Below, in pieces: positions 1-64,000 of a stretch of 64,000 nucleotides of DNA. Each line of letters begins with the position of its first letter. Position 1 is the first letter of the stretch. The translations under genes were made by a program, and so were the position numbers. This DNA is from Nitrososphaeria archaeon (GTDB taxonomy: Archaea; Thermoproteota; Nitrososphaeria; JACIWG01). Location of the stretch: assembly GCA_963752255.1 (NCBI GenBank), contig CAVVXT010000019.1, positions 1-64,000 of the forward strand. The letters run 5' to 3'. Below the pieces are notes generated by a model, which did no database searches, had not been told where the DNA came from, and worked only from the letters and a program-made list of their open reading frames with translations.

Positions 1-412
1 GTGGTTTTTCTTTAAGTGTATTCTCTATGGCTTGTTTAAGGCGGAAGAATTGCCATCCGACGTCTGGTACGGGCACGTTTAGCTGTTTGAGGATTTGGAG
101 CAATGTAGAATATGGACTTCGGGTTCTGCCTGCGTTAACATAGGCTGTACCTACTGGCGAGTTAATCCTTTTTGAGTGGCTCTCGGTTTCTTTTAGTAAG
201 TATTGAATGCAGGCTGTTTTGCCTGTTCCGGGAAGACCCCACACGAATAGGTTTCTTGCACGTCCCATCGTAAATATATCAGAGATGTTGGATGCCATAA
301 GCGTTAGATCTTGCTCACGGCAAAGAGGTACGCCGTCCGGAGGGTCCGATTGTGAATCTAGAATAGTTGGGTCTAGAAGTATGCTACTCTTGATGTATTC
401 AAACAGGGGCAT
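1..412 (-). CDS. cdc6: Cdc6/Orc1-family AAA+ ATPase, 5' part (runs off window start)
   Basis: Not in ORF track. Manual translation from ATG at 412: MPLFEYIKSSILLDPTILD...LCREQDL...NLFVWGLPGTGKT (Walker A)...AYVNAG..., open to position 1. Confidence 0.85.
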   Translation of the reverse strand, partial: MPLFEYIKSSILLDPTILDSQSDPPDGVPLCREQDLTLMASNISDIFTMGRARNLFVWGLPGTGKTACIQYLLKETESHSKRINSPVGTAYVNAGRTRSPYSTLLQILKQLNVPVPDVGWQFFRLKQAIENTLKEKP

Positions 413-686
413 GAGATATCACCGATAGAGACAGAGAGAGACGGAGGGGGGTCCATCCCGCACTTAACATATTCAGGAAGCAATAAAGAAATGCATAAGG
501 AAAATGTTTATCCGACTGAGTTCAAGCTGCAGGAAAAGCTAATAGCTGTTTAAATGAAAACAATACGTAAACTGCTGAAGACTATTGCCCGTCTCCCGAA
601 AATATTCATTCTAACAACGACTTACTTGACAGGAGTGTTTGACTGGAAAATGTTTTTACACAGCTAACGCATTCGTCTGTGTACAA

Positions 687-810
687 GCCGGGGTGGCGGA
701 GTGGTTAACGCGCCAGCCTCGAGAATTGTAGCAAAGAGGGCTAAGACCGAAAGGCAAGATAGCTGGTGGGCTTCGTGCTCGCAGGGGTTCGAATCCCTTC
801 CCCGGCGCCA
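687..810 (+). tRNA. tRNA-Ser(CGA) with 37-nt intron (724..760) at position 37/38 and encoded CCA
   Basis: Acceptor GCCGGGG/CCCCGGC with G discriminator and CCA; anticodon stem CCAGC/GCTGG; loop CT-CGA-G|intron|A; long variable arm; T-arm GGGGTTCGAATCCCT. Confidence 0.93.
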
Positions 811-881
811 ATTGGACCTTGGCGTTCTGCTCGGTTTTCAAACCAAAACGCTTTAGTTATCAACAGGCTTACTTTGAAGGC

Positions 882-1283
882 ATGATCACTGTAAGACGCC
901 CTTTGTATCTTACGCGTTTTAAAAAGCATGTTTCAGACGCTCGAAATCACCTTCTGGGGGCTGATTATGTTCAGGCATCAGAAGAAGTTTGGGGAGCGCT
1001 ATCTTCGTTAGTAAATGCTTGGTCAATTGTTGAAGTTGCGTCGGTTGCAGCAAAGAAAGAAAAATTTGCAGACCTTTTTCAACTGTTATTAAAGGAAGAT
1101 TCCAATCTAAAACATTTATTGCTTGAGTCGCACTTTGATAATCCACTGCATTTTGCTTCGAAAACAGAAGGCTTACATCTTTACTTTTTGGGGAAAACGG
1201 ATTACCCAGAAGACTTCATAAAATCCACGTTAGAAGACACTTTAAGAGTGCTTGAAGAAGTTGAGAAAGTACTGGTTAAGTAG
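882..1283 (+). CDS. PaREP1-like (HEPN-superfamily) protein
   Basis: ADYVQASEEVWGA resembles the PaREP1 GDxVQASEKxWGA motif, with a later LHxxF. ATG at 882 preferred over the 819 start. Confidence 0.55.
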   Translation: MITVRRPLYLTRFKKHVSDARNHLLGADYVQASEEVWGALSSLVNAWSIVEVASVAAKKEKFADLFQLLLKEDSNLKHLLLESHFDNPLHFASKTEGLHLYFLGKTDYPEDFIKSTLEDTLRVLEEVEKVLVK

Positions 1284-1900
1284 TTTAAGTAATTGGACAA
1301 ATCGCTTGCTATTCCACTCAGCCCAAAGTAATTTGATACAGTTGTAAATTCGCAATGTTCAGCCGGTACCCCTTTTTGAGACAGGTTAAGCTTAATTCTG
1401 GAAAACAATGTAAGAATGTTCCGTATTAAATCAAAATCTCCCGCTAGCAACTTGCTATCTTGATTAACTTGTGACAGAAGCCCATCAAAGGTTAACAATG
1501 AATCGAGAATTTTGAAATAAAGGTCGTTATCTATAAGATCACGTTCTTTCAGCTTTGCGATTATTTGAGGAATTTGGGCTTTATCGGCTAACGATGAGTC
1601 AATAGAACTTGCAACATGTTCGAGGCTATCGAATAGTTGCCTGTCAACGGAGTTTATGGTGGTTACATACTGCCCACCGCCAAAAGTGCTCATGGTTCTT
1701 TGAACATTGATATTTGGAAAGGCTAAAACTGCGCTTTCCGTGGTTGCAAACGATTTAATGACAAAAATATTCTGTGCAAGGCAATGAATGTCTTTGGCGT
1801 TTTCTCGTTGAGAAATATTGCAAAATAAAAAAGGCGGACCAGTCGACATAAATATTATTCGCCTTAAACAGCACGTTTCCAACTTACTATGGGCGACCAA
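1202..1900 (-). CDS. Hypothetical protein (true start probably MSTGPP near 1849)
   Basis: 232-aa ORF, helical C-terminus, directly downstream of 1864..2319. Confidence 0.55.
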   Translation of the reverse strand: MVAHSKLETCCLRRIIFMSTGPPFLFCNISQRENAKDIHCLAQNIFVIKSFATTESAVLAFPNINVQRTMSTFGGGQYVTTINSVDRQLFDSLEHVASSIDSSLADKAQIPQIIAKLKERDLIDNDLYFKILDSLLTFDGLLSQVNQDSKLLAGDFDLIRNILTLFSRIKLNLSQKGVPAEHCEFTTVSNYFGLSGIASDLSNYLNYLTSTFSTSSSTLKVSSNVDFMKSSG

Positions 1901-2319
1901 TTAACAACATACGCAGGCTCATTAAGTTCATTTCTGTAATTCAAATTTACGGCAGCCATTGAAGGTATTGCTTTTAGTGTAACCAAGAAGGCTCCTTTTG
2001 TTGTTTCAACTTTAGTCTCTGAGGAGGCAGGAGTAAATTTAACTATATCAACAATTTGCCATCCATCGGTCGGTTGTTCACCTGCCTGGAAAAGAGGTTT
2101 GTCCTTTACCATTTCAGATGCTTTCGCCCCGATTTTTGTTATGGCAATACCTCCAGCATGCTTCACAAGGATGTTTACTCCTCCAAATACAGAGAAGCCG
2201 CCCTCACGAGCGTCTATAATGCTTACAGCCACTTTTAAAACCGAGCCATCTACTAATTCTACCGAACCGTCAATACTATTGCAGGTCAACGTAACCACCT
2301 TATCAATAAATGCATTCAA
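1864..2319 (-). CDS. Hypothetical beta-rich protein
   Basis: 151-aa ORF; two similar-looking halves (ELVDGSVLKV...; ...NEPAYVVNW). Confidence 0.55.
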   Translation of the reverse strand: MNAFIDKVVTLTCNSIDGSVELVDGSVLKVAVSIIDAREGGFSVFGGVNILVKHAGGIAITKIGAKASEMVKDKPLFQAGEQPTDGWQIVDIVKFTPASSETKVETTKGAFLVTLKAIPSMAAVNLNYRNELNEPAYVVNWSPIVSWKRAV

Positions 2320-2684
2320 AAACTATTAAAAACTTTGTCTGTTCAACAACTTAAGTACTGACAGAATGTATTTTTCTATAGAATTTTATTGTCTACTAAC
2401 CATTTTCCCGGTTCCAACAATTAAACTATAAGAATTATGTCTTTTTATGTAGACGATCTTGCGGTGCTGTCAAGGCTTGAAAACTTGTTATTGGTAATTG
2501 AAGCCCCCTCAGTTGGCATTGCCTACTTCAAGTTTCCTTGGTAAGCCTTCAAGAGAAAAAAGTTTGGGCAGAATGGAAGGCACATTTCGACAGTTAGCAG
2601 TATTGTTCAACAGTCTTAAAATCTCGGAGTCAGAAGCCTAAAACTTATATAATGAGAGTTAATAGATGAGATAATGGTGAAAAA

Positions 2685-2912
2685 ATGACTCTCTCTTTGG
2701 AAACAAAATTAATTGGAAGCGCCGCAGTCTACGCCGTTGCGGTTTTATTGTTGTATGGGCTGGTCATAGCTAACAGCATCCTGCCTAGCGTCTTCGTTGT
2801 AACCGCTGTTGCCTCCTTAGCTGTCTTGATGGGATTATGCTACACATTTTACAGGACCGCTAAAACACCAACGCCTAATGTTCTATCTGTAAGCAAGATT
2901 AGAAAGTTATGA
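2685..2912 (+). CDS. Small two-TM membrane protein
   Basis: Two hydrophobic segments; GGTGA RBS and TTATATAA TATA-like box upstream. Confidence 0.6.
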   Translation: MTLSLETKLIGSAAVYAVAVLLLYGLVIANSILPSVFVVTAVASLAVLMGLCYTFYRTAKTPTPNVLSVSKIRKL

Positions 2913-3049
2913 GGCTTTCCTGAACAACAATCAGGGGGTCACTTACAACATCAATACTTTTTTGCGAACAAACGCGCATTTTTTCATATTTTCAATAACC
3001 TGAATGTGGGTTAATTTTATATCTTGAATAGATTTTATTTTGGTTATAG

Positions 3050-3250
3050 GTGGGATTCAAGATGGAAAAGATTGCTGAGGGCATCAGTGACTTTGGCGAT
3101 TTTAAGGCGATTCTGTTTAGGACATCTGACGGCCGCCATTTCGTAAAATTTGAGCCTTCCTGTACGAAAGAAAATCCCCATGTTGAATGGCTCAGCGGCT
3201 ACGAGTATTTAGAGTGGCTCAGATGCTGGGGCAAATGTGCTGCAACATAA
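3050..3250 (+). CDS. Small hypothetical protein
   Basis: 66-aa ORF after a TATA-like TTTTATAT; in-frame ATG at 3062. Confidence 0.45.
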   Translation: MGFKMEKIAEGISDFGDFKAILFRTSDGRHFVKFEPSCTKENPHVEWLSGYEYLEWLRCWGKCAAT

Positions 3251-3316
3251 AAAAGTTGAGGAGAGAAAACTAGCTCGAAAAAACCGAACGGAAAAGAAGC
3301 CCCAATCGGGGGGTTA

Positions 3317-5170
3317 TTACTCGTTCATATAGGTTATGTCGTCCCACGGGTGCCTGTAGAGTCCCTGTTTTAGCCGTTTTTGGTCCAAGAAGTGCCCGAT
3401 CAAGCCGATTGTTCTGCCCAGCACGAATAAGCCGTTGAGTGCGCCCATCTTGACGTACTCGTCAGATTCTTCTTTGGGCATCTCGTTGCGTAGCATGTCG
3501 ACAAAGCATATTCCGATGCATCCGTCAACGTTCAGGATCAGGTTGTCTTTTTTGGCTGTCGTGAGTTTCTCAACTTCCAGAGCGTAATCTAGTAGCGGTG
3601 TAGCCTTGAAGTGTTTTTTTGCGTAGTTCTTCATGATGGTGACGCGCATGTCAGGGTTATTTACGCTTTTGATGAGGTGTCCGATGCCTTGGATGTTTTC
3701 GCCTTTCAGCTTCATTTCTTCGACGAATTGGACTGGTGATAACCCGCGGTCGTATGCGTCGGAGAAGCTTTGAGCCGCCCCGTCGATGGCGCCGCCGAAC
3801 CGTGGGCCTATTGTTAGCATGCCGCTTGCAACTGAAGACATCAGGTCTTTGCCTGCTCTGGTAGCGACTATGGTGTTGTGGGCACCTGAAACTGCGGGTC
3901 CATGGTCTGCTGTAACCATAAGGGACATCTCGATGAATTTCGTTGAGTAGTCTGGCAGCAGGCGTTTGAACCACAGGATGCTGAGTACCCCGCCTATTCC
4001 TATGTTCTGCTTAAAGACTTCGGAGATAGGCATCTTTCCATACAGCAGTTCTTCGCCACGGTCGTCGCTTATAGTGCAAATGAAGTTCGAGGGTTTGCGG
4101 ATTAAGCCTTCTTTGAGAGCTTTGGCGTAGTCCATCGGAATCTTCGGCACAGGGGGCTCAGGTTTCAGCTTGATGACGCCTTGTTCCACCAGACTCAGGT
4201 AAGTTTCCCTTATGTTCTGGTCGTAATCATCATAGGAGTTGGGAACGATGGCGCCTGCATTCATTAGCGCCGCGTTTTTTGCATCCGCGGTTTCCAAGTC
4301 ACATCCTGCTTTGGCGCCTGCGTGTCCGAACTGGACTTCGGTCTTGAATGCTTTGCTGCAGGTCCCTGTAACCCAAATTACGAGGGGTTTAGTTATCTTC
4401 TTGTTCTTCAATGCTTCGGCGATTTCGTATTCAGCGATGCCGCCTACCTCGCCTAAGCAGACGAGCATTTTGACCTCAGGGATGCCTTCGAATCTGAGAA
4501 GATGATCAAGAAGGGTCGAACCAGGGTAAGTGTCTCCGCCGATAGCGATTCCTTCATACAAGCCGTCGGTATTCCGCGCAATGATGTTGTAGGCTTCGTT
4601 ACTTAACCCACCTGATTTGGAAACGAACCCCACTGAGCCCGGCCTGTGAAGCTTAGACTCAATGATGTTTTCAATCGTGCCGCCGGCGTTTCCGATTTTG
4701 AAGCAGCCAGCTTTGATTCCTCCGACGGTTGCGGGACCAATGATTACTTTTCCGAGGGCTTTCGCTTTGGCGGTCAACATCTTTGTTTTGCGCTCGGGAA
4801 CGCCCTCTGCAATAATGATTATGGTGCGTAACTGCTGTAGGGCGAGGGCTTCTTCAGTTGAGGACGCCGCTGACCTGAACGAAGCAAAGTTCACCATTAC
4901 GTCGACGTTGGGATGCATCTGCGCAGCTTTCTCGAGGGTTTTGTACATGGGAATGAGGATTTCGTGTGTGCCGAAGAAGAATTTGGCGTAGCTGTCTGAC
5001 CCGGTTGGGTTGATTATTGCTGCCACCGAAGGGGTCTGTCGTCCAGCAGCGTAGTCGAAGTCAAGCATCCTCTGGGTTGCTGCGACCTGGTTGTTGTAGA
5101 TAAATGATTGAGTGTTCCTGTCGAAGAGTTCGTTGGAATTGGTTTTTTTAGCTGGATCCATCTTCGGCAT
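3317..5170 (-). CDS. aclA: ATP citrate lyase large subunit (CoA-binding + phospho-His + citryl-CoA lyase domains)
   Basis: GPATVGG, SKSGG, QFGHAGA phospho-His motif, [25 protein letters not shown]. Confidence 0.96.
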
Positions 5171-6484
5171 TTACTTCGCTCCTTTTAGCGCCATAGACAC
5201 AATTCTTGTCATGTGGGTTTCTGGTCCATACACCTCGATGGGTACGCCAAGCATCTCGCCCAACGCCCTCATCTGGCAAAGCCCTTCCTTATAATTGGGT
5301 CCGCCTCTTCGCACGTAGATCTTCACGTTATTTTCCTTAAGGTCCTTCTTGAACTCTTTGAGAGCACGTATTATGCCTTTGAAGGTGGCCGCCACGTCGG
5401 TGAAGTTGGCTATTCCTCCACCAATAAGCAGGAACTTTCCTTGCGGATGCGGTTTTCTCGTCATTAACTCAAGGATTGTCTTCGCGTAGAGATATGTGAA
5501 TTCTTCGCTTGGATCACCAGAGTATTCGCCGTAATTAGCCAGTTCGCTCATGAAACCAAAGTCTGTGATGGTGTCGGCGTAAATGACTGAGGCGCCGCCG
5601 CCTGCAACCATAGTCCAAACTCGTCCATAAGGGTTGAGAACCGTCAACTTCAGCGAAGCGCCAGTTTTAGAGTCTAAGTCTTCGATGAAAGCTTCTTCCT
5701 TGCTTGAAACTCTGCCGAACGGCGCTGGAAACTCGATAATGCCCCATTTTGAGCCGCTCTCAAACTCAGCGGTGCTGTCCAACTTTGCTGCAAGGTCAAG
5801 GGGAATAATCGAATCTTTTGTGACTACGAGCGGGTTTATTTCCAAATAGGTGAAGTTTAGGTCAGCGTAAAACTTGAACAATGCTTCGATGAAGCCTGCA
5901 AGATTGCTTTTGCAGTTGGCGGGAATTTTTTCTAAGAGCTTTTTCTGTATTTCGGCTGAAGTAGGATAGTTGCCGATAGGTACTTCCAGTCGTAACGCCT
6001 TACTATCCACGTCGCCGACGTTTACTCCGCCTTCATGATAGAAGAGGATAGTATCGCCGCTTTTGTTGGAGGTAATGGCAAGGTAGCATTCGTCTGAGTC
6101 TTTGTGGGGTGTCATTGGTTCGATGATGAATTGGGTCAGTTGCCCTACGGTTCCTTTCCCGAATGGTTTGCCTTCGGAGTCGAAGCTGCCGTAGATAGTT
6201 ACGGGGTCTTTAGATTTTTCTTCGAGCCATGATTTGGCTTGGTTGAAGTTTGCATTGACGAGAATAAGCTTATTTTTTCCTCTGCGTTTTATCAACTGGT
6301 CAGGTTTGACCACTAATTTTTCAGTATTTAACCACCCGTACTGTTTGGGCAGCTTTGCTAAGTCCGTGTTGGGTCCTACACTGACGATTTTGTCCGAAAC
6401 AGTGTATTTTCCAGCTGAGTATTCTTTTAGAAGACGTGCAAGCATACATTTGCCGTCAGCTTCTCGGATTGCCTTATGAGCCAT
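5171..6484 (-). CDS. aclB: ATP citrate lyase small subunit (ATP-grasp + citrate-binding)
   Basis: KPDQLIKRRGK, YLEINP, WTMVAGGGASV, ANYGEYSG, GGGIANFT, RRGGPNY. Confidence 0.96.
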   Translation of the reverse strand: MAHKAIREADGKCMLARLLKEYSAGKYTVSDKIVSVGPNTDLAKLPKQYGWLNTEKLVVKPDQLIKRRGKNKLILVNANFNQAKSWLEEKSKDPVTIYGSFDSEGKPFGKGTVGQLTQFIIEPMTPHKDSDECYLAITSNKSGDTILFYHEGGVNVGDVDSKALRLEVPIGNYPTSAEIQKKLLEKIPANCKSNLAGFIEALFKFYADLNFTYLEINPLVVTKDSIIPLDLAAKLDSTAEFESGSKWGIIEFPAPFGRVSSKEEAFIEDLDSKTGASLKLTVLNPYGRVWTMVAGGGASVIYADTITDFGFMSELANYGEYSGDPSEEFTYLYAKTILELMTRKPHPQGKFLLIGGGIANFTDVAATFKGIIRALKEFKKDLKENNVKIYVRRGGPNYKEGLCQMRALGEMLGVPIEVYGPETHMTRIVSMALKGAK

Positions 6485-6496
6485 CTATATCTCCCT

Positions 6497-7714
6497 TCAT
6501 TGAAGAAGCTTCTTTAGTTTCTTCGCAACCTCAGCAATAAACTCCTCTGTGTAAACCTGATGGTTCTTCGCATCTGGCGTGACAACCTGCATCAAGTCGC
6601 CTGTCAAGACGCCGCTTTCAACCGTTTGCAAAGCAGCCGCCTCGAGTTTATTTGCGAATACAACGACTTCCGGCGTCTTATCTAGTTCGCCTCGTTTTCT
6701 TAAGCAGCCGCTCCAAGCGAAGATGAGCGCCATTGGGTTGCTTGATGTTTTTTCGCCTTTGAGGTACTTGTAGTAGTGTTTCTGCACGGTGCCGTGGGAT
6801 GCTTCAAACTCGTAGAAACCATGCGGGCTGACAAGAACCGAGGTCATCATTGCTAGACTGCCGTAGGCTGAACCTAGCATGTCGCTCATGACGTCGCCGT
6901 CGTAGTTTTTACAAGCCCAAAGCAAACCGCCTTCGGACTTCATGATGCGCGCAACTGCGTCGTCGATTAAGGTGAAGAAGTAATCGAGCTCTGCCGCCTT
7001 GAATTTGGCTGCCCAGTTCTTCTGATATTCATCCTCGAAAATCTTGCGGAACTCGCCATCGTAAGTTTTGGAAATCGTGTCTTTGGCGCCGAACCACAGA
7101 TGGATTTTCTGGTCGTAGGCGTAGGTGAAGCATGATTTGGCGAAGCTTTCGATGGATTTGTCGGTGTTGTGGATGCCTTGGATGACGCCTGGACCCTTAA
7201 AGTCTTGAATAGTGCCACGGAACAGCTCCTTGCCAGCTGCGTTTGTAAAGGTCAACTCGGCTTTCCCCGCTTCAGGAACCCGAAACTCAAGATTCTTGTA
7301 GACGTCGCCGTAGGCGTGCCTTCCAATGTGGATAGGTTTCTTCCAGCTTCTTACCGATGGAGGAATGTTCTTGACCAAGATCGGTGCGCGGAAAACCGTG
7401 CCGTCCAACGCAGCTCTAATTGTTCCGTTGGGACTGCTCCATTCTTTTTTGAGGTTATATTCTTTTACGCGTTCTTTGTTCGGGGTGATGGTGGCGCATT
7501 TGACGCCGACGCCGTATTTTTTTATGGCTTCTGCCGCTTCAAGCGTGATTTTATCGTCAGTCTCATCCCGCTTTTTGAGCTGAAGGTCATAATAGGCGAG
7601 TTCCATGTCTAAGTATGGCATGAGAAGCTGGTCTTTCACCATTTTCCACATTATCCGAGTCATTTCGTCTCCATCTATCTCGACGATCGGTGTCTTAACT
7701 TTTATTTTGTCCAT
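6497..7714 (-). CDS. icd: NADP-dependent isocitrate dehydrogenase (eukaryote-like subfamily)
   Basis: [48 protein letters not shown]. Confidence 0.96.
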
Positions 7715-7729
7715 TCCCTTGTCCTCCCT

Positions 7730-9667
7730 TCAACTCTGCTTGACCGTGTACGGAAGCAAGCCGCCCGCGAAAAGAATGTCCTTCTGCCTCTGAGAAAGAT
7801 TGTAGGCAAGCTCAATCTCCAGTTTTTTGGTTTTATTCACCAGAATGATTGGTTGGCTATTTTGGAGTTTCATTTTGATATCGGGGATTTCGATTTCGTC
7901 GCCCTGGCTAAGTTTGTCGTAGTCACCCATGTTCTTGAATGACAGCGAGATTATGCCGAAATTCACAAGGTTAGCGGCGTGGATACGTTCCACCGATTTG
8001 GCGATGATCGCCTTGACGCCAAGGTACATTGGACAAAGCGCCGCGTGCTCCCTGCTGCTTCCTTGACCGTATGATTCGCCTGCAACGATGACCGTGTGAA
8101 GTCCTTTCTTCTTGGCTTCCATAGCGCGTTTCGGGAAGGCGGGGTCGATCGGTTCGAAAACGTATTCGGAGTATTTTAGTACGTTTGAGCGGTACTTGAG
8201 TCTGGCTCCCGCGGGCATTATGTGGTCCGTTGTGATTTTGTCGCCGACTTTAATCCCGATTACTCCTTTGATTTGCTCGGGCATTGGGTCGTTGGTGGGT
8301 GGTGCGCCGATGTTTGGTCCCCTTGCGATTTCTACGTTTTTGTCGGCATCTTTTGGGAAAATGAACATTGAATCGTCAACAAGGAATTTCGTTGGCATAT
8401 CCACTTTTGGGTAAGCTATGCCTGCTTTTCTTGGGTCAGTGAATTTACCTGTGATTGCCGCTACGGCTGCAACTTCGGGGCTTACAAGGTAAACCTGCGC
8501 ATCGGCTGTGCCGCTTCTGCCCTCGAAGTTCCTGTTACTCGTTCGCAGCGACGTGCCAGCCGACATTGGGCTCATGCTGTTACCTATACAGAATCCGCAT
8601 GCCGCCTCAAGCAGCCTCGCGCCGGAGTCCAATAGGTCGCCGATGTAGCCGTCTCGCGCTGCCATCTGCAGAACTTGCCTTGAGCCTGGGGCGACACCGA
8701 AGGATACGTCAGGGTGGACTTTTTTGCCCTTCATGATTTTGGCAACGGTCGCGATTTCTTTGTAAGATGAGTTGGTGCAGGATCCAAGCATGACTTGGTC
8801 AACTTTTGTTTCTTTCATGTCGGCGACTTTGACGATGTTACCTGGGCTGTGAGGTGCCGCCGCAAGGGGCTCCAAAGTGGTGAGGTCGAGGTCAACGACT
8901 TTGTCGTATTCCGCGTCGTCGTCGGCCTTCAACTCAATCCAATCTGCCTCTCTGCCCTGCGCTTTGAGGAACTTTCTTGTTTCCTCGTCTGAGGGAAAAA
9001 TCGACGTGGTTACGCCCATCTCTGCGCCCATGTTAGTAATTGTTGCCCTCTCAGGAACGGTTAGGCTGTTGACACCGGGTCCAGCATACTCCATGACGAC
9101 ACCGACGTTGCCTTTCACCGTGAAAATTTCCAGCATTTTGAGGACGACGTCTTTGGCGGTGACCCACGGCTTGAGTTTGCCAGTGAGGTTGATTTTGCAG
9201 ACTTTTGGGCAAGTGAGGTAGAACTCGCCTCCGCCCATGGCCACTGCAACGTCTAATCCTCCGGCTCCGATGGCTATCATACCGATGCCTCCGCCGGTGG
9301 TGGTGTGGCTGTCAGAGCCAAGAAGGGTTTTTCCGGGTTTGCCAAAACGTTCCAGATGAACTTGATGACAGATCCCGTTTCCAGCTTTCGAGTAAATGAT
9401 GCCGTATTTAGCTGCAACAGTCTGAAGGTACTTGTGGTCGTCGGCGTTTTCGAAGCCTACTTGAATGGTGTTGTGGTCAACATAGCTTACGGAAAGCTCG
9501 GTTTTCACTTGCTTTAAACCCATTGCTTCAAACTGCAGGTAAGCCATGGTTCCAGTGGCGTCTTGAGTGAGGGTTTGGTCGATTTTTATGCCTATCTCGT
9601 TTCCAGGTACATACTCGCCTACTACAAGGTGTTTTTCAAGTATTTTTCTAGTAAGGGATCTTCCCAT
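7730..9667 (-). CDS. acn: Aconitate hydratase (single-chain, about 645 aa)
   Basis: TQDATG, GICHQV, GSDSHT, GSCTN, CGFCIG, SNRNFEGR, TTDHI, YGQGSSREHA. Start moved to ATG at 9667 behind a GGAGG RBS. Confidence 0.93.
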   Translation of the reverse strand: MGRSLTRKILEKHLVVGEYVPGNEIGIKIDQTLTQDATGTMAYLQFEAMGLKQVKTELSVSYVDHNTIQVGFENADDHKYLQTVAAKYGIIYSKAGNGICHQVHLERFGKPGKTLLGSDSHTTTGGGIGMIAIGAGGLDVAVAMGGGEFYLTCPKVCKINLTGKLKPWVTAKDVVLKMLEIFTVKGNVGVVMEYAGPGVNSLTVPERATITNMGAEMGVTTSIFPSDEETRKFLKAQGREADWIELKADDDAEYDKVVDLDLTTLEPLAAAPHSPGNIVKVADMKETKVDQVMLGSCTNSSYKEIATVAKIMKGKKVHPDVSFGVAPGSRQVLQMAARDGYIGDLLDSGARLLEAACGFCIGNSMSPMSAGTSLRTSNRNFEGRSGTADAQVYLVSPEVAAVAAITGKFTDPRKAGIAYPKVDMPTKFLVDDSMFIFPKDADKNVEIARGPNIGAPPTNDPMPEQIKGVIGIKVGDKITTDHIMPAGARLKYRSNVLKYSEYVFEPIDPAFPKRAMEAKKKGLHTVIVAGESYGQGSSREHAALCPMYLGVKAIIAKSVERIHAANLVNFGIISLSFKNMGDYDKLSQGDEIEIPDIKMKLQNSQPIILVNKTKKLEIELAYNLSQRQKDILFAGGLLPYTVKQS

Positions 9668-9923
9668 AAATGTCTCCTCCTTTGGAAAGGTTTGTTTTTC
9701 TTTTGTGTATTTAAAGGTTGTCAATTTATGGGAGATTAACATTTCCCTATTTACTTAAACTGAATTTACCAGCAAAAATTGCGACTTAAATTAAATTAAG
9801 CTGCCCTTTTTTTACAATTCTGTATTATCTGAAGCCAAAATTGCAGCCGCGAGCAAGACATTAGTCACGGAGCAAAAACTAAATTCTCAGGATGCAATTA
9901 TGTCACAAGTACTGGTGACTTTG

Positions 9924-11104
9924 ATGAAAGTTTTGCTGAACGACGGGATGGATGAAGAAGGAATAAAACTCTTTGAAAACGCCGGAATCGAGACCGACAA
10001 CAGTAAACTCGACCCAAAAGGTCTAGTTAAACAAATTGGCAAATTCGATGCTTTGGTAGTGCGGAGCGCGACCAAGGTGACACGAGAGGTTATTGAGTCG
10101 GGCATCAAAGGGAAATTGAAAGTCATCGGCAGAGCAGGAGTTGGAACAGACAACATTGACATCAATGCCGCGATTGAAAATGGGGTTATCGTGAAGTCGG
10201 CACCTTTTGGGAACACCAATGCCACTGCGGAATTGGCGCTTGCTTTGATGATGAGTGTTTCAAGAAGGGTTGCGCAGGGCCATTGTTCTTTGAAGAAAGG
10301 CGTTTGGAGAAAGAAATGTTTTGAAGGCACGGAGCTTTCCGGCAAAACCTTAGGGATCATCGGTTGTGGAAGAATCGGGCAGAAACTAAGCGAACTTACT
10401 GCCGGGTTTAACATGGAAACGATCGGGTACGACCCCGTCGCGAAAGTTAGTTCTAGAATAAAGCTTGTAACAAAAGAAGAAGTTCTTTCACAAGCTGATT
10501 ACGTAAGCATACACGTTAACGGAAACGAAAACGTGATTGGAGAGAAGGAGTTGTGGCTGATGAAGCCGACAGCCTACTTAATCAACACTGCCCGCGGACG
10601 CAACGTAGATGGCAAAGCCCTGTACAACGCTCTTGAAAAGCGGCGGTATAGCCGGGGCAGCCCTGGATGTTTTCGAGGAGGAGCCCGACCCAGGAAGACT
10701 CCGAGTTCAGAAACGAGTTGCGAAAGCTGGACAACATTGTCTTTACGCCTCATCTAGGAGCATCCACCGTTGAGGCTCAGATGAAAACGTCAGTGGAAAT
10801 GGCGACGGTCATCATGGATTACTTGCTGCGCGGGGATTTTTCAAACGCGGTGAACGTCGGCGAAAGCATCGAGTTCGAGGAAAAACCGTTCTATCCCCTG
10901 TTCGTTTATCATGTTGACAAACCAGGCATGTTCGCCAAAATCGACAAGGTGCTTGCCGACAACGGAGTAAACATCAGGGAGAATCCGTCTAGGCAAATCG
11001 GGGAAGGATGCGCCATCGCCATCTACCTCGTGCATCAGAGGGTCGGGCAAGACGTCATAGACGAATTAAACAGGCTCGAAGGCGTCATCAGAGCCCAAAG
11101 CTAA
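9924..11104 (+). CDS. serA: D-3-phosphoglycerate dehydrogenase with C-terminal ACT domain; one frameshift near 10640
   Basis: RAGVGTDNID, GIIGCGRIG, INTARG in ORF 9900..10757; continues in the next frame as GIAGAALDVFEEEP...FTPHLGAST in ORF 10667..11104. Confidence 0.85.
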
Positions 11105-11673
11105 AGAAAAAGCTTCAGAAATCAGCTCAGATTCACCTCTGCCTGACCGCTGCAACGCGTTCAAAGCTCATGTTCTTGTTGTTGCTGCTGAGATACCCAC
11201 AAAGAAATATTAGCCCTTATGAGAGTTTTTTCTTGTGGCAAAAGCCAGAGCGTTTTCTTTTTTGAATTTTTTGTTGGTAGATTTGCTGGCTTGCTGACGT
11301 GAACGATCCTTGAATCAGATTAAAATTGCGGTTAAGCAAGGTTTCGATACTGTGGATTCAATCATATTTGAAGCAGCCTTAACCTGTACACGATCGAAAC
11401 CCAAAACAAACAGAAAGAATACATTCGCTGAACGGCAATTTTAGGCTGTTATAAATTGTTACAAAAGAAAAGTCGTAGCGATTCTTTCAAGTTGAATTAA
11501 GAATCTGCGCTGAAACTTTTTTCTCGAATCACTAAATGTATATAAGTTGCATGGATTCCTTTGCTAATTAATTTCAGCGTTCCACACATAGCAGAGATCA
11601 CAAATAGCAGTCACACTAGCGAATTATCACAACCACGGGATTGTTTTCCCTTGGAAAAATTCTTTCCAGAGAA

Positions 11674-12228
11674 ATGGGTGTAAGAAAAGTGGGATGGAAT
11701 TCAGAGCAAGAGAATAATGCAATTTGGATAAGCAGAGAGTTTTCAAAATGCAGCGGCTGCCGCAAATGCGAAATCGCCTGCTCTCTTCAAAAAGAAAACA
11801 AAATTTGGCCTGAAGCCTCAAGAGTTCGCGTTTTCATGCTGGTTCCAGGCGCCGAGTTCCCTCATCTTTGCACTCAATGCGAAGATTACCCATGCGTTGA
11901 AGCCTGCCCGTTTAAAGCTCTTGGCGTGAACAAGGATACCAGCGCCGTCACGGTTAACGCTGACAAATGCACGGGCTGCGGAAAATGCATCGATGCTTGC
12001 CCAGGAAAAGTCCCGCATATTCATCCTAAAACCAAGAAGATTTTGATTTGCGACCTATGCGGCGGCGACCCAAAATGCGCTAAGGTTTGCCAAGAAGGTG
12101 GCTGGAACTGCCTAAAAGTGGTTAAACGGGGAGACCATGAGTTTAAGCTCTATTCCCGAACTCCAGAGGAAACCTCCAGAAACCTTGCAACAAAAATGTA
12201 CGGTGAGAAAGCGGAGGAATTCATGTAA
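11674..12228 (+). CDS. 4x[4Fe-4S] ferredoxin-like electron-transfer subunit
   Basis: CSGCRKCEIAC, CTQCEDYPCVEACP, CTGCGKCIDACP, CDLCGGDPKC; stop overlaps the next ATG. Confidence 0.9.
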   Translation: MGVRKVGWNSEQENNAIWISREFSKCSGCRKCEIACSLQKENKIWPEASRVRVFMLVPGAEFPHLCTQCEDYPCVEACPFKALGVNKDTSAVTVNADKCTGCGKCIDACPGKVPHIHPKTKKILICDLCGGDPKCAKVCQEGGWNCLKVVKRGDHEFKLYSRTPEETSRNLATKMYGEKAEEFM

Positions 12229-14102
12229 TGCTGGGTTACGCTGGAAAATTCTTGGAAGTTGACCTTTCAAATTCAAGCTTCAAAAACACAACGCTTCCTG
12301 AAGAGTGGCTAAGGAATATATGGGTGGCAGAGCGCTTGCAGCCAAAATCTTAAGCGAAAGGCTGATTCACAAATGGGAAAAAGTGGATCCTTTAGGTCCT
12401 GAAAACCTGCTGTTTTTCATGACAGGCCCCTTCCAAGGTTACTTCCCAGGCGGCAGAACATGCGTAACAGGCAAGTCGCCTCAAAGCAACGGCATGGTTG
12501 GCTCCACGGTCGGCGGCGAATTCGCAGTTGAGCTTCGATGCGCAGGCTACGATGGCATAATCGTTTCAGGCAAAGCTGAGAAGCCAGTTTACCTGTTCAT
12601 TAAAGACTCAGATGTTGAGCTCAGGGACGCTAGCGGCGTTTGGGGCAAAGACTGCAAACAAACAGACGCGTTGCTGAACCGTGAATGCCGACAGCTGCTT
12701 GCTGAACGTTATCCCCATGTCGGCGTTTGGAAGCAGCCCGCTAAACTCTACATTGGACCAGCAGGAGAACACAAGGTTAGGCCGTCAGCTGTCATCGCCA
12801 AATGGACTCATGCGGCAGGGTACGGCGGCTACGGCGCAGTTATGGGTTCAAAAAACCTCAAGGCGGTCGCGGTTAAGGGTACTGGTCCGCTTGCCTGAAG
12901 TGGCTGATATGGAGAAGGTCAAGCAGATGATTGATGACGTCTGCAGAGGCTGCTACGGTAACATGATGTGGCGCAGGTACGGAACAGGAGGAGGAGGCTA
13001 CAGCTTCGGGGCAGACACCAGTTCCGAGCCCGTTCGCAACTGGCAGGAAGAGTGGCATGACCAAAGAAGCTACGGCGTCGACCAGTTTGAGAATAGGGTT
13101 TGGGTGAAACCGGCTTGGAGCGACTTCGGTTGCCCGACGAACTGCCTCAAAATCAGCTGCATACGCGCAGGCAAATACAAAGGCGCCATAAGCGACAACC
13201 CCGACTATGAACTGCAGGCTTTTCTAGGTCCCAACTTGGGCTTGTTCACTCCCGAAGAAAACGTGTACCTGTCTTCGCTCATCGAGGACTTAGGATTCTG
13301 CGGCATCCAAGGCGGCAGCGTATTGGGCTTCGCAGCTGAACTTTTCCAAAGAGGCATCCTAACCAAAGAAGACCTGGACGGCCTCGAGTTGAAATGGGGC
13401 GACGCAGACGCTTTCGCCGCTTTGGCAAAGAAAATCGCGAACAGGGAAGGCATAGGCGACATTTTGGCTGAAGGAACATACCGAGCGGCAATAAAGCTTG
13501 GAAAAATGAAGGGCAAAAACCTCTTACCTTACGCGGTAACGGGCAAGGGCATCAGCATCGGCGCCCATGGAATCCGAAGCGGCAGAGACTTTTCACGTGA
13601 AATAGGTTACGCATGCAGCGTGCAGGGCGGCGACCACTCGTCCATGACTGACTTGCCCATTGACGGATGGGGCAGCGAGATTTGGACGATATTTAACGAT
13701 TCAGCGGTAATGTGCATTTTCACCTCGTTCAGCCTAACGCCGACGTTCCGATACGAATTCTACACCGCCCTCACTGGACAAACCTTGACCCGCAAAGGGT
13801 GGCTTAACGGCGGCGGCATGAAAACACTGCAGATACAGCGGGCTCTTCTGCTTCTCGGCGGACCAGACTTGACGTGGAACCCCAAAGTTGACGATGACAA
13901 CCCGGAGAGGTTCTATGAGCCGTTGCCGACTGGACCATGCAAGGGACAAGCCGCAGACAGGGCAAGCGTGAAGGAGAAAGTGACGCAATACTATGGGCAG
14001 GCAGGATGGGACCAAAACGGCGTACCAACGTCGGAGACACTAACTAAGCTCAAACTGGAACATGTTGACGAAAGTTTGGGCAATGGCGCATTTAGCCCAT
14101 GA
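12228..14102 (+). CDS. Tungsten-dependent aldehyde:ferredoxin oxidoreductase family protein; frameshifts near 12303 and 12892
   Basis: MLGYAGKFLEVDLS start, KSPQ, GYDGII, GAVMGSKNLKAVAVKG, CPTNC, YYGQAGWD..GVPT spread over three frames. Confidence 0.88.
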
Positions 14103-15245
14103 AAACCCGGTTGATAAACGGGTTGCTATCGCACAAAGTGTAGTTATCCACACTAGTGCAGCTATCTGTACATAACCGCTGATCGTGGAAAAAAGCTGGG
14201 CTTGGCTGTCTATCTTGGCTGCGGCGATCGTCATTTCTGTCGGAGTCCCTCCAAGGTATTCAAGAGAGTAGTAAAGTTTTGGTAACGTTGATAGGACAAC
14301 AATTGTGTTTACTAGATACATTACAATAAAGATGATAAGAGAGAATCCAACTGAAATAAATATTGGTTTCCAAAGTGTTTTTGCTCCAATAGATTTAACG
14401 ACTAAGAAGATTATACCTGCTATTAGAAACCATCTAAAAATAAATTCCAGTAAGCCAGATAGTGAATAACTTAACAGATAGCCTGAGGCGTCTGTGTTAA
14501 GGGGGGCTTGAAAAACACCGCGAAAATATAGGCCGTCAAAGAGTATTGTGATGTTTGAATTTTCAGACCAACTAAACTCTAGCTTCATTCCTGTGATTCT
14601 AGTCCAGTCCACGCTGTTGTTCACCCAACCTTCCGTCGCAAGAGGAATCGTCAGGTTGTTCCAGACGCCTGCCTTACTATTTGAAAGGGTTTCAGTTAGG
14701 TTGTAAAAGAAATAATCTGAGTTATTCCCCGAGAACAGGTAGATGGACGCGTTTGAAGGAGCGTTTTTTGGGCTTATAATCTTCATCCTTAAAGACATGT
14801 TTCGATAACCATCAGTAGCTGAGCAATTTACAAGTCCTATATCAATCAGCTTCATGAAAATTTGAGAACTGTTAGGCATTGAGAACGCGATACTTCTGTT
14901 ACCATAGTAGCTGCCATTTATAAAATCATTAAAGTCCTCTTTGATCGTTGCTCCTGGTGTGGAGGTCCACAAGGTCGCGTTTTCGGTCCAGACATCAAAC
15001 TGCCCGATTGATGGATCAGCATTCGGAAGAGTGTGTTCAAGGTAGCTTCTTGATAGGATGGCGGAACCGTACGCGGTGTTTGCAGCCACGAAAAGGACCA
15101 TTATCAGGATTGGCCCAATGTACTTGGGCTCTTCAATTATCTCCTTAAATGCCCTTTGAGGTGCATAAAATATTTCAAGAATCTGATGAATTGTCGCATT
15201 CTTCCGCGGCTTATGAGGTTCTTCCGTTACAGTACTATTGCTCAT
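14040..15245 (-). CDS. Yip1-like membrane protein with inserted extracellular beta domain; C-terminus may be truncated
   Basis: FYAPQRAFKEI Yip1-type N-terminus, many N-X-S/T sites, several TM helices. Confidence 0.75.
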   Translation of the reverse strand: MSNSTVTEEPHKPRKNATIHQILEIFYAPQRAFKEIIEEPKYIGPILIMVLFVAANTAYGSAILSRSYLEHTLPNADPSIGQFDVWTENATLWTSTPGATIKEDFNDFINGSYYGNRSIAFSMPNSSQIFMKLIDIGLVNCSATDGYRNMSLRMKIISPKNAPSNASIYLFSGNNSDYFFYNLTETLSNSKAGVWNNLTIPLATEGWVNNSVDWTRITGMKLEFSWSENSNITILFDGLYFRGVFQAPLNTDASGYLLSYSLSGLLEFIFRWFLIAGIIFLVVKSIGAKTLWKPIFISVGFSLIIFIVMYLVNTIVVLSTLPKLYYSLEYLGGTPTEMTIAAAKIDSQAQLFSTISGYVQIAALVWITTLCAIATRLSTGFSWAKCAIAQTFVNMFQFELS

Positions 15246-15729
15246 GTTCTCTATACATCCCCCACATAATAAGTTTTAAACACCCTCAGCTTGATATACA
15301 ATATATTCTAATATGGAACTTTAAGATTGGTATTTAACTGTTAGTTTATAAGCTCTTAAAGAGAAATCATAATACAAAATCTACTTTATTTTAACAAATC
15401 CTCAATCAAAATCTTATACCTTTAATTTAAATAACAAATATAACATGTTCTAAATACGGAAAAGTATGGGGTTAGTATCTTAGCGGTTGCAATAATCTGG
15501 GCCGCTGTGATATTTGCTTCAGTATCTATTCTTAGTGACACCATTTATTTTTCTCAGATGTTCATCATCGTTGGAGGTGGAGTGGCTAGTAGTCTTATTG
15601 TGTTAGCTGGAGCAAGACCTAAAAGGGGCACAGAAAAGTAACCTCATTAATGTATTGTGTCTTCTGACAGAAAAATAAAGGGGGGACTGGAGTCAATTCT
15701 AGGCTTTAGAAGAAAGGATCCCATTTTTG

Positions 15730-16044
15730 CTAACTTGAAGTTTTTGTCACATCGAAAAGATCAAGTGCATCTTTACTTGCAACTTCATCTGCTAAATGTT
15801 CAAGTTCGTTCCAGTGTCTGTTATAGTACTCTTGCAACTGTTCTGTTTTCAATGACATCCTCAGCTTTTGTGATCCATTAAAAAAAGTGAAAGAAAGCCC
15901 TTCTCCTTCCTCAACAAGAATATCACATTTCAAACACGCCTTAACCCCATCTAATGCACAAAGGTAAGGTTTTCTCACTATAGTTTGTGCAACACATTTC
16001 GAGACGTCTCCTAATACAGATTTAGCATACAAGCACGCTTTCAT
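15730..16044 (-). CDS. Hypothetical Cys-rich protein
   Basis: 104-aa ORF with CLKC. Confidence 0.5.
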   Translation of the reverse strand: MKACLYAKSVLGDVSKCVAQTIVRKPYLCALDGVKACLKCDILVEEGEGLSFTFFNGSQKLRMSLKTEQLQEYYNRHWNELEHLADEVASKDALDLFDVTKTSS

Positions 16045-16109
16045 CCCTAAGCATTAGGGATGGGCCATAATGTCTGTGTAAAGTTACGGCTTTCTTAATA
16101 TATTCTTTT

Positions 16110-16652
16110 TCAGAATCCATAACTCTTTCTTACTCCTGTTCTCTCAAGTGCCGCTAGCAAAGGATAGGATATTATCAGGCTAAGGGCACCGCCAATAGTA
16201 TGAAGAGGTGCCCAGAATATTAACGATAATTGAAAAGATCCGCTTGTAAGTATTAATCCTATTATGAACCCTGCTATATAAAAAGAAAGTATAGCTGATA
16301 GGGAAACAGCCAAGATATTACTTATTTTAAAAGTAACTTTATGATTAACAATGAATAACAATAGGTCAAAGATAAAAGCAGCTATCGCAAAACCGACAAC
16401 AAAGAACAAACTTGAATTTAGGAAAAGAACGATAAGAGTACTGATAATGCCGACACCTGTTGCAGCCCCAAATCTTCCCACTATCCAAACGGATAGTACG
16501 ATTGGAAAGAAGACTATAAGGTCATGACCAAATGGTAGTCCCCCTATTATTTGGAATGTTATGGGTGCAACAAATACCTGCAAGGTTCCAGAAAATGCAC
16601 TCAGCAGGCTTACAAGCGCGATAAATTTTGTTTTCGCCATTGCGAGACTCAC
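16110..16652 (-). CDS. ECF transporter S-component-like membrane protein
   Basis: About 6 TM helices, GRFGAATGVG, ALERTGV C-terminus. Confidence 0.6.
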   Translation of the reverse strand: MSLAMAKTKFIALVSLLSAFSGTLQVFVAPITFQIIGGLPFGHDLIVFFPIVLSVWIVGRFGAATGVGIISTLIVLFLNSSLFFVVGFAIAAFIFDLLLFIVNHKVTFKISNILAVSLSAILSFYIAGFIIGLILTSGSFQLSLIFWAPLHTIGGALSLIISYPLLAALERTGVRKSYGF

Positions 16653-16829
16653 CTACCCTATTACTGTTGGCATAAATTTACGTTATATAATAAATTCTCA
16701 ATGTAAGACACAATTTCTGCGAAGCATTATCGGACGAAACAAAGATAAAAGAATTTAAATCTTTGGACAGACTTAACTTTACGGTACCTAAGGGCCCTTG
16801 CGCTTAGTTTTCCTGATTTCCTCGTTTTC

Positions 16830-17012
16830 CTAGCGTTTTCTATTTGCCTCTGCATAGGCAACAGCACAGGTTTCGGAACAAAACTTAAGTGTTTTATTTC
16901 CTATCTTCTTTTCCACAGCCTTCCCATAGACTAAAACATTTTCTTTGCACTCTGGGCATTCTTCTGGGGATATCTTCTTGTCACCCTCTTTTTTTGGAGA
17001 CATATTTTTCAA
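16830..17012 (-). CDS. Small TRASH/YHS-like metal-binding protein
   Basis: CPEC...FCSETC. Confidence 0.6.
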   Translation of the reverse strand: MKNMSPKKEGDKKISPEECPECKENVLVYGKAVEKKIGNKTLKFCSETCAVAYAEANRKR

Positions 17013-17062
17013 CTTAGATAAGGCAAGTGTAAGATAGATATTTAAATATTTCTCGGATTTTT

Positions 17063-17815
17063 TTAAGTGGAATAAACATTCATATTTTTAAATGCTTGCT
17101 CCGGATCGCTTCTGGAGCCTGTTATGTAATTTTTAGCCATCGCTATTGCTATTTCGTATTCATTATTTTCTAGTCCCTTTGCTACAGCTTCAGCCACTTC
17201 TGATGATGGAACATTCCATTCAGCTTTCTCTAACTCTTTCCCCTTTAATTCTGTGTCGAATACCGTTGGAGGTATTACCTCGAATACTCTTATCGGTGTT
17301 TCTTTAAGCTGATACCTTAATGTCATACTAAACGAGTGTATTGCTGCCTTTGTCGCACAATAAACTGGGAATCTTGCTAAAGGCACAAATCCTAGCCCAG
17401 ATGATACATTAATAATTGCGGCATTCTTTTGTCTCAAAAAAATAGGTATAAAGTGTGCTGAAAGATATATCTGCGCTTTAAGGTTTATCTCAATCTCATC
17501 CTCACTCTTTAGCAGATCTTCTATACCTTTTCTAAAATCTATCGGTCTCTGTATTCCTGCGTTGTTTACTAACATGTTTACGTCCTTGAAATTAGAACTT
17601 ACCCAATCATAAAGGGCTTTACGCTCGTCTTCCTTTGATATATCGCACTTCTTTATGTGGATTGATGGTAGCTTAGCCTTCGCTTCATTCAATTTGTACT
17701 CTCTTCTTCCACAGATAATGACTTCGTTACCCAGACCTACAAATTTTTGTCCTAGAGCCAAGCCTATTCCAGTTGCTCCGCCAGTTATAACTACTGTATT
17801 TCCATTGACTTTCAT
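17063..17815 (-). CDS. Short-chain dehydrogenase/reductase (DltE-like)
   Basis: TGGATGIG, NNAG, YCATK. Confidence 0.92.
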   Translation of the reverse strand: MKVNGNTVVITGGATGIGLALGQKFVGLGNEVIICGRREYKLNEAKAKLPSIHIKKCDISKEDERKALYDWVSSNFKDVNMLVNNAGIQRPIDFRKGIEDLLKSEDEIEINLKAQIYLSAHFIPIFLRQKNAAIINVSSGLGFVPLARFPVYCATKAAIHSFSMTLRYQLKETPIRVFEVIPPTVFDTELKGKELEKAEWNVPSSEVAEAVAKGLENNEYEIAIAMAKNYITGSRSDPEQAFKNMNVYST

Positions 17816-17996
17816 GATATTATTTAAAGAGAAGATATACACTTAAGTCTTTGTCTAATCCAAGGCCCTCAAAAAAGCTTTTTTTCCATCAAGTCCTAAT
17901 AGGCTAATCGTAAAAAAAAATAATGACACAGTTATATGTAATTAACTAAAGGCTATGACCCCGACAGTAGATTTTTTTTATTTTTAGTAACGTTTT

Positions 17997-19112
17997 TTAG
18001 AGGCGTTGCACGAAATCCACGAGAGATCTCGACCAAAAATTGTTAACGTGACCTGTATCAGCAGTGTAATAAACGTATTTGATCTCTAATTCTTCTAGTT
18101 TTCCTTTAATCGATTCGTTTTGTTTTAGCAGAGGATCTTGTTTTCCACAGGAAACATAGATCAGTTTATACTGTTTAATCTGTTGTTTGACCTTGGATAA
18201 TCTGTTTAGTAGTCTGTCGTCGATCATTCCTGAGCTGAACATCCCTGCAGCAGAGAACATATCAGGATGCGTAGTTATTATGTTGAAAGTTTGCCCGCCA
18301 CCCATAGATAACCCCGCAATCGCCCTAGCTTCTTTTAGGACTCGATATCTCGACTCAACGAAGAGTACAACATCCTTGATAAAGTAGTTGGTATGCTCCT
18401 CCAGTGTTTTTCTCCTAGTCTCTTCGCTATCTAAAGACTTTGAAAAGGGGGCAATATCTATCAAAGTTCCTACGGTTCCCCTGTGGCCATCAGGCATGAC
18501 CACTATCATTTCCTTTGTTTTTTTCTCAGATATCAGATTATCCATGATATTGTCTGCGTACACGCTGAAAATCCAGGTTAAAGAATCAGCTCTTGCACCA
18601 TGAAGGAGGTAGAGTATCGGATACCTTTTAGTCGGTTTATATCCAGGTGGAAGATAGACCGAGCAGCCCTTTACCTGCTCAAATGTTCTGCTGTAAAATT
18701 TGTGAAGAACTATTTCTCCGTGCGCGATATCGCTGGAAAATTCCCATGGCATAGGTTCCTCGGCTGGGATATCAACCCTATTTATGCTACCTCCGAACGG
18801 GGTGAGCGAATTAACTCGACGGATTAGCGGGTTAAGGGGATCTAACGTCATTAGGCCGTCGACCCAAAATGAATACGCGTATCTGCCTGGCAGCATCGGA
18901 ACTGACGTAATGGTCCATATATTTTTGGAGGTTTTTTTCATAGGTATGTGTCCTCCAAGCACTCCTTCAAGATTGGGTGTAGCACGCGTTGTCTCAAATA
19001 CAAGCTCAGAGGTCACTTCGACAGCTTTTGCGTTTTCACTTTTAAGGTTTAATGTGACTGAATTATCTTTATTAACAATTGGAGACCTTAACTCCGCATT
19101 AGATTTATTCAT
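17997..19112 (-). CDS. Esterase (N-terminal CBM48-like domain + alpha/beta hydrolase)
   Basis: YSFWVDG..LDPLNP, YLLHG, GLSMGG nucleophile, CGKQD, GH. Confidence 0.88.
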   Translation of the reverse strand: MNKSNAELRSPIVNKDNSVTLNLKSENAKAVEVTSELVFETTRATPNLEGVLGGHIPMKKTSKNIWTITSVPMLPGRYAYSFWVDGLMTLDPLNPLIRRVNSLTPFGGSINRVDIPAEEPMPWEFSSDIAHGEIVLHKFYSRTFEQVKGCSVYLPPGYKPTKRYPILYLLHGARADSLTWIFSVYADNIMDNLISEKKTKEMIVVMPDGHRGTVGTLIDIAPFSKSLDSEETRRKTLEEHTNYFIKDVVLFVESRYRVLKEARAIAGLSMGGGQTFNIITTHPDMFSAAGMFSSGMIDDRLLNRLSKVKQQIKQYKLIYVSCGKQDPLLKQNESIKGKLEELEIKYVYYTADTGHVNNFWSRSLVDFVQRL

Positions 19113-19395
19113 GACTTTATCTTTTACAAAGGACTATATTAGAATTCCTCACTCTTGGGGATTTAAACAGGAAATAGAAAGCTGCCTTCTTTTGCTATCT
19201 AGTGGTTTAATACCTAAAAAGATATCGTAAGAGTATTAGAATATTTGTTATCCTAACTTTTTGACCTTATATTATATCTATTGGAGAAGTATATAGCTAA
19301 AAACCTCCTGATATCTTTTGACCTTTTTTTAAAAAATGTAGTCCCATATGATAATAAGTGTTCAAATCTGTTCACTATTGTCAGAACCAGAAAAG

Positions 19396-19447
19396 GGTTC
19401 TGTTAACTCTGCGGTTGATTGATGTTAGTGTTAACTTTCGGTTGATT
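19396..19447 (+). repeat. Left terminal inverted repeat
   Basis: GGTTCTGTTAACTCTGCGGTTGATTGATGTTAGTGTTAACTTTCGGTTGATT, containing two TGTTAACT...CGGTTGATT sub-repeats. Confidence 0.93.
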
Positions 19448-19513
19448 TTTCATTATGTCGATTGTTGAAACATGAATTGAACGCTTATATAATAGTTAGG
19501 TAATGATATTTTC

Positions 19514-19732
19514 ATGCCAAAATATACAACGGTTACAGGGATTCTAAAGGAATTTGATAGTGATAATATGACTTTATCATTATGGGATAAAGAGGAGAAT
19601 AATGAAATACATTATGACTTGCTTCCAGAAATTAAGGTGCAAGGTTGGGAAAAGAAAATTGCAAGTTTATTGAATCAAGAAGTGACTCTCAAACTGAATG
19701 ACGGGAAAGTATTTGATGTAGTATATAGTTGA
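19514..19732 (+). CDS. Small hypothetical passenger protein
   Basis: 72-aa ORF behind TTATATAA, inside the element. Confidence 0.6.
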   Translation: MPKYTTVTGILKEFDSDNMTLSLWDKEENNEIHYDLLPEIKVQGWEKKIASLLNQEVTLKLNDGKVFDVVYS

Positions 19733-19750
19733 TTGAAGTAGTATTGCCGA

Positions 19751-20880
19751 TTAGACATTTTTTGCAGCGTTCTGGATTATTGTTATCCACTTATTTTCTC
19801 CTTTAACTTCTATTCCACATTTGTCGGCTGGTGTCTTACCACCTAAGCCTTCGTGTGGTCTTAGATAGTTATGGTATATCTGATAGCCTTTAGAGAATAG
19901 GTGTATCTGTTTTCTTTATTCCTCTCATAACCTTCTCTCTGTCTCTAACCTCTCCATTCATCCTCTCCATTCATCCTCTCCATCTTATTGTTGTGGATTT
20001 CTCCACTTAATTGGATGTCTCTTATATGTTCTGTTCTCGGCTTATAGTTAGTGTAGAACTCTTTCTTATATGCGTCATGATATGCTGGAAGCCCATCAGT
20101 TATTAGAGTTAAAGGCTTCTTCCCCGTTGCTTCCTTGCCTTTTCTGAATATGTTTCTTGCGTCATGCTTGTATTTGGTGTCCGCTACCTCTTGAGCTATC
20201 CAAAAGCGTGTTTCATCATCCATTAAGGCAAAAAGATATTTCATATTTCCTTTAACCTTGATCCATAGTTCATCTGCTCTCCAAGTTTCACCAACGTTGG
20301 GCTTCATCTGATCAAGGTATCTCTCCATTAGTTGAACATATTTTCTTATCCACTTGTAGATAGCTACATGGGAAACTATAACGCCCTGCAACCTTAGAAA
20401 CTTCTGAACGCTTCTTAAAGATTCTCCCGTGAAATATAACTGCATGGCTGAAGTTATCGTTTGAGGGTTATGTTTCATCTTCTCAAAACCTATGTTAATG
20501 CTAAAAGTTTTCTGACAATCAGCACAAAGGAAACGCTGAATTTCTATATTTTTATTATATCTTACACCAAACTTCTTAATGTTAGGGGAATGGCAGAATA
20601 AACATTCTGAAACATTTATTGGTTCAATTACAATATTTTCTTTTACTCTCTCCCTTATCTTAATGCTAAATTCTACTGCCCAGATGTGCTTACACTTAAC
20701 ACCACGGAATTTGTAGTCAGGGCAATTGCAAATCCATCCTGATTCGGTTGCTCTTATGTCATATTCTAAATCTCCAGATTGAGAATGAACTTTGTATGCC
20801 AAATCATCCATTCGCTTTATTTGGTTTTCTTTCTGGGCTATCATGTTTCCTCTTTCTTCTCTGAAATCTTGACCTTGCAT
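19751..20880 (-). pseudogene. IS6-family DDE transposase with N-terminal SWIM and zinc-ribbon domains; C-terminus disrupted
   Basis: CNCPD..CKH (SWIM), CLFC...CADC, WRADE / ITDG / NNKMER (DDE). A 13-bp duplication at 19949..19974 plus a +1 base near 19892 interrupt the tail ...YHNYLRPHEGLGGKTPA...IQNAAKNV. Confidence 0.88.
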
Positions 20881-20989
20881 CTTAATCCCCTACATGTAGT
20901 ATTGTAGTATTATTATATAAAGTTTTACTACAAATATAGTTCATCAGTAAAACTTTAAATAATACAAAAACTATCCTAAAGCAAGAAAT

Positions 20990-21184
20990 ATGGCGAAAGA
21001 GAAAGAAGTTGTTACGAGCTTTCGAGTAAACGAGGAACTTTGGAGACAGGCAAGATCATACGCTGTGCTACATGGCATAAGCATCAAGCAACTAATAGAG
21101 TTCTTACTAAAAAAGGAGCTACGAGAGAACAGTATCCTAAAAATCCAAAATCTGAAAATCCAAAAGGAGGCTAATTTAGCATGA
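20990..21184 (+). CDS. Ribbon-helix-helix DNA-binding protein
   Basis: VVTSFRVNEELWRQAR...GISIKQLIEFLLKKEL. Confidence 0.75.
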   Translation: MAKEKEVVTSFRVNEELWRQARSYAVLHGISIKQLIEFLLKKELRENSILKIQNLKIQKEANLA

Positions 21185-22242
21185 AAGCAACATTAGAATT
21201 TAGAAACATCGATGTTGATAGCCTTGTTCCAAACCCCCTTCAGCCAAGAGAATCCTTCAACAAAGAGAGCCTAAGAGAACTTGCTAACTCGCTTATCTCA
21301 AGAGGAGAAATCCAGCCCATAGTGGTAAGAAAGCATAAGAACGGATACCAGATAATCGCAGGAGAAAGAAGGTGGCGTGCTGCAAAGTTAGCTGGATTAA
21401 AGACTGTCCCCGTGCTCATTAAAGATACGGCTGAAGAAGATGTCTTACTCGAATCGTTAATTGAAAACCTTCACCGCTTAGACTTGACCTCTACCGAGAG
21501 AGGAAATGCTGTATATGAACTTTGGAAGAGCAAAAGATGGAAGACTTATGCTGAACTGAGTAATGCATTGGGAAAAAATGAAGGTTGGGTTCAATCACAT
21601 ATTGCGGCAGCAGAAATACGCAAGAAGGAAAAACTTGCTGCAAGTTTTTCCACGAGAACAATAACTGATACGGCGACTTTGGAACCTGAAGAAAGAAAAC
21701 AAATCCTCGCTAAGGTTGAAAAAGAAGAGATAAGAGCAGAACAAGTCAGAGATTATGCACGTGCTGTAAAAGAGGCACCCCCAACCGTTGTGGAGGCTCT
21801 ATTGAAACCGAAGTCGAGGATAACTCCCATAGTTGCCAAGAGCATTTCTCAGCTATCAGAGGAGAAGCAACCTGAAGCCATAGAAGAGGTAGAAAGCCTT
21901 AGGCTTACCCCCGAAGAAGCCATAGCTCATGTTGAATTAATGAAGCAAGAGATTCCCTTACCCCCACCTGAAGAGATTGAAAAAATTCGTGGGAGATATG
22001 AAGAGCTACAAAAAGAGTTCAAAGCAAAATTAGATACACCTGAAGCAAAAGAAAGGGGTGAGAATTTTAAGACTTGGACAGCACATATAGCAGTTATGGG
22101 GTTACATGAATCCTTATCCTGCCCGATCTGCAAATCCAAGCAACTTGGTTGGTTATGCCACAACTTGCCAATTGATGAAGCATTGAAGGTTTCTGAGGAG
22201 AAATACAAGAAAGCAACAAAAATGAGAGAGGATGTTACATGA
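21181..22242 (+). CDS. ParB/Spo0J N-terminal-domain protein with HTH and C-terminal Cys/His cluster
   Basis: PNPLQPR, QPIVVR, IIAGERRWRAAK, IENLHRLDL; CPIC...CH near the C-terminus. Confidence 0.88.
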   Translation: MKATLEFRNIDVDSLVPNPLQPRESFNKESLRELANSLISRGEIQPIVVRKHKNGYQIIAGERRWRAAKLAGLKTVPVLIKDTAEEDVLLESLIENLHRLDLTSTERGNAVYELWKSKRWKTYAELSNALGKNEGWVQSHIAAAEIRKKEKLAASFSTRTITDTATLEPEERKQILAKVEKEEIRAEQVRDYARAVKEAPPTVVEALLKPKSRITPIVAKSISQLSEEKQPEAIEEVESLRLTPEEAIAHVELMKQEIPLPPPEEIEKIRGRYEELQKEFKAKLDTPEAKERGENFKTWTAHIAVMGLHESLSCPICKSKQLGWLCHNLPIDEALKVSEEKYKKATKMREDVT

Positions 22243-23028
22243 TAATCAAGCCTTATCCTGCGAGTTGGTATAGAAGGCTTGATTTCCTGTCCTTTATGGT
22301 TACAGATAGCAGCTGGAGAAGGCGAACTCGAAGTTTCATATTGCCATACATCCGTCTCAGTTAAAGCTTCAACTATTCAAGGTATGCCAAGAGGAGCAAA
22401 AGAAACGGAGTTTGGAACTCTAAAAGTAAACCCTATGTTCAGAGATAAAATTGATTATGAAATGGGGAAGGAAAACACAACTGAATCAACTGCTCCTCCC
22501 ATTTCCCAGAAAGAAATATTGGAAGATATTTTCAACAATCTTGGTGACGTCACACGTATTGGTAACGTTCCTGATGTAGTAATAAAAAGTAGAAGTGTAG
22601 TTGAAAAGATTCCGAAAAAATTAGAGGAATTTAAGATGTTCCAAGGTTCAGAGAATGTATTCTATCACCAAAAAAGTTATGGCAATTTTGTGCGTAAACT
22701 GAGGAGAGCTTCAGGTATATCCATTCTTGCTAACCCATATAGGTTTATGCAGAGTGATCTTTTAGCACATGGAATATTATCTTCACCATTTGAACCTGTC
22801 ATGGGAAAAATACGAAGTACCCTGAAGACTGAGTACCTATACCTTGATGCAACTGGATACAATGAGTTAGGAGATACAGGGATCTTGACTGCTGAGCAAG
22901 AACTGGTTGCGAATAAGTGGTGGACTGACATCGGAAAGCCGACTGCATTCCAGATAAATTATGACAGCTCTGGAACACAAGGACAAATTTATAGGCTTCT
23001 AAGAAGAAAATGTCTTGTTGGAGTGTAA
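22239..23028 (+). CDS. Hypothetical passenger protein (ATGA-coupled to ParB gene; probable frameshift near 22266)
   Basis: 249-aa ORF 22279..23028. The overlapping ATG at 22239 is one base out of frame. Confidence 0.65.
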
Positions 23029-23116
23029 TAGGAGAATGATAAAGATAAAACACATGCACTATCAAATGTGCCACGTGCATTGTCAAGTCATTCTAAAAAT
23101 ATAGAAGTGAATTAAA

Positions 23117-24232
23117 ATGGAAAATCAAGAAAGCAAAACGAAATCAGAAACAGAGACTAATACTTCATCAGAAATGAAGCGACAAAGGGGAGGTAGGTCG
23201 GCTGTTCCTTTTCCAAGAAATTCGTTGAAGGAAACACTAAACGTCTCCGAAAAAATTTGGGAGAAAAATACTGGTAAGCCGTTTGATCCTATTCTTTTAG
23301 CTAAAGAGCTCAACACAACACTTAGAAGCAGTTCATTTGTAACACTTTTAACATCTTCAGAAAGGTATGGTTTGACAGTTGGAGGTGTTTTCGCCAAAAC
23401 AATATCAATGACAGAACTTGCAAAAGAAATAGTAGCACCTATTGATGAAGCTACTATCAATCCAAGTTTAAGGAAAGCACTTTTAATCCCAAAAGTTTTC
23501 GAGCAGTTCTATAATAAATATGATCGGAAGAATATTCCAAGAGAAGAAATGGTTAAAACTGTTTTGGAAAGAGAGTTTGGTGTTCCAAGAACTGATACAG
23601 ATGCTTGCTATAAAATTCTTATGCAAAATATTAAGGATTATAATCTTACTGTAACTTCTGGAGACTCTATAATATTGTATTTGGATAATCTTGCCAAAAT
23701 CATGCAACCTTCAGGTGGAGAAGAAAAAGCACCACCACAAACAGAAGTTGGAAAAGGAGAAGGTGTAGAAGAACAACCTCAACCTTCGTCTCCAATATTG
23801 AAGATGCCACGTGTCTTCTTATCCCATAGTAAGAATAAAACTATACTGAGTCAAATAAAGGAAATGCTTGCCTTCGGGAACTTTCAATATGAAATAGCAG
23901 AAGAAAGAGAAACAGTGGCAATACCTATTTCAGAGAAGGTCTTTGGATTAATGGAAAAGTGCAACTGTTCGATAATAAACATTAGTGCTGATGAAGAAAA
24001 GAAAGAAGTAAATGGAACATACAGAATTAACGAGAATGTTTTGATAGAAATTGGGGCGGCTTATTTACATTATAAAAGACGAGTAATCCTTCTAATTGAT
24101 AACCGTTTGAAAGACGAATTACCCAGCAACATTAAAGAATTAGCTGCAATATTCTATGAGGGAGACGAGTTGTCATGGAGTGCAGCAACAAAGCTTCAGA
24201 AGGCTCTTACCGAGTTCCGTACCACCCTTTAA
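23117..24232 (+). CDS. Protein with helical/wHTH-like N-terminus and C-terminal TIR-like (CAP12/Pycsar-effector type) domain
   Basis: RVFLSHS...ISEKV...CSIINISADE...NENVLIEIGAA...VILL...LPSNI, with the conserved TIR Glu. Confidence 0.8.
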   Translation: MENQESKTKSETETNTSSEMKRQRGGRSAVPFPRNSLKETLNVSEKIWEKNTGKPFDPILLAKELNTTLRSSSFVTLLTSSERYGLTVGGVFAKTISMTELAKEIVAPIDEATINPSLRKALLIPKVFEQFYNKYDRKNIPREEMVKTVLEREFGVPRTDTDACYKILMQNIKDYNLTVTSGDSIILYLDNLAKIMQPSGGEEKAPPQTEVGKGEGVEEQPQPSSPILKMPRVFLSHSKNKTILSQIKEMLAFGNFQYEIAEERETVAIPISEKVFGLMEKCNCSIINISADEEKKEVNGTYRINENVLIEIGAAYLHYKRRVILLIDNRLKDELPSNIKELAAIFYEGDELSWSAATKLQKALTEFRTTL

Positions 24233-24234
24233 AT

Positions 24235-24286
24235 AATCAACCGAAAGTTAACACTAACATCAATCAACCGCAGAGTTAACAGAACC
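24235..24286 (-). repeat. Right terminal inverted repeat
   Basis: Exact reverse complement of 19396..19447. Confidence 0.93.
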
Positions 24287-24338
24287 CAGAAAAGGAATAC
24301 TTAAATATATCCTAATCACAAAATAATAATGAATACTT

Positions 24339-24854
24339 ATGTCCAAAGAGAAAAAGGGAGCCCTTGCAGTTAAGAAGGCAAATAAGCCTGCGATTGCCGT
24401 TAAAAAACCTCAACCTAGTGAAATTCAAGAGTTCAACAAGTTGTTAGACACGTTTCGGAGTGAGTTAGTTTGGGATCCCTTCCGGGGATTTGAGTGGCCT
24501 ATTGAATATGAACTCCCAACACGAATACCCTATGTTGATGTTATCGACTCTGATAATGAGTATGTTGTGAGAGCAGAGCTTCCAGGGTTGAAAAAGGAAA
24601 ATGTTAAGATTGAGGTTGGGACGAACGAGTTGTCACTGACTGCCAAATCCGATGTTGAGAAGGAGGAGAAGGAAGGAAAAACCTATTTGCACAGGGAAAG
24701 AGCTTTCTCCACATTCCGCAGATATATAGGATTCCCCGAAAGCGTAGATATAGAAAAAGTATCAGCTAACATAGCTGAAGGTATCCTCGAAGTAAAACTT
24801 CCCAAACTCGAGCCCAAGCCTGAAACGAAAAGAAAAAGGATAACAATCCCATAA
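24339..24854 (+). CDS. Hsp20/alpha-crystallin small heat-shock protein
   Basis: VDVID...AELPGLKKENVKI...GILEVKLPK..ITI. Confidence 0.93.
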   Translation: MSKEKKGALAVKKANKPAIAVKKPQPSEIQEFNKLLDTFRSELVWDPFRGFEWPIEYELPTRIPYVDVIDSDNEYVVRAELPGLKKENVKIEVGTNELSLTAKSDVEKEEKEGKTYLHRERAFSTFRRYIGFPESVDIEKVSANIAEGILEVKLPKLEPKPETKRKRITIP

Positions 24855-24992
24855 ACCTTTTTTTAACCATCATTCGTATATGCCAGAATTGAGGTTTACG
24901 TTGTATTTAGTTAATAACTTAACTAATAGTATTTTCCAAGTCCGGGATTTATCTCTAAACGAATGTGCAAATGATGAAATATCAAGACCTAA

Positions 24993-25184
24993 TTTGATTT
25001 AATTGAACATAAAGGAAAAAAACTTGTATTTACGAACTATGGGAGGAAAGAAACGAAGGGAGCATGGGAAGTCGACCACAGTAACCCTATGACAAAGGGT
25101 GAAAAAGAAAATGTTATAGAACTTGTTCCTTCATGTATAGAATGCAATCGTAATAAAAGTAAATATTCGTACCCGTTAATTTAG
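24993..25184 (+). pseudogene. HNH endonuclease fragment with no start codon
   Basis: Manual translation KGKKLVFTNYGRKETKGAWEVDHSNPMTKG...LVPSCIECNRNKSK. Confidence 0.6.
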
Positions 25185-25479
25185 TTAGTAAAAGACCATT
25201 TCTTCTAAAATATTAGAATGGAGTTAAGAGTAATCCAAGCAAGGGACAAGATCTACAATAAATCGTATTTCACCCCCAAAGATTGAATGCATTGAAGTCT
25301 CTGATAGAACTGTAAAGGAAGTTAAAAGATTTGGAGCTGAATCTTCCAGAGGATATTAGGAATACTACATATGGAGGGATATAGAATAACCTGTACCTTG
25401 GGCTATACTTCGAATAATCAGACCACGAAAATAGTTCTTTCATAAAGGCTTAAATGAACTGATTTATTTGTATCTAATC

Positions 25480-25728
25480 ATGTTTAAGGAAAAGTGTCCT
25501 CAGTGTGGACAAGGAGATCTTGTTGACGTTGAAAAAACGGAAAAAAGGAATGTCGAGGTAAGAAAATTTTCTTGTGGCCACAAAGTAATATCAGTAATCG
25601 CTGGTATAAGTTCTGAACTTGGAATTAAAAGTAGAACGGAACGAGGCCTTGAACATAGGAAAGAAATGGAAAGAGGAAGCAAGCGTTATCATAATAGTGG
25701 AAAGAGGAAGAAGGGCAAGGGGATTTAA
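25480..25728 (+). CDS. Small zinc-ribbon protein (possibly truncated)
   Basis: CPQCG...CGH. Confidence 0.45.
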   Translation: MFKEKCPQCGQGDLVDVEKTEKRNVEVRKFSCGHKVISVIAGISSELGIKSRTERGLEHRKEMERGSKRYHNSGKRKKGKGI

Positions 25729-26328
25729 GTGAAAAAAGTTTTAGGAAGTCTCTTTACTTTGAACAGACAGATTTTATCATCACCATCAGATGTAAAAACC
25801 TATGAAGTCTGGATAACAGGTGGTTATGCCAAACCGTTCACAGGAATAGAAGAAGAATGAAACTAAAATACTACTCAAGTTGCAATTATAAAATAGTATC
25901 AAAAATATAGAATTGGGAAACCTCTCTTTAATTTGTGGATGAGGGTTTCTTTATATGGTAGGACCACTGCTTATATTTGATAGCGATGCGTCTTATTGGA
26001 TTTATTACTAACGCGGAAGGTTATCTGATTAGGAGCAGAGGCTATCAGAGTCGACTTAAATTTTAGGAACATCTAGCGAATCATAATTTTGGTCCACTAT
26101 AGTCATGTAGGGCAAGGTGAAAGTTAGTAAGGCTTGATATCTTGCTGATCTTTCTTTAACTTATAATCACTTATTTTTCCTTTCATTGGAAACAAAATGA
26201 AGAACGGCTGTATAAGTTATTGTTAAAGTATTGGTAGCTAGGAGAAAGATGAAATTTACTAAATTTCGTTTTCTTTGGTTTATGTGCATGGAATACTTTA
26301 TATGTAGAAATTTGTCCAAGTATCTGCA

Positions 26329-27786
26329 ATGTCCAACATTGAGCTGAAGTCGAAACTGACGCTTTTTGATGTGACTAATCTCGTGGTGGGAGCAATAATA
26401 GGCGCTGACGTTTATGTGGCTTCTGCGTTTGGAGCACGTCTTTTGGGACCTTTTTCGTTGGTGGTTTGGGTTGTAGCCGGAATTATAGCTATTGTAATCG
26501 CGCTGTGTTTTGCCCAGTGTGCTGCATTACTTCCGAAAGTGGGTGGGCCTTATGCGTACGCGCATGCTGCGTGGGGAACTTTTGCCGGTTTTCTCGTGGG
26601 TTGGTCGCTTTGGCTTGCTGAGTGGCTGTCTTTGGCAGTTTTTCCGGTGGCGTTTACGCAATACTTGATGTTTTTTTTCCCCGGTCTCAACTTGATCTCT
26701 CAAGTTGTCGTTAAGGTGCTTTTCGTGACTTTTCTCATCGTCACTAATGTCGTTGGGATCAAGTCTGCGGGGAGAACAAATGATGTGCTCACCTTGGTCA
26801 AGCTTGTTCCACTGATCTTCTTCGCTGCAGTTGGCTTGTTGTATATTGCCTCAAATACTAGCATAGCTGCGTCGAATTTTTCGCCGTTTTCGCCACTTGG
26901 TTTCGGTGGTTTCGGGTCGGCGCTTGTCTTAATCTTTTGGGCTTATGCGGGTTTCGAGATCTCCACTATCCCGGCGGATGATGTGAGTGATCCCGGTAGG
27001 ACTATTCCAAGAGCTATTGTGCTCGGAATTTTGATCGTGACTATTTTCTATTTGACAACTAATGTTGTGCTCTTCGGGGTAAGACCTTGGACTTTGTTAG
27101 CTTCGGATAGTGCACCTCTGGCTGCCGCGGCGAAGATGGCGTCGGGTTCCATTCCTGTGTTCGCGTTGGTCAGTGGTATTATTGTTGGTGGTGGAGCTTT
27201 GGTTTCTGTTGCTGGTTCTGATGAGTCGGGAATGATTGGGACATCGAGCCTTGGATATGCGCTGGCTGCTGATGGTTTGTTTCCTCGTGCTTTCGCTAAG
27301 ATTCATCCGAAATTTAAGACACCTTACTTTGGTATTATCATTCAAGCGGTCACCGCTTTAGTGGCGGCGATCATCGGCAACTTAGGATTGCTGATTACCA
27401 CTTCCGTGTTTTTAATGTCAATCGCCTATTTGGCAACTAGTGGAGCGATCTTTTCTCTACGCAGAAAGGGTGTTAAGGCTCAGTTTCATATTCGAGGCGG
27501 CTTGCTCATCCCGGGCTTAGGAGTGATTTTTTCGGTTTTTCTGATTACGCAGTGCACACCAATTCAGATCGCATTAGGCCTAGTCATGCTTTCTATAGGA
27601 GTGCCCATCTACATCAAATACACTCCGAAGAAGGAGATCCCTGAACTTAAAGAGGAACTGCTCTCGCGCGAATCTAGACTAAGAAGGGCGGTAAGTCAAG
27701 AAGAGAATTTTCTTGCTCACCTGTTGTGGCACATAAAGATATACTATAGAAGAACCAGAGGCAAAAAACAAACCTCGGTCAGGTAA
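26329..27786 (+). CDS. APC-family amino acid permease
   Basis: GAIIGADVY, GGPYAY, FWAYAGFE, HPKFKTPY; about 12 TM. Confidence 0.92.
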   Translation: MSNIELKSKLTLFDVTNLVVGAIIGADVYVASAFGARLLGPFSLVVWVVAGIIAIVIALCFAQCAALLPKVGGPYAYAHAAWGTFAGFLVGWSLWLAEWLSLAVFPVAFTQYLMFFFPGLNLISQVVVKVLFVTFLIVTNVVGIKSAGRTNDVLTLVKLVPLIFFAAVGLLYIASNTSIAASNFSPFSPLGFGGFGSALVLIFWAYAGFEISTIPADDVSDPGRTIPRAIVLGILIVTIFYLTTNVVLFGVRPWTLLASDSAPLAAAAKMASGSIPVFALVSGIIVGGGALVSVAGSDESGMIGTSSLGYALAADGLFPRAFAKIHPKFKTPYFGIIIQAVTALVAAIIGNLGLLITTSVFLMSIAYLATSGAIFSLRRKGVKAQFHIRGGLLIPGLGVIFSVFLITQCTPIQIALGLVMLSIGVPIYIKYTPKKEIPELKEELLSRESRLRRAVSQEENFLAHLLWHIKIYYRRTRGKKQTSVR

Positions 27787-28152
27787 TTCCTACCCTCAAA
27801 ACACAGTAAAAAGGTTTTCGTCTCTAATTTTTTAAAACTATAAGTAATTTGCTGTTCGCCGACATTATGTTATCAATAACAATCTCATTAACTTCATAAC
27901 ATCTAATCTCCCTTAAAATTAAATGTTTCCATTCAATCATAGTAGTAAATGATAAAAAAGTTATAATTTAATCTTCTGCAGCTCATTTAATATGGACGTA
28001 ATTATTAGGTGGGTAGAGATATGTTCAAGGTTTTTCGTTGGCAGTGCAATATCTATATTTTTGCCGGCTAATTGAAAATTATTTCCCATGCATGATGCTT
28101 TTCGCCTTATGTAGTATTGTAAGTTAATAAGCAACATAAGGCTTCCAATGAT

Positions 28153-28464
28153 ATGATCCGTTTGATTTCAAATAGGGTTGGTCTCTCTTCTTCTGAAGTG
28201 AAAGAGCGCCTTCAAAAGTTTGGTTCAAACGAGATTGCCGAAAAGAAAGCCAGCGCTATATCAAAATTCCTTAGCAATTTTTGGGGTCCTATTCCTTGGA
28301 TGATTGAGGCAGCAGCTATACTTTCGCTTTTGATTCAACATTGGGAAGACTTTGGTATCATTTTTACACTGTTAATGGTAAATTCATCGATAAGATTTTG
28401 GGAAGAAAACAAGGCTGAAAATGCAATTGAATTGTTGAAAAATAAGCTCAATCGGATTTCTTGA
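28153..28464 (+). pseudogene. N-terminal fragment of plasma-membrane H+-type P-type ATPase
   Basis: GLSSSEVKERLQKFGSNEI...FWGPIPWMIEAAA...EENKAENAIELLK, then stop with no continuation. Confidence 0.8.
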
Positions 28465-28532
28465 ATTTTCCTCTATGGGTGTGATGAATAGTCAAATAAA
28501 TAATAAGATGGATCTTATTCACAGCGTTGCGT

Positions 28533-29042
28533 TTATTCGATTGCATATTTTTTTGATAAGCGGGCTGTAGCGGAGTGATTGATGAGCGGACCGCCATAGA
28601 GCGTGGAATTGCTGATGACCGCAATTTTGCCCGAGTCCATCTTGATCCAAGTGTTTCTTAAAGCGAAGCGCACGACAATTCCTTTAACGTTGCCGTACTC
28701 CACTGTGTCGTTCAGGTGGACCACTCCGTCAAATAAGAGGAGAATGCCAGAGATGATGTTGGAGAGAGTATTCTGTAACGCGAGCGAAACGGTAAGCGCG
28801 CCGATTCCAGATATGGTAAGGACTGTGAACTCCGATGCAATGTTAGTTAATGAGAGAATTTCTGCGAGTATCACGAGAGTTGCGATGATTCTCATTGAAG
28901 CTCCGATATCACGAATTACGGTGGGGCTTGATCCGGCAACCTTTGCCACGCGCCTGATAACGGAGCTTATGAACTCTTCAATTAGGAACGTGGCGACAGT
29001 GCCAACGGCGATTTCTATAATCAGCTCGAAGATTGAGACCAT
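28533..29042 (-). CDS. mscS: Small-conductance mechanosensitive channel (short MscS)
   Basis: SLALQNTLSNIISGILL...G.V....LRNTWI...ISNS. Confidence 0.85.
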   Translation of the reverse strand: MVSIFELIIEIAVGTVATFLIEEFISSVIRRVAKVAGSSPTVIRDIGASMRIIATLVILAEILSLTNIASEFTVLTISGIGALTVSLALQNTLSNIISGILLLFDGVVHLNDTVEYGNVKGIVVRFALRNTWIKMDSGKIAVISNSTLYGGPLINHSATARLSKKYAIE

Positions 29043-29608
29043 TCCAGTTGAGTCCCTTCCAGCTTTAATAAAAGGATTGCGTGCATATAGCTCTTAAGTA
29101 TATGTGACTCAACGAAGTAATGAGCTACCAAGAGAAAGACCATAGAAGTGGCGAAAGGAAGAGGTCAACAATCTCTTTTTCGTTGCTCCTTCTCTATCTT
29201 CAGGGGCAACGAACTGCAGAATATTCAACCCTTTTTAAAGCTCCTCATGGGAATAGCCAGAAATTTCAGGAACCCTATCACTGGCAAATACTAATTGCCC
29301 CATTCATCTCAGTTTCAAAAATAATGTCCGGGAACAATCTGCCAGTTTTCGAAACCTCTGTTCGCTTTCACGCAGAATCTACTCAGCTTTCTTGCTTTCG
29401 CTAAAATCTAAGAACATGCCCTGCACTGTAGGTTGCTCATCATATTCAACTCTATTTGAGAGTACGCTCAGACAGATTATCGAGCCATCCTTTCGCACCG
29501 CACGAAACTCAAAATGGGGTGAATCTCAAGGGCGCACGCTCAAGCTTGAATTAATCGTCGTTAACCTTAACTTGGAATGTGTCGTGTTAAGATGCGTGAG
29601 GAGATGTT

Positions 29609-30985
29609 TTGTTGAAGAAAACAAAGATCATATGCACTCTGGGTCCAGCCAGCTCTTCAAAGCAAATGATTGAAAAAATGTTACAAGCGGGCATGAACGG
29701 CGTAAGGATAAACACCGCTTACGGAAATCTTGCTCAATACCAGTCAATTATAGAAACGGTGAGGGAAATTGCGGTTATCCCCATAATAATTGACATCAAA
29801 GGCCCAGAAATCAGAATCAAGACATCCCAACAGAAGGTCTTAAGCAAAGGAGACGTTTTAGAAGTAGGCTTCGACGGAGAAGAAGTCCATTTCAATCACG
29901 ATTTCTATGACAAAATGGAGGTTGATGACGAAGTATACATTGACAATGGAAAAATTAGAACACGCGTAGTTGAAAAGAAAGACCGAAAACTTCATCTTCT
30001 GACCTTGGACAGCGGTGCCATAGAAGATGGAAAAGGAGTTAACATTCCCAATAAACATCTTTCAGTTCCAACCTTCCTCGAGAAAGACTTGGAGATCATA
30101 AGGTTTGCAAAAAAACATGACGTCGAATACGTTGCACTCTCATTCACAAGAAATGCAGAAGACGTGAAAAACTTGTCTCAGACTAATAGTTTTGAAGGCG
30201 GGATAATCGCCAAGATTGAGAACTCTGAGGGTGTTCAAAACGTCGAAGAGATTTTAGACGCCGCTAGTGGATTAATGGTTGCAAGAGGCGACTTGGGGGT
30301 TGAAATCGAACCTGAAAGAGTTCCTCTGGTTCAGAAATCACTCATCAAATTAAGCAATCAGAAGGGTAAACTGGTTGTCACCGCAACAGAGATGCTTGAA
30401 TCGATGATTCATCAACCCAATCCAACCAGGGCTGAAGTCAGCGACGTAGCAAACGCCATACTGGACGGGTCTGACGCTGTTATGCTTTCTGGCGAAACAG
30501 CGGTTGGTCAGTATCCTGTTGAAGCCGTTGAGATGATGACTCGGATAGCGAATGAAGCAGAGAAAGCCGTCAAGAGCAACGTTGAAGATACTCCGTTCAT
30601 CAACATCTCTGACACGGTGAGCAAGGCAATCCAGAGAATATGTCAGAGCATGCCCGTTCACAAAGTTATCCCTTTGACGCGGTCGGGTTACACTGCCCGA
30701 ATGATAGCTCGCTTCAAGATTGCTCAGCCGATAATTGCTGTCACTCCTGAAATTAAAGTTAAAAAACAACTGGAACTCACATTCGGCGTGTACCCAGTTC
30801 TGATAAACTACCGCGAAGAAAAAGACCGAATATCGACAGTTGCAAACCAACTTCATGAAATGCGTCTGGTTGATGATGAAGAAACTGTCTTGTTCACCGC
30901 GGCTATGAGAACCACTATGGCGCACGCCAGCAACTCTATAGAAATACATAGAATTAAGGAATTGAGAAAATTTGCGTCTTCCTGA
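29609..30985 (+). CDS. pyk: Pyruvate kinase
   Basis: TKIICTLGP, DIKGPEIR, IIAKIE, MVARGDLG, ATEMLESM, PTRAEVSDVAN, MLSGETA. Confidence 0.96.
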   Translation: MLKKTKIICTLGPASSSKQMIEKMLQAGMNGVRINTAYGNLAQYQSIIETVREIAVIPIIIDIKGPEIRIKTSQQKVLSKGDVLEVGFDGEEVHFNHDFYDKMEVDDEVYIDNGKIRTRVVEKKDRKLHLLTLDSGAIEDGKGVNIPNKHLSVPTFLEKDLEIIRFAKKHDVEYVALSFTRNAEDVKNLSQTNSFEGGIIAKIENSEGVQNVEEILDAASGLMVARGDLGVEIEPERVPLVQKSLIKLSNQKGKLVVTATEMLESMIHQPNPTRAEVSDVANAILDGSDAVMLSGETAVGQYPVEAVEMMTRIANEAEKAVKSNVEDTPFINISDTVSKAIQRICQSMPVHKVIPLTRSGYTARMIARFKIAQPIIAVTPEIKVKKQLELTFGVYPVLINYREEKDRISTVANQLHEMRLVDDEETVLFTAAMRTTMAHASNSIEIHRIKELRKFASS

Positions 30986-31141
30986 GGGCTGGACATTTTT
31001 TGGTGAAAATGAGTCATGATCTGTAATCTTTCCATTTTTAGACACGCTGAGACTACCGAGAACAGCAACCAAATATTCTAAGGCTGTGTATATTCATCTT
31101 TGTGAACTTGTTTTTGGAAATTCCTACGACTCAAGACGATT

Positions 31142-32545
31142 CTACCTTTGCCGTATCTTCCTGTATGCTGCCGCGAGTAGCCTTACGAAGTTCGCTAGGA
31201 ATTTGTTCTGTCTCTGCAAGTTACTGGAAAAAATAGCTTCTTCTGACGTGAACTCGCGATTGAGTTCATGAACATCCGTCTTCTTAGAAAAGTAGAGGTA
31301 GATAGGAATCCCCATCAGGACTACTGCCAACCCAACAACCTTGTCAAAGAGAGAAGTGGAGTAGAGCAGATAGAGACTAACCCCGACCCCCAGCCACGGA
31401 AGTATGTTTTGACCGCGAAGGCCATGCTCGCCACTCTTTTTCAGAACAGACAGGGCAAGGCAAACGAGGAGATAGCAGACTCCGAGATTGAAAACTGCAA
31501 ATGATATGAGTGTTGATATTCCGGAAAAGGGCATGAGTGCCAAAGCAATCACAGCCTCAAAGATTATCGCGACATAAGGTGTCTTAAAACGGGGGTGAAC
31601 TTTGCCGAGCGCTTTTGGGAGCAACCCATCGCTAGACATAGCATAAATCAAACGTGCCGTCTCCATAACCTCCGTCTCGTCCGTGCCAGAGACAGAAGCG
31701 AGAGCACCAACACCAGTGATGACGGCTCCGACTGTACCGAGGAGGACCGTACTGACCAATATGAGGGGTATGGGACTTTTCGAGAGTTGAGCCCAGTTGA
31801 CTACTCCGAAGACCGTAAAGTTAGTCATGATATAGAAGAACATCACTATCGCCATGCCGGTGATCATTGCCCTCGGAATGTTCTTTTTCGGGTCGACAAC
31901 TTCGCTGGAAGGAAGGCTACCAAGCTCGAATCCGGCATAAGCCCAGAAGATTAATACAAAGACAGTGCCAAAGTTGTTCAGACCTACAGGCGCGAGTGGG
32001 GTGTAATTTCCAAGCAGACTGGGTCTCAAAAGAATCGACCCAACGCCAACAAATATTATGAGAAGGAGAGGAGTAAGCTTTGCGAAAGTCAGGACATCGT
32101 TGAGTCGTCCGGCCGCTTTTACACCAACAATATTGATTGCGGTGAGGACTACGATGAAAATAATTCGGACTAGCAGCTGTACCCAGTAAGACAAAGGAAC
32201 GAAGTACTGGAGGTAGTTCGTAAACACTATCGCAAAGACAGGAAGCGCGATGACTTCCGCGATACACATGCTCCATCCCGCGATGAACCCATAAAAATCG
32301 TCAAAGGCCTCGGATACGAAGGCGAACGAGCCTCCCGCATTAGGAACATAGTAGCTACAGTACCCAAATACCATCGCCAGAACCATCGCAATTGCCCCAC
32401 CGATAATCCAAACCACTATTCCAGAAGGCCCGATCAAGCCTGCGACGAGGCCGGGAACGATATAGATGTCGCTCCCGACAATTGCACCAATTACTATGTT
32501 CATGAGGTCAAAATATGAAAGGTCCCGCTTTAGCCCCAAAAACAC
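31142..32545 (-). CDS. APC-family amino acid permease (paralog of 26329..27786)
   Basis: GAIVGSDIY, FWAYAGFE, HPRFKTPY. Confidence 0.92.
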   Translation of the reverse strand: MFLGLKRDLSYFDLMNIVIGAIVGSDIYIVPGLVAGLIGPSGIVVWIIGGAIAMVLAMVFGYCSYYVPNAGGSFAFVSEAFDDFYGFIAGWSMCIAEVIALPVFAIVFTNYLQYFVPLSYWVQLLVRIIFIVVLTAINIVGVKAAGRLNDVLTFAKLTPLLLIIFVGVGSILLRPSLLGNYTPLAPVGLNNFGTVFVLIFWAYAGFELGSLPSSEVVDPKKNIPRAMITGMAIVMFFYIMTNFTVFGVVNWAQLSKSPIPLILVSTVLLGTVGAVITGVGALASVSGTDETEVMETARLIYAMSSDGLLPKALGKVHPRFKTPYVAIIFEAVIALALMPFSGISTLISFAVFNLGVCYLLVCLALSVLKKSGEHGLRGQNILPWLGVGVSLYLLYSTSLFDKVVGLAVVLMGIPIYLYFSKKTDVHELNREFTSEEAIFSSNLQRQNKFLANFVRLLAAAYRKIRQR

Positions 32546-32952
32546 TACCTTACTGAATACCCAGCCAATTTTGCTTTAAAAAAGTTTGCAAAGAATGAAC
32601 GAGCAAGTCTGCACGCGCTGACCTGAATGGGTCGGATTTCGTATAGGACTGTAGCATATTCAATCTTAAACTTAACGTCTTGAGCAAGTGTAAAACTGAG
32701 AATATGTCACCTGAATCTTTGCAAATTGCGATAAAATTAGAAAACCCTAAAATAAGACCTGTATCATCATTAATCCCACCGGTTCCATTCCTAAATATAG
32801 TCATTAAAGAAGAAAGTAGCAAGATAATTAAAAAACCACCTTTAACTAGTAAAGTATTCCTTTGGAAAATAAAGAAATACAACTCTGCTCCCTTTTTTTG
32901 GATTTTAAAAGATAAAAGATGGTATTGACAATTAGGAGATGGCGTATGTTGT

Positions 32953-33696
32953 ATGCTAACAAAATATGAGCTTGAGAGGTACGATAGACAAATAAGGATA
33001 TCTGGTTTTGGCAAAGAGGGACAAGAAAAACTTAAGGAAGCACGCGTTCTTGTAGCTGGGGCTGGAGGCTTAGGTTTTCCAATTTCTGCTTATCTAGTTG
33101 CTGCTGGCATTGGGAAAATGAAAATTGTCGATAAAGATGTTGTTGAACTCAGCAATTTGAATCGGCAACTTTTGCATTGGGACAAGGATGTGGGAAGAAG
33201 AAAAGTAGAATCAGCCCGTGAAAAGCTGATTCAGATAAATTCCCGTGTAGAAGTAGACGCTATAGGCGATGTTATTACTGAAACCAACGTTCTTAATTTA
33301 GTAAGCGATGTGGACGCCATAGTAGATGCCATGGATAACTTTCCTACAAGGTTCGCTCTCAATAAAGCTGCACTGAAGAAGAGAATACCATTTTTTCACG
33401 GGGCTGTACGAGGATTTATGGGGCAAGCCACCACTATAGTCCCTGGGGAAACAGCTTGTCTGAGATGCATATTTCCAGAAGCGCCTTCGCCAGAAAAGTT
33501 TCCGATTTTAGGCTCTATAACAGGCCTAATAGGTACGATTCAAGCAACAGAAGTCGTCAAATATTTTACGGGGATTGGAAGTTTATTAAAAAATAAATTG
33601 CTCATCTACGATGGCAAATATACAAGTTTTGATATAATAGAGTTAAAAGCAAATCCGAATTGCCCTGATTGTAAAATAGGTCGCTGGGGGGATTAG
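32953..33696 (+). CDS. ThiF/MoeB/HesA-family adenylyltransferase
   Basis: RYDRQ, GAGGLG, SNLNRQ, CLRC and CPDC zinc sites. Confidence 0.92.
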   Translation: MLTKYELERYDRQIRISGFGKEGQEKLKEARVLVAGAGGLGFPISAYLVAAGIGKMKIVDKDVVELSNLNRQLLHWDKDVGRRKVESAREKLIQINSRVEVDAIGDVITETNVLNLVSDVDAIVDAMDNFPTRFALNKAALKKRIPFFHGAVRGFMGQATTIVPGETACLRCIFPEAPSPEKFPILGSITGLIGTIQATEVVKYFTGIGSLLKNKLLIYDGKYTSFDIIELKANPNCPDCKIGRWGD

Positions 33697-33768
33697 TACC
33701 TACCAAACTGTATTTTTTCCGCATATACTCGTAAAAGGATACAAAGTAAGTCCTAATTTTCAAACTTA

Positions 33769-34227
33769 TCACACGTTCTTAGGTTCGGCTCCCCCTTCCT
33801 TTTGCTTAATATATGTCTCTGCCAAATCGTACACCAATTTTTCTACACCCAATCTCAGAAAAAGGTCGTCTTTCCCATTTCGTACGGCGTCTATAGCACC
33901 ATTTACAATCTGTTCGAATTCATCGTAAAGCATAACCATTTCAGGAAGCGGCCTTGTTCTTGGCATAGGGTAGATTTTGTATCCTTTCTTTCGTTTAATG
34001 AAGCAGACGCACATGGTTTTATCTGTTTCATTCTCTAACGGGATCTTATCAGCTCGTATCTTCATCCATTTCAGATAACCTTCAAGGCCTTCGGTTAAAT
34101 CATTTCTTAGAAACTCCGTCAGCCTCCTTTCCAGCAGTTCATCAAATCCTTCGAAATTTTCTATAATGTCTTCCGATTCTTTCATGAATCGGTACAGTTC
34201 TTCTCCTACACTAGCTTTCGCTTGCAA
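33769..34227 (-). CDS. Hypothetical protein
   Basis: 152-aa ORF overlapping the end of the upstream coiled-coil gene. Confidence 0.6.
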   Translation of the reverse strand: MQAKASVGEELYRFMKESEDIIENFEGFDELLERRLTEFLRNDLTEGLEGYLKWMKIRADKIPLENETDKTMCVCFIKRKKGYKIYPMPRTRPLPEMVMLYDEFEQIVNGAIDAVRNGKDDLFLRLGVEKLVYDLAETYIKQKEGGAEPKNV

Positions 34228-35467
34228 CCTTGAGCCACCCTAAAAGTGAAGAATTGAGACCTCTAATTTTACCCCTAGTCGCAAAGTAACCCGGATAGTT
34301 CGTATATTGTTCCAAGTACAGGTCTATTGCATTTACGAAGGTATTTGCCAGTTCGAGGACTTCACGCAGGTCATACAGGCCCTTGGGGTCTTTGAGCAAA
34401 TGAGATAACAGGTTCAACCTCTTTAAAAGGACTACTTTGTTCATGACTTTTCCTGCCTCGTTTTCAGCTGCAGTCATGTTCATCTTGAGAACATTTATTT
34501 CTCCTTCCAATTTATCCTTTCTCCTCTTAAGATCTTCAATTTCAGCTGTTTTCAATACTATTGTGCCGACATAATCTAGATCAAATTGCTTCCTCATTTT
34601 TTCATACGTTTCCTCAAGCTTTTTCGTTAGGAACCTATTCTCTTCTATTAGAATTGTTTGGTTTACGACCTGTTCATTGAGGCTTCTGAGCTTGATCTTC
34701 TCATCTTCGACCGCCTGCTCTGTAAGCCGTTTTTCGTTTCCCAAAATACGTAATGCGTTCTCCAGCTCTTGATATTCCCTTATGGCGTTAGCTAAAATTG
34801 CGGCAGCTTTATTTGGATCAAGATCAACTTTTGATAGTTCAGCGGCAAGGATTTCTGCAGTGGACAGCATGAACCCAAACTGTGATAACTTCCTGCTGTG
34901 GTCGATGAACCCGTCCAGGTTTAATGGCGTAAGTTGGTTATCCTGCATTTTAAGGCTGAGTTCCCTTAAGCGTTCAAGTTCGTACAAATGAGTTCTGATA
35001 TCCTCCTCTCTTGCCTTCAGCTCTCTTATTCGCTTCTCACTTTCCTCTAGCCTTTTCGCCTTTTCAAATGAGTCGTCGACTATTTGTTGATATGTTCTGC
35101 CAGATGTTGCCTCAAGCCTTTTCAGCCTGTCTAGGAGCGCCAGTATATTTCCAGCTTCTTTTCCATACTGGTTAAGCAGTTTTACACAGGCATCCAACTG
35201 CCCTAGACTGACGCCTAACTGGTCTAATCTTTCGAGGAATTTTTCACCCCTTAACAGGTCGATGTATGATGACTTCTGCGCTTTTATAGAAAGGAGGAAT
35301 TTTCTCAATTCATCTAGATCAGGAGCTGCTGTACGCTTCCTGTTTATTATCCCGGATACCTTCCCTATACTGACTAGAGTTTTATTCGATATTTCCCTAT
35401 AGTTGTGGCCTTCCAGCCAATACCTTAAAACGGCATCCTCCACGTCGGGCGGTATCTTCCTTACCAT
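34211..35467 (-). CDS. N-terminal HTH + long coiled-coil protein
   Basis: WLEGHNYREISNKTLVSIGKVSGII HTH followed by a heptad-rich region. Confidence 0.75.
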   Translation of the reverse strand: MVRKIPPDVEDAVLRYWLEGHNYREISNKTLVSIGKVSGIINRKRTAAPDLDELRKFLLSIKAQKSSYIDLLRGEKFLERLDQLGVSLGQLDACVKLLNQYGKEAGNILALLDRLKRLEATSGRTYQQIVDDSFEKAKRLEESEKRIRELKAREEDIRTHLYELERLRELSLKMQDNQLTPLNLDGFIDHSRKLSQFGFMLSTAEILAAELSKVDLDPNKAAAILANAIREYQELENALRILGNEKRLTEQAVEDEKIKLRSLNEQVVNQTILIEENRFLTKKLEETYEKMRKQFDLDYVGTIVLKTAEIEDLKRRKDKLEGEINVLKMNMTAAENEAGKVMNKVVLLKRLNLLSHLLKDPKGLYDLREVLELANTFVNAIDLYLEQYTNYPGYFATRGKIRGLNSSLLGWLKVASES

Positions 35468-36163
35468 ATTCAAATAATAGTAGTGTTCATATATTTATTT
35501 TTTTGTTCATTTGGTTCATAAAATTGTTCATATGATTGCAAAATTGTCGCAGGACGTTTTTCTGGGGCATCTCCCTGGGGCTTTTCCCAGTGGCATACTC
35601 GCACATTTTTAGGGTCTTAACCGATACATAAGACATATGAACAAGCCTAGCATAATATGGCTATCATTATCCTGACGATTATTATAGACATATTGTAGTT
35701 CCTGCAGATCAAAAATAATCCTTTAGAAATATTTTTTAAAAAAGTTTGACAGTATTTTTTATAAAGGATTGGCTTTTTCTTTATGGTGGAATGTTGCCAT
35801 CTAAAATAGGTATATATGATACTATACATAGGTTCTTAATTTAAGGCTGGAAATCGATAGTGCTGCAGTTAGAAGGGAAGTCCAGATACGCAATGAGATG
35901 GAAGGATATTATCAAACTTTACTCAGAAAAGAGTTGTACGTAAAGTATGATGATGAAAATAAATTATAGTGCGGGGGGTGGGATTCGCGCATTAATCTAC
36001 CAGTAGATTATCAGACAGCACGCGGGGAGCAAGTTAGATGGGAACTATTCCTTCATCTGGGACAATACCAGGGCGTCAGCTGAGTTCATCTGTGCAGAAC
36101 ATGGAGCATCCTCTACTGCGATGCAGGAAAAAGCGGGACGATTGAGGGATGCGGAAGGTTAAC

Positions 36164-36664
36164 TCAAGGATTGCCAACGTTGCGCCGCGATGACATCCTC
36201 CTGGCGATCCACCTAATGAGTAGCATGGACGCTCCCATGAACAACGAAATGAAAGACCCCTGCCCTATGGAGTAGCCAAGAGGCTGGCCAAGCGCAAGGT
36301 ATGAAACCACTCCGAAAGAAATGAAGGCAGATATCATCCAGATCAGGATGAACACGTTGGAGATGGAGTCGGCGACCCCAGTCTTCCTCTGACCCGCTTG
36401 GTCTCTAGCAGCTGCACTTGACTCTATGATTCGGACCGCCACCAAGGCTTCCTTCCCTTCATCGGAAAGCCGATAGTTCCCTTCAGGATCGAGGACAATC
36501 AACCCTTCCAGTTTCTTCAGGTGGTAGTCCAAGTTGCCGCTGCTGGAGATTCCCAGCTCATTCTTCAGCTTTCCAAAGCTCAGGGGAGTGGACTCGAGAA
36601 CTTCCAGAACCCTGATTCGCGTAGGATGGGCGATCTTCTCAAAGAGCTCGGCTGAGCTGGACAT
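36164..36664 (-). CDS. ArsR-like wHTH regulator with two C-terminal TM helices
   Basis: AHPTRIRVL...SSSGNLDYHLKKL...YRLSDEG. Confidence 0.85.
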   Translation of the reverse strand: MSSSAELFEKIAHPTRIRVLEVLESTPLSFGKLKNELGISSSGNLDYHLKKLEGLIVLDPEGNYRLSDEGKEALVAVRIIESSAAARDQAGQRKTGVADSISNVFILIWMISAFISFGVVSYLALGQPLGYSIGQGSFISLFMGASMLLIRWIARRMSSRRNVGNP

Positions 36665-36902
36665 TGCCTCTCAGGGTGCTCTACGGTTCGAAGCTATTTA
36701 ATTCCTCTATCCTTGACCAGAAGTCAACAGTTCGAGACGAGTGGTTGGAATCGTTTGTCATATTAGGTTTTACAGCTGAATTTTTATAGCGATCATGTCC
36801 CACCAAAGAACTTTTGACTTAAGACCAAGCAGAATGCCAACTTAAGCAACTGTCAATTATATCTCTGTAAAGTATTAATATCATATATATGTAAAATGAA
36901 CT

Positions 36903-37535
36903 ATGGCAGATCTTCCAGAAGGGCATATTACAAGAGAGGTCTATGAAGCCAGTAGAAAACTCATCAAAGAAGCTGAGATAGCTCTTAAAAGAGGATGGTT
37001 GATCGCTGCCATCTGTGATATTTTTGGTCATAATGATCGACATGGAGCGATAGAGGCTTTCCAGCATTGCATAGAACTTAGTCTAAAATCAATGTGGACT
37101 ATTGTTGGCTTCAAATACCCAAAGGATCATAATCCAACTAAGAAATTTGAAAAAGTTGAGCAACGTTTCTTCAAATTATTACCTTATACAAAAGAAGACC
37201 CAAACTTCCCTAAGTTTTCAGATTGGGTTAGGTCAAAGGGGCGTGCCATGAAGGCTCTCCATGAGCAGACTATATATGGGGATGAAGAGAAAGGGAAGTC
37301 CGCCTCAGAGCTCTTCGACTATAACGAAATGATGCAATGGGCAGACGATGCTATTCTAATTCATCAAATTGTGTTCGGTGAGATCAAAACCATAGGCTGG
37401 AAAAATAAATTGCTGACCCCAGACGAAATCAAAGAAATGGAGCAGATATATGACAGTGTCCAGAAATGGAAGAATATACCCGCACTTGCAGATGCACTCG
37501 ATAATTACTTGGACAGAAGGTTTAAAGCAAGTTAA
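36903..37535 (+). CDS. HEPN-domain protein
   Basis: AIEAFQHCIELSLKS...YPKDHN...IYGDEE..SASELF. Confidence 0.75.
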   Translation: MADLPEGHITREVYEASRKLIKEAEIALKRGWLIAAICDIFGHNDRHGAIEAFQHCIELSLKSMWTIVGFKYPKDHNPTKKFEKVEQRFFKLLPYTKEDPNFPKFSDWVRSKGRAMKALHEQTIYGDEEKGKSASELFDYNEMMQWADDAILIHQIVFGEIKTIGWKNKLLTPDEIKEMEQIYDSVQKWKNIPALADALDNYLDRRFKAS

Positions 37536-38031
37536 GGGCTGTCAGTATCTTAAGATCCTAGAACATAAGATTGAATCCTAGTACCTGTCCCGTAGTTGTA
37601 TTCTCCACATCTCATCCTTCTTGGCCTTTTCCTTTTGCTTCTCAGCTATTCCGTTTCGCCTCTACAATTTACGGGCTAGTTAGATTTCTCCTAGGTTAAT
37701 ATAATATTCTAAAGATCTCTTTATCCCGTATGACATTTTCATTATGCTTTATTTCAAGATATGAAAACCGCTAGGAGGATAAAAAGATTGTGTTAAACGC
37801 CCTATTTAAGGTCTTGGGATTTATTCATAAATAAAATATTCTAATTTAAATGCGGAAGATGCTCCGGCCGGTATTTACACTAAAATCGGTATAAATCTAT
37901 TAATGCCATATTGTTCTTTGTCTATCAAAACATCATCCTTTTTGATTCTGAAATAGTCTCGTTGATTAAACTACTTTTCTTATATCAGATAATAAATGAT
38001 CATTGAATGTTATGGAGACCCTTACATGTCA

Positions 38032-39436
38032 TTATAAGAAATATTCCTTCGGTATTTCAAGAATTCGTTGGACAATGACTGATGTGTATTTGACATCTTC
38101 TAGTCGCAGAGTAACAATAGCTTTGTTACTAGCAGATGTCTCTCCTTCTGTTTTACGCATATATTTTGGAAAATCTCTAGCAATCCTAATCCATGGAACA
38201 TTAACTAACGTTGGAATGTCGAGCCTATTCCAAAATGAAGAATTTGTTGCCAAGTTATCATCTTCAACAAAGTTCTTTGCTACTTCCCATTTCGACGGTG
38301 TGAATCTATCATTTTCGTTTGCTACTACAACAATATTAGACACAAAATCCTTTATTCTACGAAAATTTTTTTTCATGAAGGTTTTATATTTGAGAACATA
38401 GTCCTTATGCTTTAAATAATCATCTTCATCGCTTCCCACATGTGCGATCTCCGCTCTTCTGAGATATTTGCGCCATCCCTTAGACATATTGTTCAAATCT
38501 GATTTAAAAATGGAGGAACTATGATCCATTTCTTCTAAAACCTTTAGCATATTATCAATCCTTGTTGAAGAAGGTGGATGGCCTGAAAGTAAGTCACAAT
38601 AGGTCCAAGGTTCGTATGTTAAGAATAAAAGCGGACTTGCTGGACCAACCATTATGACACTTGCAATATCACAAAGAATTTCTGTGAATTGGCCCACAAT
38701 ATGACTTAAATCATATGAACTAGCTTCTATCTAGAGGTCTACTTATTAATGCAGTTGAAAGATCTTCGAGAGGTTGCCTAAGTTCTGTGAAGACATCAGA
38801 GTAGATTTGCGTCAATTTCTGATGGGATGCTTCATGGGCAGCAGCGGCCCAACGTCTGGATCGCATAACATCCAAGTTTGGGACTCCAAAAACAAGAAGA
38901 AATCTTCCGGCAATTCTAAAATCTTGATTTGGGATACGCGCAGAAAAATCAAGAATGTCAGTTCCCGTGTGGAAAACATGAACAAAGCTATCACTTGGAC
39001 CAAAAATTGATTTCAGAAAAAACTTGAATACATGATCTAATGCTAAGAAGCACTTATCGATCTTTAGATTCTTTTTATTAAGAAAATTGATAAATTCATT
39101 ATTAAAGCGAATTTGGGATGAACTTCTCCTACGTACTGCTTCATCTTCAAAAAAAGAAAAAAGGGCTTGACCACGCGTAGTCAGTTTTTCCAGTTCAGCT
39201 AAGTCATGAAACAATTGCCGACTACTTCTGTAAGAGGACCTAGTAATTCTTTCAGCAATATTTATTAGCTCAACGGATGTAGGACTCATTAATTCTGAAA
39301 TGCTCGTAGCGTCCATAAAATCTGATTTTCTTATAATTTTATAAGAAGATCTGATTTTCTTTGCAATGTACATTGCATTTTCGACGCATTGATACCAGTA
39401 TTCATCAATATGAAAATCAGCGTTTTTAAAGGCCAT
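38032..39436 (-). CDS. HExxH zinc metallopeptidase-like protein; frameshift near 38731
   Basis: AHEASH in 38720..39436; EILCD..GP and HPPSSTRI in 38032..38697. The two frames join with one indel. Confidence 0.65.
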
Positions 39437-39445
39437 TAATACCAG

Positions 39446-39772
39446 TTATTTTTTCAGGAACTTTCTTAAACTATAATATCCACTTTTTTTATTATAGCTT
39501 ACGAAATTATGCTCTATGTATCCATTCAGTACATCATCAAAAAATCTTTTGGTATATAGCTTTCCGGACATTTCAATGGCTTCTTTTCTTAGTTGTTCCT
39601 TCTTCAGAACTCCTGACTTGCTCAAAATGCGTATAATACTTTCGCCTAAACTGGGTACAAGGATCTCTTCACCTACATTATAATAAGTTGGCGTCTTCTC
39701 TTTGGCGCGGTCAATAGATGCTTCTTTTGCGGCTTCTACGAATTTATCCTCGATATTAAGATCCCTTTTCAC
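39446..39772 (-). CDS. Small wHTH-like protein
   Basis: IIRILS...FDDVLNGYIEHNFVSYNKKSGYYSL wing. Confidence 0.55.
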   Translation of the reverse strand: MKRDLNIEDKFVEAAKEASIDRAKEKTPTYYNVGEEILVPSLGESIIRILSKSGVLKKEQLRKEAIEMSGKLYTKRFFDDVLNGYIEHNFVSYNKKSGYYSLRKFLKK

Positions 39773-39822
39773 TTTTGCTCAATAATATTATGGGGAAGAT
39801 GTATAAATACCTTTTGCCAAAT

Positions 39823-39874
39823 TGTTCTATTACCTCTCCGGTTGGCTTATGTTGGTGTTACTTTTCGGTTGATA
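39823..39874 (+). repeat. Degenerate copy of the IS6-element terminal repeat
   Basis: About 41 of 52 positions identical to 19396..19447 without gaps. Confidence 0.75.
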
Positions 39875-40062
39875 ACTTCCAGATGTTTTCGTTAACATGC
39901 GGTCGTTAATTTTCCTGAGTTCCTTGTAAACTTTATCCAATTCCTTTCCCTTCTCAACAATTTGCTCATATTTACCTGAACTCAAAGTGATAACGCCTTT
40001 AACACGGATGGATTCGATTAATTTTTCTAAGTAAGGATTACTTGTGCATATTAGAAGATTGG

Positions 40063-40329
40063 TTAGAGTAGGCCAGAAAAGAAGTTCACAAGCCTCTCCT
40101 TTTTCCTGTAGACCTCCGCCTCCTTACTCTTTATCAAGACGTTTACAAGCTCGACAAAAGGGCTGATAACCTGCTCTGTGATACAATAGTCCACAAATTC
40201 ATGCTTGAGAGTCCGAACAGCCTCATCAGGATCTGAGTCGTAGACGAAAATAGTGCTTCCTCTTACTTCACCGTGGACATCCTTGCTTTCATCAGGGATC
40301 CACTGACCTTTAAGTTGCTGTTTAGACAT
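40063..40329 (-). CDS. Small HE-motif protein (N-terminus probably frameshifted, extending to about 40390)
   Basis: WIPD...GEV...IFVYD...TLKHEFVDY. Confidence 0.5.
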   Translation of the reverse strand: MSKQQLKGQWIPDESKDVHGEVRGSTIFVYDSDPDEAVRTLKHEFVDYCITEQVISPFVELVNVLIKSKEAEVYRKKERLVNFFSGLL

Positions 40330-40445
40330 GTCACGCTTTGAAGTCTTTTCAATTCCCTTTCAAGCTCACCGTGAACATCTTTGACTTCCAGACCTTTTCC
40401 AGCTTTTTTCTACCTTCTGGACCTTACAGGGACGCCTTGGCTTCA

Positions 40446-40628
40446 TCATCTTGCATCAACCTTCTGCGCGGAAAGTTCCTTTGCCAATATGTCGAGCGCA
40501 CGTTTTAGCTGCTCTAGGGTAGGCTCTTCCTCTAAGGAAATGCTCTTGGAGAACAGGGGATGCTGGTGTACTGCCTTTTTAATAGGGTCCCAATGGTATT
40601 GGACGACCCTGATCAGGTAGAGCGTCAT
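40446..40628 (-). CDS. Small hypothetical protein
   Basis: ATGA-coupled to 40625..40831. Confidence 0.45.
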   Translation of the reverse strand: MTLYLIRVVQYHWDPIKKAVHQHPLFSKSISLEEEPTLEQLKRALDILAKELSAQKVDAR

Positions 40629-40831
40629 CGAAAACCATCCCCGTATTCTTGTACATCAGGCTTCTCGTAACAGAAGTGGGATGGTAAGGCGACATTCTTT
40701 GCCTTCCTCCTGTAGAACACGTTGTAATGCGTCTTTCTAAAAAACTCGTATAGGAGACCTTTTCTTACACGAACATGTATGGCGGTATCTGTAATTGTAC
40801 CAAACTCAGCGGATGTTCCTAAAGGTGCCAT
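40625..40831 (-). CDS. Small hypothetical protein
   Basis: 68-aa ORF behind TATATA. Confidence 0.45.
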   Translation of the reverse strand: MAPLGTSAEFGTITDTAIHVRVRKGLLYEFFRKTHYNVFYRRKAKNVALPSHFCYEKPDVQEYGDGFR

Positions 40832-41139
40832 ACTTGCTCGATAAAAAAAGAAAATGAGGTTGCTTTTTAGTATATATTTTTCGTTTCAATGATCCGCCAG
40901 AGCATTTTTGAACCATCTAACAACATGCTGAATAATATAACAATACGTCGGTTAATATAACAACACGTTTGTTAATAGGGATCTTCAAAAGGCGAATTAC
41001 ATCTACCTTTCAATGGAAGCGTACTTAAATTGAATTGGAGTTGTAACTAAACGATCTTTGCTTTACATTTCTCAACGGGTTCGTCCATATTTAGCTCTGC
41101 CCTACCATTTTCCACTAAAATCTTCTCATCCAATAACAT

Positions 41140-41928
41140 TTATCTTGCAATTCCTTCTGTTACGTTCTGAATTATGCCATAGACAATCGCCCATGGTATT
41201 ACATCAATCTCATATTCCATACTAGAATAGGCCATCGACTGCCTCCGTATTGGAAAATCAGGAAGTGCCTGCCATGGGAACGACACATTCGACATTGAAG
41301 AAGCCATTGCTGACCACATGTTAATCATCGCACTCCCAAAGGCTTTGACTGCTTCTTCATAGACTTTAGACTGTAATGCGAAGACCTTATCTGCTTGGAT
41401 AAGGTCGTTGGACGTTGAAGCTACAGTTTTACGAGGATAAAACAAATACAACATTTCGTCTAATTTCCTTAAAGCCTCAAACGTATTCTGAAGGGGTTCG
41501 ACTGCTTCATCAGCCACCTTCGCTAGCCGTTCAAATACAGATTTTTCATTATTTTCTCGCTCCACAAAAGCCCTGTGCCTTCGGACAACCCATACAGGGT
41601 CTCCCTTTGGTCTCCCGCGCGCATCGGTTTCCTGTAGCCACCACGTCCTATTCGGGTCAAGTTCTCCGAAGTATAAGTCTATTTCGTACTGTGACACAGG
41701 GCGGTCGAACATTTCAGCCATGTGAGCGTTCGGGTCTTTCGTGATAGACAAAGCGTGAGACGTGCTTTTTGCCTTTTCCCTGTAGAACAGGCCGTAACAT
41801 TTTCTATTAAGAACTCGAGATAGAAGACCTCTTCTCTTTGAAGTGGGTGTTACCTGAGGAAATACTCCGCCATCCGCTTTCCCATTTGTACTTTTTTGTT
41901 TATTCTCCATTGTTATAAGGTCATACAC
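41140..41928 (-). CDS. Hypothetical protein
   Basis: 262-aa ORF next to the trailer end of the left CRISPR array. Confidence 0.6.
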   Translation of the reverse strand: MYDLITMENKQKSTNGKADGGVFPQVTPTSKRRGLLSRVLNRKCYGLFYREKAKSTSHALSITKDPNAHMAEMFDRPVSQYEIDLYFGELDPNRTWWLQETDARGRPKGDPVWVVRRHRAFVERENNEKSVFERLAKVADEAVEPLQNTFEALRKLDEMLYLFYPRKTVASTSNDLIQADKVFALQSKVYEEAVKAFGSAMINMWSAMASSMSNVSFPWQALPDFPIRRQSMAYSSMEYEIDVIPWAIVYGIIQNVTEGIAR

Positions 41929-42031
41929 GCTTACTTTTTAGTATGTGTTGAACATTGTTGCAGTTGTTGAACGATTTTGAAATTGTTTCACAAACCTATA
42001 TCACAATAGATGGTATACATGGCTATCTTGT

Positions 42032-42593
42032 GTTTCAAATCCTTATAGGTATTCTACAAACTTTTATATATAATTGATTTGGTTCATCCCTTTGTTTATT
42101 TCAAATCCTTATAGGTATTCTACGAACATAACATTGATTTCATCTGGGATGTGCAGAATGCTGCGTTTCAAATCCTTATAGGTATTCTACGAACATAACA
42201 TTGATTTCATCTGGGATGTGCAGAATGCTGCGTTTCAAATCCTTATAGGTATTCTACAAACACGCAACCGACTATATGGCAGAGCAAGCCTACCAGTTGT
42301 TTCAAATCCTTATAGGTATTCTACAAACGCATACGTTGTGATTCCTGCGATGGGATTTTTCTTGTTTCAAATCCTTTTAGGTATTCTACAAACGAGACAC
42401 CGAACTCTTTTAACGCTACACCTACGATCATGTTTCAAATCCTTTTAGGTATTCTACAAACCTTTACACCATACAATACATTTACTGTAACACCATAGTT
42501 TCAAATCCTTATAGGTATTCTACAAACAGTAACCACTTACGCTACTGTATGGGAAAAGGAAGTGTTTCAAATCCTTCTAGGTATTCTAAAAAC
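42032..42593 (-). CRISPR. CRISPR array 1: 9 repeats (30 bp), 8 spacers (35-38 bp); leader on the right
   Basis: Repeat GTTTGTAGAATACCTATAAGGATTTGAAAC on the minus strand, at 42032, 42098, 42165, 42232, 42299, 42364, 42432, 42498 and 42564. Confidence 0.97.
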
Positions 42594-42745
42594 TGGCGTA
42601 AATTATGTTCATTTCCACATTTTAAACCTTTTTCCAAGCCAATAATCCAAATGTCCAATGTCGACCCATAAAAGCGTGATACATGAGCGTAGACCGACGG
42701 AACGTTTTTATTATCCTAACAGGCCATAAAGAAACTATAATGCGA
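42594..42745 (-). promoter_or_regulatory. CRISPR leader (copy 1), also the cas6 upstream region
   Basis: On the minus strand GAAAAAGG-TTTAAAA (BRE/TATA-like) lies about 30 bp before the first repeat. Identical in reverse complement to 49470..49621. Confidence 0.85.
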
Positions 42746-43465
42746 TTGTGCTTGGCTATGCAAAATGATCGGGGACCTACAGTTCTTCCGATCAGCTATA
42801 ACCATCTTGTCCAAGCAGCAATCTACAGCAGCATATCCCTTGAACTTTCGACCTTTCTACATAACAAAGGATATATTTATGAAAAAAGGTCATTTAAGCT
42901 CTTTACTTTCTCTAGGCTTCTTGGAAAGTACGAGATAATGCAAAATAAGATATGCTTCAAAGATAATATAGATGTCTATGTTTCTTCTCCTATTGACAGA
43001 TTTATTAAAGAAATTGCAAACATTTTACTAAAAAGAGGCCATTTAGTTTTAGGCAAACAAAAGCTTAAGATTACAAACATATCTTTCCCACTAGAGCCGA
43101 AAATAGGTACTAATGTAAGAATCAAAACACTTTCGCCAATAACAGTCTACAGCACTATGCTTTCACCAACAGGAGATAAGAAGACCTACTATTATTCACC
43201 TTTTGAAGCTGAATTTTCTAAGCTCGTCGACGCAAACGCCAAAAAAAAGTTTTATATAACAAAAAAGAGAAACATTAAATCACGTTTAAAAATGCAGCCA
43301 CTAAGAGTCAAAGAATCAATTATAATCTACAAAGAAATAGTTGTAAAAGGCTGGAGTGGATTATTCCAGTTGAGTGGGCCTAAATCTCTTATTAAAATTG
43401 TATATGAAACTGGGCTTGGAAGCAAAAACCCTCAAGGTTTCGGAATGTTTGAGGTGTTAGCATAA
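42740..43465 (+). CDS. cas6: CRISPR endoribonuclease Cas6
   Basis: YNHLVQAAIY, FLHNKGY, FKLFTFSRL, C-terminal GLGSKNPQGFG G-loop. Confidence 0.95.
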   Translation: MRLCLAMQNDRGPTVLPISYNHLVQAAIYSSISLELSTFLHNKGYIYEKRSFKLFTFSRLLGKYEIMQNKICFKDNIDVYVSSPIDRFIKEIANILLKRGHLVLGKQKLKITNISFPLEPKIGTNVRIKTLSPITVYSTMLSPTGDKKTYYYSPFEAEFSKLVDANAKKKFYITKKRNIKSRLKMQPLRVKESIIIYKEIVVKGWSGLFQLSGPKSLIKIVYETGLGSKNPQGFGMFEVLA

Positions 43466-43466
43466 A

Positions 43467-45314
43467 TTGTTGGACTCAGTTGCAAAGATAGGAGAGAGTT
43501 TGCTTGAGGAAGACTCTGAATATTTTCTGAAGAGTCTAGTTATTTATAGGAGAAAAGATGTTGATAGCACTCTACTGCATATAATAATGGATTTGGATAG
43601 AGGCGTTATAGAAAAAGAAGAATTGAAATTGACTATGGAGAGGTACGAGCATTATTTGTGGATAGGTAATACCTTCAGAGCCTCACTTGAACCTATATTG
43701 AGGCTTACCAGCGATAGATTGGAATACTTATTTAGTGAACGCAATGGAGTTGACGGAATAGTTAAGACTATTGAAGGATTCCCAGCTCAGTATCGCTCAG
43801 ACTCTGTCAATAGGCTTTACGAATACTTAAAACAAATCAGAACAATTTTTGGTAATCTGCAGAATCTATCCAAAGAATACGAAGAGGAAATGAAGAAAGA
43901 AGATGTTAAGCCTGCCCTCTATTCTATAGCTGTACGCAAAAATGGAGAAGTGTTCGATTTATCTAAAGAGAAAGGATACAAAGAGTTCTTGGAAATAGTT
44001 TTACTTCAAAAGAATAAACAAGCAAGGAAAGGAACTTGCTATCTATGTGGCTTTGATAAAGTATTGCTTGATCCTTCATTCCGTTTGGGTTCGTTACTCA
44101 AAGTTTACGTTATTGATAAGAAAGGCTTCCTTTCGGGTATTTCGGATAATGAAGAGTCAAAATTACGAACTTTCACTTTATGTTCAAATTGTTTAAAGAA
44201 GCTCTTAACAGGAGATGGTTTTATAGAAACAAACCTTAGAAGTTACATAGGCCGATTTAATCTCTATATAGTACCAAGATCAGCAACAGAGATACGTCTT
44301 TTGAAGAAGTGGGCCGATTACATAAAAGATCGAGTTGGCGCACTTAACTCTTACAATGGCCTTATTGAATTTAACCAAAAATTGAGTGACTATAGCGAGT
44401 TTGTAAATAACGAACCATTGTATTCGTTAACGTTAATCTTTGGTGAAAGGGAGCAAATTTCATCATTTAGACTATACGGCATGATTACAGAGATTCCTAT
44501 CACAAGAATGACTTCATTCACGAGCAGTGTAAGCAAAATAGCCAGAGAAATGAGTCTATTGTTTACTTTGGAGGAAAACGTTTTCAATTGCGGTCTAGCT
44601 GAGATTTATAGAATATTCCCATTAAGAAAAAGTAAAAATGGTCCTGTGAGAGAGTATAAACCGCTTCTCTCACTTTATTCATCATTATTGCAAGATTCTG
44701 AATATTCAAGAAGTGAGTTATTAAAGAGAGCCCTACTGTTTGCAAGGATTAACAAGTTTAAGCTTCATAGTTTGTATGATATAAGACAGGAGAAGAATCT
44801 TGATGTTCAACTTTGCAATGGCATATTAAAGTTTAATATCCTGCTCAAACTATTGGATAAAAGTATGGAAGTGAGTGATGTACAAGCTAATAAAAGTGAA
44901 GACTTGAAATCAGGTAACAAGATTATGAAATACTTCAACTTAATGGGATATAAAGAATGGCAGCAATCCCTATTTTTACTCGGATATCTAGTTGGTGAAA
45001 TTGGTTCACAGCAATACAATAAAGGTGATGAAAAAAAGTCAATCCTGTCAAAAATAGATTTTGATGGAATAAGAAAAGAGAAAGTTGTGATTCTTTCGAA
45101 TCAGATTCTTAAATCACTTCGAGATTATAGAGTTCTGAAATATAATGAAAAAACATATGCTGATATGAAAGAATTATTGGACAGAAATCTAAACAATCTG
45201 TATGACCCCATAATGAATACATTTTACATTCTAAGTGGTTATTCATTTTCCACATTGCAAAGAATAAAAGCCAGTTCTGCTAATATTAACAAGGAGGATA
45301 ATAATGATGAGTGA
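43467..45314 (+). CDS. cas8b: Type I-B large subunit Cas8b (Csh1-like)
   Basis: 615 aa between cas6 and cas7; CYLC...CSNC zinc site; FLLGYLVG and FYILSGY C-terminal motifs. Confidence 0.85.
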   Translation: MLDSVAKIGESLLEEDSEYFLKSLVIYRRKDVDSTLLHIIMDLDRGVIEKEELKLTMERYEHYLWIGNTFRASLEPILRLTSDRLEYLFSERNGVDGIVKTIEGFPAQYRSDSVNRLYEYLKQIRTIFGNLQNLSKEYEEEMKKEDVKPALYSIAVRKNGEVFDLSKEKGYKEFLEIVLLQKNKQARKGTCYLCGFDKVLLDPSFRLGSLLKVYVIDKKGFLSGISDNEESKLRTFTLCSNCLKKLLTGDGFIETNLRSYIGRFNLYIVPRSATEIRLLKKWADYIKDRVGALNSYNGLIEFNQKLSDYSEFVNNEPLYSLTLIFGEREQISSFRLYGMITEIPITRMTSFTSSVSKIAREMSLLFTLEENVFNCGLAEIYRIFPLRKSKNGPVREYKPLLSLYSSLLQDSEYSRSELLKRALLFARINKFKLHSLYDIRQEKNLDVQLCNGILKFNILLKLLDKSMEVSDVQANKSEDLKSGNKIMKYFNLMGYKEWQQSLFLLGYLVGEIGSQQYNKGDEKKSILSKIDFDGIRKEKVVILSNQILKSLRDYRVLKYNEKTYADMKELLDRNLNNLYDPIMNTFYILSGYSFSTLQRIKASSANINKEDNNDE

Positions 45315-46279
45315 TGTGAGCAAGAATAGTGAAATACTTTTACTGTACGAAGCTATTCTATGTAATCCTAACGGTGATCCTGACGAGGAGAATAGACCTC
45401 GCATAGATATAGTAACTAAGAAAAATCTAGTGACAGATGTTAGATTAAAACGCTATTTTAGAGATCATATAATCAACAAATATGGAGAGAAGTATATTTG
45501 GATAACAAAGATTGCTGGTAATAATGTGGATCCTGAAACGAGACTTAATGAATTAATAGGAAAGGAAAAAGATGTCGATGAAGTAAAGTTTGTTACTCAG
45601 AGATGTATAGATGCCCGACTTTTTGGAGCTAGGCATGCCCAAAAAAGCAAGAAAAGGAGTAAAAGGTGAAACTTCACATGTAACAGGACCTGTTCAGTTT
45701 TCATGGGGATATTCGCTTCATCCTGTAGAAACCGTAGAATCTTCTTCAATAACTTCGTTATTTGTGGGTAGAGAAACTGAAGGAAGAGCTTACGGTACAA
45801 TAGGAAAAGACTATAGATTATACTATTCCTTAATCGCTTTTTATGGTTTGGCTAGCGGAAATAGAGGAAAGAAGACTGGCCTTAAGGAAAGAGACCTGGT
45901 TATACTGGACCACTTACTTTGTCCTTCGCTAAAATTAGAAGCAACTACAAGAAGTAAGATAGGAGAAAATCCACTATTATACATGAGAGTTGAATACACA
46001 GAGTCGGATACTTTAATCGGTGATCTGAGACGATTTGTCAAAGTAAGTTACGAAAACGAATCAATTAGATCACTTAAAGATCTGAAAATCGATACAAGTG
46101 ACTTGGCAAGAAGACTGAATGAAAAACAAAGCACAATAAACAAAATATATCTCTGGACTGATGAATCAATTAGAGAAAGCATAATTCCAATTGAAAGTAA
46201 AATGAAAGATCAGATTATTTATGTGCCTTATGCAAAACTTAATCTTCCAGATGACCTCATAATCAAAGAAGAAAAGTAA
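45307..46279 (+). CDS. cas7: Type I-B Cas7 (Csh2); frameshift near 45632
   Basis: NPNGDPDEENRPR, TDVRLKR, DARLFGA, then TGPVQF, YSL, TRSK in the next frame. Confidence 0.9.
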
Positions 46280-46292
46280 CTGGCATTCTATT

Positions 46293-47025
46293 ATGATGTC
46301 TTTCAATTTGGAAGGGAAGATGGGGCATTTTCGGAAGTTCTATACTACTGTAACGTCATTAAGTTATGCTTTCCCTCCACGTAATACTATCTGTGGAACT
46401 ATTGCAGCTATTTTGGGCTTAGAAAGAGATTCCTATTACGATTTGCTGTCAAGAGATAGATGTAAAATAGGGATACAGATTTTAGAACCTGTTAAAAAGG
46501 TACTGTTGACAACTAATTATCTGGATACAGATGAGATAAGCTTTAGACGGCTCAGAGGTATCGGAATGAAACCAACTCGAGTCGAGTATCTGTTTTCTGA
46601 TAACGATAGATACCTTAGATACAAAATATATTTTGTTCATGAAGACAACAAGATAATGGACGAACTAAGTAAAAGGGTGAAAAGTCAAAAAATACATTAT
46701 CCAATATCTTTAGGACCTGCGCATTGCCTTGCTCAAATAGCAGATTTTGAGGAAATAGAGCCTAAAGCCTTAGTATTAGGTGATAAAACTCAACTTGGAA
46801 TACTTACAGTTATTCAGCAAGACCAGATAGTGGAAATAGATCCAAAATTAAATGAAGGAAAAAGAATAATAATCGAAGAAAGAGTTCCACCAGACTTTGG
46901 TGTAGGAAGAAAGCCAATATCATCGGCTAAGAACTATTTATATGAAGCTGCCTTGTAGTTCTATAATAGCTTCAGTAAAGGGTGAAACTTACAGAATAGG
47001 AGATAAGTATGGTGTCTTCTTATGA
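46293..47025 (+). CDS. cas5: Type I-B Cas5; probable frameshift near 46952
   Basis: GHFRKFYT...SYAFPPRNTICGTIAAILG, YPISLG. ORF stops at 46958 but a plausible tail (SVKGETYRIGDKYGVFL) runs to 47025 in another frame. Confidence 0.88.
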
Positions 47026-49424
47026 TTATTTTTCGCACCCCAACTTTCCACTTAAAGAACATCTTAAAGCAGTAGGAAAATTGAGTAGATCTAAGGCTTG
47101 GGAATTAGGAATTAGAAGTGAAAATCTACTTAAGACAATTGAAGTAATTGGTTCATTTCATGATGTTGGAAAATATAGCCTCTATTTTCAAGAATATCTC
47201 TGGAGGTAAGAAATATAATAGGGAATTGACTTCCCATTCACTTTTTTCTGCACTTTTTACTAGTTGGTTTACTGCAGTGTCATTTAATGATTCATCTTTG
47301 ACAGCATTTGCTTTTTATTCTGTATACAAACATCATAGCGATTTAAAGGATAAAGTAGAAGATGTCTTTGATAAAAGCTTTCTAAACAAAATCATCGAAA
47401 ATTATAATTATAAAGAACAGTTTGAATCAATAAGTCGATCTAAAGCAATTGTTTCAACTGAATTAGCTGAATTGCTGAAAGATGGTAACAGTTACGTCAT
47501 CATGGACAGCTTCTTTAAAGAATATGAAGCAGGTTTCCCAATTTTAAAAGATTCAATCGTAAACTTTGTAACAAGAAAGCCTAACTTTCTTAAAGATTAC
47601 TATCAATTGCTATTATTCTTTAGCCTACTTATAGATTCAGACAAAAAAGAAGCGAGCCACTATAAATCGAAGGACAGACTTGAAGTTGATTCCTCTTCAG
47701 TCGACAAGTATCTCAGTACAATGAAAAAAACAGATAGTCTGATTAATAAAATTAGACAAGATATCTATCAATCAGCAAATTCGAAGCTTATTGAATTAGC
47801 TAAGGAAAAAGAACTACCAAAGATCTTGACTATAACTGCACCTACAGGGACTGGCAAGACCTTATTATCATTCTCATTAGCACTTAAGCTTAGAAATTTG
47901 ATAAAAGAGCGTCAAGGTCTAACACCTCGTATAATTTACATTCTACCTTACATTAACATTATAGATCAAACATATGATGTTTTTAATAATGTTCTAGATA
48001 GTGGAGGAAATTTGGAACTACTTCTGAAACACCATCATCTTTTATTTGGTTCCTTAGAACCTAATGAGAACAGATCCTTAGAGGATATCACTCTTCTTGC
48101 AGAATCATGGGATTCAGAAGTGATTGTTACAACCTTTGTACAACTTTTTGAAACCCTATTTGGAACAAAAAACAGAATGTTAAAGAAATTTCATAAATTT
48201 TTTAATTCAATAATCATATTCGACGAAATTCAAACCCTTCCTATTGAATATTGGAAGTTAGTCAAAGAAGCTTTACAAACATTGGTAGAGCAGACAAATT
48301 CTTACATAATATATATGAGTGCTACTAGGCCTATAATTTTTAGTGGGAATGAGCTCATTGATAACTGGCGGAAAAATTTTAGTATGCTGAACAGAGTAAG
48401 GTTTAGATACATATCTAAAAAGTTTAGCGTAGGACAAGCAGTTGAATTTGTCTCCAATGAATGGAACAGAAGCGGTTCTTTATTGGTAGTATTAAATACA
48501 ATTGATTCTTCAATTGAATTTTATAATAGAATTAAGGATCTGCTTAGGAAAGATGGATTAGCTTTTCAAGCTCTCAATAATAAAGACATCAATGAAGATT
48601 ATGATAAAGAAAAGATTATAGTAGGCTATCTATCTACAAACCTTCTTCCTATCCATAGGAAAAAACGAATCGATCAGATCAGAGAGTTATTAAAGAAGGA
48701 TACAAAGTTGATACTTGTTAGTACTCAAGTAGTTGAAGCAGGAGTTGACTTGGACTTCGACATGGCTATAAGAGATATCGGTCCCTTCGATTCGATTGTA
48801 CAAGTTGCTGGAAGATGTAATAGAAATGGGTTAAAAGATAAAGGCAAGTTTTATGTTTTGAACTTAGTCGATGAAAATGGGAAATTATATGCCAATAATA
48901 TATATGAACGATTAGCAGTGAAAGTAAGCAGGCAAATATTCGAAAGTGAAGAAGAGTTCGATGAAAGTACAATATTGAATAAAATTAATGATTATTATTT
49001 GAAGAGCACAGCATTTCTAGGAGAAGAAAGTGACGAATACAGAGAAGCTAAAGAAGCCATAGAACAATTAGACTTTGCTAAACTGAACTCCATCCGTCTT
49101 ATAAAGAATGAACCCAAGTTTAACGCTTTCATAGAATACGATGAAGAGGCATTCAAAATCAAAGAGGAACTTCTCAAGTTAATTGATGAACGGAAAAATC
49201 CAACTGAACAAAAAAATACGACCAAAATGTACGAAATTAATTTGAAGGTTAGGAAAAAGAGAGCAGAACTTGAAAATTACATAATCTCAACATGGAAGAA
49301 CATCGAACATCTTCCCCTAATGCTTGAATTTCCAGATTTAAAATACATTAATACTGACCTTATAAACCAATATTATGATGATGAAGTAGGCTTGAAATTA
49401 AATGAGCCAATGGACATTGAATAA
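47009..49424 (+). CDS. cas3: Cas3 (N-terminal HD nuclease + SF2 helicase); frameshift near 47200
   Basis: SHP..LKEHL, FHDVGK, KHH, APTGTGKT, FDEIQ, MSAT, STQVVEAGVDLD, QVAGRCNR. Confidence 0.93.
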
Positions 49425-49469
49425 GAACAAATTTAAAAAAGAGATCAGATTTGCTTTTGCCAATAATAT

Positions 49470-49621
49470 TCGCATTATAGTTTCTTTATGGCCTGTTAGG
49501 ATAATAAAAACGTTCCGTCGGTCTACGCTCATGTATCACGCTTTTATGGGTCGACATTGGACATTTGGATTATTGGCTTGGAAAAAGGTTTAAAATGTGG
49601 AAATGAACATAATTTACGCCA
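49470..49621 (+). promoter_or_regulatory. CRISPR leader (copy 2)
   Basis: 152-bp exact reverse complement of 42594..42745; TTTAAAA at 49589..49595. Confidence 0.85.
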
Positions 49622-50119
49622 GTTTTTAGAATACCTAGAAGGATTTGAAATTTCGGACTAATCGCTATACTACTCATGATTGTCGGAGTTTGTAGAATAC
49701 CTATAAGGATTTGAAACTTGTTAGTTGTGGCTTCAATCATTTGGTTAGATGGAGTTTGTAGAATACCTATAAGGATTTGAAACGTTGGAACCGTGACTGT
49801 GAACGTTTAGTTTTTCTGCGTTTGTAGAATACCTAGAAGGATTTGAAACTAGTAGTAATCTATGTTAGTTATGTTGTTGTCAATTGGGTTTGTAGAATAC
49901 CTAGAAGGATTTGAAACATCCATCCAAGACGGAAGACGTAGATAAATTCGGCGTTTGTTTGTAGAATACCTAGAAGGATTTGAAACTATCCTACTATCGC
50001 TTCAGCTCATGAAGGAGTCGTTAGTTTGTAGAATACCTATAAGGATTTGAAACGCATATATGGATAGAGGTGGAAATCTAATCTTTGGTCGTTTGTAGAA
50101 AACTATAAGGATTTGAACC
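49622..50119 (+). CRISPR. CRISPR array 2: 8 repeats, 7 spacers (36-39 bp); last repeat degenerate
   Basis: Repeat GTTTGTAGAATACCTA(T/G)AAGGATTTGAAAC at 49622, 49688, 49754, 49820, 49888, 49957, 50024 and 50091. Confidence 0.97.
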
Positions 50120-50415
50120 ATCTAAACCGTACTTTTTGGACTTAACCTGTTTTGGCTAGATCTCGTCGGGCACGCAATTGCTTATGCATAATTTACTGGT
50201 AAATTAGGGTTCAAATCCCACTTCACGCAACCGATTTATTTTTGATTTATTCATGCCAAATAAGTAAAACTGGGAGTTAGCCTAATAGCCCATCTGGGTT
50301 TTGGAGTAACACGTGTTTGATCTAAGTAATGAAGGAGTTTATACGCTGATCGTTTTGTTTCTTAACATAATTCTGTTGTGACCTTTACCTTAATTGAGCA
50401 AAGATGTCGCTGTCC

Positions 50416-51276
50416 CTAACATGCCTCCACGTTTGTTTCACGCCAGTCCTTTCCTAGCTTGAAAGTGAATCTGCTGCTGCAGCTTCTGTCCAATTGCTCG
50501 CTAACTTCATGGGAATATTCTAAAGTTGAAAGCAGTAGTATCACCTGTCTGTGTCTGCTGACTGCCAAAATCATGTCTACAAAACTATCCCTTAATCCAT
50601 CTCCCATTCCGGCTAGAGGCGCATCCATCACAATAGGCACATTAAACGCTGACGCCTGATGTGCGGCCAGCTTAAATGATAGCGTGAGCAGTCGGCGTTC
50701 TCCAGAAGACAAAATTTGGCAATTGTTGTATCTCATGTTATTCGGTTTAGAGGTGGAGTAGTCTTCGTCAGCATTGATGTCGGCGAAGAGTTTTTTGTTC
50801 GAAATCAGGTAAAGCAGTTCTCCCGCTCGAGACATGGTTTCCCGTCTGATCCTGTCCCCTGTGAGCTTCTTTTTCTGCCTCATTACGGTGAGGACGTTCC
50901 CGTAGGATTCTATCTGCTCTGTGCTGGTTGAGTTAAAGTAGCCGGCGTGTCTGTAGACCCTGAACAGGACCTTCCTCGAGAAAAGGAAATATCTGTCCCC
51001 CTCTGTAGCCAATAGTTCTACTACGACCTGCCTGGTCTCCCATGTTGTCTGAGGCTCCAGCGGCGTTGTCGTTCAGGAGAGGTGATTGCTGCTGATCTGA
51101 ATGTTGAGACTCGTCGCCGTAGAGGCACCATCTGATTGCGTTGAGCAGGTTCGTCTTCCCAACGCCTCCTCCTCCGACGAAGATGTGGAGGTCGTTTCTG
51201 CCAGGCTTCCTGCCGAGAGGGATTTCCGTGTCCCTGTACTGCATAAAGTTTTTGAGTGTAATCCTCTCAAACCTTA
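50416..51276 (-). pseudogene. Short Rad50/SbcC/DndD-like ABC ATPase, split by a frameshift near 51010
   Basis: LKNFMQY...GGGGVGKTNLLNAIRWCLYG (Walker A); LSSGE signature, PIVMDAP Walker B/D-loop, QVILL; almost no coiled coil. Confidence 0.7.
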
Positions 51277-51620
51277 ATGCTGCTCACCGTGTTCTTTCGT
51301 CAACATCTATGTACCCACTGTATACACCTTTTACTGATAGGTCTTTTTATAAATCTAAGATAGTAATTAAAACAGGTGTCTTAGATGTATAAGCTACTAC
51401 CATGGTAGGGAGGCTCTTTCACAAATCAAAAAATGTCAAATTGCATACTATTATGTGGTAACGAAGGCGACCTAAATCATCACTAGCTTCTTAGGCTCCC
51501 TTTTTTAGGCTAGTCCTCTATTATCCCACGTGTTCCTATCTTTTATCGCCCGAATACGATTATATTTCTGGCTTAATGAGCATTGATTCCAGCTGTTCTG
51601 TTCAAACTTCGGAGCTTGGT

Positions 51621-52301
51621 TCAGATGTAACCGAGTCTCTCCGCGATGTCCACGAAGTCAGCACGCATCTTCTCTTTTGTTTCATTGTTAAATCCACTTG
51701 AGCAGTATTTCTTTATTAATTCTGCTGTCCACTCATCCTTTAACTTTTTTCCTCTCTTTTTGCCTTGTAATTCTTGGATGAAACACATATAGGTTGGGAG
51801 TTGAAAATGCTTTGCGTTTGGATACTGTCGAGCAAGGGATTCTGTAGCCCTCAGCTTTCTCTTGAACTCTATCTTACTTTCGACCTCGGGTGTTTGAGCC
51901 ATTTCAAATTGTAGTGTCTGCTCTTTACCTTTCAGTTGGGACAGCAACTCGTCCCAGCATACCCTATACTCTTGGAAGAACGTATCTTTATACGCAATGT
52001 AAATTGCTTGGTCTAAAGCAGAGAAGACTTGCAGAGACCCCCTCACCCATTCTCTAGACACTTCTTCTTCAGCTTCGTCCAAAACAACATGGAAAAGGCA
52101 ATACTTCACGCCTTCTTTTTCGTAAGCAGACTCCGCCCAATTCATCACCGTCTTAAAATCGCTGATGCTGGATCTCCAAGAGTCATGAACGTAGCCTTCC
52201 TCAAAACCATCAATTTTGGAATCTATCGCTTTCATCTCATCATCTGAAAGCCTGATCCCAATTGAATGTGCAAGTTTCCTATGAGTGGGCCATCTTGGCA
52301 T
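51621..52301 (-). CDS. Putative metal-binding hydrolase-like protein
   Basis: MPxWxTH...ID...HD...HxxLD pattern. Confidence 0.55.
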   Translation of the reverse strand: MPRWPTHRKLAHSIGIRLSDDEMKAIDSKIDGFEEGYVHDSWRSSISDFKTVMNWAESAYEKEGVKYCLFHVVLDEAEEEVSREWVRGSLQVFSALDQAIYIAYKDTFFQEYRVCWDELLSQLKGKEQTLQFEMAQTPEVESKIEFKRKLRATESLARQYPNAKHFQLPTYMCFIQELQGKKRGKKLKDEWTAELIKKYCSSGFNNETKEKMRADFVDIAERLGYI

Positions 52302-52503
52302 CTGATTTTCCCCTAGAATCTTGCCCTTTTGGAACTTATTAACACTTAACCAATCGAGATGGAAAAATCTGACAAAATAGAATTAAAAGGGTTCCCAAGT
52401 TGGCTCAAAATGAAATAAAAGAAAGTGAAGATGAGATAACACCTATGAAAAATTATTGGATATATACTTAAATATAGGTGAAGAATAAATTAAACCGAAT
52501 GTA

Positions 52504-53286
52504 ATGAGTAGTTCTAAAAATGGAAATCATGGTATTAGAAATATTGTTATCGTTTTTATCGCGGTTCTTGTAATTATTGTAATCCTCTTGATTCCTGTAA
52601 TACCCTTCGATTATAAAGTCGAAACAACAACAGTAACAACCCAGACTGACACGATACCGACGTCGACTATCCAAACAGTCTTGATATCGACAGAAACCAC
52701 CATTACCAACACGATACCGACATCTCAAATAGTAACCGTAACCGTTCCAGTTCAGACGGCCCAAAGCCGAAGTCAAACTCTGCTTAACTTGGGTTCCTAC
52801 ACACTGCAAGCAAACTATTACTATTCTAGCTATGGTCAAGTACCTGCTGGAAGTGATATTGCAATAACTTGGAGTGCAAGTAATACGGTCAACGTTTATG
52901 CCTTCACTTCAGACCAATATAGTGTGTACACAAAGAACAGCGGTAACGCAAACCCTATCGTTTCACAGAAAAATGTTGCAAGCGGGACCCTTGGATTCCA
53001 TGCTTCAGCATCGGACACGTACTACATTGTCATATTTAATCCTCACAGCACTCTCTTTGGCTTGATAAAAGAGGATGTAGGAATCTATAGTGCTAACGCA
53101 GTTGCTACATGGCAGGAAACAGTTACTACCACCACGACCCAAGTACAAACGATAGCTACGTCCACAACTACGATTCAAACGATACCTACGTCCACAACTA
53201 CGATTAAAACAGTAACTAATATACAGCCTGTGCCAAAACGGACCATGATAAGTTTACTTGACTGGCTACTCGGGATACATCCATAA
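52504..53286 (+). CDS. Membrane-anchored Thr-rich surface protein with central beta-sandwich domain
   Basis: N-terminal TM, two Thr-rich tracts, YYIVIFNP. Confidence 0.75.
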   Translation: MSSSKNGNHGIRNIVIVFIAVLVIIVILLIPVIPFDYKVETTTVTTQTDTIPTSTIQTVLISTETTITNTIPTSQIVTVTVPVQTAQSRSQTLLNLGSYTLQANYYYSSYGQVPAGSDIAITWSASNTVNVYAFTSDQYSVYTKNSGNANPIVSQKNVASGTLGFHASASDTYYIVIFNPHSTLFGLIKEDVGIYSANAVATWQETVTTTTTQVQTIATSTTTIQTIPTSTTTIKTVTNIQPVPKRTMISLLDWLLGIHP

Positions 53287-53904
53287 ATATAATCATTGGA
53301 TTTAAGCTAATAAGATTTTTCTTTGAATAAGAAACACTAAGGTAAAACGGAGTTTCAAGCACATGATACAAATTATTTATGCAATCTCTTACCTTTTATA
53401 TTCTGATTTTGTTAACCCTATGTCTAATCGTGGCGCGTTAATAAGTGGATTACCATTCTATAAAGCGAAATTATTGAATATCATAGCCGAAATGACACGT
53501 TTATCACATAGCAGATAAATCTTAACCATGAGGACTAAACTCTTCTCACGAAAGCGTCTACTTTCTAAGCTCTTCTGGCGTAAACTGCAGTGCTACCTTC
53601 CTCCTTTCCTTCCTTCGAAGGTTGAGCGGTCTGCCCTGAGTCAGCAGCTTCGTGTAGTACGCATGCCACGGGATAAAAGGATTATGTTGAGCGCCCTACA
53701 ATATTCTGACTGATTAAGGCTTTGTTATTTTTATCTATTTTTCTATCATTTGGACTTTCTTCTGATTTATAATTTATGTTATCAGTACGAAAAAGCGGCC
53801 AGTCGAAGCTTCTTATCCAAAGCCTCATAGAGTCGAAGTGAAGGAAAGCTTTCGTCATAAGTTTATTAATATTAAATGTGAAAACAGAGATTAAGGTAAA
53901 CGAT

Positions 53905-54351
53905 ATGAGTGTAAAAGAAAACCTTCAGTTGATGAAGACGCTAGACGACGCATGGAATGCTGGCCCTGGAAGTCCCCTTTGGGAGACCTTCAGGAAACGT
54001 CACACCGAAAACGTCGCCGTCTACTGGCCTGGTCAGCCCGAACCTACAAAGGGGCGGCATAGCCATGACCTGGAAGCTGTGGAATTCTTCAAGACCTTTC
54101 CAGACAACCACCTAATCAACAACCCCTACAAAATCGCATTTGGCCAAGATGACTGGACGTGCAGCATAGCAGACTTTACAGGAACAATGAAAGGCCCTAT
54201 GAAAACTGCAGACGGCAAAACTATTCCCCCAACCAACAAAAAATTCAAAGTTGAATTCTGCACAGTTGCACACTGGAAAAACGGCGAAATCCTAGAAGAA
54301 CGGCTGTTCTATGACCTAGTAGGCTTAATGAAGCAGATCGGTCTAATGTAA
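53905..54351 (+). CDS. SnoaL-like ester cyclase family protein
   Basis: LDDAWN, FFKTFPD, FTGT..GP...IPPTNKKF...W..G.I.EE..FYD. Confidence 0.85.
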   Translation: MSVKENLQLMKTLDDAWNAGPGSPLWETFRKRHTENVAVYWPGQPEPTKGRHSHDLEAVEFFKTFPDNHLINNPYKIAFGQDDWTCSIADFTGTMKGPMKTADGKTIPPTNKKFKVEFCTVAHWKNGEILEERLFYDLVGLMKQIGLM

Positions 54352-54429
54352 ATAAGACAGGCCAAAACAAATCACAAATAAAAACCCAATTATTTCGCTC
54401 AAGCAGATCTAAAACAAAGGTGAAAAATC

Positions 54430-54768
54430 ATGAGTAAAGCCCAAAGACGCAAATCAGGCAACAAGCAAAAAAGCCCAGTCCAAAGCGAAATCGAACGAAA
54501 AGAAAAAGCATGTGTTCTCTTCTACGCAACTTGGTGCCCATTTTCGCAGCGGTTTCTGCCGATCTTCGAAGAATATTCAAAAAGCAACCCAAAAGAGTGC
54601 CTAAGCGTCGTCATCGATGACAAGCCCGATGTCTGCGAAGAATTCGCCATCGACTATTATCCAACTGTGATCCTATTCAAAAAAGGCAAAGTGCACAAAA
54701 GATTAGACGCTCAGCCAGGAGTCGGCCTAAATAAAAAACAGCTTAAGGACCTCATTGAAGAACAGTAA
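54430..54768 (+). CDS. Thioredoxin-fold protein (CxxS)
   Basis: FYATWCPFS, YYPTVILFKKG. Confidence 0.85.
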   Translation: MSKAQRRKSGNKQKSPVQSEIERKEKACVLFYATWCPFSQRFLPIFEEYSKSNPKECLSVVIDDKPDVCEEFAIDYYPTVILFKKGKVHKRLDAQPGVGLNKKQLKDLIEEQ

Positions 54769-54879
54769 GGAGCCTAAAGCCTTGTGGTTTATAGTGGTGT
54801 TTGGTGGCTCTTAATTTTTTTGTGCTAATTGATAGTTAAATCTTTTTAAGTTTGTCAATTATAATACTATAGAAAAGCT

Positions 54880-55704
54880 ATGGAATCGAGTAAGGATCTT
54901 AGGAAGGAGTATCCTAGCGTCCTAGATCGAGCTTACAAGGAATCCAAGAGATATCAAAAGGTAGATGAAATTATGAGCCGAGATGTTATAACAACAACTC
55001 CTGAATCCACAATGTATGAAGTATCTAAGATTATGGGTGAAAAACATATAGGAAGCTTAATTGTGATAAAATATGCTACACCTGTTGCTATAGTTACAGA
55101 AAGAGATTTACTAAGTAATGTCTTATCGATTGGGATGAATTTGAAAGAAGTCACTGTTGAGAAAGTTATGTCCTTTCCTCTAATTTCTATCTGTCCAACA
55201 ATTCAGATAAAGGAGGCAGCTCAAATAATGATAGAGAAAAAAGGAAGACTCGCTGTTTTTGAATGCGGAAAACTTGTAGGAATGGTGACCGCATCAGATC
55301 TTATCCGAAGTTTACCTGAGGCACCTGAAACCCAGCTTAAGGTCGATGACTTTATGACTAAAGAAATTATAGAGTTTGATGAGAGAACTTCCGTTGCCAG
55401 TGTGGTTAAGGCTATGGGCCAGAGGCGCGTTGGCAGTGTCATAGTAACTACCAAAGGACTACCGACTGGCATATTCACAGAACGTGATCTACTTACCACG
55501 TTCCTGGCAAAGGATAAGACTTTGGATGTGCCACTAAGTTCAGTAACGCCATCCTCACTTATTACAGGTTCTTCAGGAATAAGCGTTCATGAAGCTGCTC
55601 ACGTTATGACATCAAAGCACATAAGAAGATTACCTATCAAGAAGGGCGATGCACTAGTAGGTATCGTCACAGCACGTGACCTTGTCGAAGCGTACGCAAA
55701 GTGA
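54880..55704 (+). CDS. Four-CBS-domain protein
   Basis: Repeated V..IM / GS.IV / IVTERD motifs. Confidence 0.9.
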   Translation: MESSKDLRKEYPSVLDRAYKESKRYQKVDEIMSRDVITTTPESTMYEVSKIMGEKHIGSLIVIKYATPVAIVTERDLLSNVLSIGMNLKEVTVEKVMSFPLISICPTIQIKEAAQIMIEKKGRLAVFECGKLVGMVTASDLIRSLPEAPETQLKVDDFMTKEIIEFDERTSVASVVKAMGQRRVGSVIVTTKGLPTGIFTERDLLTTFLAKDKTLDVPLSSVTPSSLITGSSGISVHEAAHVMTSKHIRRLPIKKGDALVGIVTARDLVEAYAK

Positions 55705-56396
55705 ACTCTAGGTTTCCCTCTTTTTTTTTACCTAAAACTAGTTTCAGAGAAGGTTATTAATTGCACTAATTCCAAAAAATAAAAGGTATTTAAAAACAAT
55801 CAGAGGTCATAAAATTTAGGTCAGGAGCCTTCCAAAAAGTGAGCCTTTAAAATGCATAAAAATTTTTTCGACGACGTTATGCATCAAGACACGATAGCAC
55901 TTTTTTAATCTTTTTGTTTAAGTGAAAAGGTCTTTGTTGACTACTTTGCTATGCATCAGAGCTTTGTTCAGGATAAATGGCGCATTTTCTTAATGGCTGC
56001 ACAGTTTTGAGGAATGCTTCACTAATTATCATTGTGGTGAAACAATTTTCCTGTTTGCTGGTCGAATGCAGCGCACTTGTCTTTGCCTTCGAGGAAAAAT
56101 TGTTCTATCGTCAAGATAATTTTAGATCAAAATTCTATATATTTAATGTCAACTAACGATGGACATAGTTTGGTGGGATGTGAGTGGAAGAAGCCGATAT
56201 GCTTGACACCATTTCTTTCTGCTTTAAGTAAATGAAAGAAACGTAGATATTAAAGGAAAATATCTAGGCCCATTAGTTCAAGGCGCTTTGAGCATTCAAG
56301 ACTTGTAGTAGGATTTTTAGTAGATTTCCTTCAGCGCGCGCAAAAGTCGATGTCTCCAAACCCCATTATATTTAAGAAGTAGCTTGTTGTTTTTAA

Positions 56397-57179
56397 TTGA
56401 CGTGGTTGCCCATGAGCCCTCTTGGCCTGTTGATTCTTGCTTTTTGCTTATGTTTGTTTCTGACAGTATTTCTCGGCTCATTTCGACTGAAAACACCGCG
56501 TAGGGTGAGCATTCAAGGAATCGAAGATCCCCTTGCAGCGGAAGCTTATGATCGAATCAGCCGTATGCCCCAGTTTGGGTTATTCAGACAAAGTTTCGTG
56601 AAGAAACTGAAGAGGTATGTCGAAGAAGGATCAATCACTGACGTCGGATGTGGCCCAGGATATCTTCTGCTGCTCATAGCGAAGGAATTGCCAGTACACA
56701 AGTTGGTTGGTGTTGACATTTCAGAGGAGATGATTGCAAGAGCAAGAGTCAACTTTAGCTCAATAGGGCTTGGCGGAAGGGCTGATTTCAAGCTGGGCTC
56801 TGCTGACCACTTGCCATTTGAGGATAACACTCAAGACTTCATAGTGAGCACCCTTTCTCTTCACCATTGGGCTGATCCTCAATGCGCATTTGACGAGATT
56901 TACCGTGTCCTCAAACCTGGCGGGCAGGTGCTAATACTGGACCTACGGAGAGACGCTCGGAGAGTATTCTTTTGGCTTCTTTGGTTCGCTCAGAACGTGG
57001 CCCTTAGGGCAATTGGTGCAGATGTGATGAGGAAGATCAACGAACCAATTGGTTCGTTACTCGCCAGCTATACTTGTCGAGAGATCGAAGACATCTTGTC
57101 GAGGACTTACTTCGATGACTACGAAGTTGAAGGAAAAATGGGATGGATCTATCTCTGGGCAGGAAAAAAAGTGTATTGA
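56397..57179 (+). CDS. Class I SAM-dependent methyltransferase with N-terminal TM anchor
   Basis: DVGCGPG, GVDIS, LPFED, SLHHW, RVLKPGG. Confidence 0.9.
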   Translation: MTWLPMSPLGLLILAFCLCLFLTVFLGSFRLKTPRRVSIQGIEDPLAAEAYDRISRMPQFGLFRQSFVKKLKRYVEEGSITDVGCGPGYLLLLIAKELPVHKLVGVDISEEMIARARVNFSSIGLGGRADFKLGSADHLPFEDNTQDFIVSTLSLHHWADPQCAFDEIYRVLKPGGQVLILDLRRDARRVFFWLLWFAQNVALRAIGADVMRKINEPIGSLLASYTCREIEDILSRTYFDDYEVEGKMGWIYLWAGKKVY

Positions 57180-57252
57180 AGCCGAGAACTTAGTACACAA
57201 CATAGCCGTGTTTAAAAAGATATTATCTTTGAATAGTATACTTGTTGGTGGT

Positions 57253-58449
57253 TTGATAGGGGCTCAAAGTAAGATCTTTAAGGATAGGGAGAAACTGTCT
57301 CCCCGTTATGTACCGTCAATCTTGCCACATCGTGAGAAACAGATTGAAAGCCTTTACAATTCCTTCAGAGAAGCCCTGGCTGATCCTTCTAGAGCGCTAT
57401 TGAAGATTATCCAGATAATTGGACCTGCTGGCTCCGGGAAGACAAGCAGCGTTCTGAGGTTTGGTCAGAGGTTTGAACAGGACGCTGCAAGACTGAAGCG
57501 CGATATTAGACATGTCTACGTTAACCTGAAACTTCAGGGCGGAAGCAGAGTTGTACTCTACAGGTACCTTTTGGAAGCTGGGGCTCCTGAGGTATACTCC
57601 TCCAGTCTGAGTGCGGAAGAAATGTTGCGAGTGATGCTCCGGCAACTTCGAGAGAGGAAAAGATACCTACTGATTTCACTTGATGAAATTGACTATTTCA
57701 TAAGGAGCACAAAGGAAACTGGCGTGGTTTACGATCTAACCCGTCTCAACGAAATTGAGTTGGGGAAACCCTGTAACGTGTTAGGTGTCATCTTCACTGC
57801 AAGAAGCAAGGACTTCCACGAAAGGCTTGATCGAGCTGAACTCAGCACACTCGGTAGGATCCCGATAGAATTCTCCTCCTACACTTCCATTGAAATCGTT
57901 GACATCTTAGCTGACAGAGTCAAGGAGGCTTTTCAGCAGAGAGTTGTATCGGATGAAGTTCTAGAATATGTCGCAGACTTGACGGTAAGCTCTCCTGTGA
58001 ACGGTGACCTAAGATATGCCCTTGACCTACTTCTATATTCAGGTAACCTAGCAGAGAACCAGGGAGCTGAACAGATTCTGCCAGACCATGTCCGCCGAGT
58101 GCATGGGGAAACCCATCCTTCGATTACAGAAGAAGATATTCTGAACCTCCCCAAAAAGGAGCACCTTATAGCACTTCTGGCTGTGGTCAAATCGCTCAGA
58201 AACACGAGGAAGACCTACACTTCGATGAGAGATATACGTCTCAACTGTGGGATGATATGTGAAGACATGCACCTTAGGCCAACTGAAGACCTTGACGACT
58301 ACCTTCAGGACCTACACGACAGGCGGATAATCGAAATACGTTCTCTCAAAGAGATAGGCATAAGCGGAGTGCCAACAGAAAACCTTGGACTCTTCTTGGA
58401 TAGTTTGTTCAAACGGTTGGAGACTGGGCTGAATGTACGTCAATCGTAA
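57253..58449 (+). CDS. cdc6: Cdc6/Orc1-family AAA+ ATPase
   Basis: IFKDREKLSPRYVP..LPHRE, GPAGSGKT, LDEID, GDLRYALDLL. TTG at 57253 behind GGTGGT preferred over 57049. Confidence 0.92.
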   Translation: MIGAQSKIFKDREKLSPRYVPSILPHREKQIESLYNSFREALADPSRALLKIIQIIGPAGSGKTSSVLRFGQRFEQDAARLKRDIRHVYVNLKLQGGSRVVLYRYLLEAGAPEVYSSSLSAEEMLRVMLRQLRERKRYLLISLDEIDYFIRSTKETGVVYDLTRLNEIELGKPCNVLGVIFTARSKDFHERLDRAELSTLGRIPIEFSSYTSIEIVDILADRVKEAFQQRVVSDEVLEYVADLTVSSPVNGDLRYALDLLLYSGNLAENQGAEQILPDHVRRVHGETHPSITEEDILNLPKKEHLIALLAVVKSLRNTRKTYTSMRDIRLNCGMICEDMHLRPTEDLDDYLQDLHDRRIIEIRSLKEIGISGVPTENLGLFLDSLFKRLETGLNVRQS

Positions 58450-58717
58450 AAGAGAAATCGAGGAGGGCCTTGGAACAATAGGCAGGATAAAGGTTATGGC
58501 AGAGCTGGCCAAGAAACCCAACGAATCCCTCACAAAATATTCTCTCCTAAAGGGTACAGGGCTAAAGCGAAGCGATCTGAACGAGAACCTCAGGCACCTT
58601 ACCAACATCAACTGGGTAAAGGAGCTTAGGGCCATACACCTCAGGTATCAGATCAACCTGGACAACCCCGTAGTCCGGGTTCTATACAATTTCTTCAAGG
58701 AGTCGGAGTACATTTAG
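58433..58717 (+). CDS. Small wHTH protein overlapping the cdc6 stop
   Basis: GRIKVM..LA...TKY.L...TGL.......L..L...WV...YQIN. Confidence 0.75.
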   Translation: MYVNRKREIEEGLGTIGRIKVMAELAKKPNESLTKYSLLKGTGLKRSDLNENLRHLTNINWVKELRAIHLRYQINLDNPVVRVLYNFFKESEYI

Positions 58718-58736
58718 GAAGACGGTGTTAACCCCA

Positions 58737-58808
58737 CCCTCTCCCCTAAGGTCCTTCATCCAATTAATATCGTCCTCTAGGCTATTTGTCGTGGAGGTCA
58801 GAAAGATG
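58737..58808 (+). repeat. 72-bp upstream region, copy 1 (copy 2 at 59854..59925 precedes radA)
   Basis: CCCTCTCCCCTAAGGTCCTTCATCCAAT(T/A)AATATCGTCC...GAGGT.AGAAAGATG shared without gaps. Confidence 0.85.
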
Positions 58809-58863
58809 GCAATAGACATGAATGATGATACAGGTATCACTCCCATCCTCTAGAAATTAGAAA

Positions 58864-59295
58864 ATGGTGAAAGTGAATGGGGAAATAGATGTAGGCCGTT
58901 TAGCAGACAGTTTATCCGATAGGATGAGTAGCAGGATTTCTAAAGTCATTTCTAAAGTTATGAGGGAGGAGCTCAATTCACGTCTCCCGCCATCATATGA
59001 GATGAAAAAGTTCACGGATGAAATTCAAATACTGATAAAAGCTGCCTCTTATGGAAGAAAGAGGGTGTGGAAATCCATCCTCGTAGTTGGGACGATGGTT
59101 ATGACGAAGGATCTTACGGTAAAAGATGTCGTAGAAACATTAAGGTGTGATAGGACAACAGCCTACAGGATTTTGAAGAGGTTGCTCGAATTTGGTTTCG
59201 TCGAAAAGGATGGACGATTTTATAGATTGAATAGCAAAGTCTGTCCAGTGCTATACTCCATGACTAGAAGAACGCTTTTTGTGGTCAGGGAGTAG
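58864..59295 (+). CDS. wHTH DNA-binding protein
   Basis: LTVKDVVETLRCDRTTAYRILKRLLEFGFVEK. Confidence 0.8.
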   Translation: MVKVNGEIDVGRLADSLSDRMSSRISKVISKVMREELNSRLPPSYEMKKFTDEIQILIKAASYGRKRVWKSILVVGTMVMTKDLTVKDVVETLRCDRTTAYRILKRLLEFGFVEKDGRFYRLNSKVCPVLYSMTRRTLFVVRE

Positions 59296-59366
59296 TGATG
59301 TTGCATGTACTATGCTACAAAAGTTTTTCCAACGTTGCATGTATGTAATATTATATTGCGACTTGG

Positions 59367-59552
59367 ATGAATCAAACGATTTCCAAAAATCGGCCAAATA
59401 AAAGGAAAATGCTAAGTCTACTTGCGATTCTGTTTGCATTTTTACAGGTTTTTCTTCTACTTCCTAATCTCCCAGATATTTTTACAATTCTATTTGTCAT
59501 CATTCTTGTTATTCCCATTATCTCTGTTGTATTGGGGAAAGGTAGGTTCTAA
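59367..59552 (+). CDS. Small membrane protein
   Basis: Two hydrophobic stretches. Confidence 0.45.
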   Translation: MNQTISKNRPNKRKMLSLLAILFAFLQVFLLLPNLPDIFTILFVIILVIPIISVVLGKGRF

Positions 59553-59571
59553 ATAATGGAGGTTAAGGATT

Positions 59572-59754
59572 TTGACTGAAAAAGATAATTGGACTAAAAG
59601 GGGGGTAGAAGTTGATATATCAGTGGCGTTAGCTTATTGGTTCTACGAAATTTTATACAAAATGCAGAACATTACTGAAGCCCAAAGATACTTTCTTTTT
59701 ACACTTATTATATTCGTTGGCTTCTTCCTGTACTTTCAGTGGTTCAAGGAATAA
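59572..59754 (+). CDS. Small membrane protein
   Basis: Two hydrophobic stretches; GGAGGT upstream. Confidence 0.45.
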   Translation: MTEKDNWTKRGVEVDISVALAYWFYEILYKMQNITEAQRYFLFTLIIFVGFFLYFQWFKE

Positions 59755-59922
59755 TCCGAAAACTATACTTTAGCTTGTAATAGACATATCTACGGAGAGG
59801 GATTATTTGTGTATTATATGACATTCCAGAAAAGCTGTATTAAACCCACCCTCCCCTCTCCCCTAAGGTCCTTCATCCAATAAATATCGTCCCATAGAAT
59901 ATTTGTTGTTGAGGTTAGAAAG

Positions 59923-60915
59923 ATGTCTGTAACCGTATTTGATATGGAGCTCCACGACTTAGAGGGTATTGGGCCGTCAACTGAAAAGAAGCTTAAGGAC
60001 GCTGGGATAGAATCTGTTCTCGATCTCGCAGTCGCCCTACCAGATGAAGTGGCTGATAAGATCGGTGGTGCGAAGGAGAACGCGAGTGCCATGATATTCG
60101 TCGCCCAAAAGGCGTTGATGGAAAGCGGCTTAATCGATAAGGAGTTCGTTCCAGCAATAGAAAATTATGAGAAGAGAAAGTCCATGATTAGGTGTACGAC
60201 AGGTTCGAAGAACCTTGACAGCCTGCTCATAGGGGGTATTGAGACTCAGGCTATCACAGAGTTTTGGGGTGACTTTGGCTCCGGCAAGAGCCAGCTCTGT
60301 CACACCCTCTGCGTGACAGCACAACTTCCAATAGAGAAGGGTGGATTCGGGGGAAATGTGATCTTCATAGATACTGAAAGCACCTTCCGCCCAGAGAGGA
60401 TTTACCAGATAGCTGAAGCAAGAGGGTTAGACCCAATCCAAGTTCTCAAGAACGTTATAATCTGCAGGGTCTACAACAGCAGCCACCTTGAGCTGGCGGT
60501 CAAAAGGCTCGGAAAATACATCGAACAGTACAACGTCAAGCTCGTCATTGTTGATAGTATAATATCCTTGCACAGGGCTGAGTTCGTGGGAAGAGGGACG
60601 CTGGCTGAGAGACAGCAGAAGCTGAACGGTCTCGTGCACCGTCTTCTCAGGATGGCTGAAATCTATAACGTGGCGGTAGCAGTTACTAATCAGGTTCAGG
60701 CACAGCCGGACACGTTCTTCGGGGACCCTACAAAGCCTGCTGGAGGGCACATTTTAGGGCATGCCTGCACGTACAGGGTCTACTTGAAGAAGGCTGGGCA
60801 AGAGAGGATCGCAACGATTATCGACAGTCCTTATCATCCCTATTCAGAAAACCGCTTTGTAATATCGGAGAAGGGAGTGGAGGATCCGGAGCCAAAGAAG
60901 GGCAGAGAAGGTTAG
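59923..60915 (+). CDS. radA: DNA recombinase RadA
   Basis: HhH N-domain LEGIGP, GGIETQAITE, GDFGSGKSQ, IDTESTFRPER, IVDS, TNQV, GGHILGH. Confidence 0.95.
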   Translation: MSVTVFDMELHDLEGIGPSTEKKLKDAGIESVLDLAVALPDEVADKIGGAKENASAMIFVAQKALMESGLIDKEFVPAIENYEKRKSMIRCTTGSKNLDSLLIGGIETQAITEFWGDFGSGKSQLCHTLCVTAQLPIEKGGFGGNVIFIDTESTFRPERIYQIAEARGLDPIQVLKNVIICRVYNSSHLELAVKRLGKYIEQYNVKLVIVDSIISLHRAEFVGRGTLAERQQKLNGLVHRLLRMAEIYNVAVAVTNQVQAQPDTFFGDPTKPAGGHILGHACTYRVYLKKAGQERIATIIDSPYHPYSENRFVISEKGVEDPEPKKGREG

Positions 60916-60940
60916 ATACCTTAAGGGGAGAGAGGTCGAA

Positions 60941-62092
60941 GTGAGCCTTCTCCTTGGAGGCGACCACAGGATGGGCGACAGACCTACGCCAATTATTCAG
61001 ACCGCTCTGGAGGACTTTGATGAGCAGAGGAAGAGGCAGAAGCTGACGACAGGCTCCGGTGACCTAGATAGCCTGATAGGTGGAATTGAAGGAGGATTCT
61101 TCTACCTGTTCTACGGTGAGCCAGAGATACTTGATCTCCTCATACATCGTCTTCTTGTAAACTGTGTTATGCCAGCCGAAAAAGGTGGCCTTGATGCAAA
61201 AGCAGTCTACTTTAACAACACCGACTACTACGTCGGCAAGACTCTAATCGATCCATCGAAACTCGGCATGCTAGCGAAGCATGTGGGTATAGATCCTTCC
61301 CTTGTCTTCAAAAATGTAGAGGTAGCGGCAGCATTTAATGAAGAAAGACAATGGTTTGCGTCAAAAGAGGTTGTAGATTTGATAAGAGAAAAAAAGGAAA
61401 TTAAGCTTCTCGCAGTCCACAACATAACACGCTTCCTTGTAAACTCGAAGAAGCCTAAGGAGTCCAAGGAGGTTCTGAAGAAGGTTGTAGGCAACCTTTG
61501 GAGGGCGGCATCTGAAAACCATGTAGCCTTCGTTATGACCGTTGATGCCATAGATACAGGTAAAGTATTGGCTCCCAAGCCGTTAGGTGGCATCTACATA
61601 AGGCAAGCAGCTTCAATCTTAGTTCATTTCAGAAAGTTCTGCGATGGGCCAATATCGTCCTATAAGGTAACGCTTGTGAAGCATCCATATAAGAGGGCTC
61701 CAGAGTCCATAGTGCTATATGTAAGCCAAGCTGGCTCTTTAGACCTAATGACAGGAAGGAACGTTCCATCCTTCCAGCAACTTTATGGAGAGTATTTGGA
61801 CCGCCTTAAAAGCTTCTTCCAGAACGATCTCCTAGATCTTGGGCACAGGTCTGCGTTTGATGTCCTGCTTAAGGAAGCTTGGAATATGGAACAGAAGGCA
61901 TTAAGCAACCTAAAGGAATTTACACTTTTGGATGGGCTGAACCTTACAGCATCAGTGGACACTCGTGCACTTATCGAGTCCGTTCAAAGACGCTTCCTCA
62001 CCATAGACGATGAAACTAAAAGGCTCGCTCAAGACATTGAATCAATAAGGAACAGGATCAATGTAACCACGAGGGATGACAAACATGGGTAG
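60941..62092 (+). CDS. Inactivated RadA paralog fused to a C-terminal MGRxxPSF-type helical domain
   Basis: LTTGSGDLDSLIGGI and EKGG match RadA, but Walker A reads GEPEILD and Walker B reads LLAVHN. The C-terminal part aligns with the next ORF. Confidence 0.8.
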   Translation: MSLLLGGDHRMGDRPTPIIQTALEDFDEQRKRQKLTTGSGDLDSLIGGIEGGFFYLFYGEPEILDLLIHRLLVNCVMPAEKGGLDAKAVYFNNTDYYVGKTLIDPSKLGMLAKHVGIDPSLVFKNVEVAAAFNEERQWFASKEVVDLIREKKEIKLLAVHNITRFLVNSKKPKESKEVLKKVVGNLWRAASENHVAFVMTVDAIDTGKVLAPKPLGGIYIRQAASILVHFRKFCDGPISSYKVTLVKHPYKRAPESIVLYVSQAGSLDLMTGRNVPSFQQLYGEYLDRLKSFFQNDLLDLGHRSAFDVLLKEAWNMEQKALSNLKEFTLLDGLNLTASVDTRALIESVQRRFLTIDDETKRLAQDIESIRNRINVTTRDDKHG

Positions 62093-62438
62093 AATAACGC
62101 CTTCCGCGCGCACTCTTTATGAAGAAACGGTTAACGAGCTCAAATCGCAGTATCGGGGTAGTTTAGTCGATCAAGGCCACAGGCAGGCATTCGACCTCCT
62201 ACTCAAACTGGCATGGGAGACCGAGCAAGCGGCAATGGCTAACTCTAATATTCCTGTTGTGATCGATCGGCTCAATTTGACATCAAATCTGCATAACAGA
62301 AAGCTCATCGAAGCTCTTGCAAAGAGGGTGGAGGAGAAGGAGCAGGTCATCAAAGAGATTAAAGAGGAACTTTCCCAACTGAAAGCTCAACTGCACTACT
62401 CTACCACAACAGATGGAAGTGCTCCAAATGGTACCTGA
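62086..62438 (+). CDS. Small helical protein of the type encoded in archaeal PolB2 operons
   Basis: MGRITPSAR...YRGSL...HRQAFDLL; directly precedes the polymerase gene (ORF track start 62076). Confidence 0.75.
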
Positions 62439-64000
62439 GGTCGGCTGGGTCCTTGACGTCTACACAGAAGACAACTTAGCTTTTATCTGGATTCGAACAG
62501 AAGACAATAAGGTTATCAGGCTCCAAGACCATTACCATCCAAGCCTTTACATTCTTCCTAAGACATATGAAGATGGTGAACAGCTTCTATCCGCCCTACA
62601 GAATCAGATGGACATAAGAAGAACGACTTGGGTAGAAAAATACACGAACCTAAGGGAAGGGGAAAAGAAAAGGCTCATCCATGTTGTCGTCGAAGACGCC
62701 TTAGCCTACAGGCAGATAGTAGGGGCCCTTAAAAGACAGGAGCAAGTGATGGAGCTCTTCAACTTAGATCTTCTACATCTGCAACAGTATTTGTTTACAA
62801 GGCTTCAGATTGAACCGACCAGCAAGGTCGAATTCCTGCACGGCACAAATAGGTGCTTGTCAGAAATCAGAAAGGTTGATGACAGTAAAGAGATAGAGCC
62901 TCCACCTTTTACGACACTGCACTTTGACATAAACATCGGAGCAGCGTCTCTAACTCCAAACCCTCAAACAGATCCAATAACTTCGATAGAAACAAGATTT
63001 GAAGATAAAGAAACTCTTATCGAAGGAAGTGAAGAGGAGGTTCTAAAGGGATTCGAATCGATTGTGAAGGAGAAGGACCCTGATTTCATAGTTACACAAA
63101 ACTGCGATAAATTCGCTTTCCCATACCTGCAGACACGGGCAAGATCGCTGAACCTTAAAATGCAACTCGGAAGAGAAGATGTGGATTCCGATAGTTTTAA
63201 CAGGTCTCTTCCATATTGTGCACGAGGAAGAGTGGCTATCGGCTACGAATCCTATGGCATATTGCACGATAAATGGGGAATAGCTGGCCTTGTCGAACGT
63301 TCACGATTCGGGTTTCTTCCACCTGGTTTAGCAGCAAGGTGGTCCGCTAACAGGGTCAACGACAGCCGCGTCTGTTATGAACTACTCCAAAAGGATTATG
63401 TGATTCCGAAGAACACCGGCTACTATGAATACATTCGGCCCATGAAGGAGATCTTTGAACGCGATAAGGGTGGTATGATCATCCCTCCCAAAATAGGTGA
63501 GGTGCACGCCAACGTAGCAGAATTGGACTATGAATCGGAGTACCCAAACCTGATCGTCAAAGAATGTATAAGTTTCGAAACCGTAGGTCCAAAAGGACTG
63601 GATAAAAGGGATGACGCGATACTCCCATTAGTGACAGGGAAGGTTCTGGAGCGAAGATTATATTTTAAGAGGCTCCGTAAGAGCTTTCCCAAACAAAGCA
63701 AGGAATGGCTGTGGTGTGAGCAGCGTCAAAATGCTTTGAAGATGGTTTTGGTGTGCATTTATGGCACTTCAGGGTGTTGTTGGAACAGGTTCGGCAATGT
63801 ACTGGCCTTCGAGGAAATAAACAGAAAATCTAGGCAGGTAATGATTAGGACAAAAGACTATGTTCAGAGCCAGGGCTTTGAACTGATATATGCGGACACA
63901 GATTCTGTCTTCGTCAAAAAGGATGATGCGACAAAAGAAGATTACGAACAGCTAGCCGTACAACTAAGTAGGCTCATGGGTCTCCCGATTTCCTTGGATC
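62428..64000 (+). CDS. polB2: Family B DNA polymerase, PolB2-like (runs off window end)
   Basis: Not in ORF track. Manual translation MVPEVGWVLDVY...; motif A ELDYESEYPNLI, motif B ALKMVLVCIYG, motif C YADTDS. Confidence 0.9.
   Translation, partial: MVPEVGWVLDVYTEDNLAFIWIRTEDNKVIRLQDHYHPSLYILPKTYEDGEQLLSALQNQMDIRRTTWVEKYTNLREGEKKRLIHVVVEDALAYRQIVGALKRQEQVMELFNLDLLHLQQYLFTRLQIEPTSKVEFLHGTNRCLSEIRKVDDSKEIEPPPFTTLHFDINIGAASLTPNPQTDPITSIETRFEDKETLIEGSEEEVLKGFESIVKEKDPDFIVTQNCDKFAFPYLQTRARSLNLKMQLGREDVDSDSFNRSLPYCARGRVAIGYESYGILHDKWGIAGLVERSRFGFLPPGLAARWSANRVNDSRVCYELLQKDYVIPKNTGYYEYIRPMKEIFERDKGGMIIPPKIGEVHANVAELDYESEYPNLIVKECISFETVGPKGLDKRDDAILPLVTGKVLERRLYFKRLRKSFPKQSKEWLWCEQRQNALKMVLVCIYGTSGCCWNRFGNVLAFEEINRKSRQVMIRTKDYVQSQGFELIYADTDSVFVKKDDATKEDYEQLAVQLSRLMGLPISLD

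Follow-up and report, generated by a model that had tools for sequence, protein, structure and literature searches.

The cas genes of the window, the 64,000-nucleotide stretch of archaeal DNA under analysis, lie between two CRISPR arrays whose leader ends form a perfect 181-bp inverted repeat. We consider this arrangement to be best explained as a paired CRISPR locus around an interference-only type I-B cassette, in which the inverted repeat would be a duplicated leader/promoter module left uniform by a late copy event; we put the probability of this reading at about 0.72. Specifically, two opposite arrays of one repeat family would flank a horizontally acquired cas6-cas8b-cas7-cas5-cas3 cassette, and each copy of the module would combine an outward pre-crRNA promoter with an inward TATA-like cas6 promoter and its ATG. 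The left copy would also drive the cas operon, and the inward promoter of the right copy would give nothing but antisense RNA across the 3′ end of cas3. The arms would most likely be identical because copying within the locus, by gene conversion or recombinational repair, recently replaced an older right-hand copy that had diverged. By then the last spacer would already have been taken up and cas4-cas1-cas2 lost. The cassette could be flipped by recombination between the arms; as the two isomers would be equivalent, we read the repeat as a side effect of how the locus evolved and not as a switch.

The left array (42032-42593, minus strand) comprises 9 repeats and 8 spacers, and the right array (49622-50120, plus strand) comprises 7 repeats extending to 50053, a degenerate terminal repeat at 50091-50120 and 7 spacers. 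Both point outward from the cas6-to-cas3 block that they enclose, which bears out the mirror geometry described in an earlier note on this DNA. A scripted comparison of the assembled sequence likewise confirmed that the left arm (42565-42745) is the exact reverse complement of the right arm (49470-49650) at 181/181 bases, and in a repeat search the arm pair grew to 192 nt at 98% identity (42565-42756 and 49459-49650). These arms bracket cas6-cas8b-cas7-cas5-cas3, and each contains the first repeat less one base (29 of 30), a 146-nt leader that includes the putative cas6 promoter box, and the ATGCGA of cas6. As previously claimed, the inner end of the left arm falls after codon 2 of cas6 (ATG at 42740), and the right arm begins at 49470, 45 bp past the cas3 stop (49422-49424). 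The ‘152-bp leader’ of the earlier note is made up of the leader proper, 146 nt long, and the 6 bases ATGCGA of cas6. Homology of Cas6 to its relatives begins at residue 1. A DNA search of the organism's own genome with 42565-49650 returned nothing beyond the two arms and the array repeats, and no further copies of the array repeat (at up to 6 substitutions) were found elsewhere in the 19 contigs of this genome. The distal flanks of the left and right arrays had no repeat in common in the repeat search.

Gene calls based on Pfam and NCBIfam profiles assign the locus to type I-B, with Cas8b, Cas7, Cas5b, Cas6 and a Cas3 with helicase and HD domain all found, each encoded on the plus strand. Both cas6 (42740-43465, 241 aa) and cas8b/csh1 (43467-45314, 615 aa) are intact. 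Cas6 scores 120 bits against PF01881 and 133.1 bits against TIGR01877 (cut-off 58.65); Cas8b scores 219 bits against PF09484 (cut-off 25.1), 124.1 bits against TIGR02591 (cut-off 104.05) and, under the cut-off of 156.95, 145.4 bits against TIGR02556. The remaining three genes are frameshifted. The shift in cas7/csh2 (45304-46279) lies between about 45631 and 45661 and leaves ORFs at 45304-45669 and 45611-46279, which match TIGR02590 separately, at 84.9 and 118.1 bits; as a result of the split, neither reaches the cut-off of 171.55 set for the whole protein. For cas5b (46293-47024), the main ORF covers 46293-46958 and the last ~23 residues lie in another frame to about 47024; the shift was placed near 46950 using a weak match (E 0.53) and a by-eye comparison with the C-terminus of the related locus L014, and with this C-terminus out of frame Cas5b scores 92.7 bits against TIGR02592, just under the cut-off of 97. 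The cas3 gene (47009-49424) is shifted near 47196-47206, giving ORFs at 47009-47209 (66 aa) and 47148-49424. Cas3 exceeds the cut-off for TIGR01587 (137.6 bits versus 102.45), and the HD model TIGR01596 reaches 31.2 bits, below its cut-off of 43.45, with the HD region split by the frameshift.

With these three frameshifts, the cas genes appear to be decaying. Of the 5 frameshifts that were confirmed across the window, 3 fall in the cassette, which makes up 10.4% of its length (binomial P = 0.0097); this statistic draws on a check of part of the 24 candidate ORF pairs that lie outside the cassette. The shifts in cas7, cas5 and cas3 may also be assembly errors; elsewhere in the window, a serA-like gene and an AOR gene are frameshifted as well.

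With respect to adaptation, profiles for Cas1, Cas2 and Cas4 (PF01867, PF09827 and PF01930) gave 0 matches in the whole genome, which is 94.67% complete, and tblastn searches of this genome with the Cas4, Cas1 and Cas2 proteins of L014 produced only matches with E > 0.1. Having no adaptation genes in its genome, the locus is therefore an interference-only I-B derivative. In the relatives, cas4 lies directly after cas3 in all 10 loci that reach past cas3 (of 15, L014-L028), and cas4, alone or with cas1-cas2, was present in 13 of 13 judgeable relatives; the three in-class relatives have cas4, cas1 and cas2 in every case. The earlier expectation that cas4-cas1-cas2 should follow cas3 is thus upheld, and by comparison with related loci these genes are the expected but missing neighbours of cas3.

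The leaders of the two arrays are identical over 146/146 positions and are homologous to those that follow cas2 in relatives. The left leader (42594-42739, minus strand) carries the motif pair CGTCGG...GGTCGAC common to relatives' leaders, and a fuller arrangement of CGTCG[G/A]TC, 24-25 nt, GGTCGAC and a TTAAAA-type box was found in the window, in L014 and in L019. Two TATA-like elements suggest that the module could act in both directions. Specifically, TTTAAAAT (42619-42626, minus strand) is located 25 nt before the first repeat and is a predicted pre-crRNA promoter, and TTTTTATTAT (42705-42714, plus strand) is located 25 nt upstream of the cas6 ATG and is a predicted promoter for the cas6 operon, the mRNA of which is predicted to be leaderless or near-leaderless. 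L014, L019 and L020 also have a T-rich TATA-like box ahead of cas6, at 27-30 nt from its start. The corresponding inward box of the right arm (49501-49510, minus strand) would be predicted to direct transcription antisense to cas3, entering the gene at its 3′ end. A sigma-70 promoter scan gave 2 sites versus 1.5 expected, and such a scan is not meaningful for an archaeon.

In terms of the order of events, the first repeats of the two arrays are informative. Both carry GTTTTT and CTAG, and the second repeats of both arrays read GTTTGT and CTAT at these sites. New repeats arise as copies of the first repeat, and the absence of the first-repeat variant from both second repeats therefore indicates that neither array has acquired a spacer since the variant arrived. 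From this we infer that the event that copied the leader and first repeat was later than the last spacer acquisition. The arrays were also said to be without common spacers, which was confirmed, as the 8 left and 7 right spacers have no common substring of at least 9 nt. The only identical pair (spacers 6 and 7 of the left array, L6 and L7) lies within one array and is a tandem duplication of one repeat-spacer unit.

Related loci indicate which of the two arrays occupies the usual position. In all six relatives with sequence beyond cas2 (L014, L015, L019, L022, L023 and L024), cas2 is followed by an array of this repeat family that reads GTTTG...GAAAC on the strand of the cas genes, and the position and orientation of the right array are the canonical ones of these relatives. 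At the distal end, repeats have degenerated or been cut short in L015, L024 and, within the window, the right array. In the same reading, the last 8 nt of the repeat match the I-B 5′ tag AUUGAAAC, as given in the relevant passage of Richter 2012 (PMC3479195), at 7/8 positions, and both arrays would be transcribed outward. Against the outward reading, the Rfam CRISPR-DR2 model matches the repeats on the opposite strand, at 28.7-35.1 bits, none of which reaches the gathering score of 37. The DR models of Rfam are not known to be curated for the direction of transcription. The sole protospacer-like match pairs the right-array spacer R5 with contig C17 of the same genome at 35/39 positions. This match has TGG on its 5′ side in the outward reading and TTC, a known Haloferax I-B PAM, in the opposite reading; these flanking bases count against the outward reading of the array. 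No viral contig contained 25 nt of the array repeat.

The 45 bp that separate the cas3 stop from the right arm (49425-49469, minus strand) may retain a trace of an older arrangement. The 21 nt of this joint adjoining the arm (49449-49469, minus strand) match cas6 codons 3-9 at 12/21 positions (p about 0.002), a match for which the window length was picked post hoc and which chance may explain; it could possibly represent a relic of a cas6 start. A Cas2 relic in the right arm was considered and rejected, as the three-frame translation of 49380-49640 is unlike the C-termini of Cas2 in relatives.

The mirror architecture itself is already known in archaea. Paired CRISPR loci, with opposite arrays around cas genes, are described for Sulfolobus islandicus family I in the pertinent section of PMC3718332, and the passage on paired Salinispora I-E loci in PMC4223832 calls the arrangement one ‘as often observed in Archaea’. 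As in these loci, two same-family arrays of opposite orientation enclose cas genes here, with related leaders at the cas-proximal ends of both. The present locus differs in that the enclosed genes form an I-B interference cassette with adaptation genes nowhere in the genome, and in that the leaders are 100% identical, with identity reaching into the likely cas6 promoter and start codon. The I-B system of Haloferax volcanii is similar in subtype and in having two arrays (P1 and P2) that enclose the cas cluster and have highly similar leaders (Fischer et al. 2012, in the part of PMC3460438 that deals with these arrays). According to the same account, however, the Haloferax arrays have the same orientation, so that recombination deletes the cas cluster, whereas the inverted arrays here would invert it, and cas1, cas2 and cas4 are kept there. 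Type I-B CRISPR-Cas is also carried by integrated mobile elements of Thaumarchaeota (Krupovic et al. 2019, as presented in the CRISPR passages of PMC6563490), which resemble the present island in archaeal group and in being variable, compositionally foreign DNA; unlike it, those published loci have complete adaptation and effector modules, and around the island here integrase or att sites were not found. The ‘inversion’ discussed in the relevant passage of PMC4524480 concerns spacer order, not cas cassettes, and for the terms searched no passage on paired arrays was found in PMC3973734 or PMC5389559. A literature search, not designed to prove absence, found no paper on this particular locus.

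The closest homologous I-B loci are L014 (Nitrososphaerota MAG contig CAYQCW010000004.1) and the metagenome contig L019, which share the order cas6-cas8b-cas7-cas5-cas3, a Cas8b of 52% identity, the repeat family, the leader motifs and a TATA-like box before cas6. In these loci, by contrast, cas4-cas1-cas2, a leader and an array follow, cas7 is in one frame, and L014 has no array within 9.2 kb upstream of its cas6. The search for the same architecture among relatives, suggested in the earlier note, succeeded in the same-class genome G015 (L040), where outward arrays lie on both sides and, together with the first repeat, the leaders make up an inverted repeat of 149 nt. There, too, cas6 starts about 150 nt from a first repeat and is divergent from one array. 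The G015 leaders are only 81% identical, versus 100% here, and its cas genes form two convergent operons, cas8b-cas7-cas5-cas3 and cas6-cas4-cas1-cas2, with adaptation genes present and a Cas8b that is only 28-35% identical. Taken together, what is particular to the present locus is the 100% identity of the arms, the genome-wide lack of Cas1, Cas2 and Cas4, and the frameshifted cas7, cas5 and cas3, the last two of which the earlier note did not mention.

A cassette flip by homologous recombination between the arms is geometrically possible, and both orientations might accordingly coexist in the population through RecA/RadA-type recombination, with copy correction keeping the arms identical. 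Plastid inverted repeats show flip-flop isomerisation of this sort. In favour of it here, the arms provide 181 bp of perfect inverted homology, and the earlier claim that a flip would break neither cassette nor promoter holds to the extent that the likely cas6 promoter and ATG, as read from the sequence, lie inside the arm and would be identical afterwards, so that both isomers would stay functional. In addition, recombination between the leaders and repeats of flanking arrays was demonstrated for Haloferax I-B in the part of PMC3460438 noted above, and PMC4223832 describes one subclade of Salinispora in which a paired locus has been inverted together with the genes that flank it. Nonetheless, the single assembly has one orientation only and the identity of the arms could equally stem from one recent event, and we hold this reading to be possible but tentative. 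It adds to our preferred explanation more than it excludes it. A bolder version, which we think unlikely, treats the mirror layout as an orientation-neutral, deletion-proof design: recombination between arms or array repeats would flip the cas cassette and not excise it, a leader module acting as a compact bidirectional promoter would stand on both sides, both isomers would be present in the population, the arms would be copy-corrected to identity, and the spare inward promoter would send an antisense RNA across the 3′ end of cas3. An inverton-like programmed switch controlling cas or crRNA expression would likewise fit a gene cassette bracketed by inverted repeats. However, the two orientations would be functionally equal because the repeat itself contains the predicted promoter and start codon, and there would therefore be nothing to switch. 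Moreover, the 608-kb contig C19 has no tyrosine recombinase (the 4 genome matches to Phage_integrase, PF00589, are on C3, C5 and C8), the genome has no serine recombinase (Resolvase, PF00239), and Pfam searches of the ORFs at roughly 36.9-55.7 kb detected no recombinase. Equivalent orientations and the missing dedicated recombinase largely rule out such a switch, which we regard as very improbable.

The repeat could instead be an artefact, either of polishing that homogenised differing leaders or of a mis-join across the repeat that gave the cassette a wrong orientation or wrong neighbours. The assembly is a draft of 19 contigs in which housekeeping genes are frameshifted, and short-read graphs would be expected to leave the orientation of a repeat-enclosed segment unfixed. 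Yet both inner junctions are unique sequence that must exist in the data, the right array has the position and orientation seen in relatives, and the independent genome G015 has the same mirror layout. Heavy indel noise is also disfavoured by 8.5 kb of flanks, in which the only indels relative to the same-genus genome G001 are four of 1 bp and two of 2 bp, all between ORFs. An artefact is therefore improbable in our judgement. The least probable account is that of a mobile unit, in which a repeat-bounded cassette hops between arrays, as the earlier note had also imagined. Its terminal inverted repeats and nothing else speak for it; they are ordinary leaders homologous to those of relatives, transposase or integrase is absent in or beside the cassette, and none of 18 related loci (L014-L028 and L038-L040) has such a cassette within an array, so this proposal was not borne out.

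The main value of the paired locus lies in providing a worked example, from sequence alone, of leader-plus-first-repeat copying after acquisition stopped. It also offers a natural contrast, in that the direct arrays of Haloferax allow cas deletion and the inverted arrays here would give a harmless flip. If both orientations prove real, the locus would be a small, tidy case of flip-flop recombination and concerted evolution in an immune locus; otherwise, it would be an unremarkable I-B island, acquired horizontally and probably in decay, in a non-ammonia-oxidising lineage that has been little studied. The host itself is a non-ammonia-oxidising archaeon of a class that also holds ammonia oxidisers.

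Several features point to horizontal acquisition of the cassette on compositional and comparative grounds. Its GC content is 33.5%, versus 43% for the flanks; G001 matches the flanks at 90-97% and lacks window positions ~36760-53700; and Cas8b relatives occur in only 4 of 401 genomes of the class, its own included. At the DNA level, neither cassette nor leader was found in any of the 40 nearest genomes, and the only foreign matches were two chance matches of ~30 nt in G016. No tRNA attachment sites lie within 36-56 kb. Pfam and PADLOC searches of 20 flanking ORFs for defence or integrase genes gave only four kinds of match: a weak HEPN match, SnoaL/thioredoxin/CBS genes, a marginal PDC-S26 and a PbeC/DndD-like remnant.

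The two arms of the inverted repeat that brackets the cas6–cas8b–cas7–cas5–cas3 cassette are exact mirror copies, as an earlier note on this DNA had claimed. Specifically, 42565-42745 is the reverse complement of 49470-49650 at 181/181 bases, and a gap-free alignment of the arms extends to 192 nt at 98% identity. The coordinates and facts of that note were correct, and only the make-up of the arm is amended here: it consists of 29 nt of CRISPR repeat, a 146-nt leader and ATGCGA, six bases of cas6 that had been counted with the leader. The repeat consensus of the locus is GTTTGTAGAATACCTATAAGGATTTGAAAC. The left array (42032-42593), whose repeats read as the reverse complement on the + strand, holds nine repeats and eight spacers (L1-L8, numbered from the cas-proximal end). 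The right array (49622-50053, plus a degenerate terminal copy at 50091-50120) holds seven repeats, the degenerate copy and seven spacers (R1-R7). The view that the arrays have no spacers in common also held, as no substring of at least 9 nt occurs in both sets, and no further copy of this repeat was found outside the two arrays in the 2.1-Mb, 19-contig host genome. Spacers L6 and L7 are identical, reflecting an exact tandem duplication of a 67-bp repeat-spacer unit (42099-42232) with the repeat variant GTTCG in both copies. One spacer is present in two copies (about 9046 and about 9476) in the array of the closest metagenomic relative (L019, 8950-9542), which also has a single 'spacer' of about 66 nt, double the normal length and suggestive of a repeat that was lost or mutated.

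The observed layout is genuine and represents an architecture that is already known. Opposed arrays around cas genes correspond to the paired loci described as 'as often observed in Archaea' in PMC4223832, where one paired locus is also reported as inverted in a Salinispora subclade, and the layout given for the Sulfolobus islandicus family I loci (PMC3718332) is the same as that of our locus. For the I-B system of Haloferax volcanii, the flanking arrays are described as direct, with recombination between repeats or leaders deleting the cas cluster (PMC3460438); in contrast, the arrays in the window are inverted, so that equivalent recombination would invert the cas genes rather than delete them. 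A search of relatives for the same architecture, as the earlier note had proposed, recovered the mirror layout in G015, a genome of the same class whose leaders form an inverted repeat of 149 nt at 81% identity and whose cas6 begins about 150 nt from an array. A second array beyond the far side of the cas genes is present in two of the eight relatives with at least 500 nt of sequence there (L016 and L040, the latter being the G015 locus). In L016 an array, divergently oriented, lies 470 bp upstream of cas6. What is particular to the locus studied here is the 100% identity of its arms, extending into the predicted cas6 promoter.

Recombination between the arms would flip the segment 42746-49469. 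Because the predicted promoter and the first two cas6 codons lie inside the arm, the flipped cassette would be an equivalent operon, and by the logic of the sequence there would then be nothing to switch. No tyrosine recombinase was detected on the contig that carries the locus, nor any serine recombinase in the host genome. The further suggestion that the cassette could move between arrays is unsupported by any of the 18 related loci examined.

With respect to array direction, our interpretation is that both arrays are transcribed outward, each from a leader at its cas-proximal end. This reading is based on array position in relatives, leader motifs, the match to a known crRNA tag and degenerate distal repeats. 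Six relatives have sequence that extends past cas2, and all six carry an array of this repeat family downstream of that gene, on the same strand as the cas genes when read as GTTTG...GAAAC; about 100-120 nt separate cas2 from the array. The window arm and the cas2-array stretch of both L014, the closest related locus, and L019 have in common CGTCG[G/A]TC, 24-25 nt, GGTCGAC and a TTAAAA-type box. Read this way, the repeat ends in 8 nt that agree at 7 of 8 positions with AUUGAAAC, the 5′ tag measured on I-B crRNAs (PMC3479195). Degenerate or truncated distal repeats occur in two relatives (L015 and L024) and in the right array of the window. Two observations point in the opposite direction. Rfam CRISPR-DR2, a model whose strand is not known to be curated, matches the opposite strand, with all scores below the gathering score. 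In addition, the lone protospacer-like match acquires TTC, a Haloferax I-B PAM (PMC3460438), only when spacers are read in the opposite sense. Under the outward reading, pre-crRNA would be expected to start about 25 nt downstream of TTTAAAAT in each arm, and the crRNAs to carry the 8-nt 5′ tag UUUGAAAC. The half-site pair CGTCGATC and GGTCGAC, separated by 24-25 nt (window 49516-49555; L014, about 17806-17850; L019, about 8846-8890), is conserved and partly palindromic at the cas-distal end of leaders in this I-B family, and may serve as a protein-binding site or form a hairpin.

TTTTTATTAT lies in the innermost 45 nt of the arm, 25 nt upstream of the cas6 ATG, and similar T-rich boxes lie 27-30 nt upstream of the cas6 start in L014, L019 and L020. 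We infer that TTTTTATTAT is the cas6 core promoter and that the transcript is leaderless or nearly so. The arm is thus predicted to be a bidirectional module. In the right arm, the only ORF ahead of the predicted inward promoter has 25 codons and runs into the end of cas3 on the antisense strand, and antisense RNA into cas3 would be expected from this promoter.

A second feature particular to the locus is that the adaptation genes are lost genome-wide. The expectation that cas4-cas1-cas2 normally follow cas3 in type I-B was borne out, as cas4 comes directly after cas3 in all 10 loci that extend past cas3 (of 15, L014-L028; the other five end earlier), and cas4, cas1 and cas2 are all present in three in-class relatives (G165, G038 and G015). 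In the host genome (94.67% complete), no match to the Cas1, Cas2 or Cas4 families was found, and tblastn with the L014 proteins gave nothing better than E 0.1. The first repeats of both arrays carry GTTTTT and CTAG, and the second repeats of both carry GTTTGT and CTAT. Each spacer acquisition duplicates the first repeat, so the confinement of the variant to the first repeats argues that all spacers in either array were acquired before the variant appeared, and its presence in both argues that it passed between the arrays by a copy event. Halted acquisition is in line with the loss of cas1, cas2 and cas4. Immediately interior to the right arm, cas6 codons 3-9 are matched at 12 of 21 nt (MRILLAKAN versus MRLCLAMQN; p about 0.002 for a stretch chosen afterwards). 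This suggests that an older, diverged copy of the leader-cas6 junction once stood here and that homogenisation later covered 181 bp of it; the match could also be due to chance.

Pfam and NCBIfam assign the genes between the arms to cas6 (42740-43465), cas8b/csh1 (43467-45314), cas7/csh2, cas5b and cas3, a set that defines subtype I-B. Three of these are out of frame relative to L014: cas7 is split (45304-45669 and 45611-46279), cas5b (46293-46958) continues in another frame for its C-terminal ~23 residues, to about 47024, and cas3 is divided between different frames at 47009-47209 (its first 66 residues, part of the HD domain) and 47148-49424. Assembly errors may account for these frameshifts, and others occur elsewhere in the window, in a serA-like 2-hydroxyacid dehydrogenase gene with an ACT domain (9900-11104, near 10650-10750) and an aldehyde:ferredoxin oxidoreductase gene (12305-14102, near 12884-12900), neither in a long homopolymer. 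The cassette makes up 10.4% of the window and holds three of the five confirmed frameshifts (binomial P 0.0097), in an incomplete count that covers only some of the 24 candidate ORF pairs outside the cassette. An alignment of 8.5 kb of flanks to a same-genus genome (G001) shows only a handful of short indels (1 bp in four cases, 2 bp in two), none of them inside an ORF, which counts against heavy indel noise. A PbeC/DndD-like defence ATPase remnant in the right flank (50416-51244, - strand) covers profile positions 13-73 and 502-619 of 622 in two overlapping frames, with the middle ~430 residues missing; this is a deletion rather than an indel error, so real decay occurs in the island. A third feature particular to the locus is that its cas genes are probably decaying.

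Spacer R5 (49918-49956) matches the host's own contig C17 (22293-22331; about 10294-10332 of L037) at 35/39 bases. The matching stretch falls in an ORF that has a weak P-loop hit of the FtsK/TraG type and belongs to a run of small unknown ORFs, possibly an integrated element. This target is flanked by TGG (5′) and GAAAC (3′) in the outward reading, and the opposite reading places TTC 5′. Next to broken cas genes, such a self-match would be in keeping with decay driven by autoimmunity.

Finally, the cassette appears to be of foreign origin. It has 33.5% GC, compared with about 43% in the flanks, which G001 matches at 90-97% on different contigs while lacking the window's ~36760-53700. This stretch is a 17-kb variable island (GC 36.9% versus about 43% in the flanks) in which most ORFs have no family assignment and neither an integrase nor a tRNA was detected. 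Archaeal AmoA is present in 10/10 sampled genomes of family f5 of the same GTDB class and in none of the host and nine relatives of its family, which makes the host a non-ammonia-oxidising lineage of the class. Cas8b relatives occur in 4/401 genomes of the class, the host included, and the nearest homologue, 52% identical, is in a Nitrososphaerota MAG. Three distinct loci of this I-B family (L015, L016 and L017), with different repeat variants, come from a single uncultured archaeal MAG (CALIKS01).
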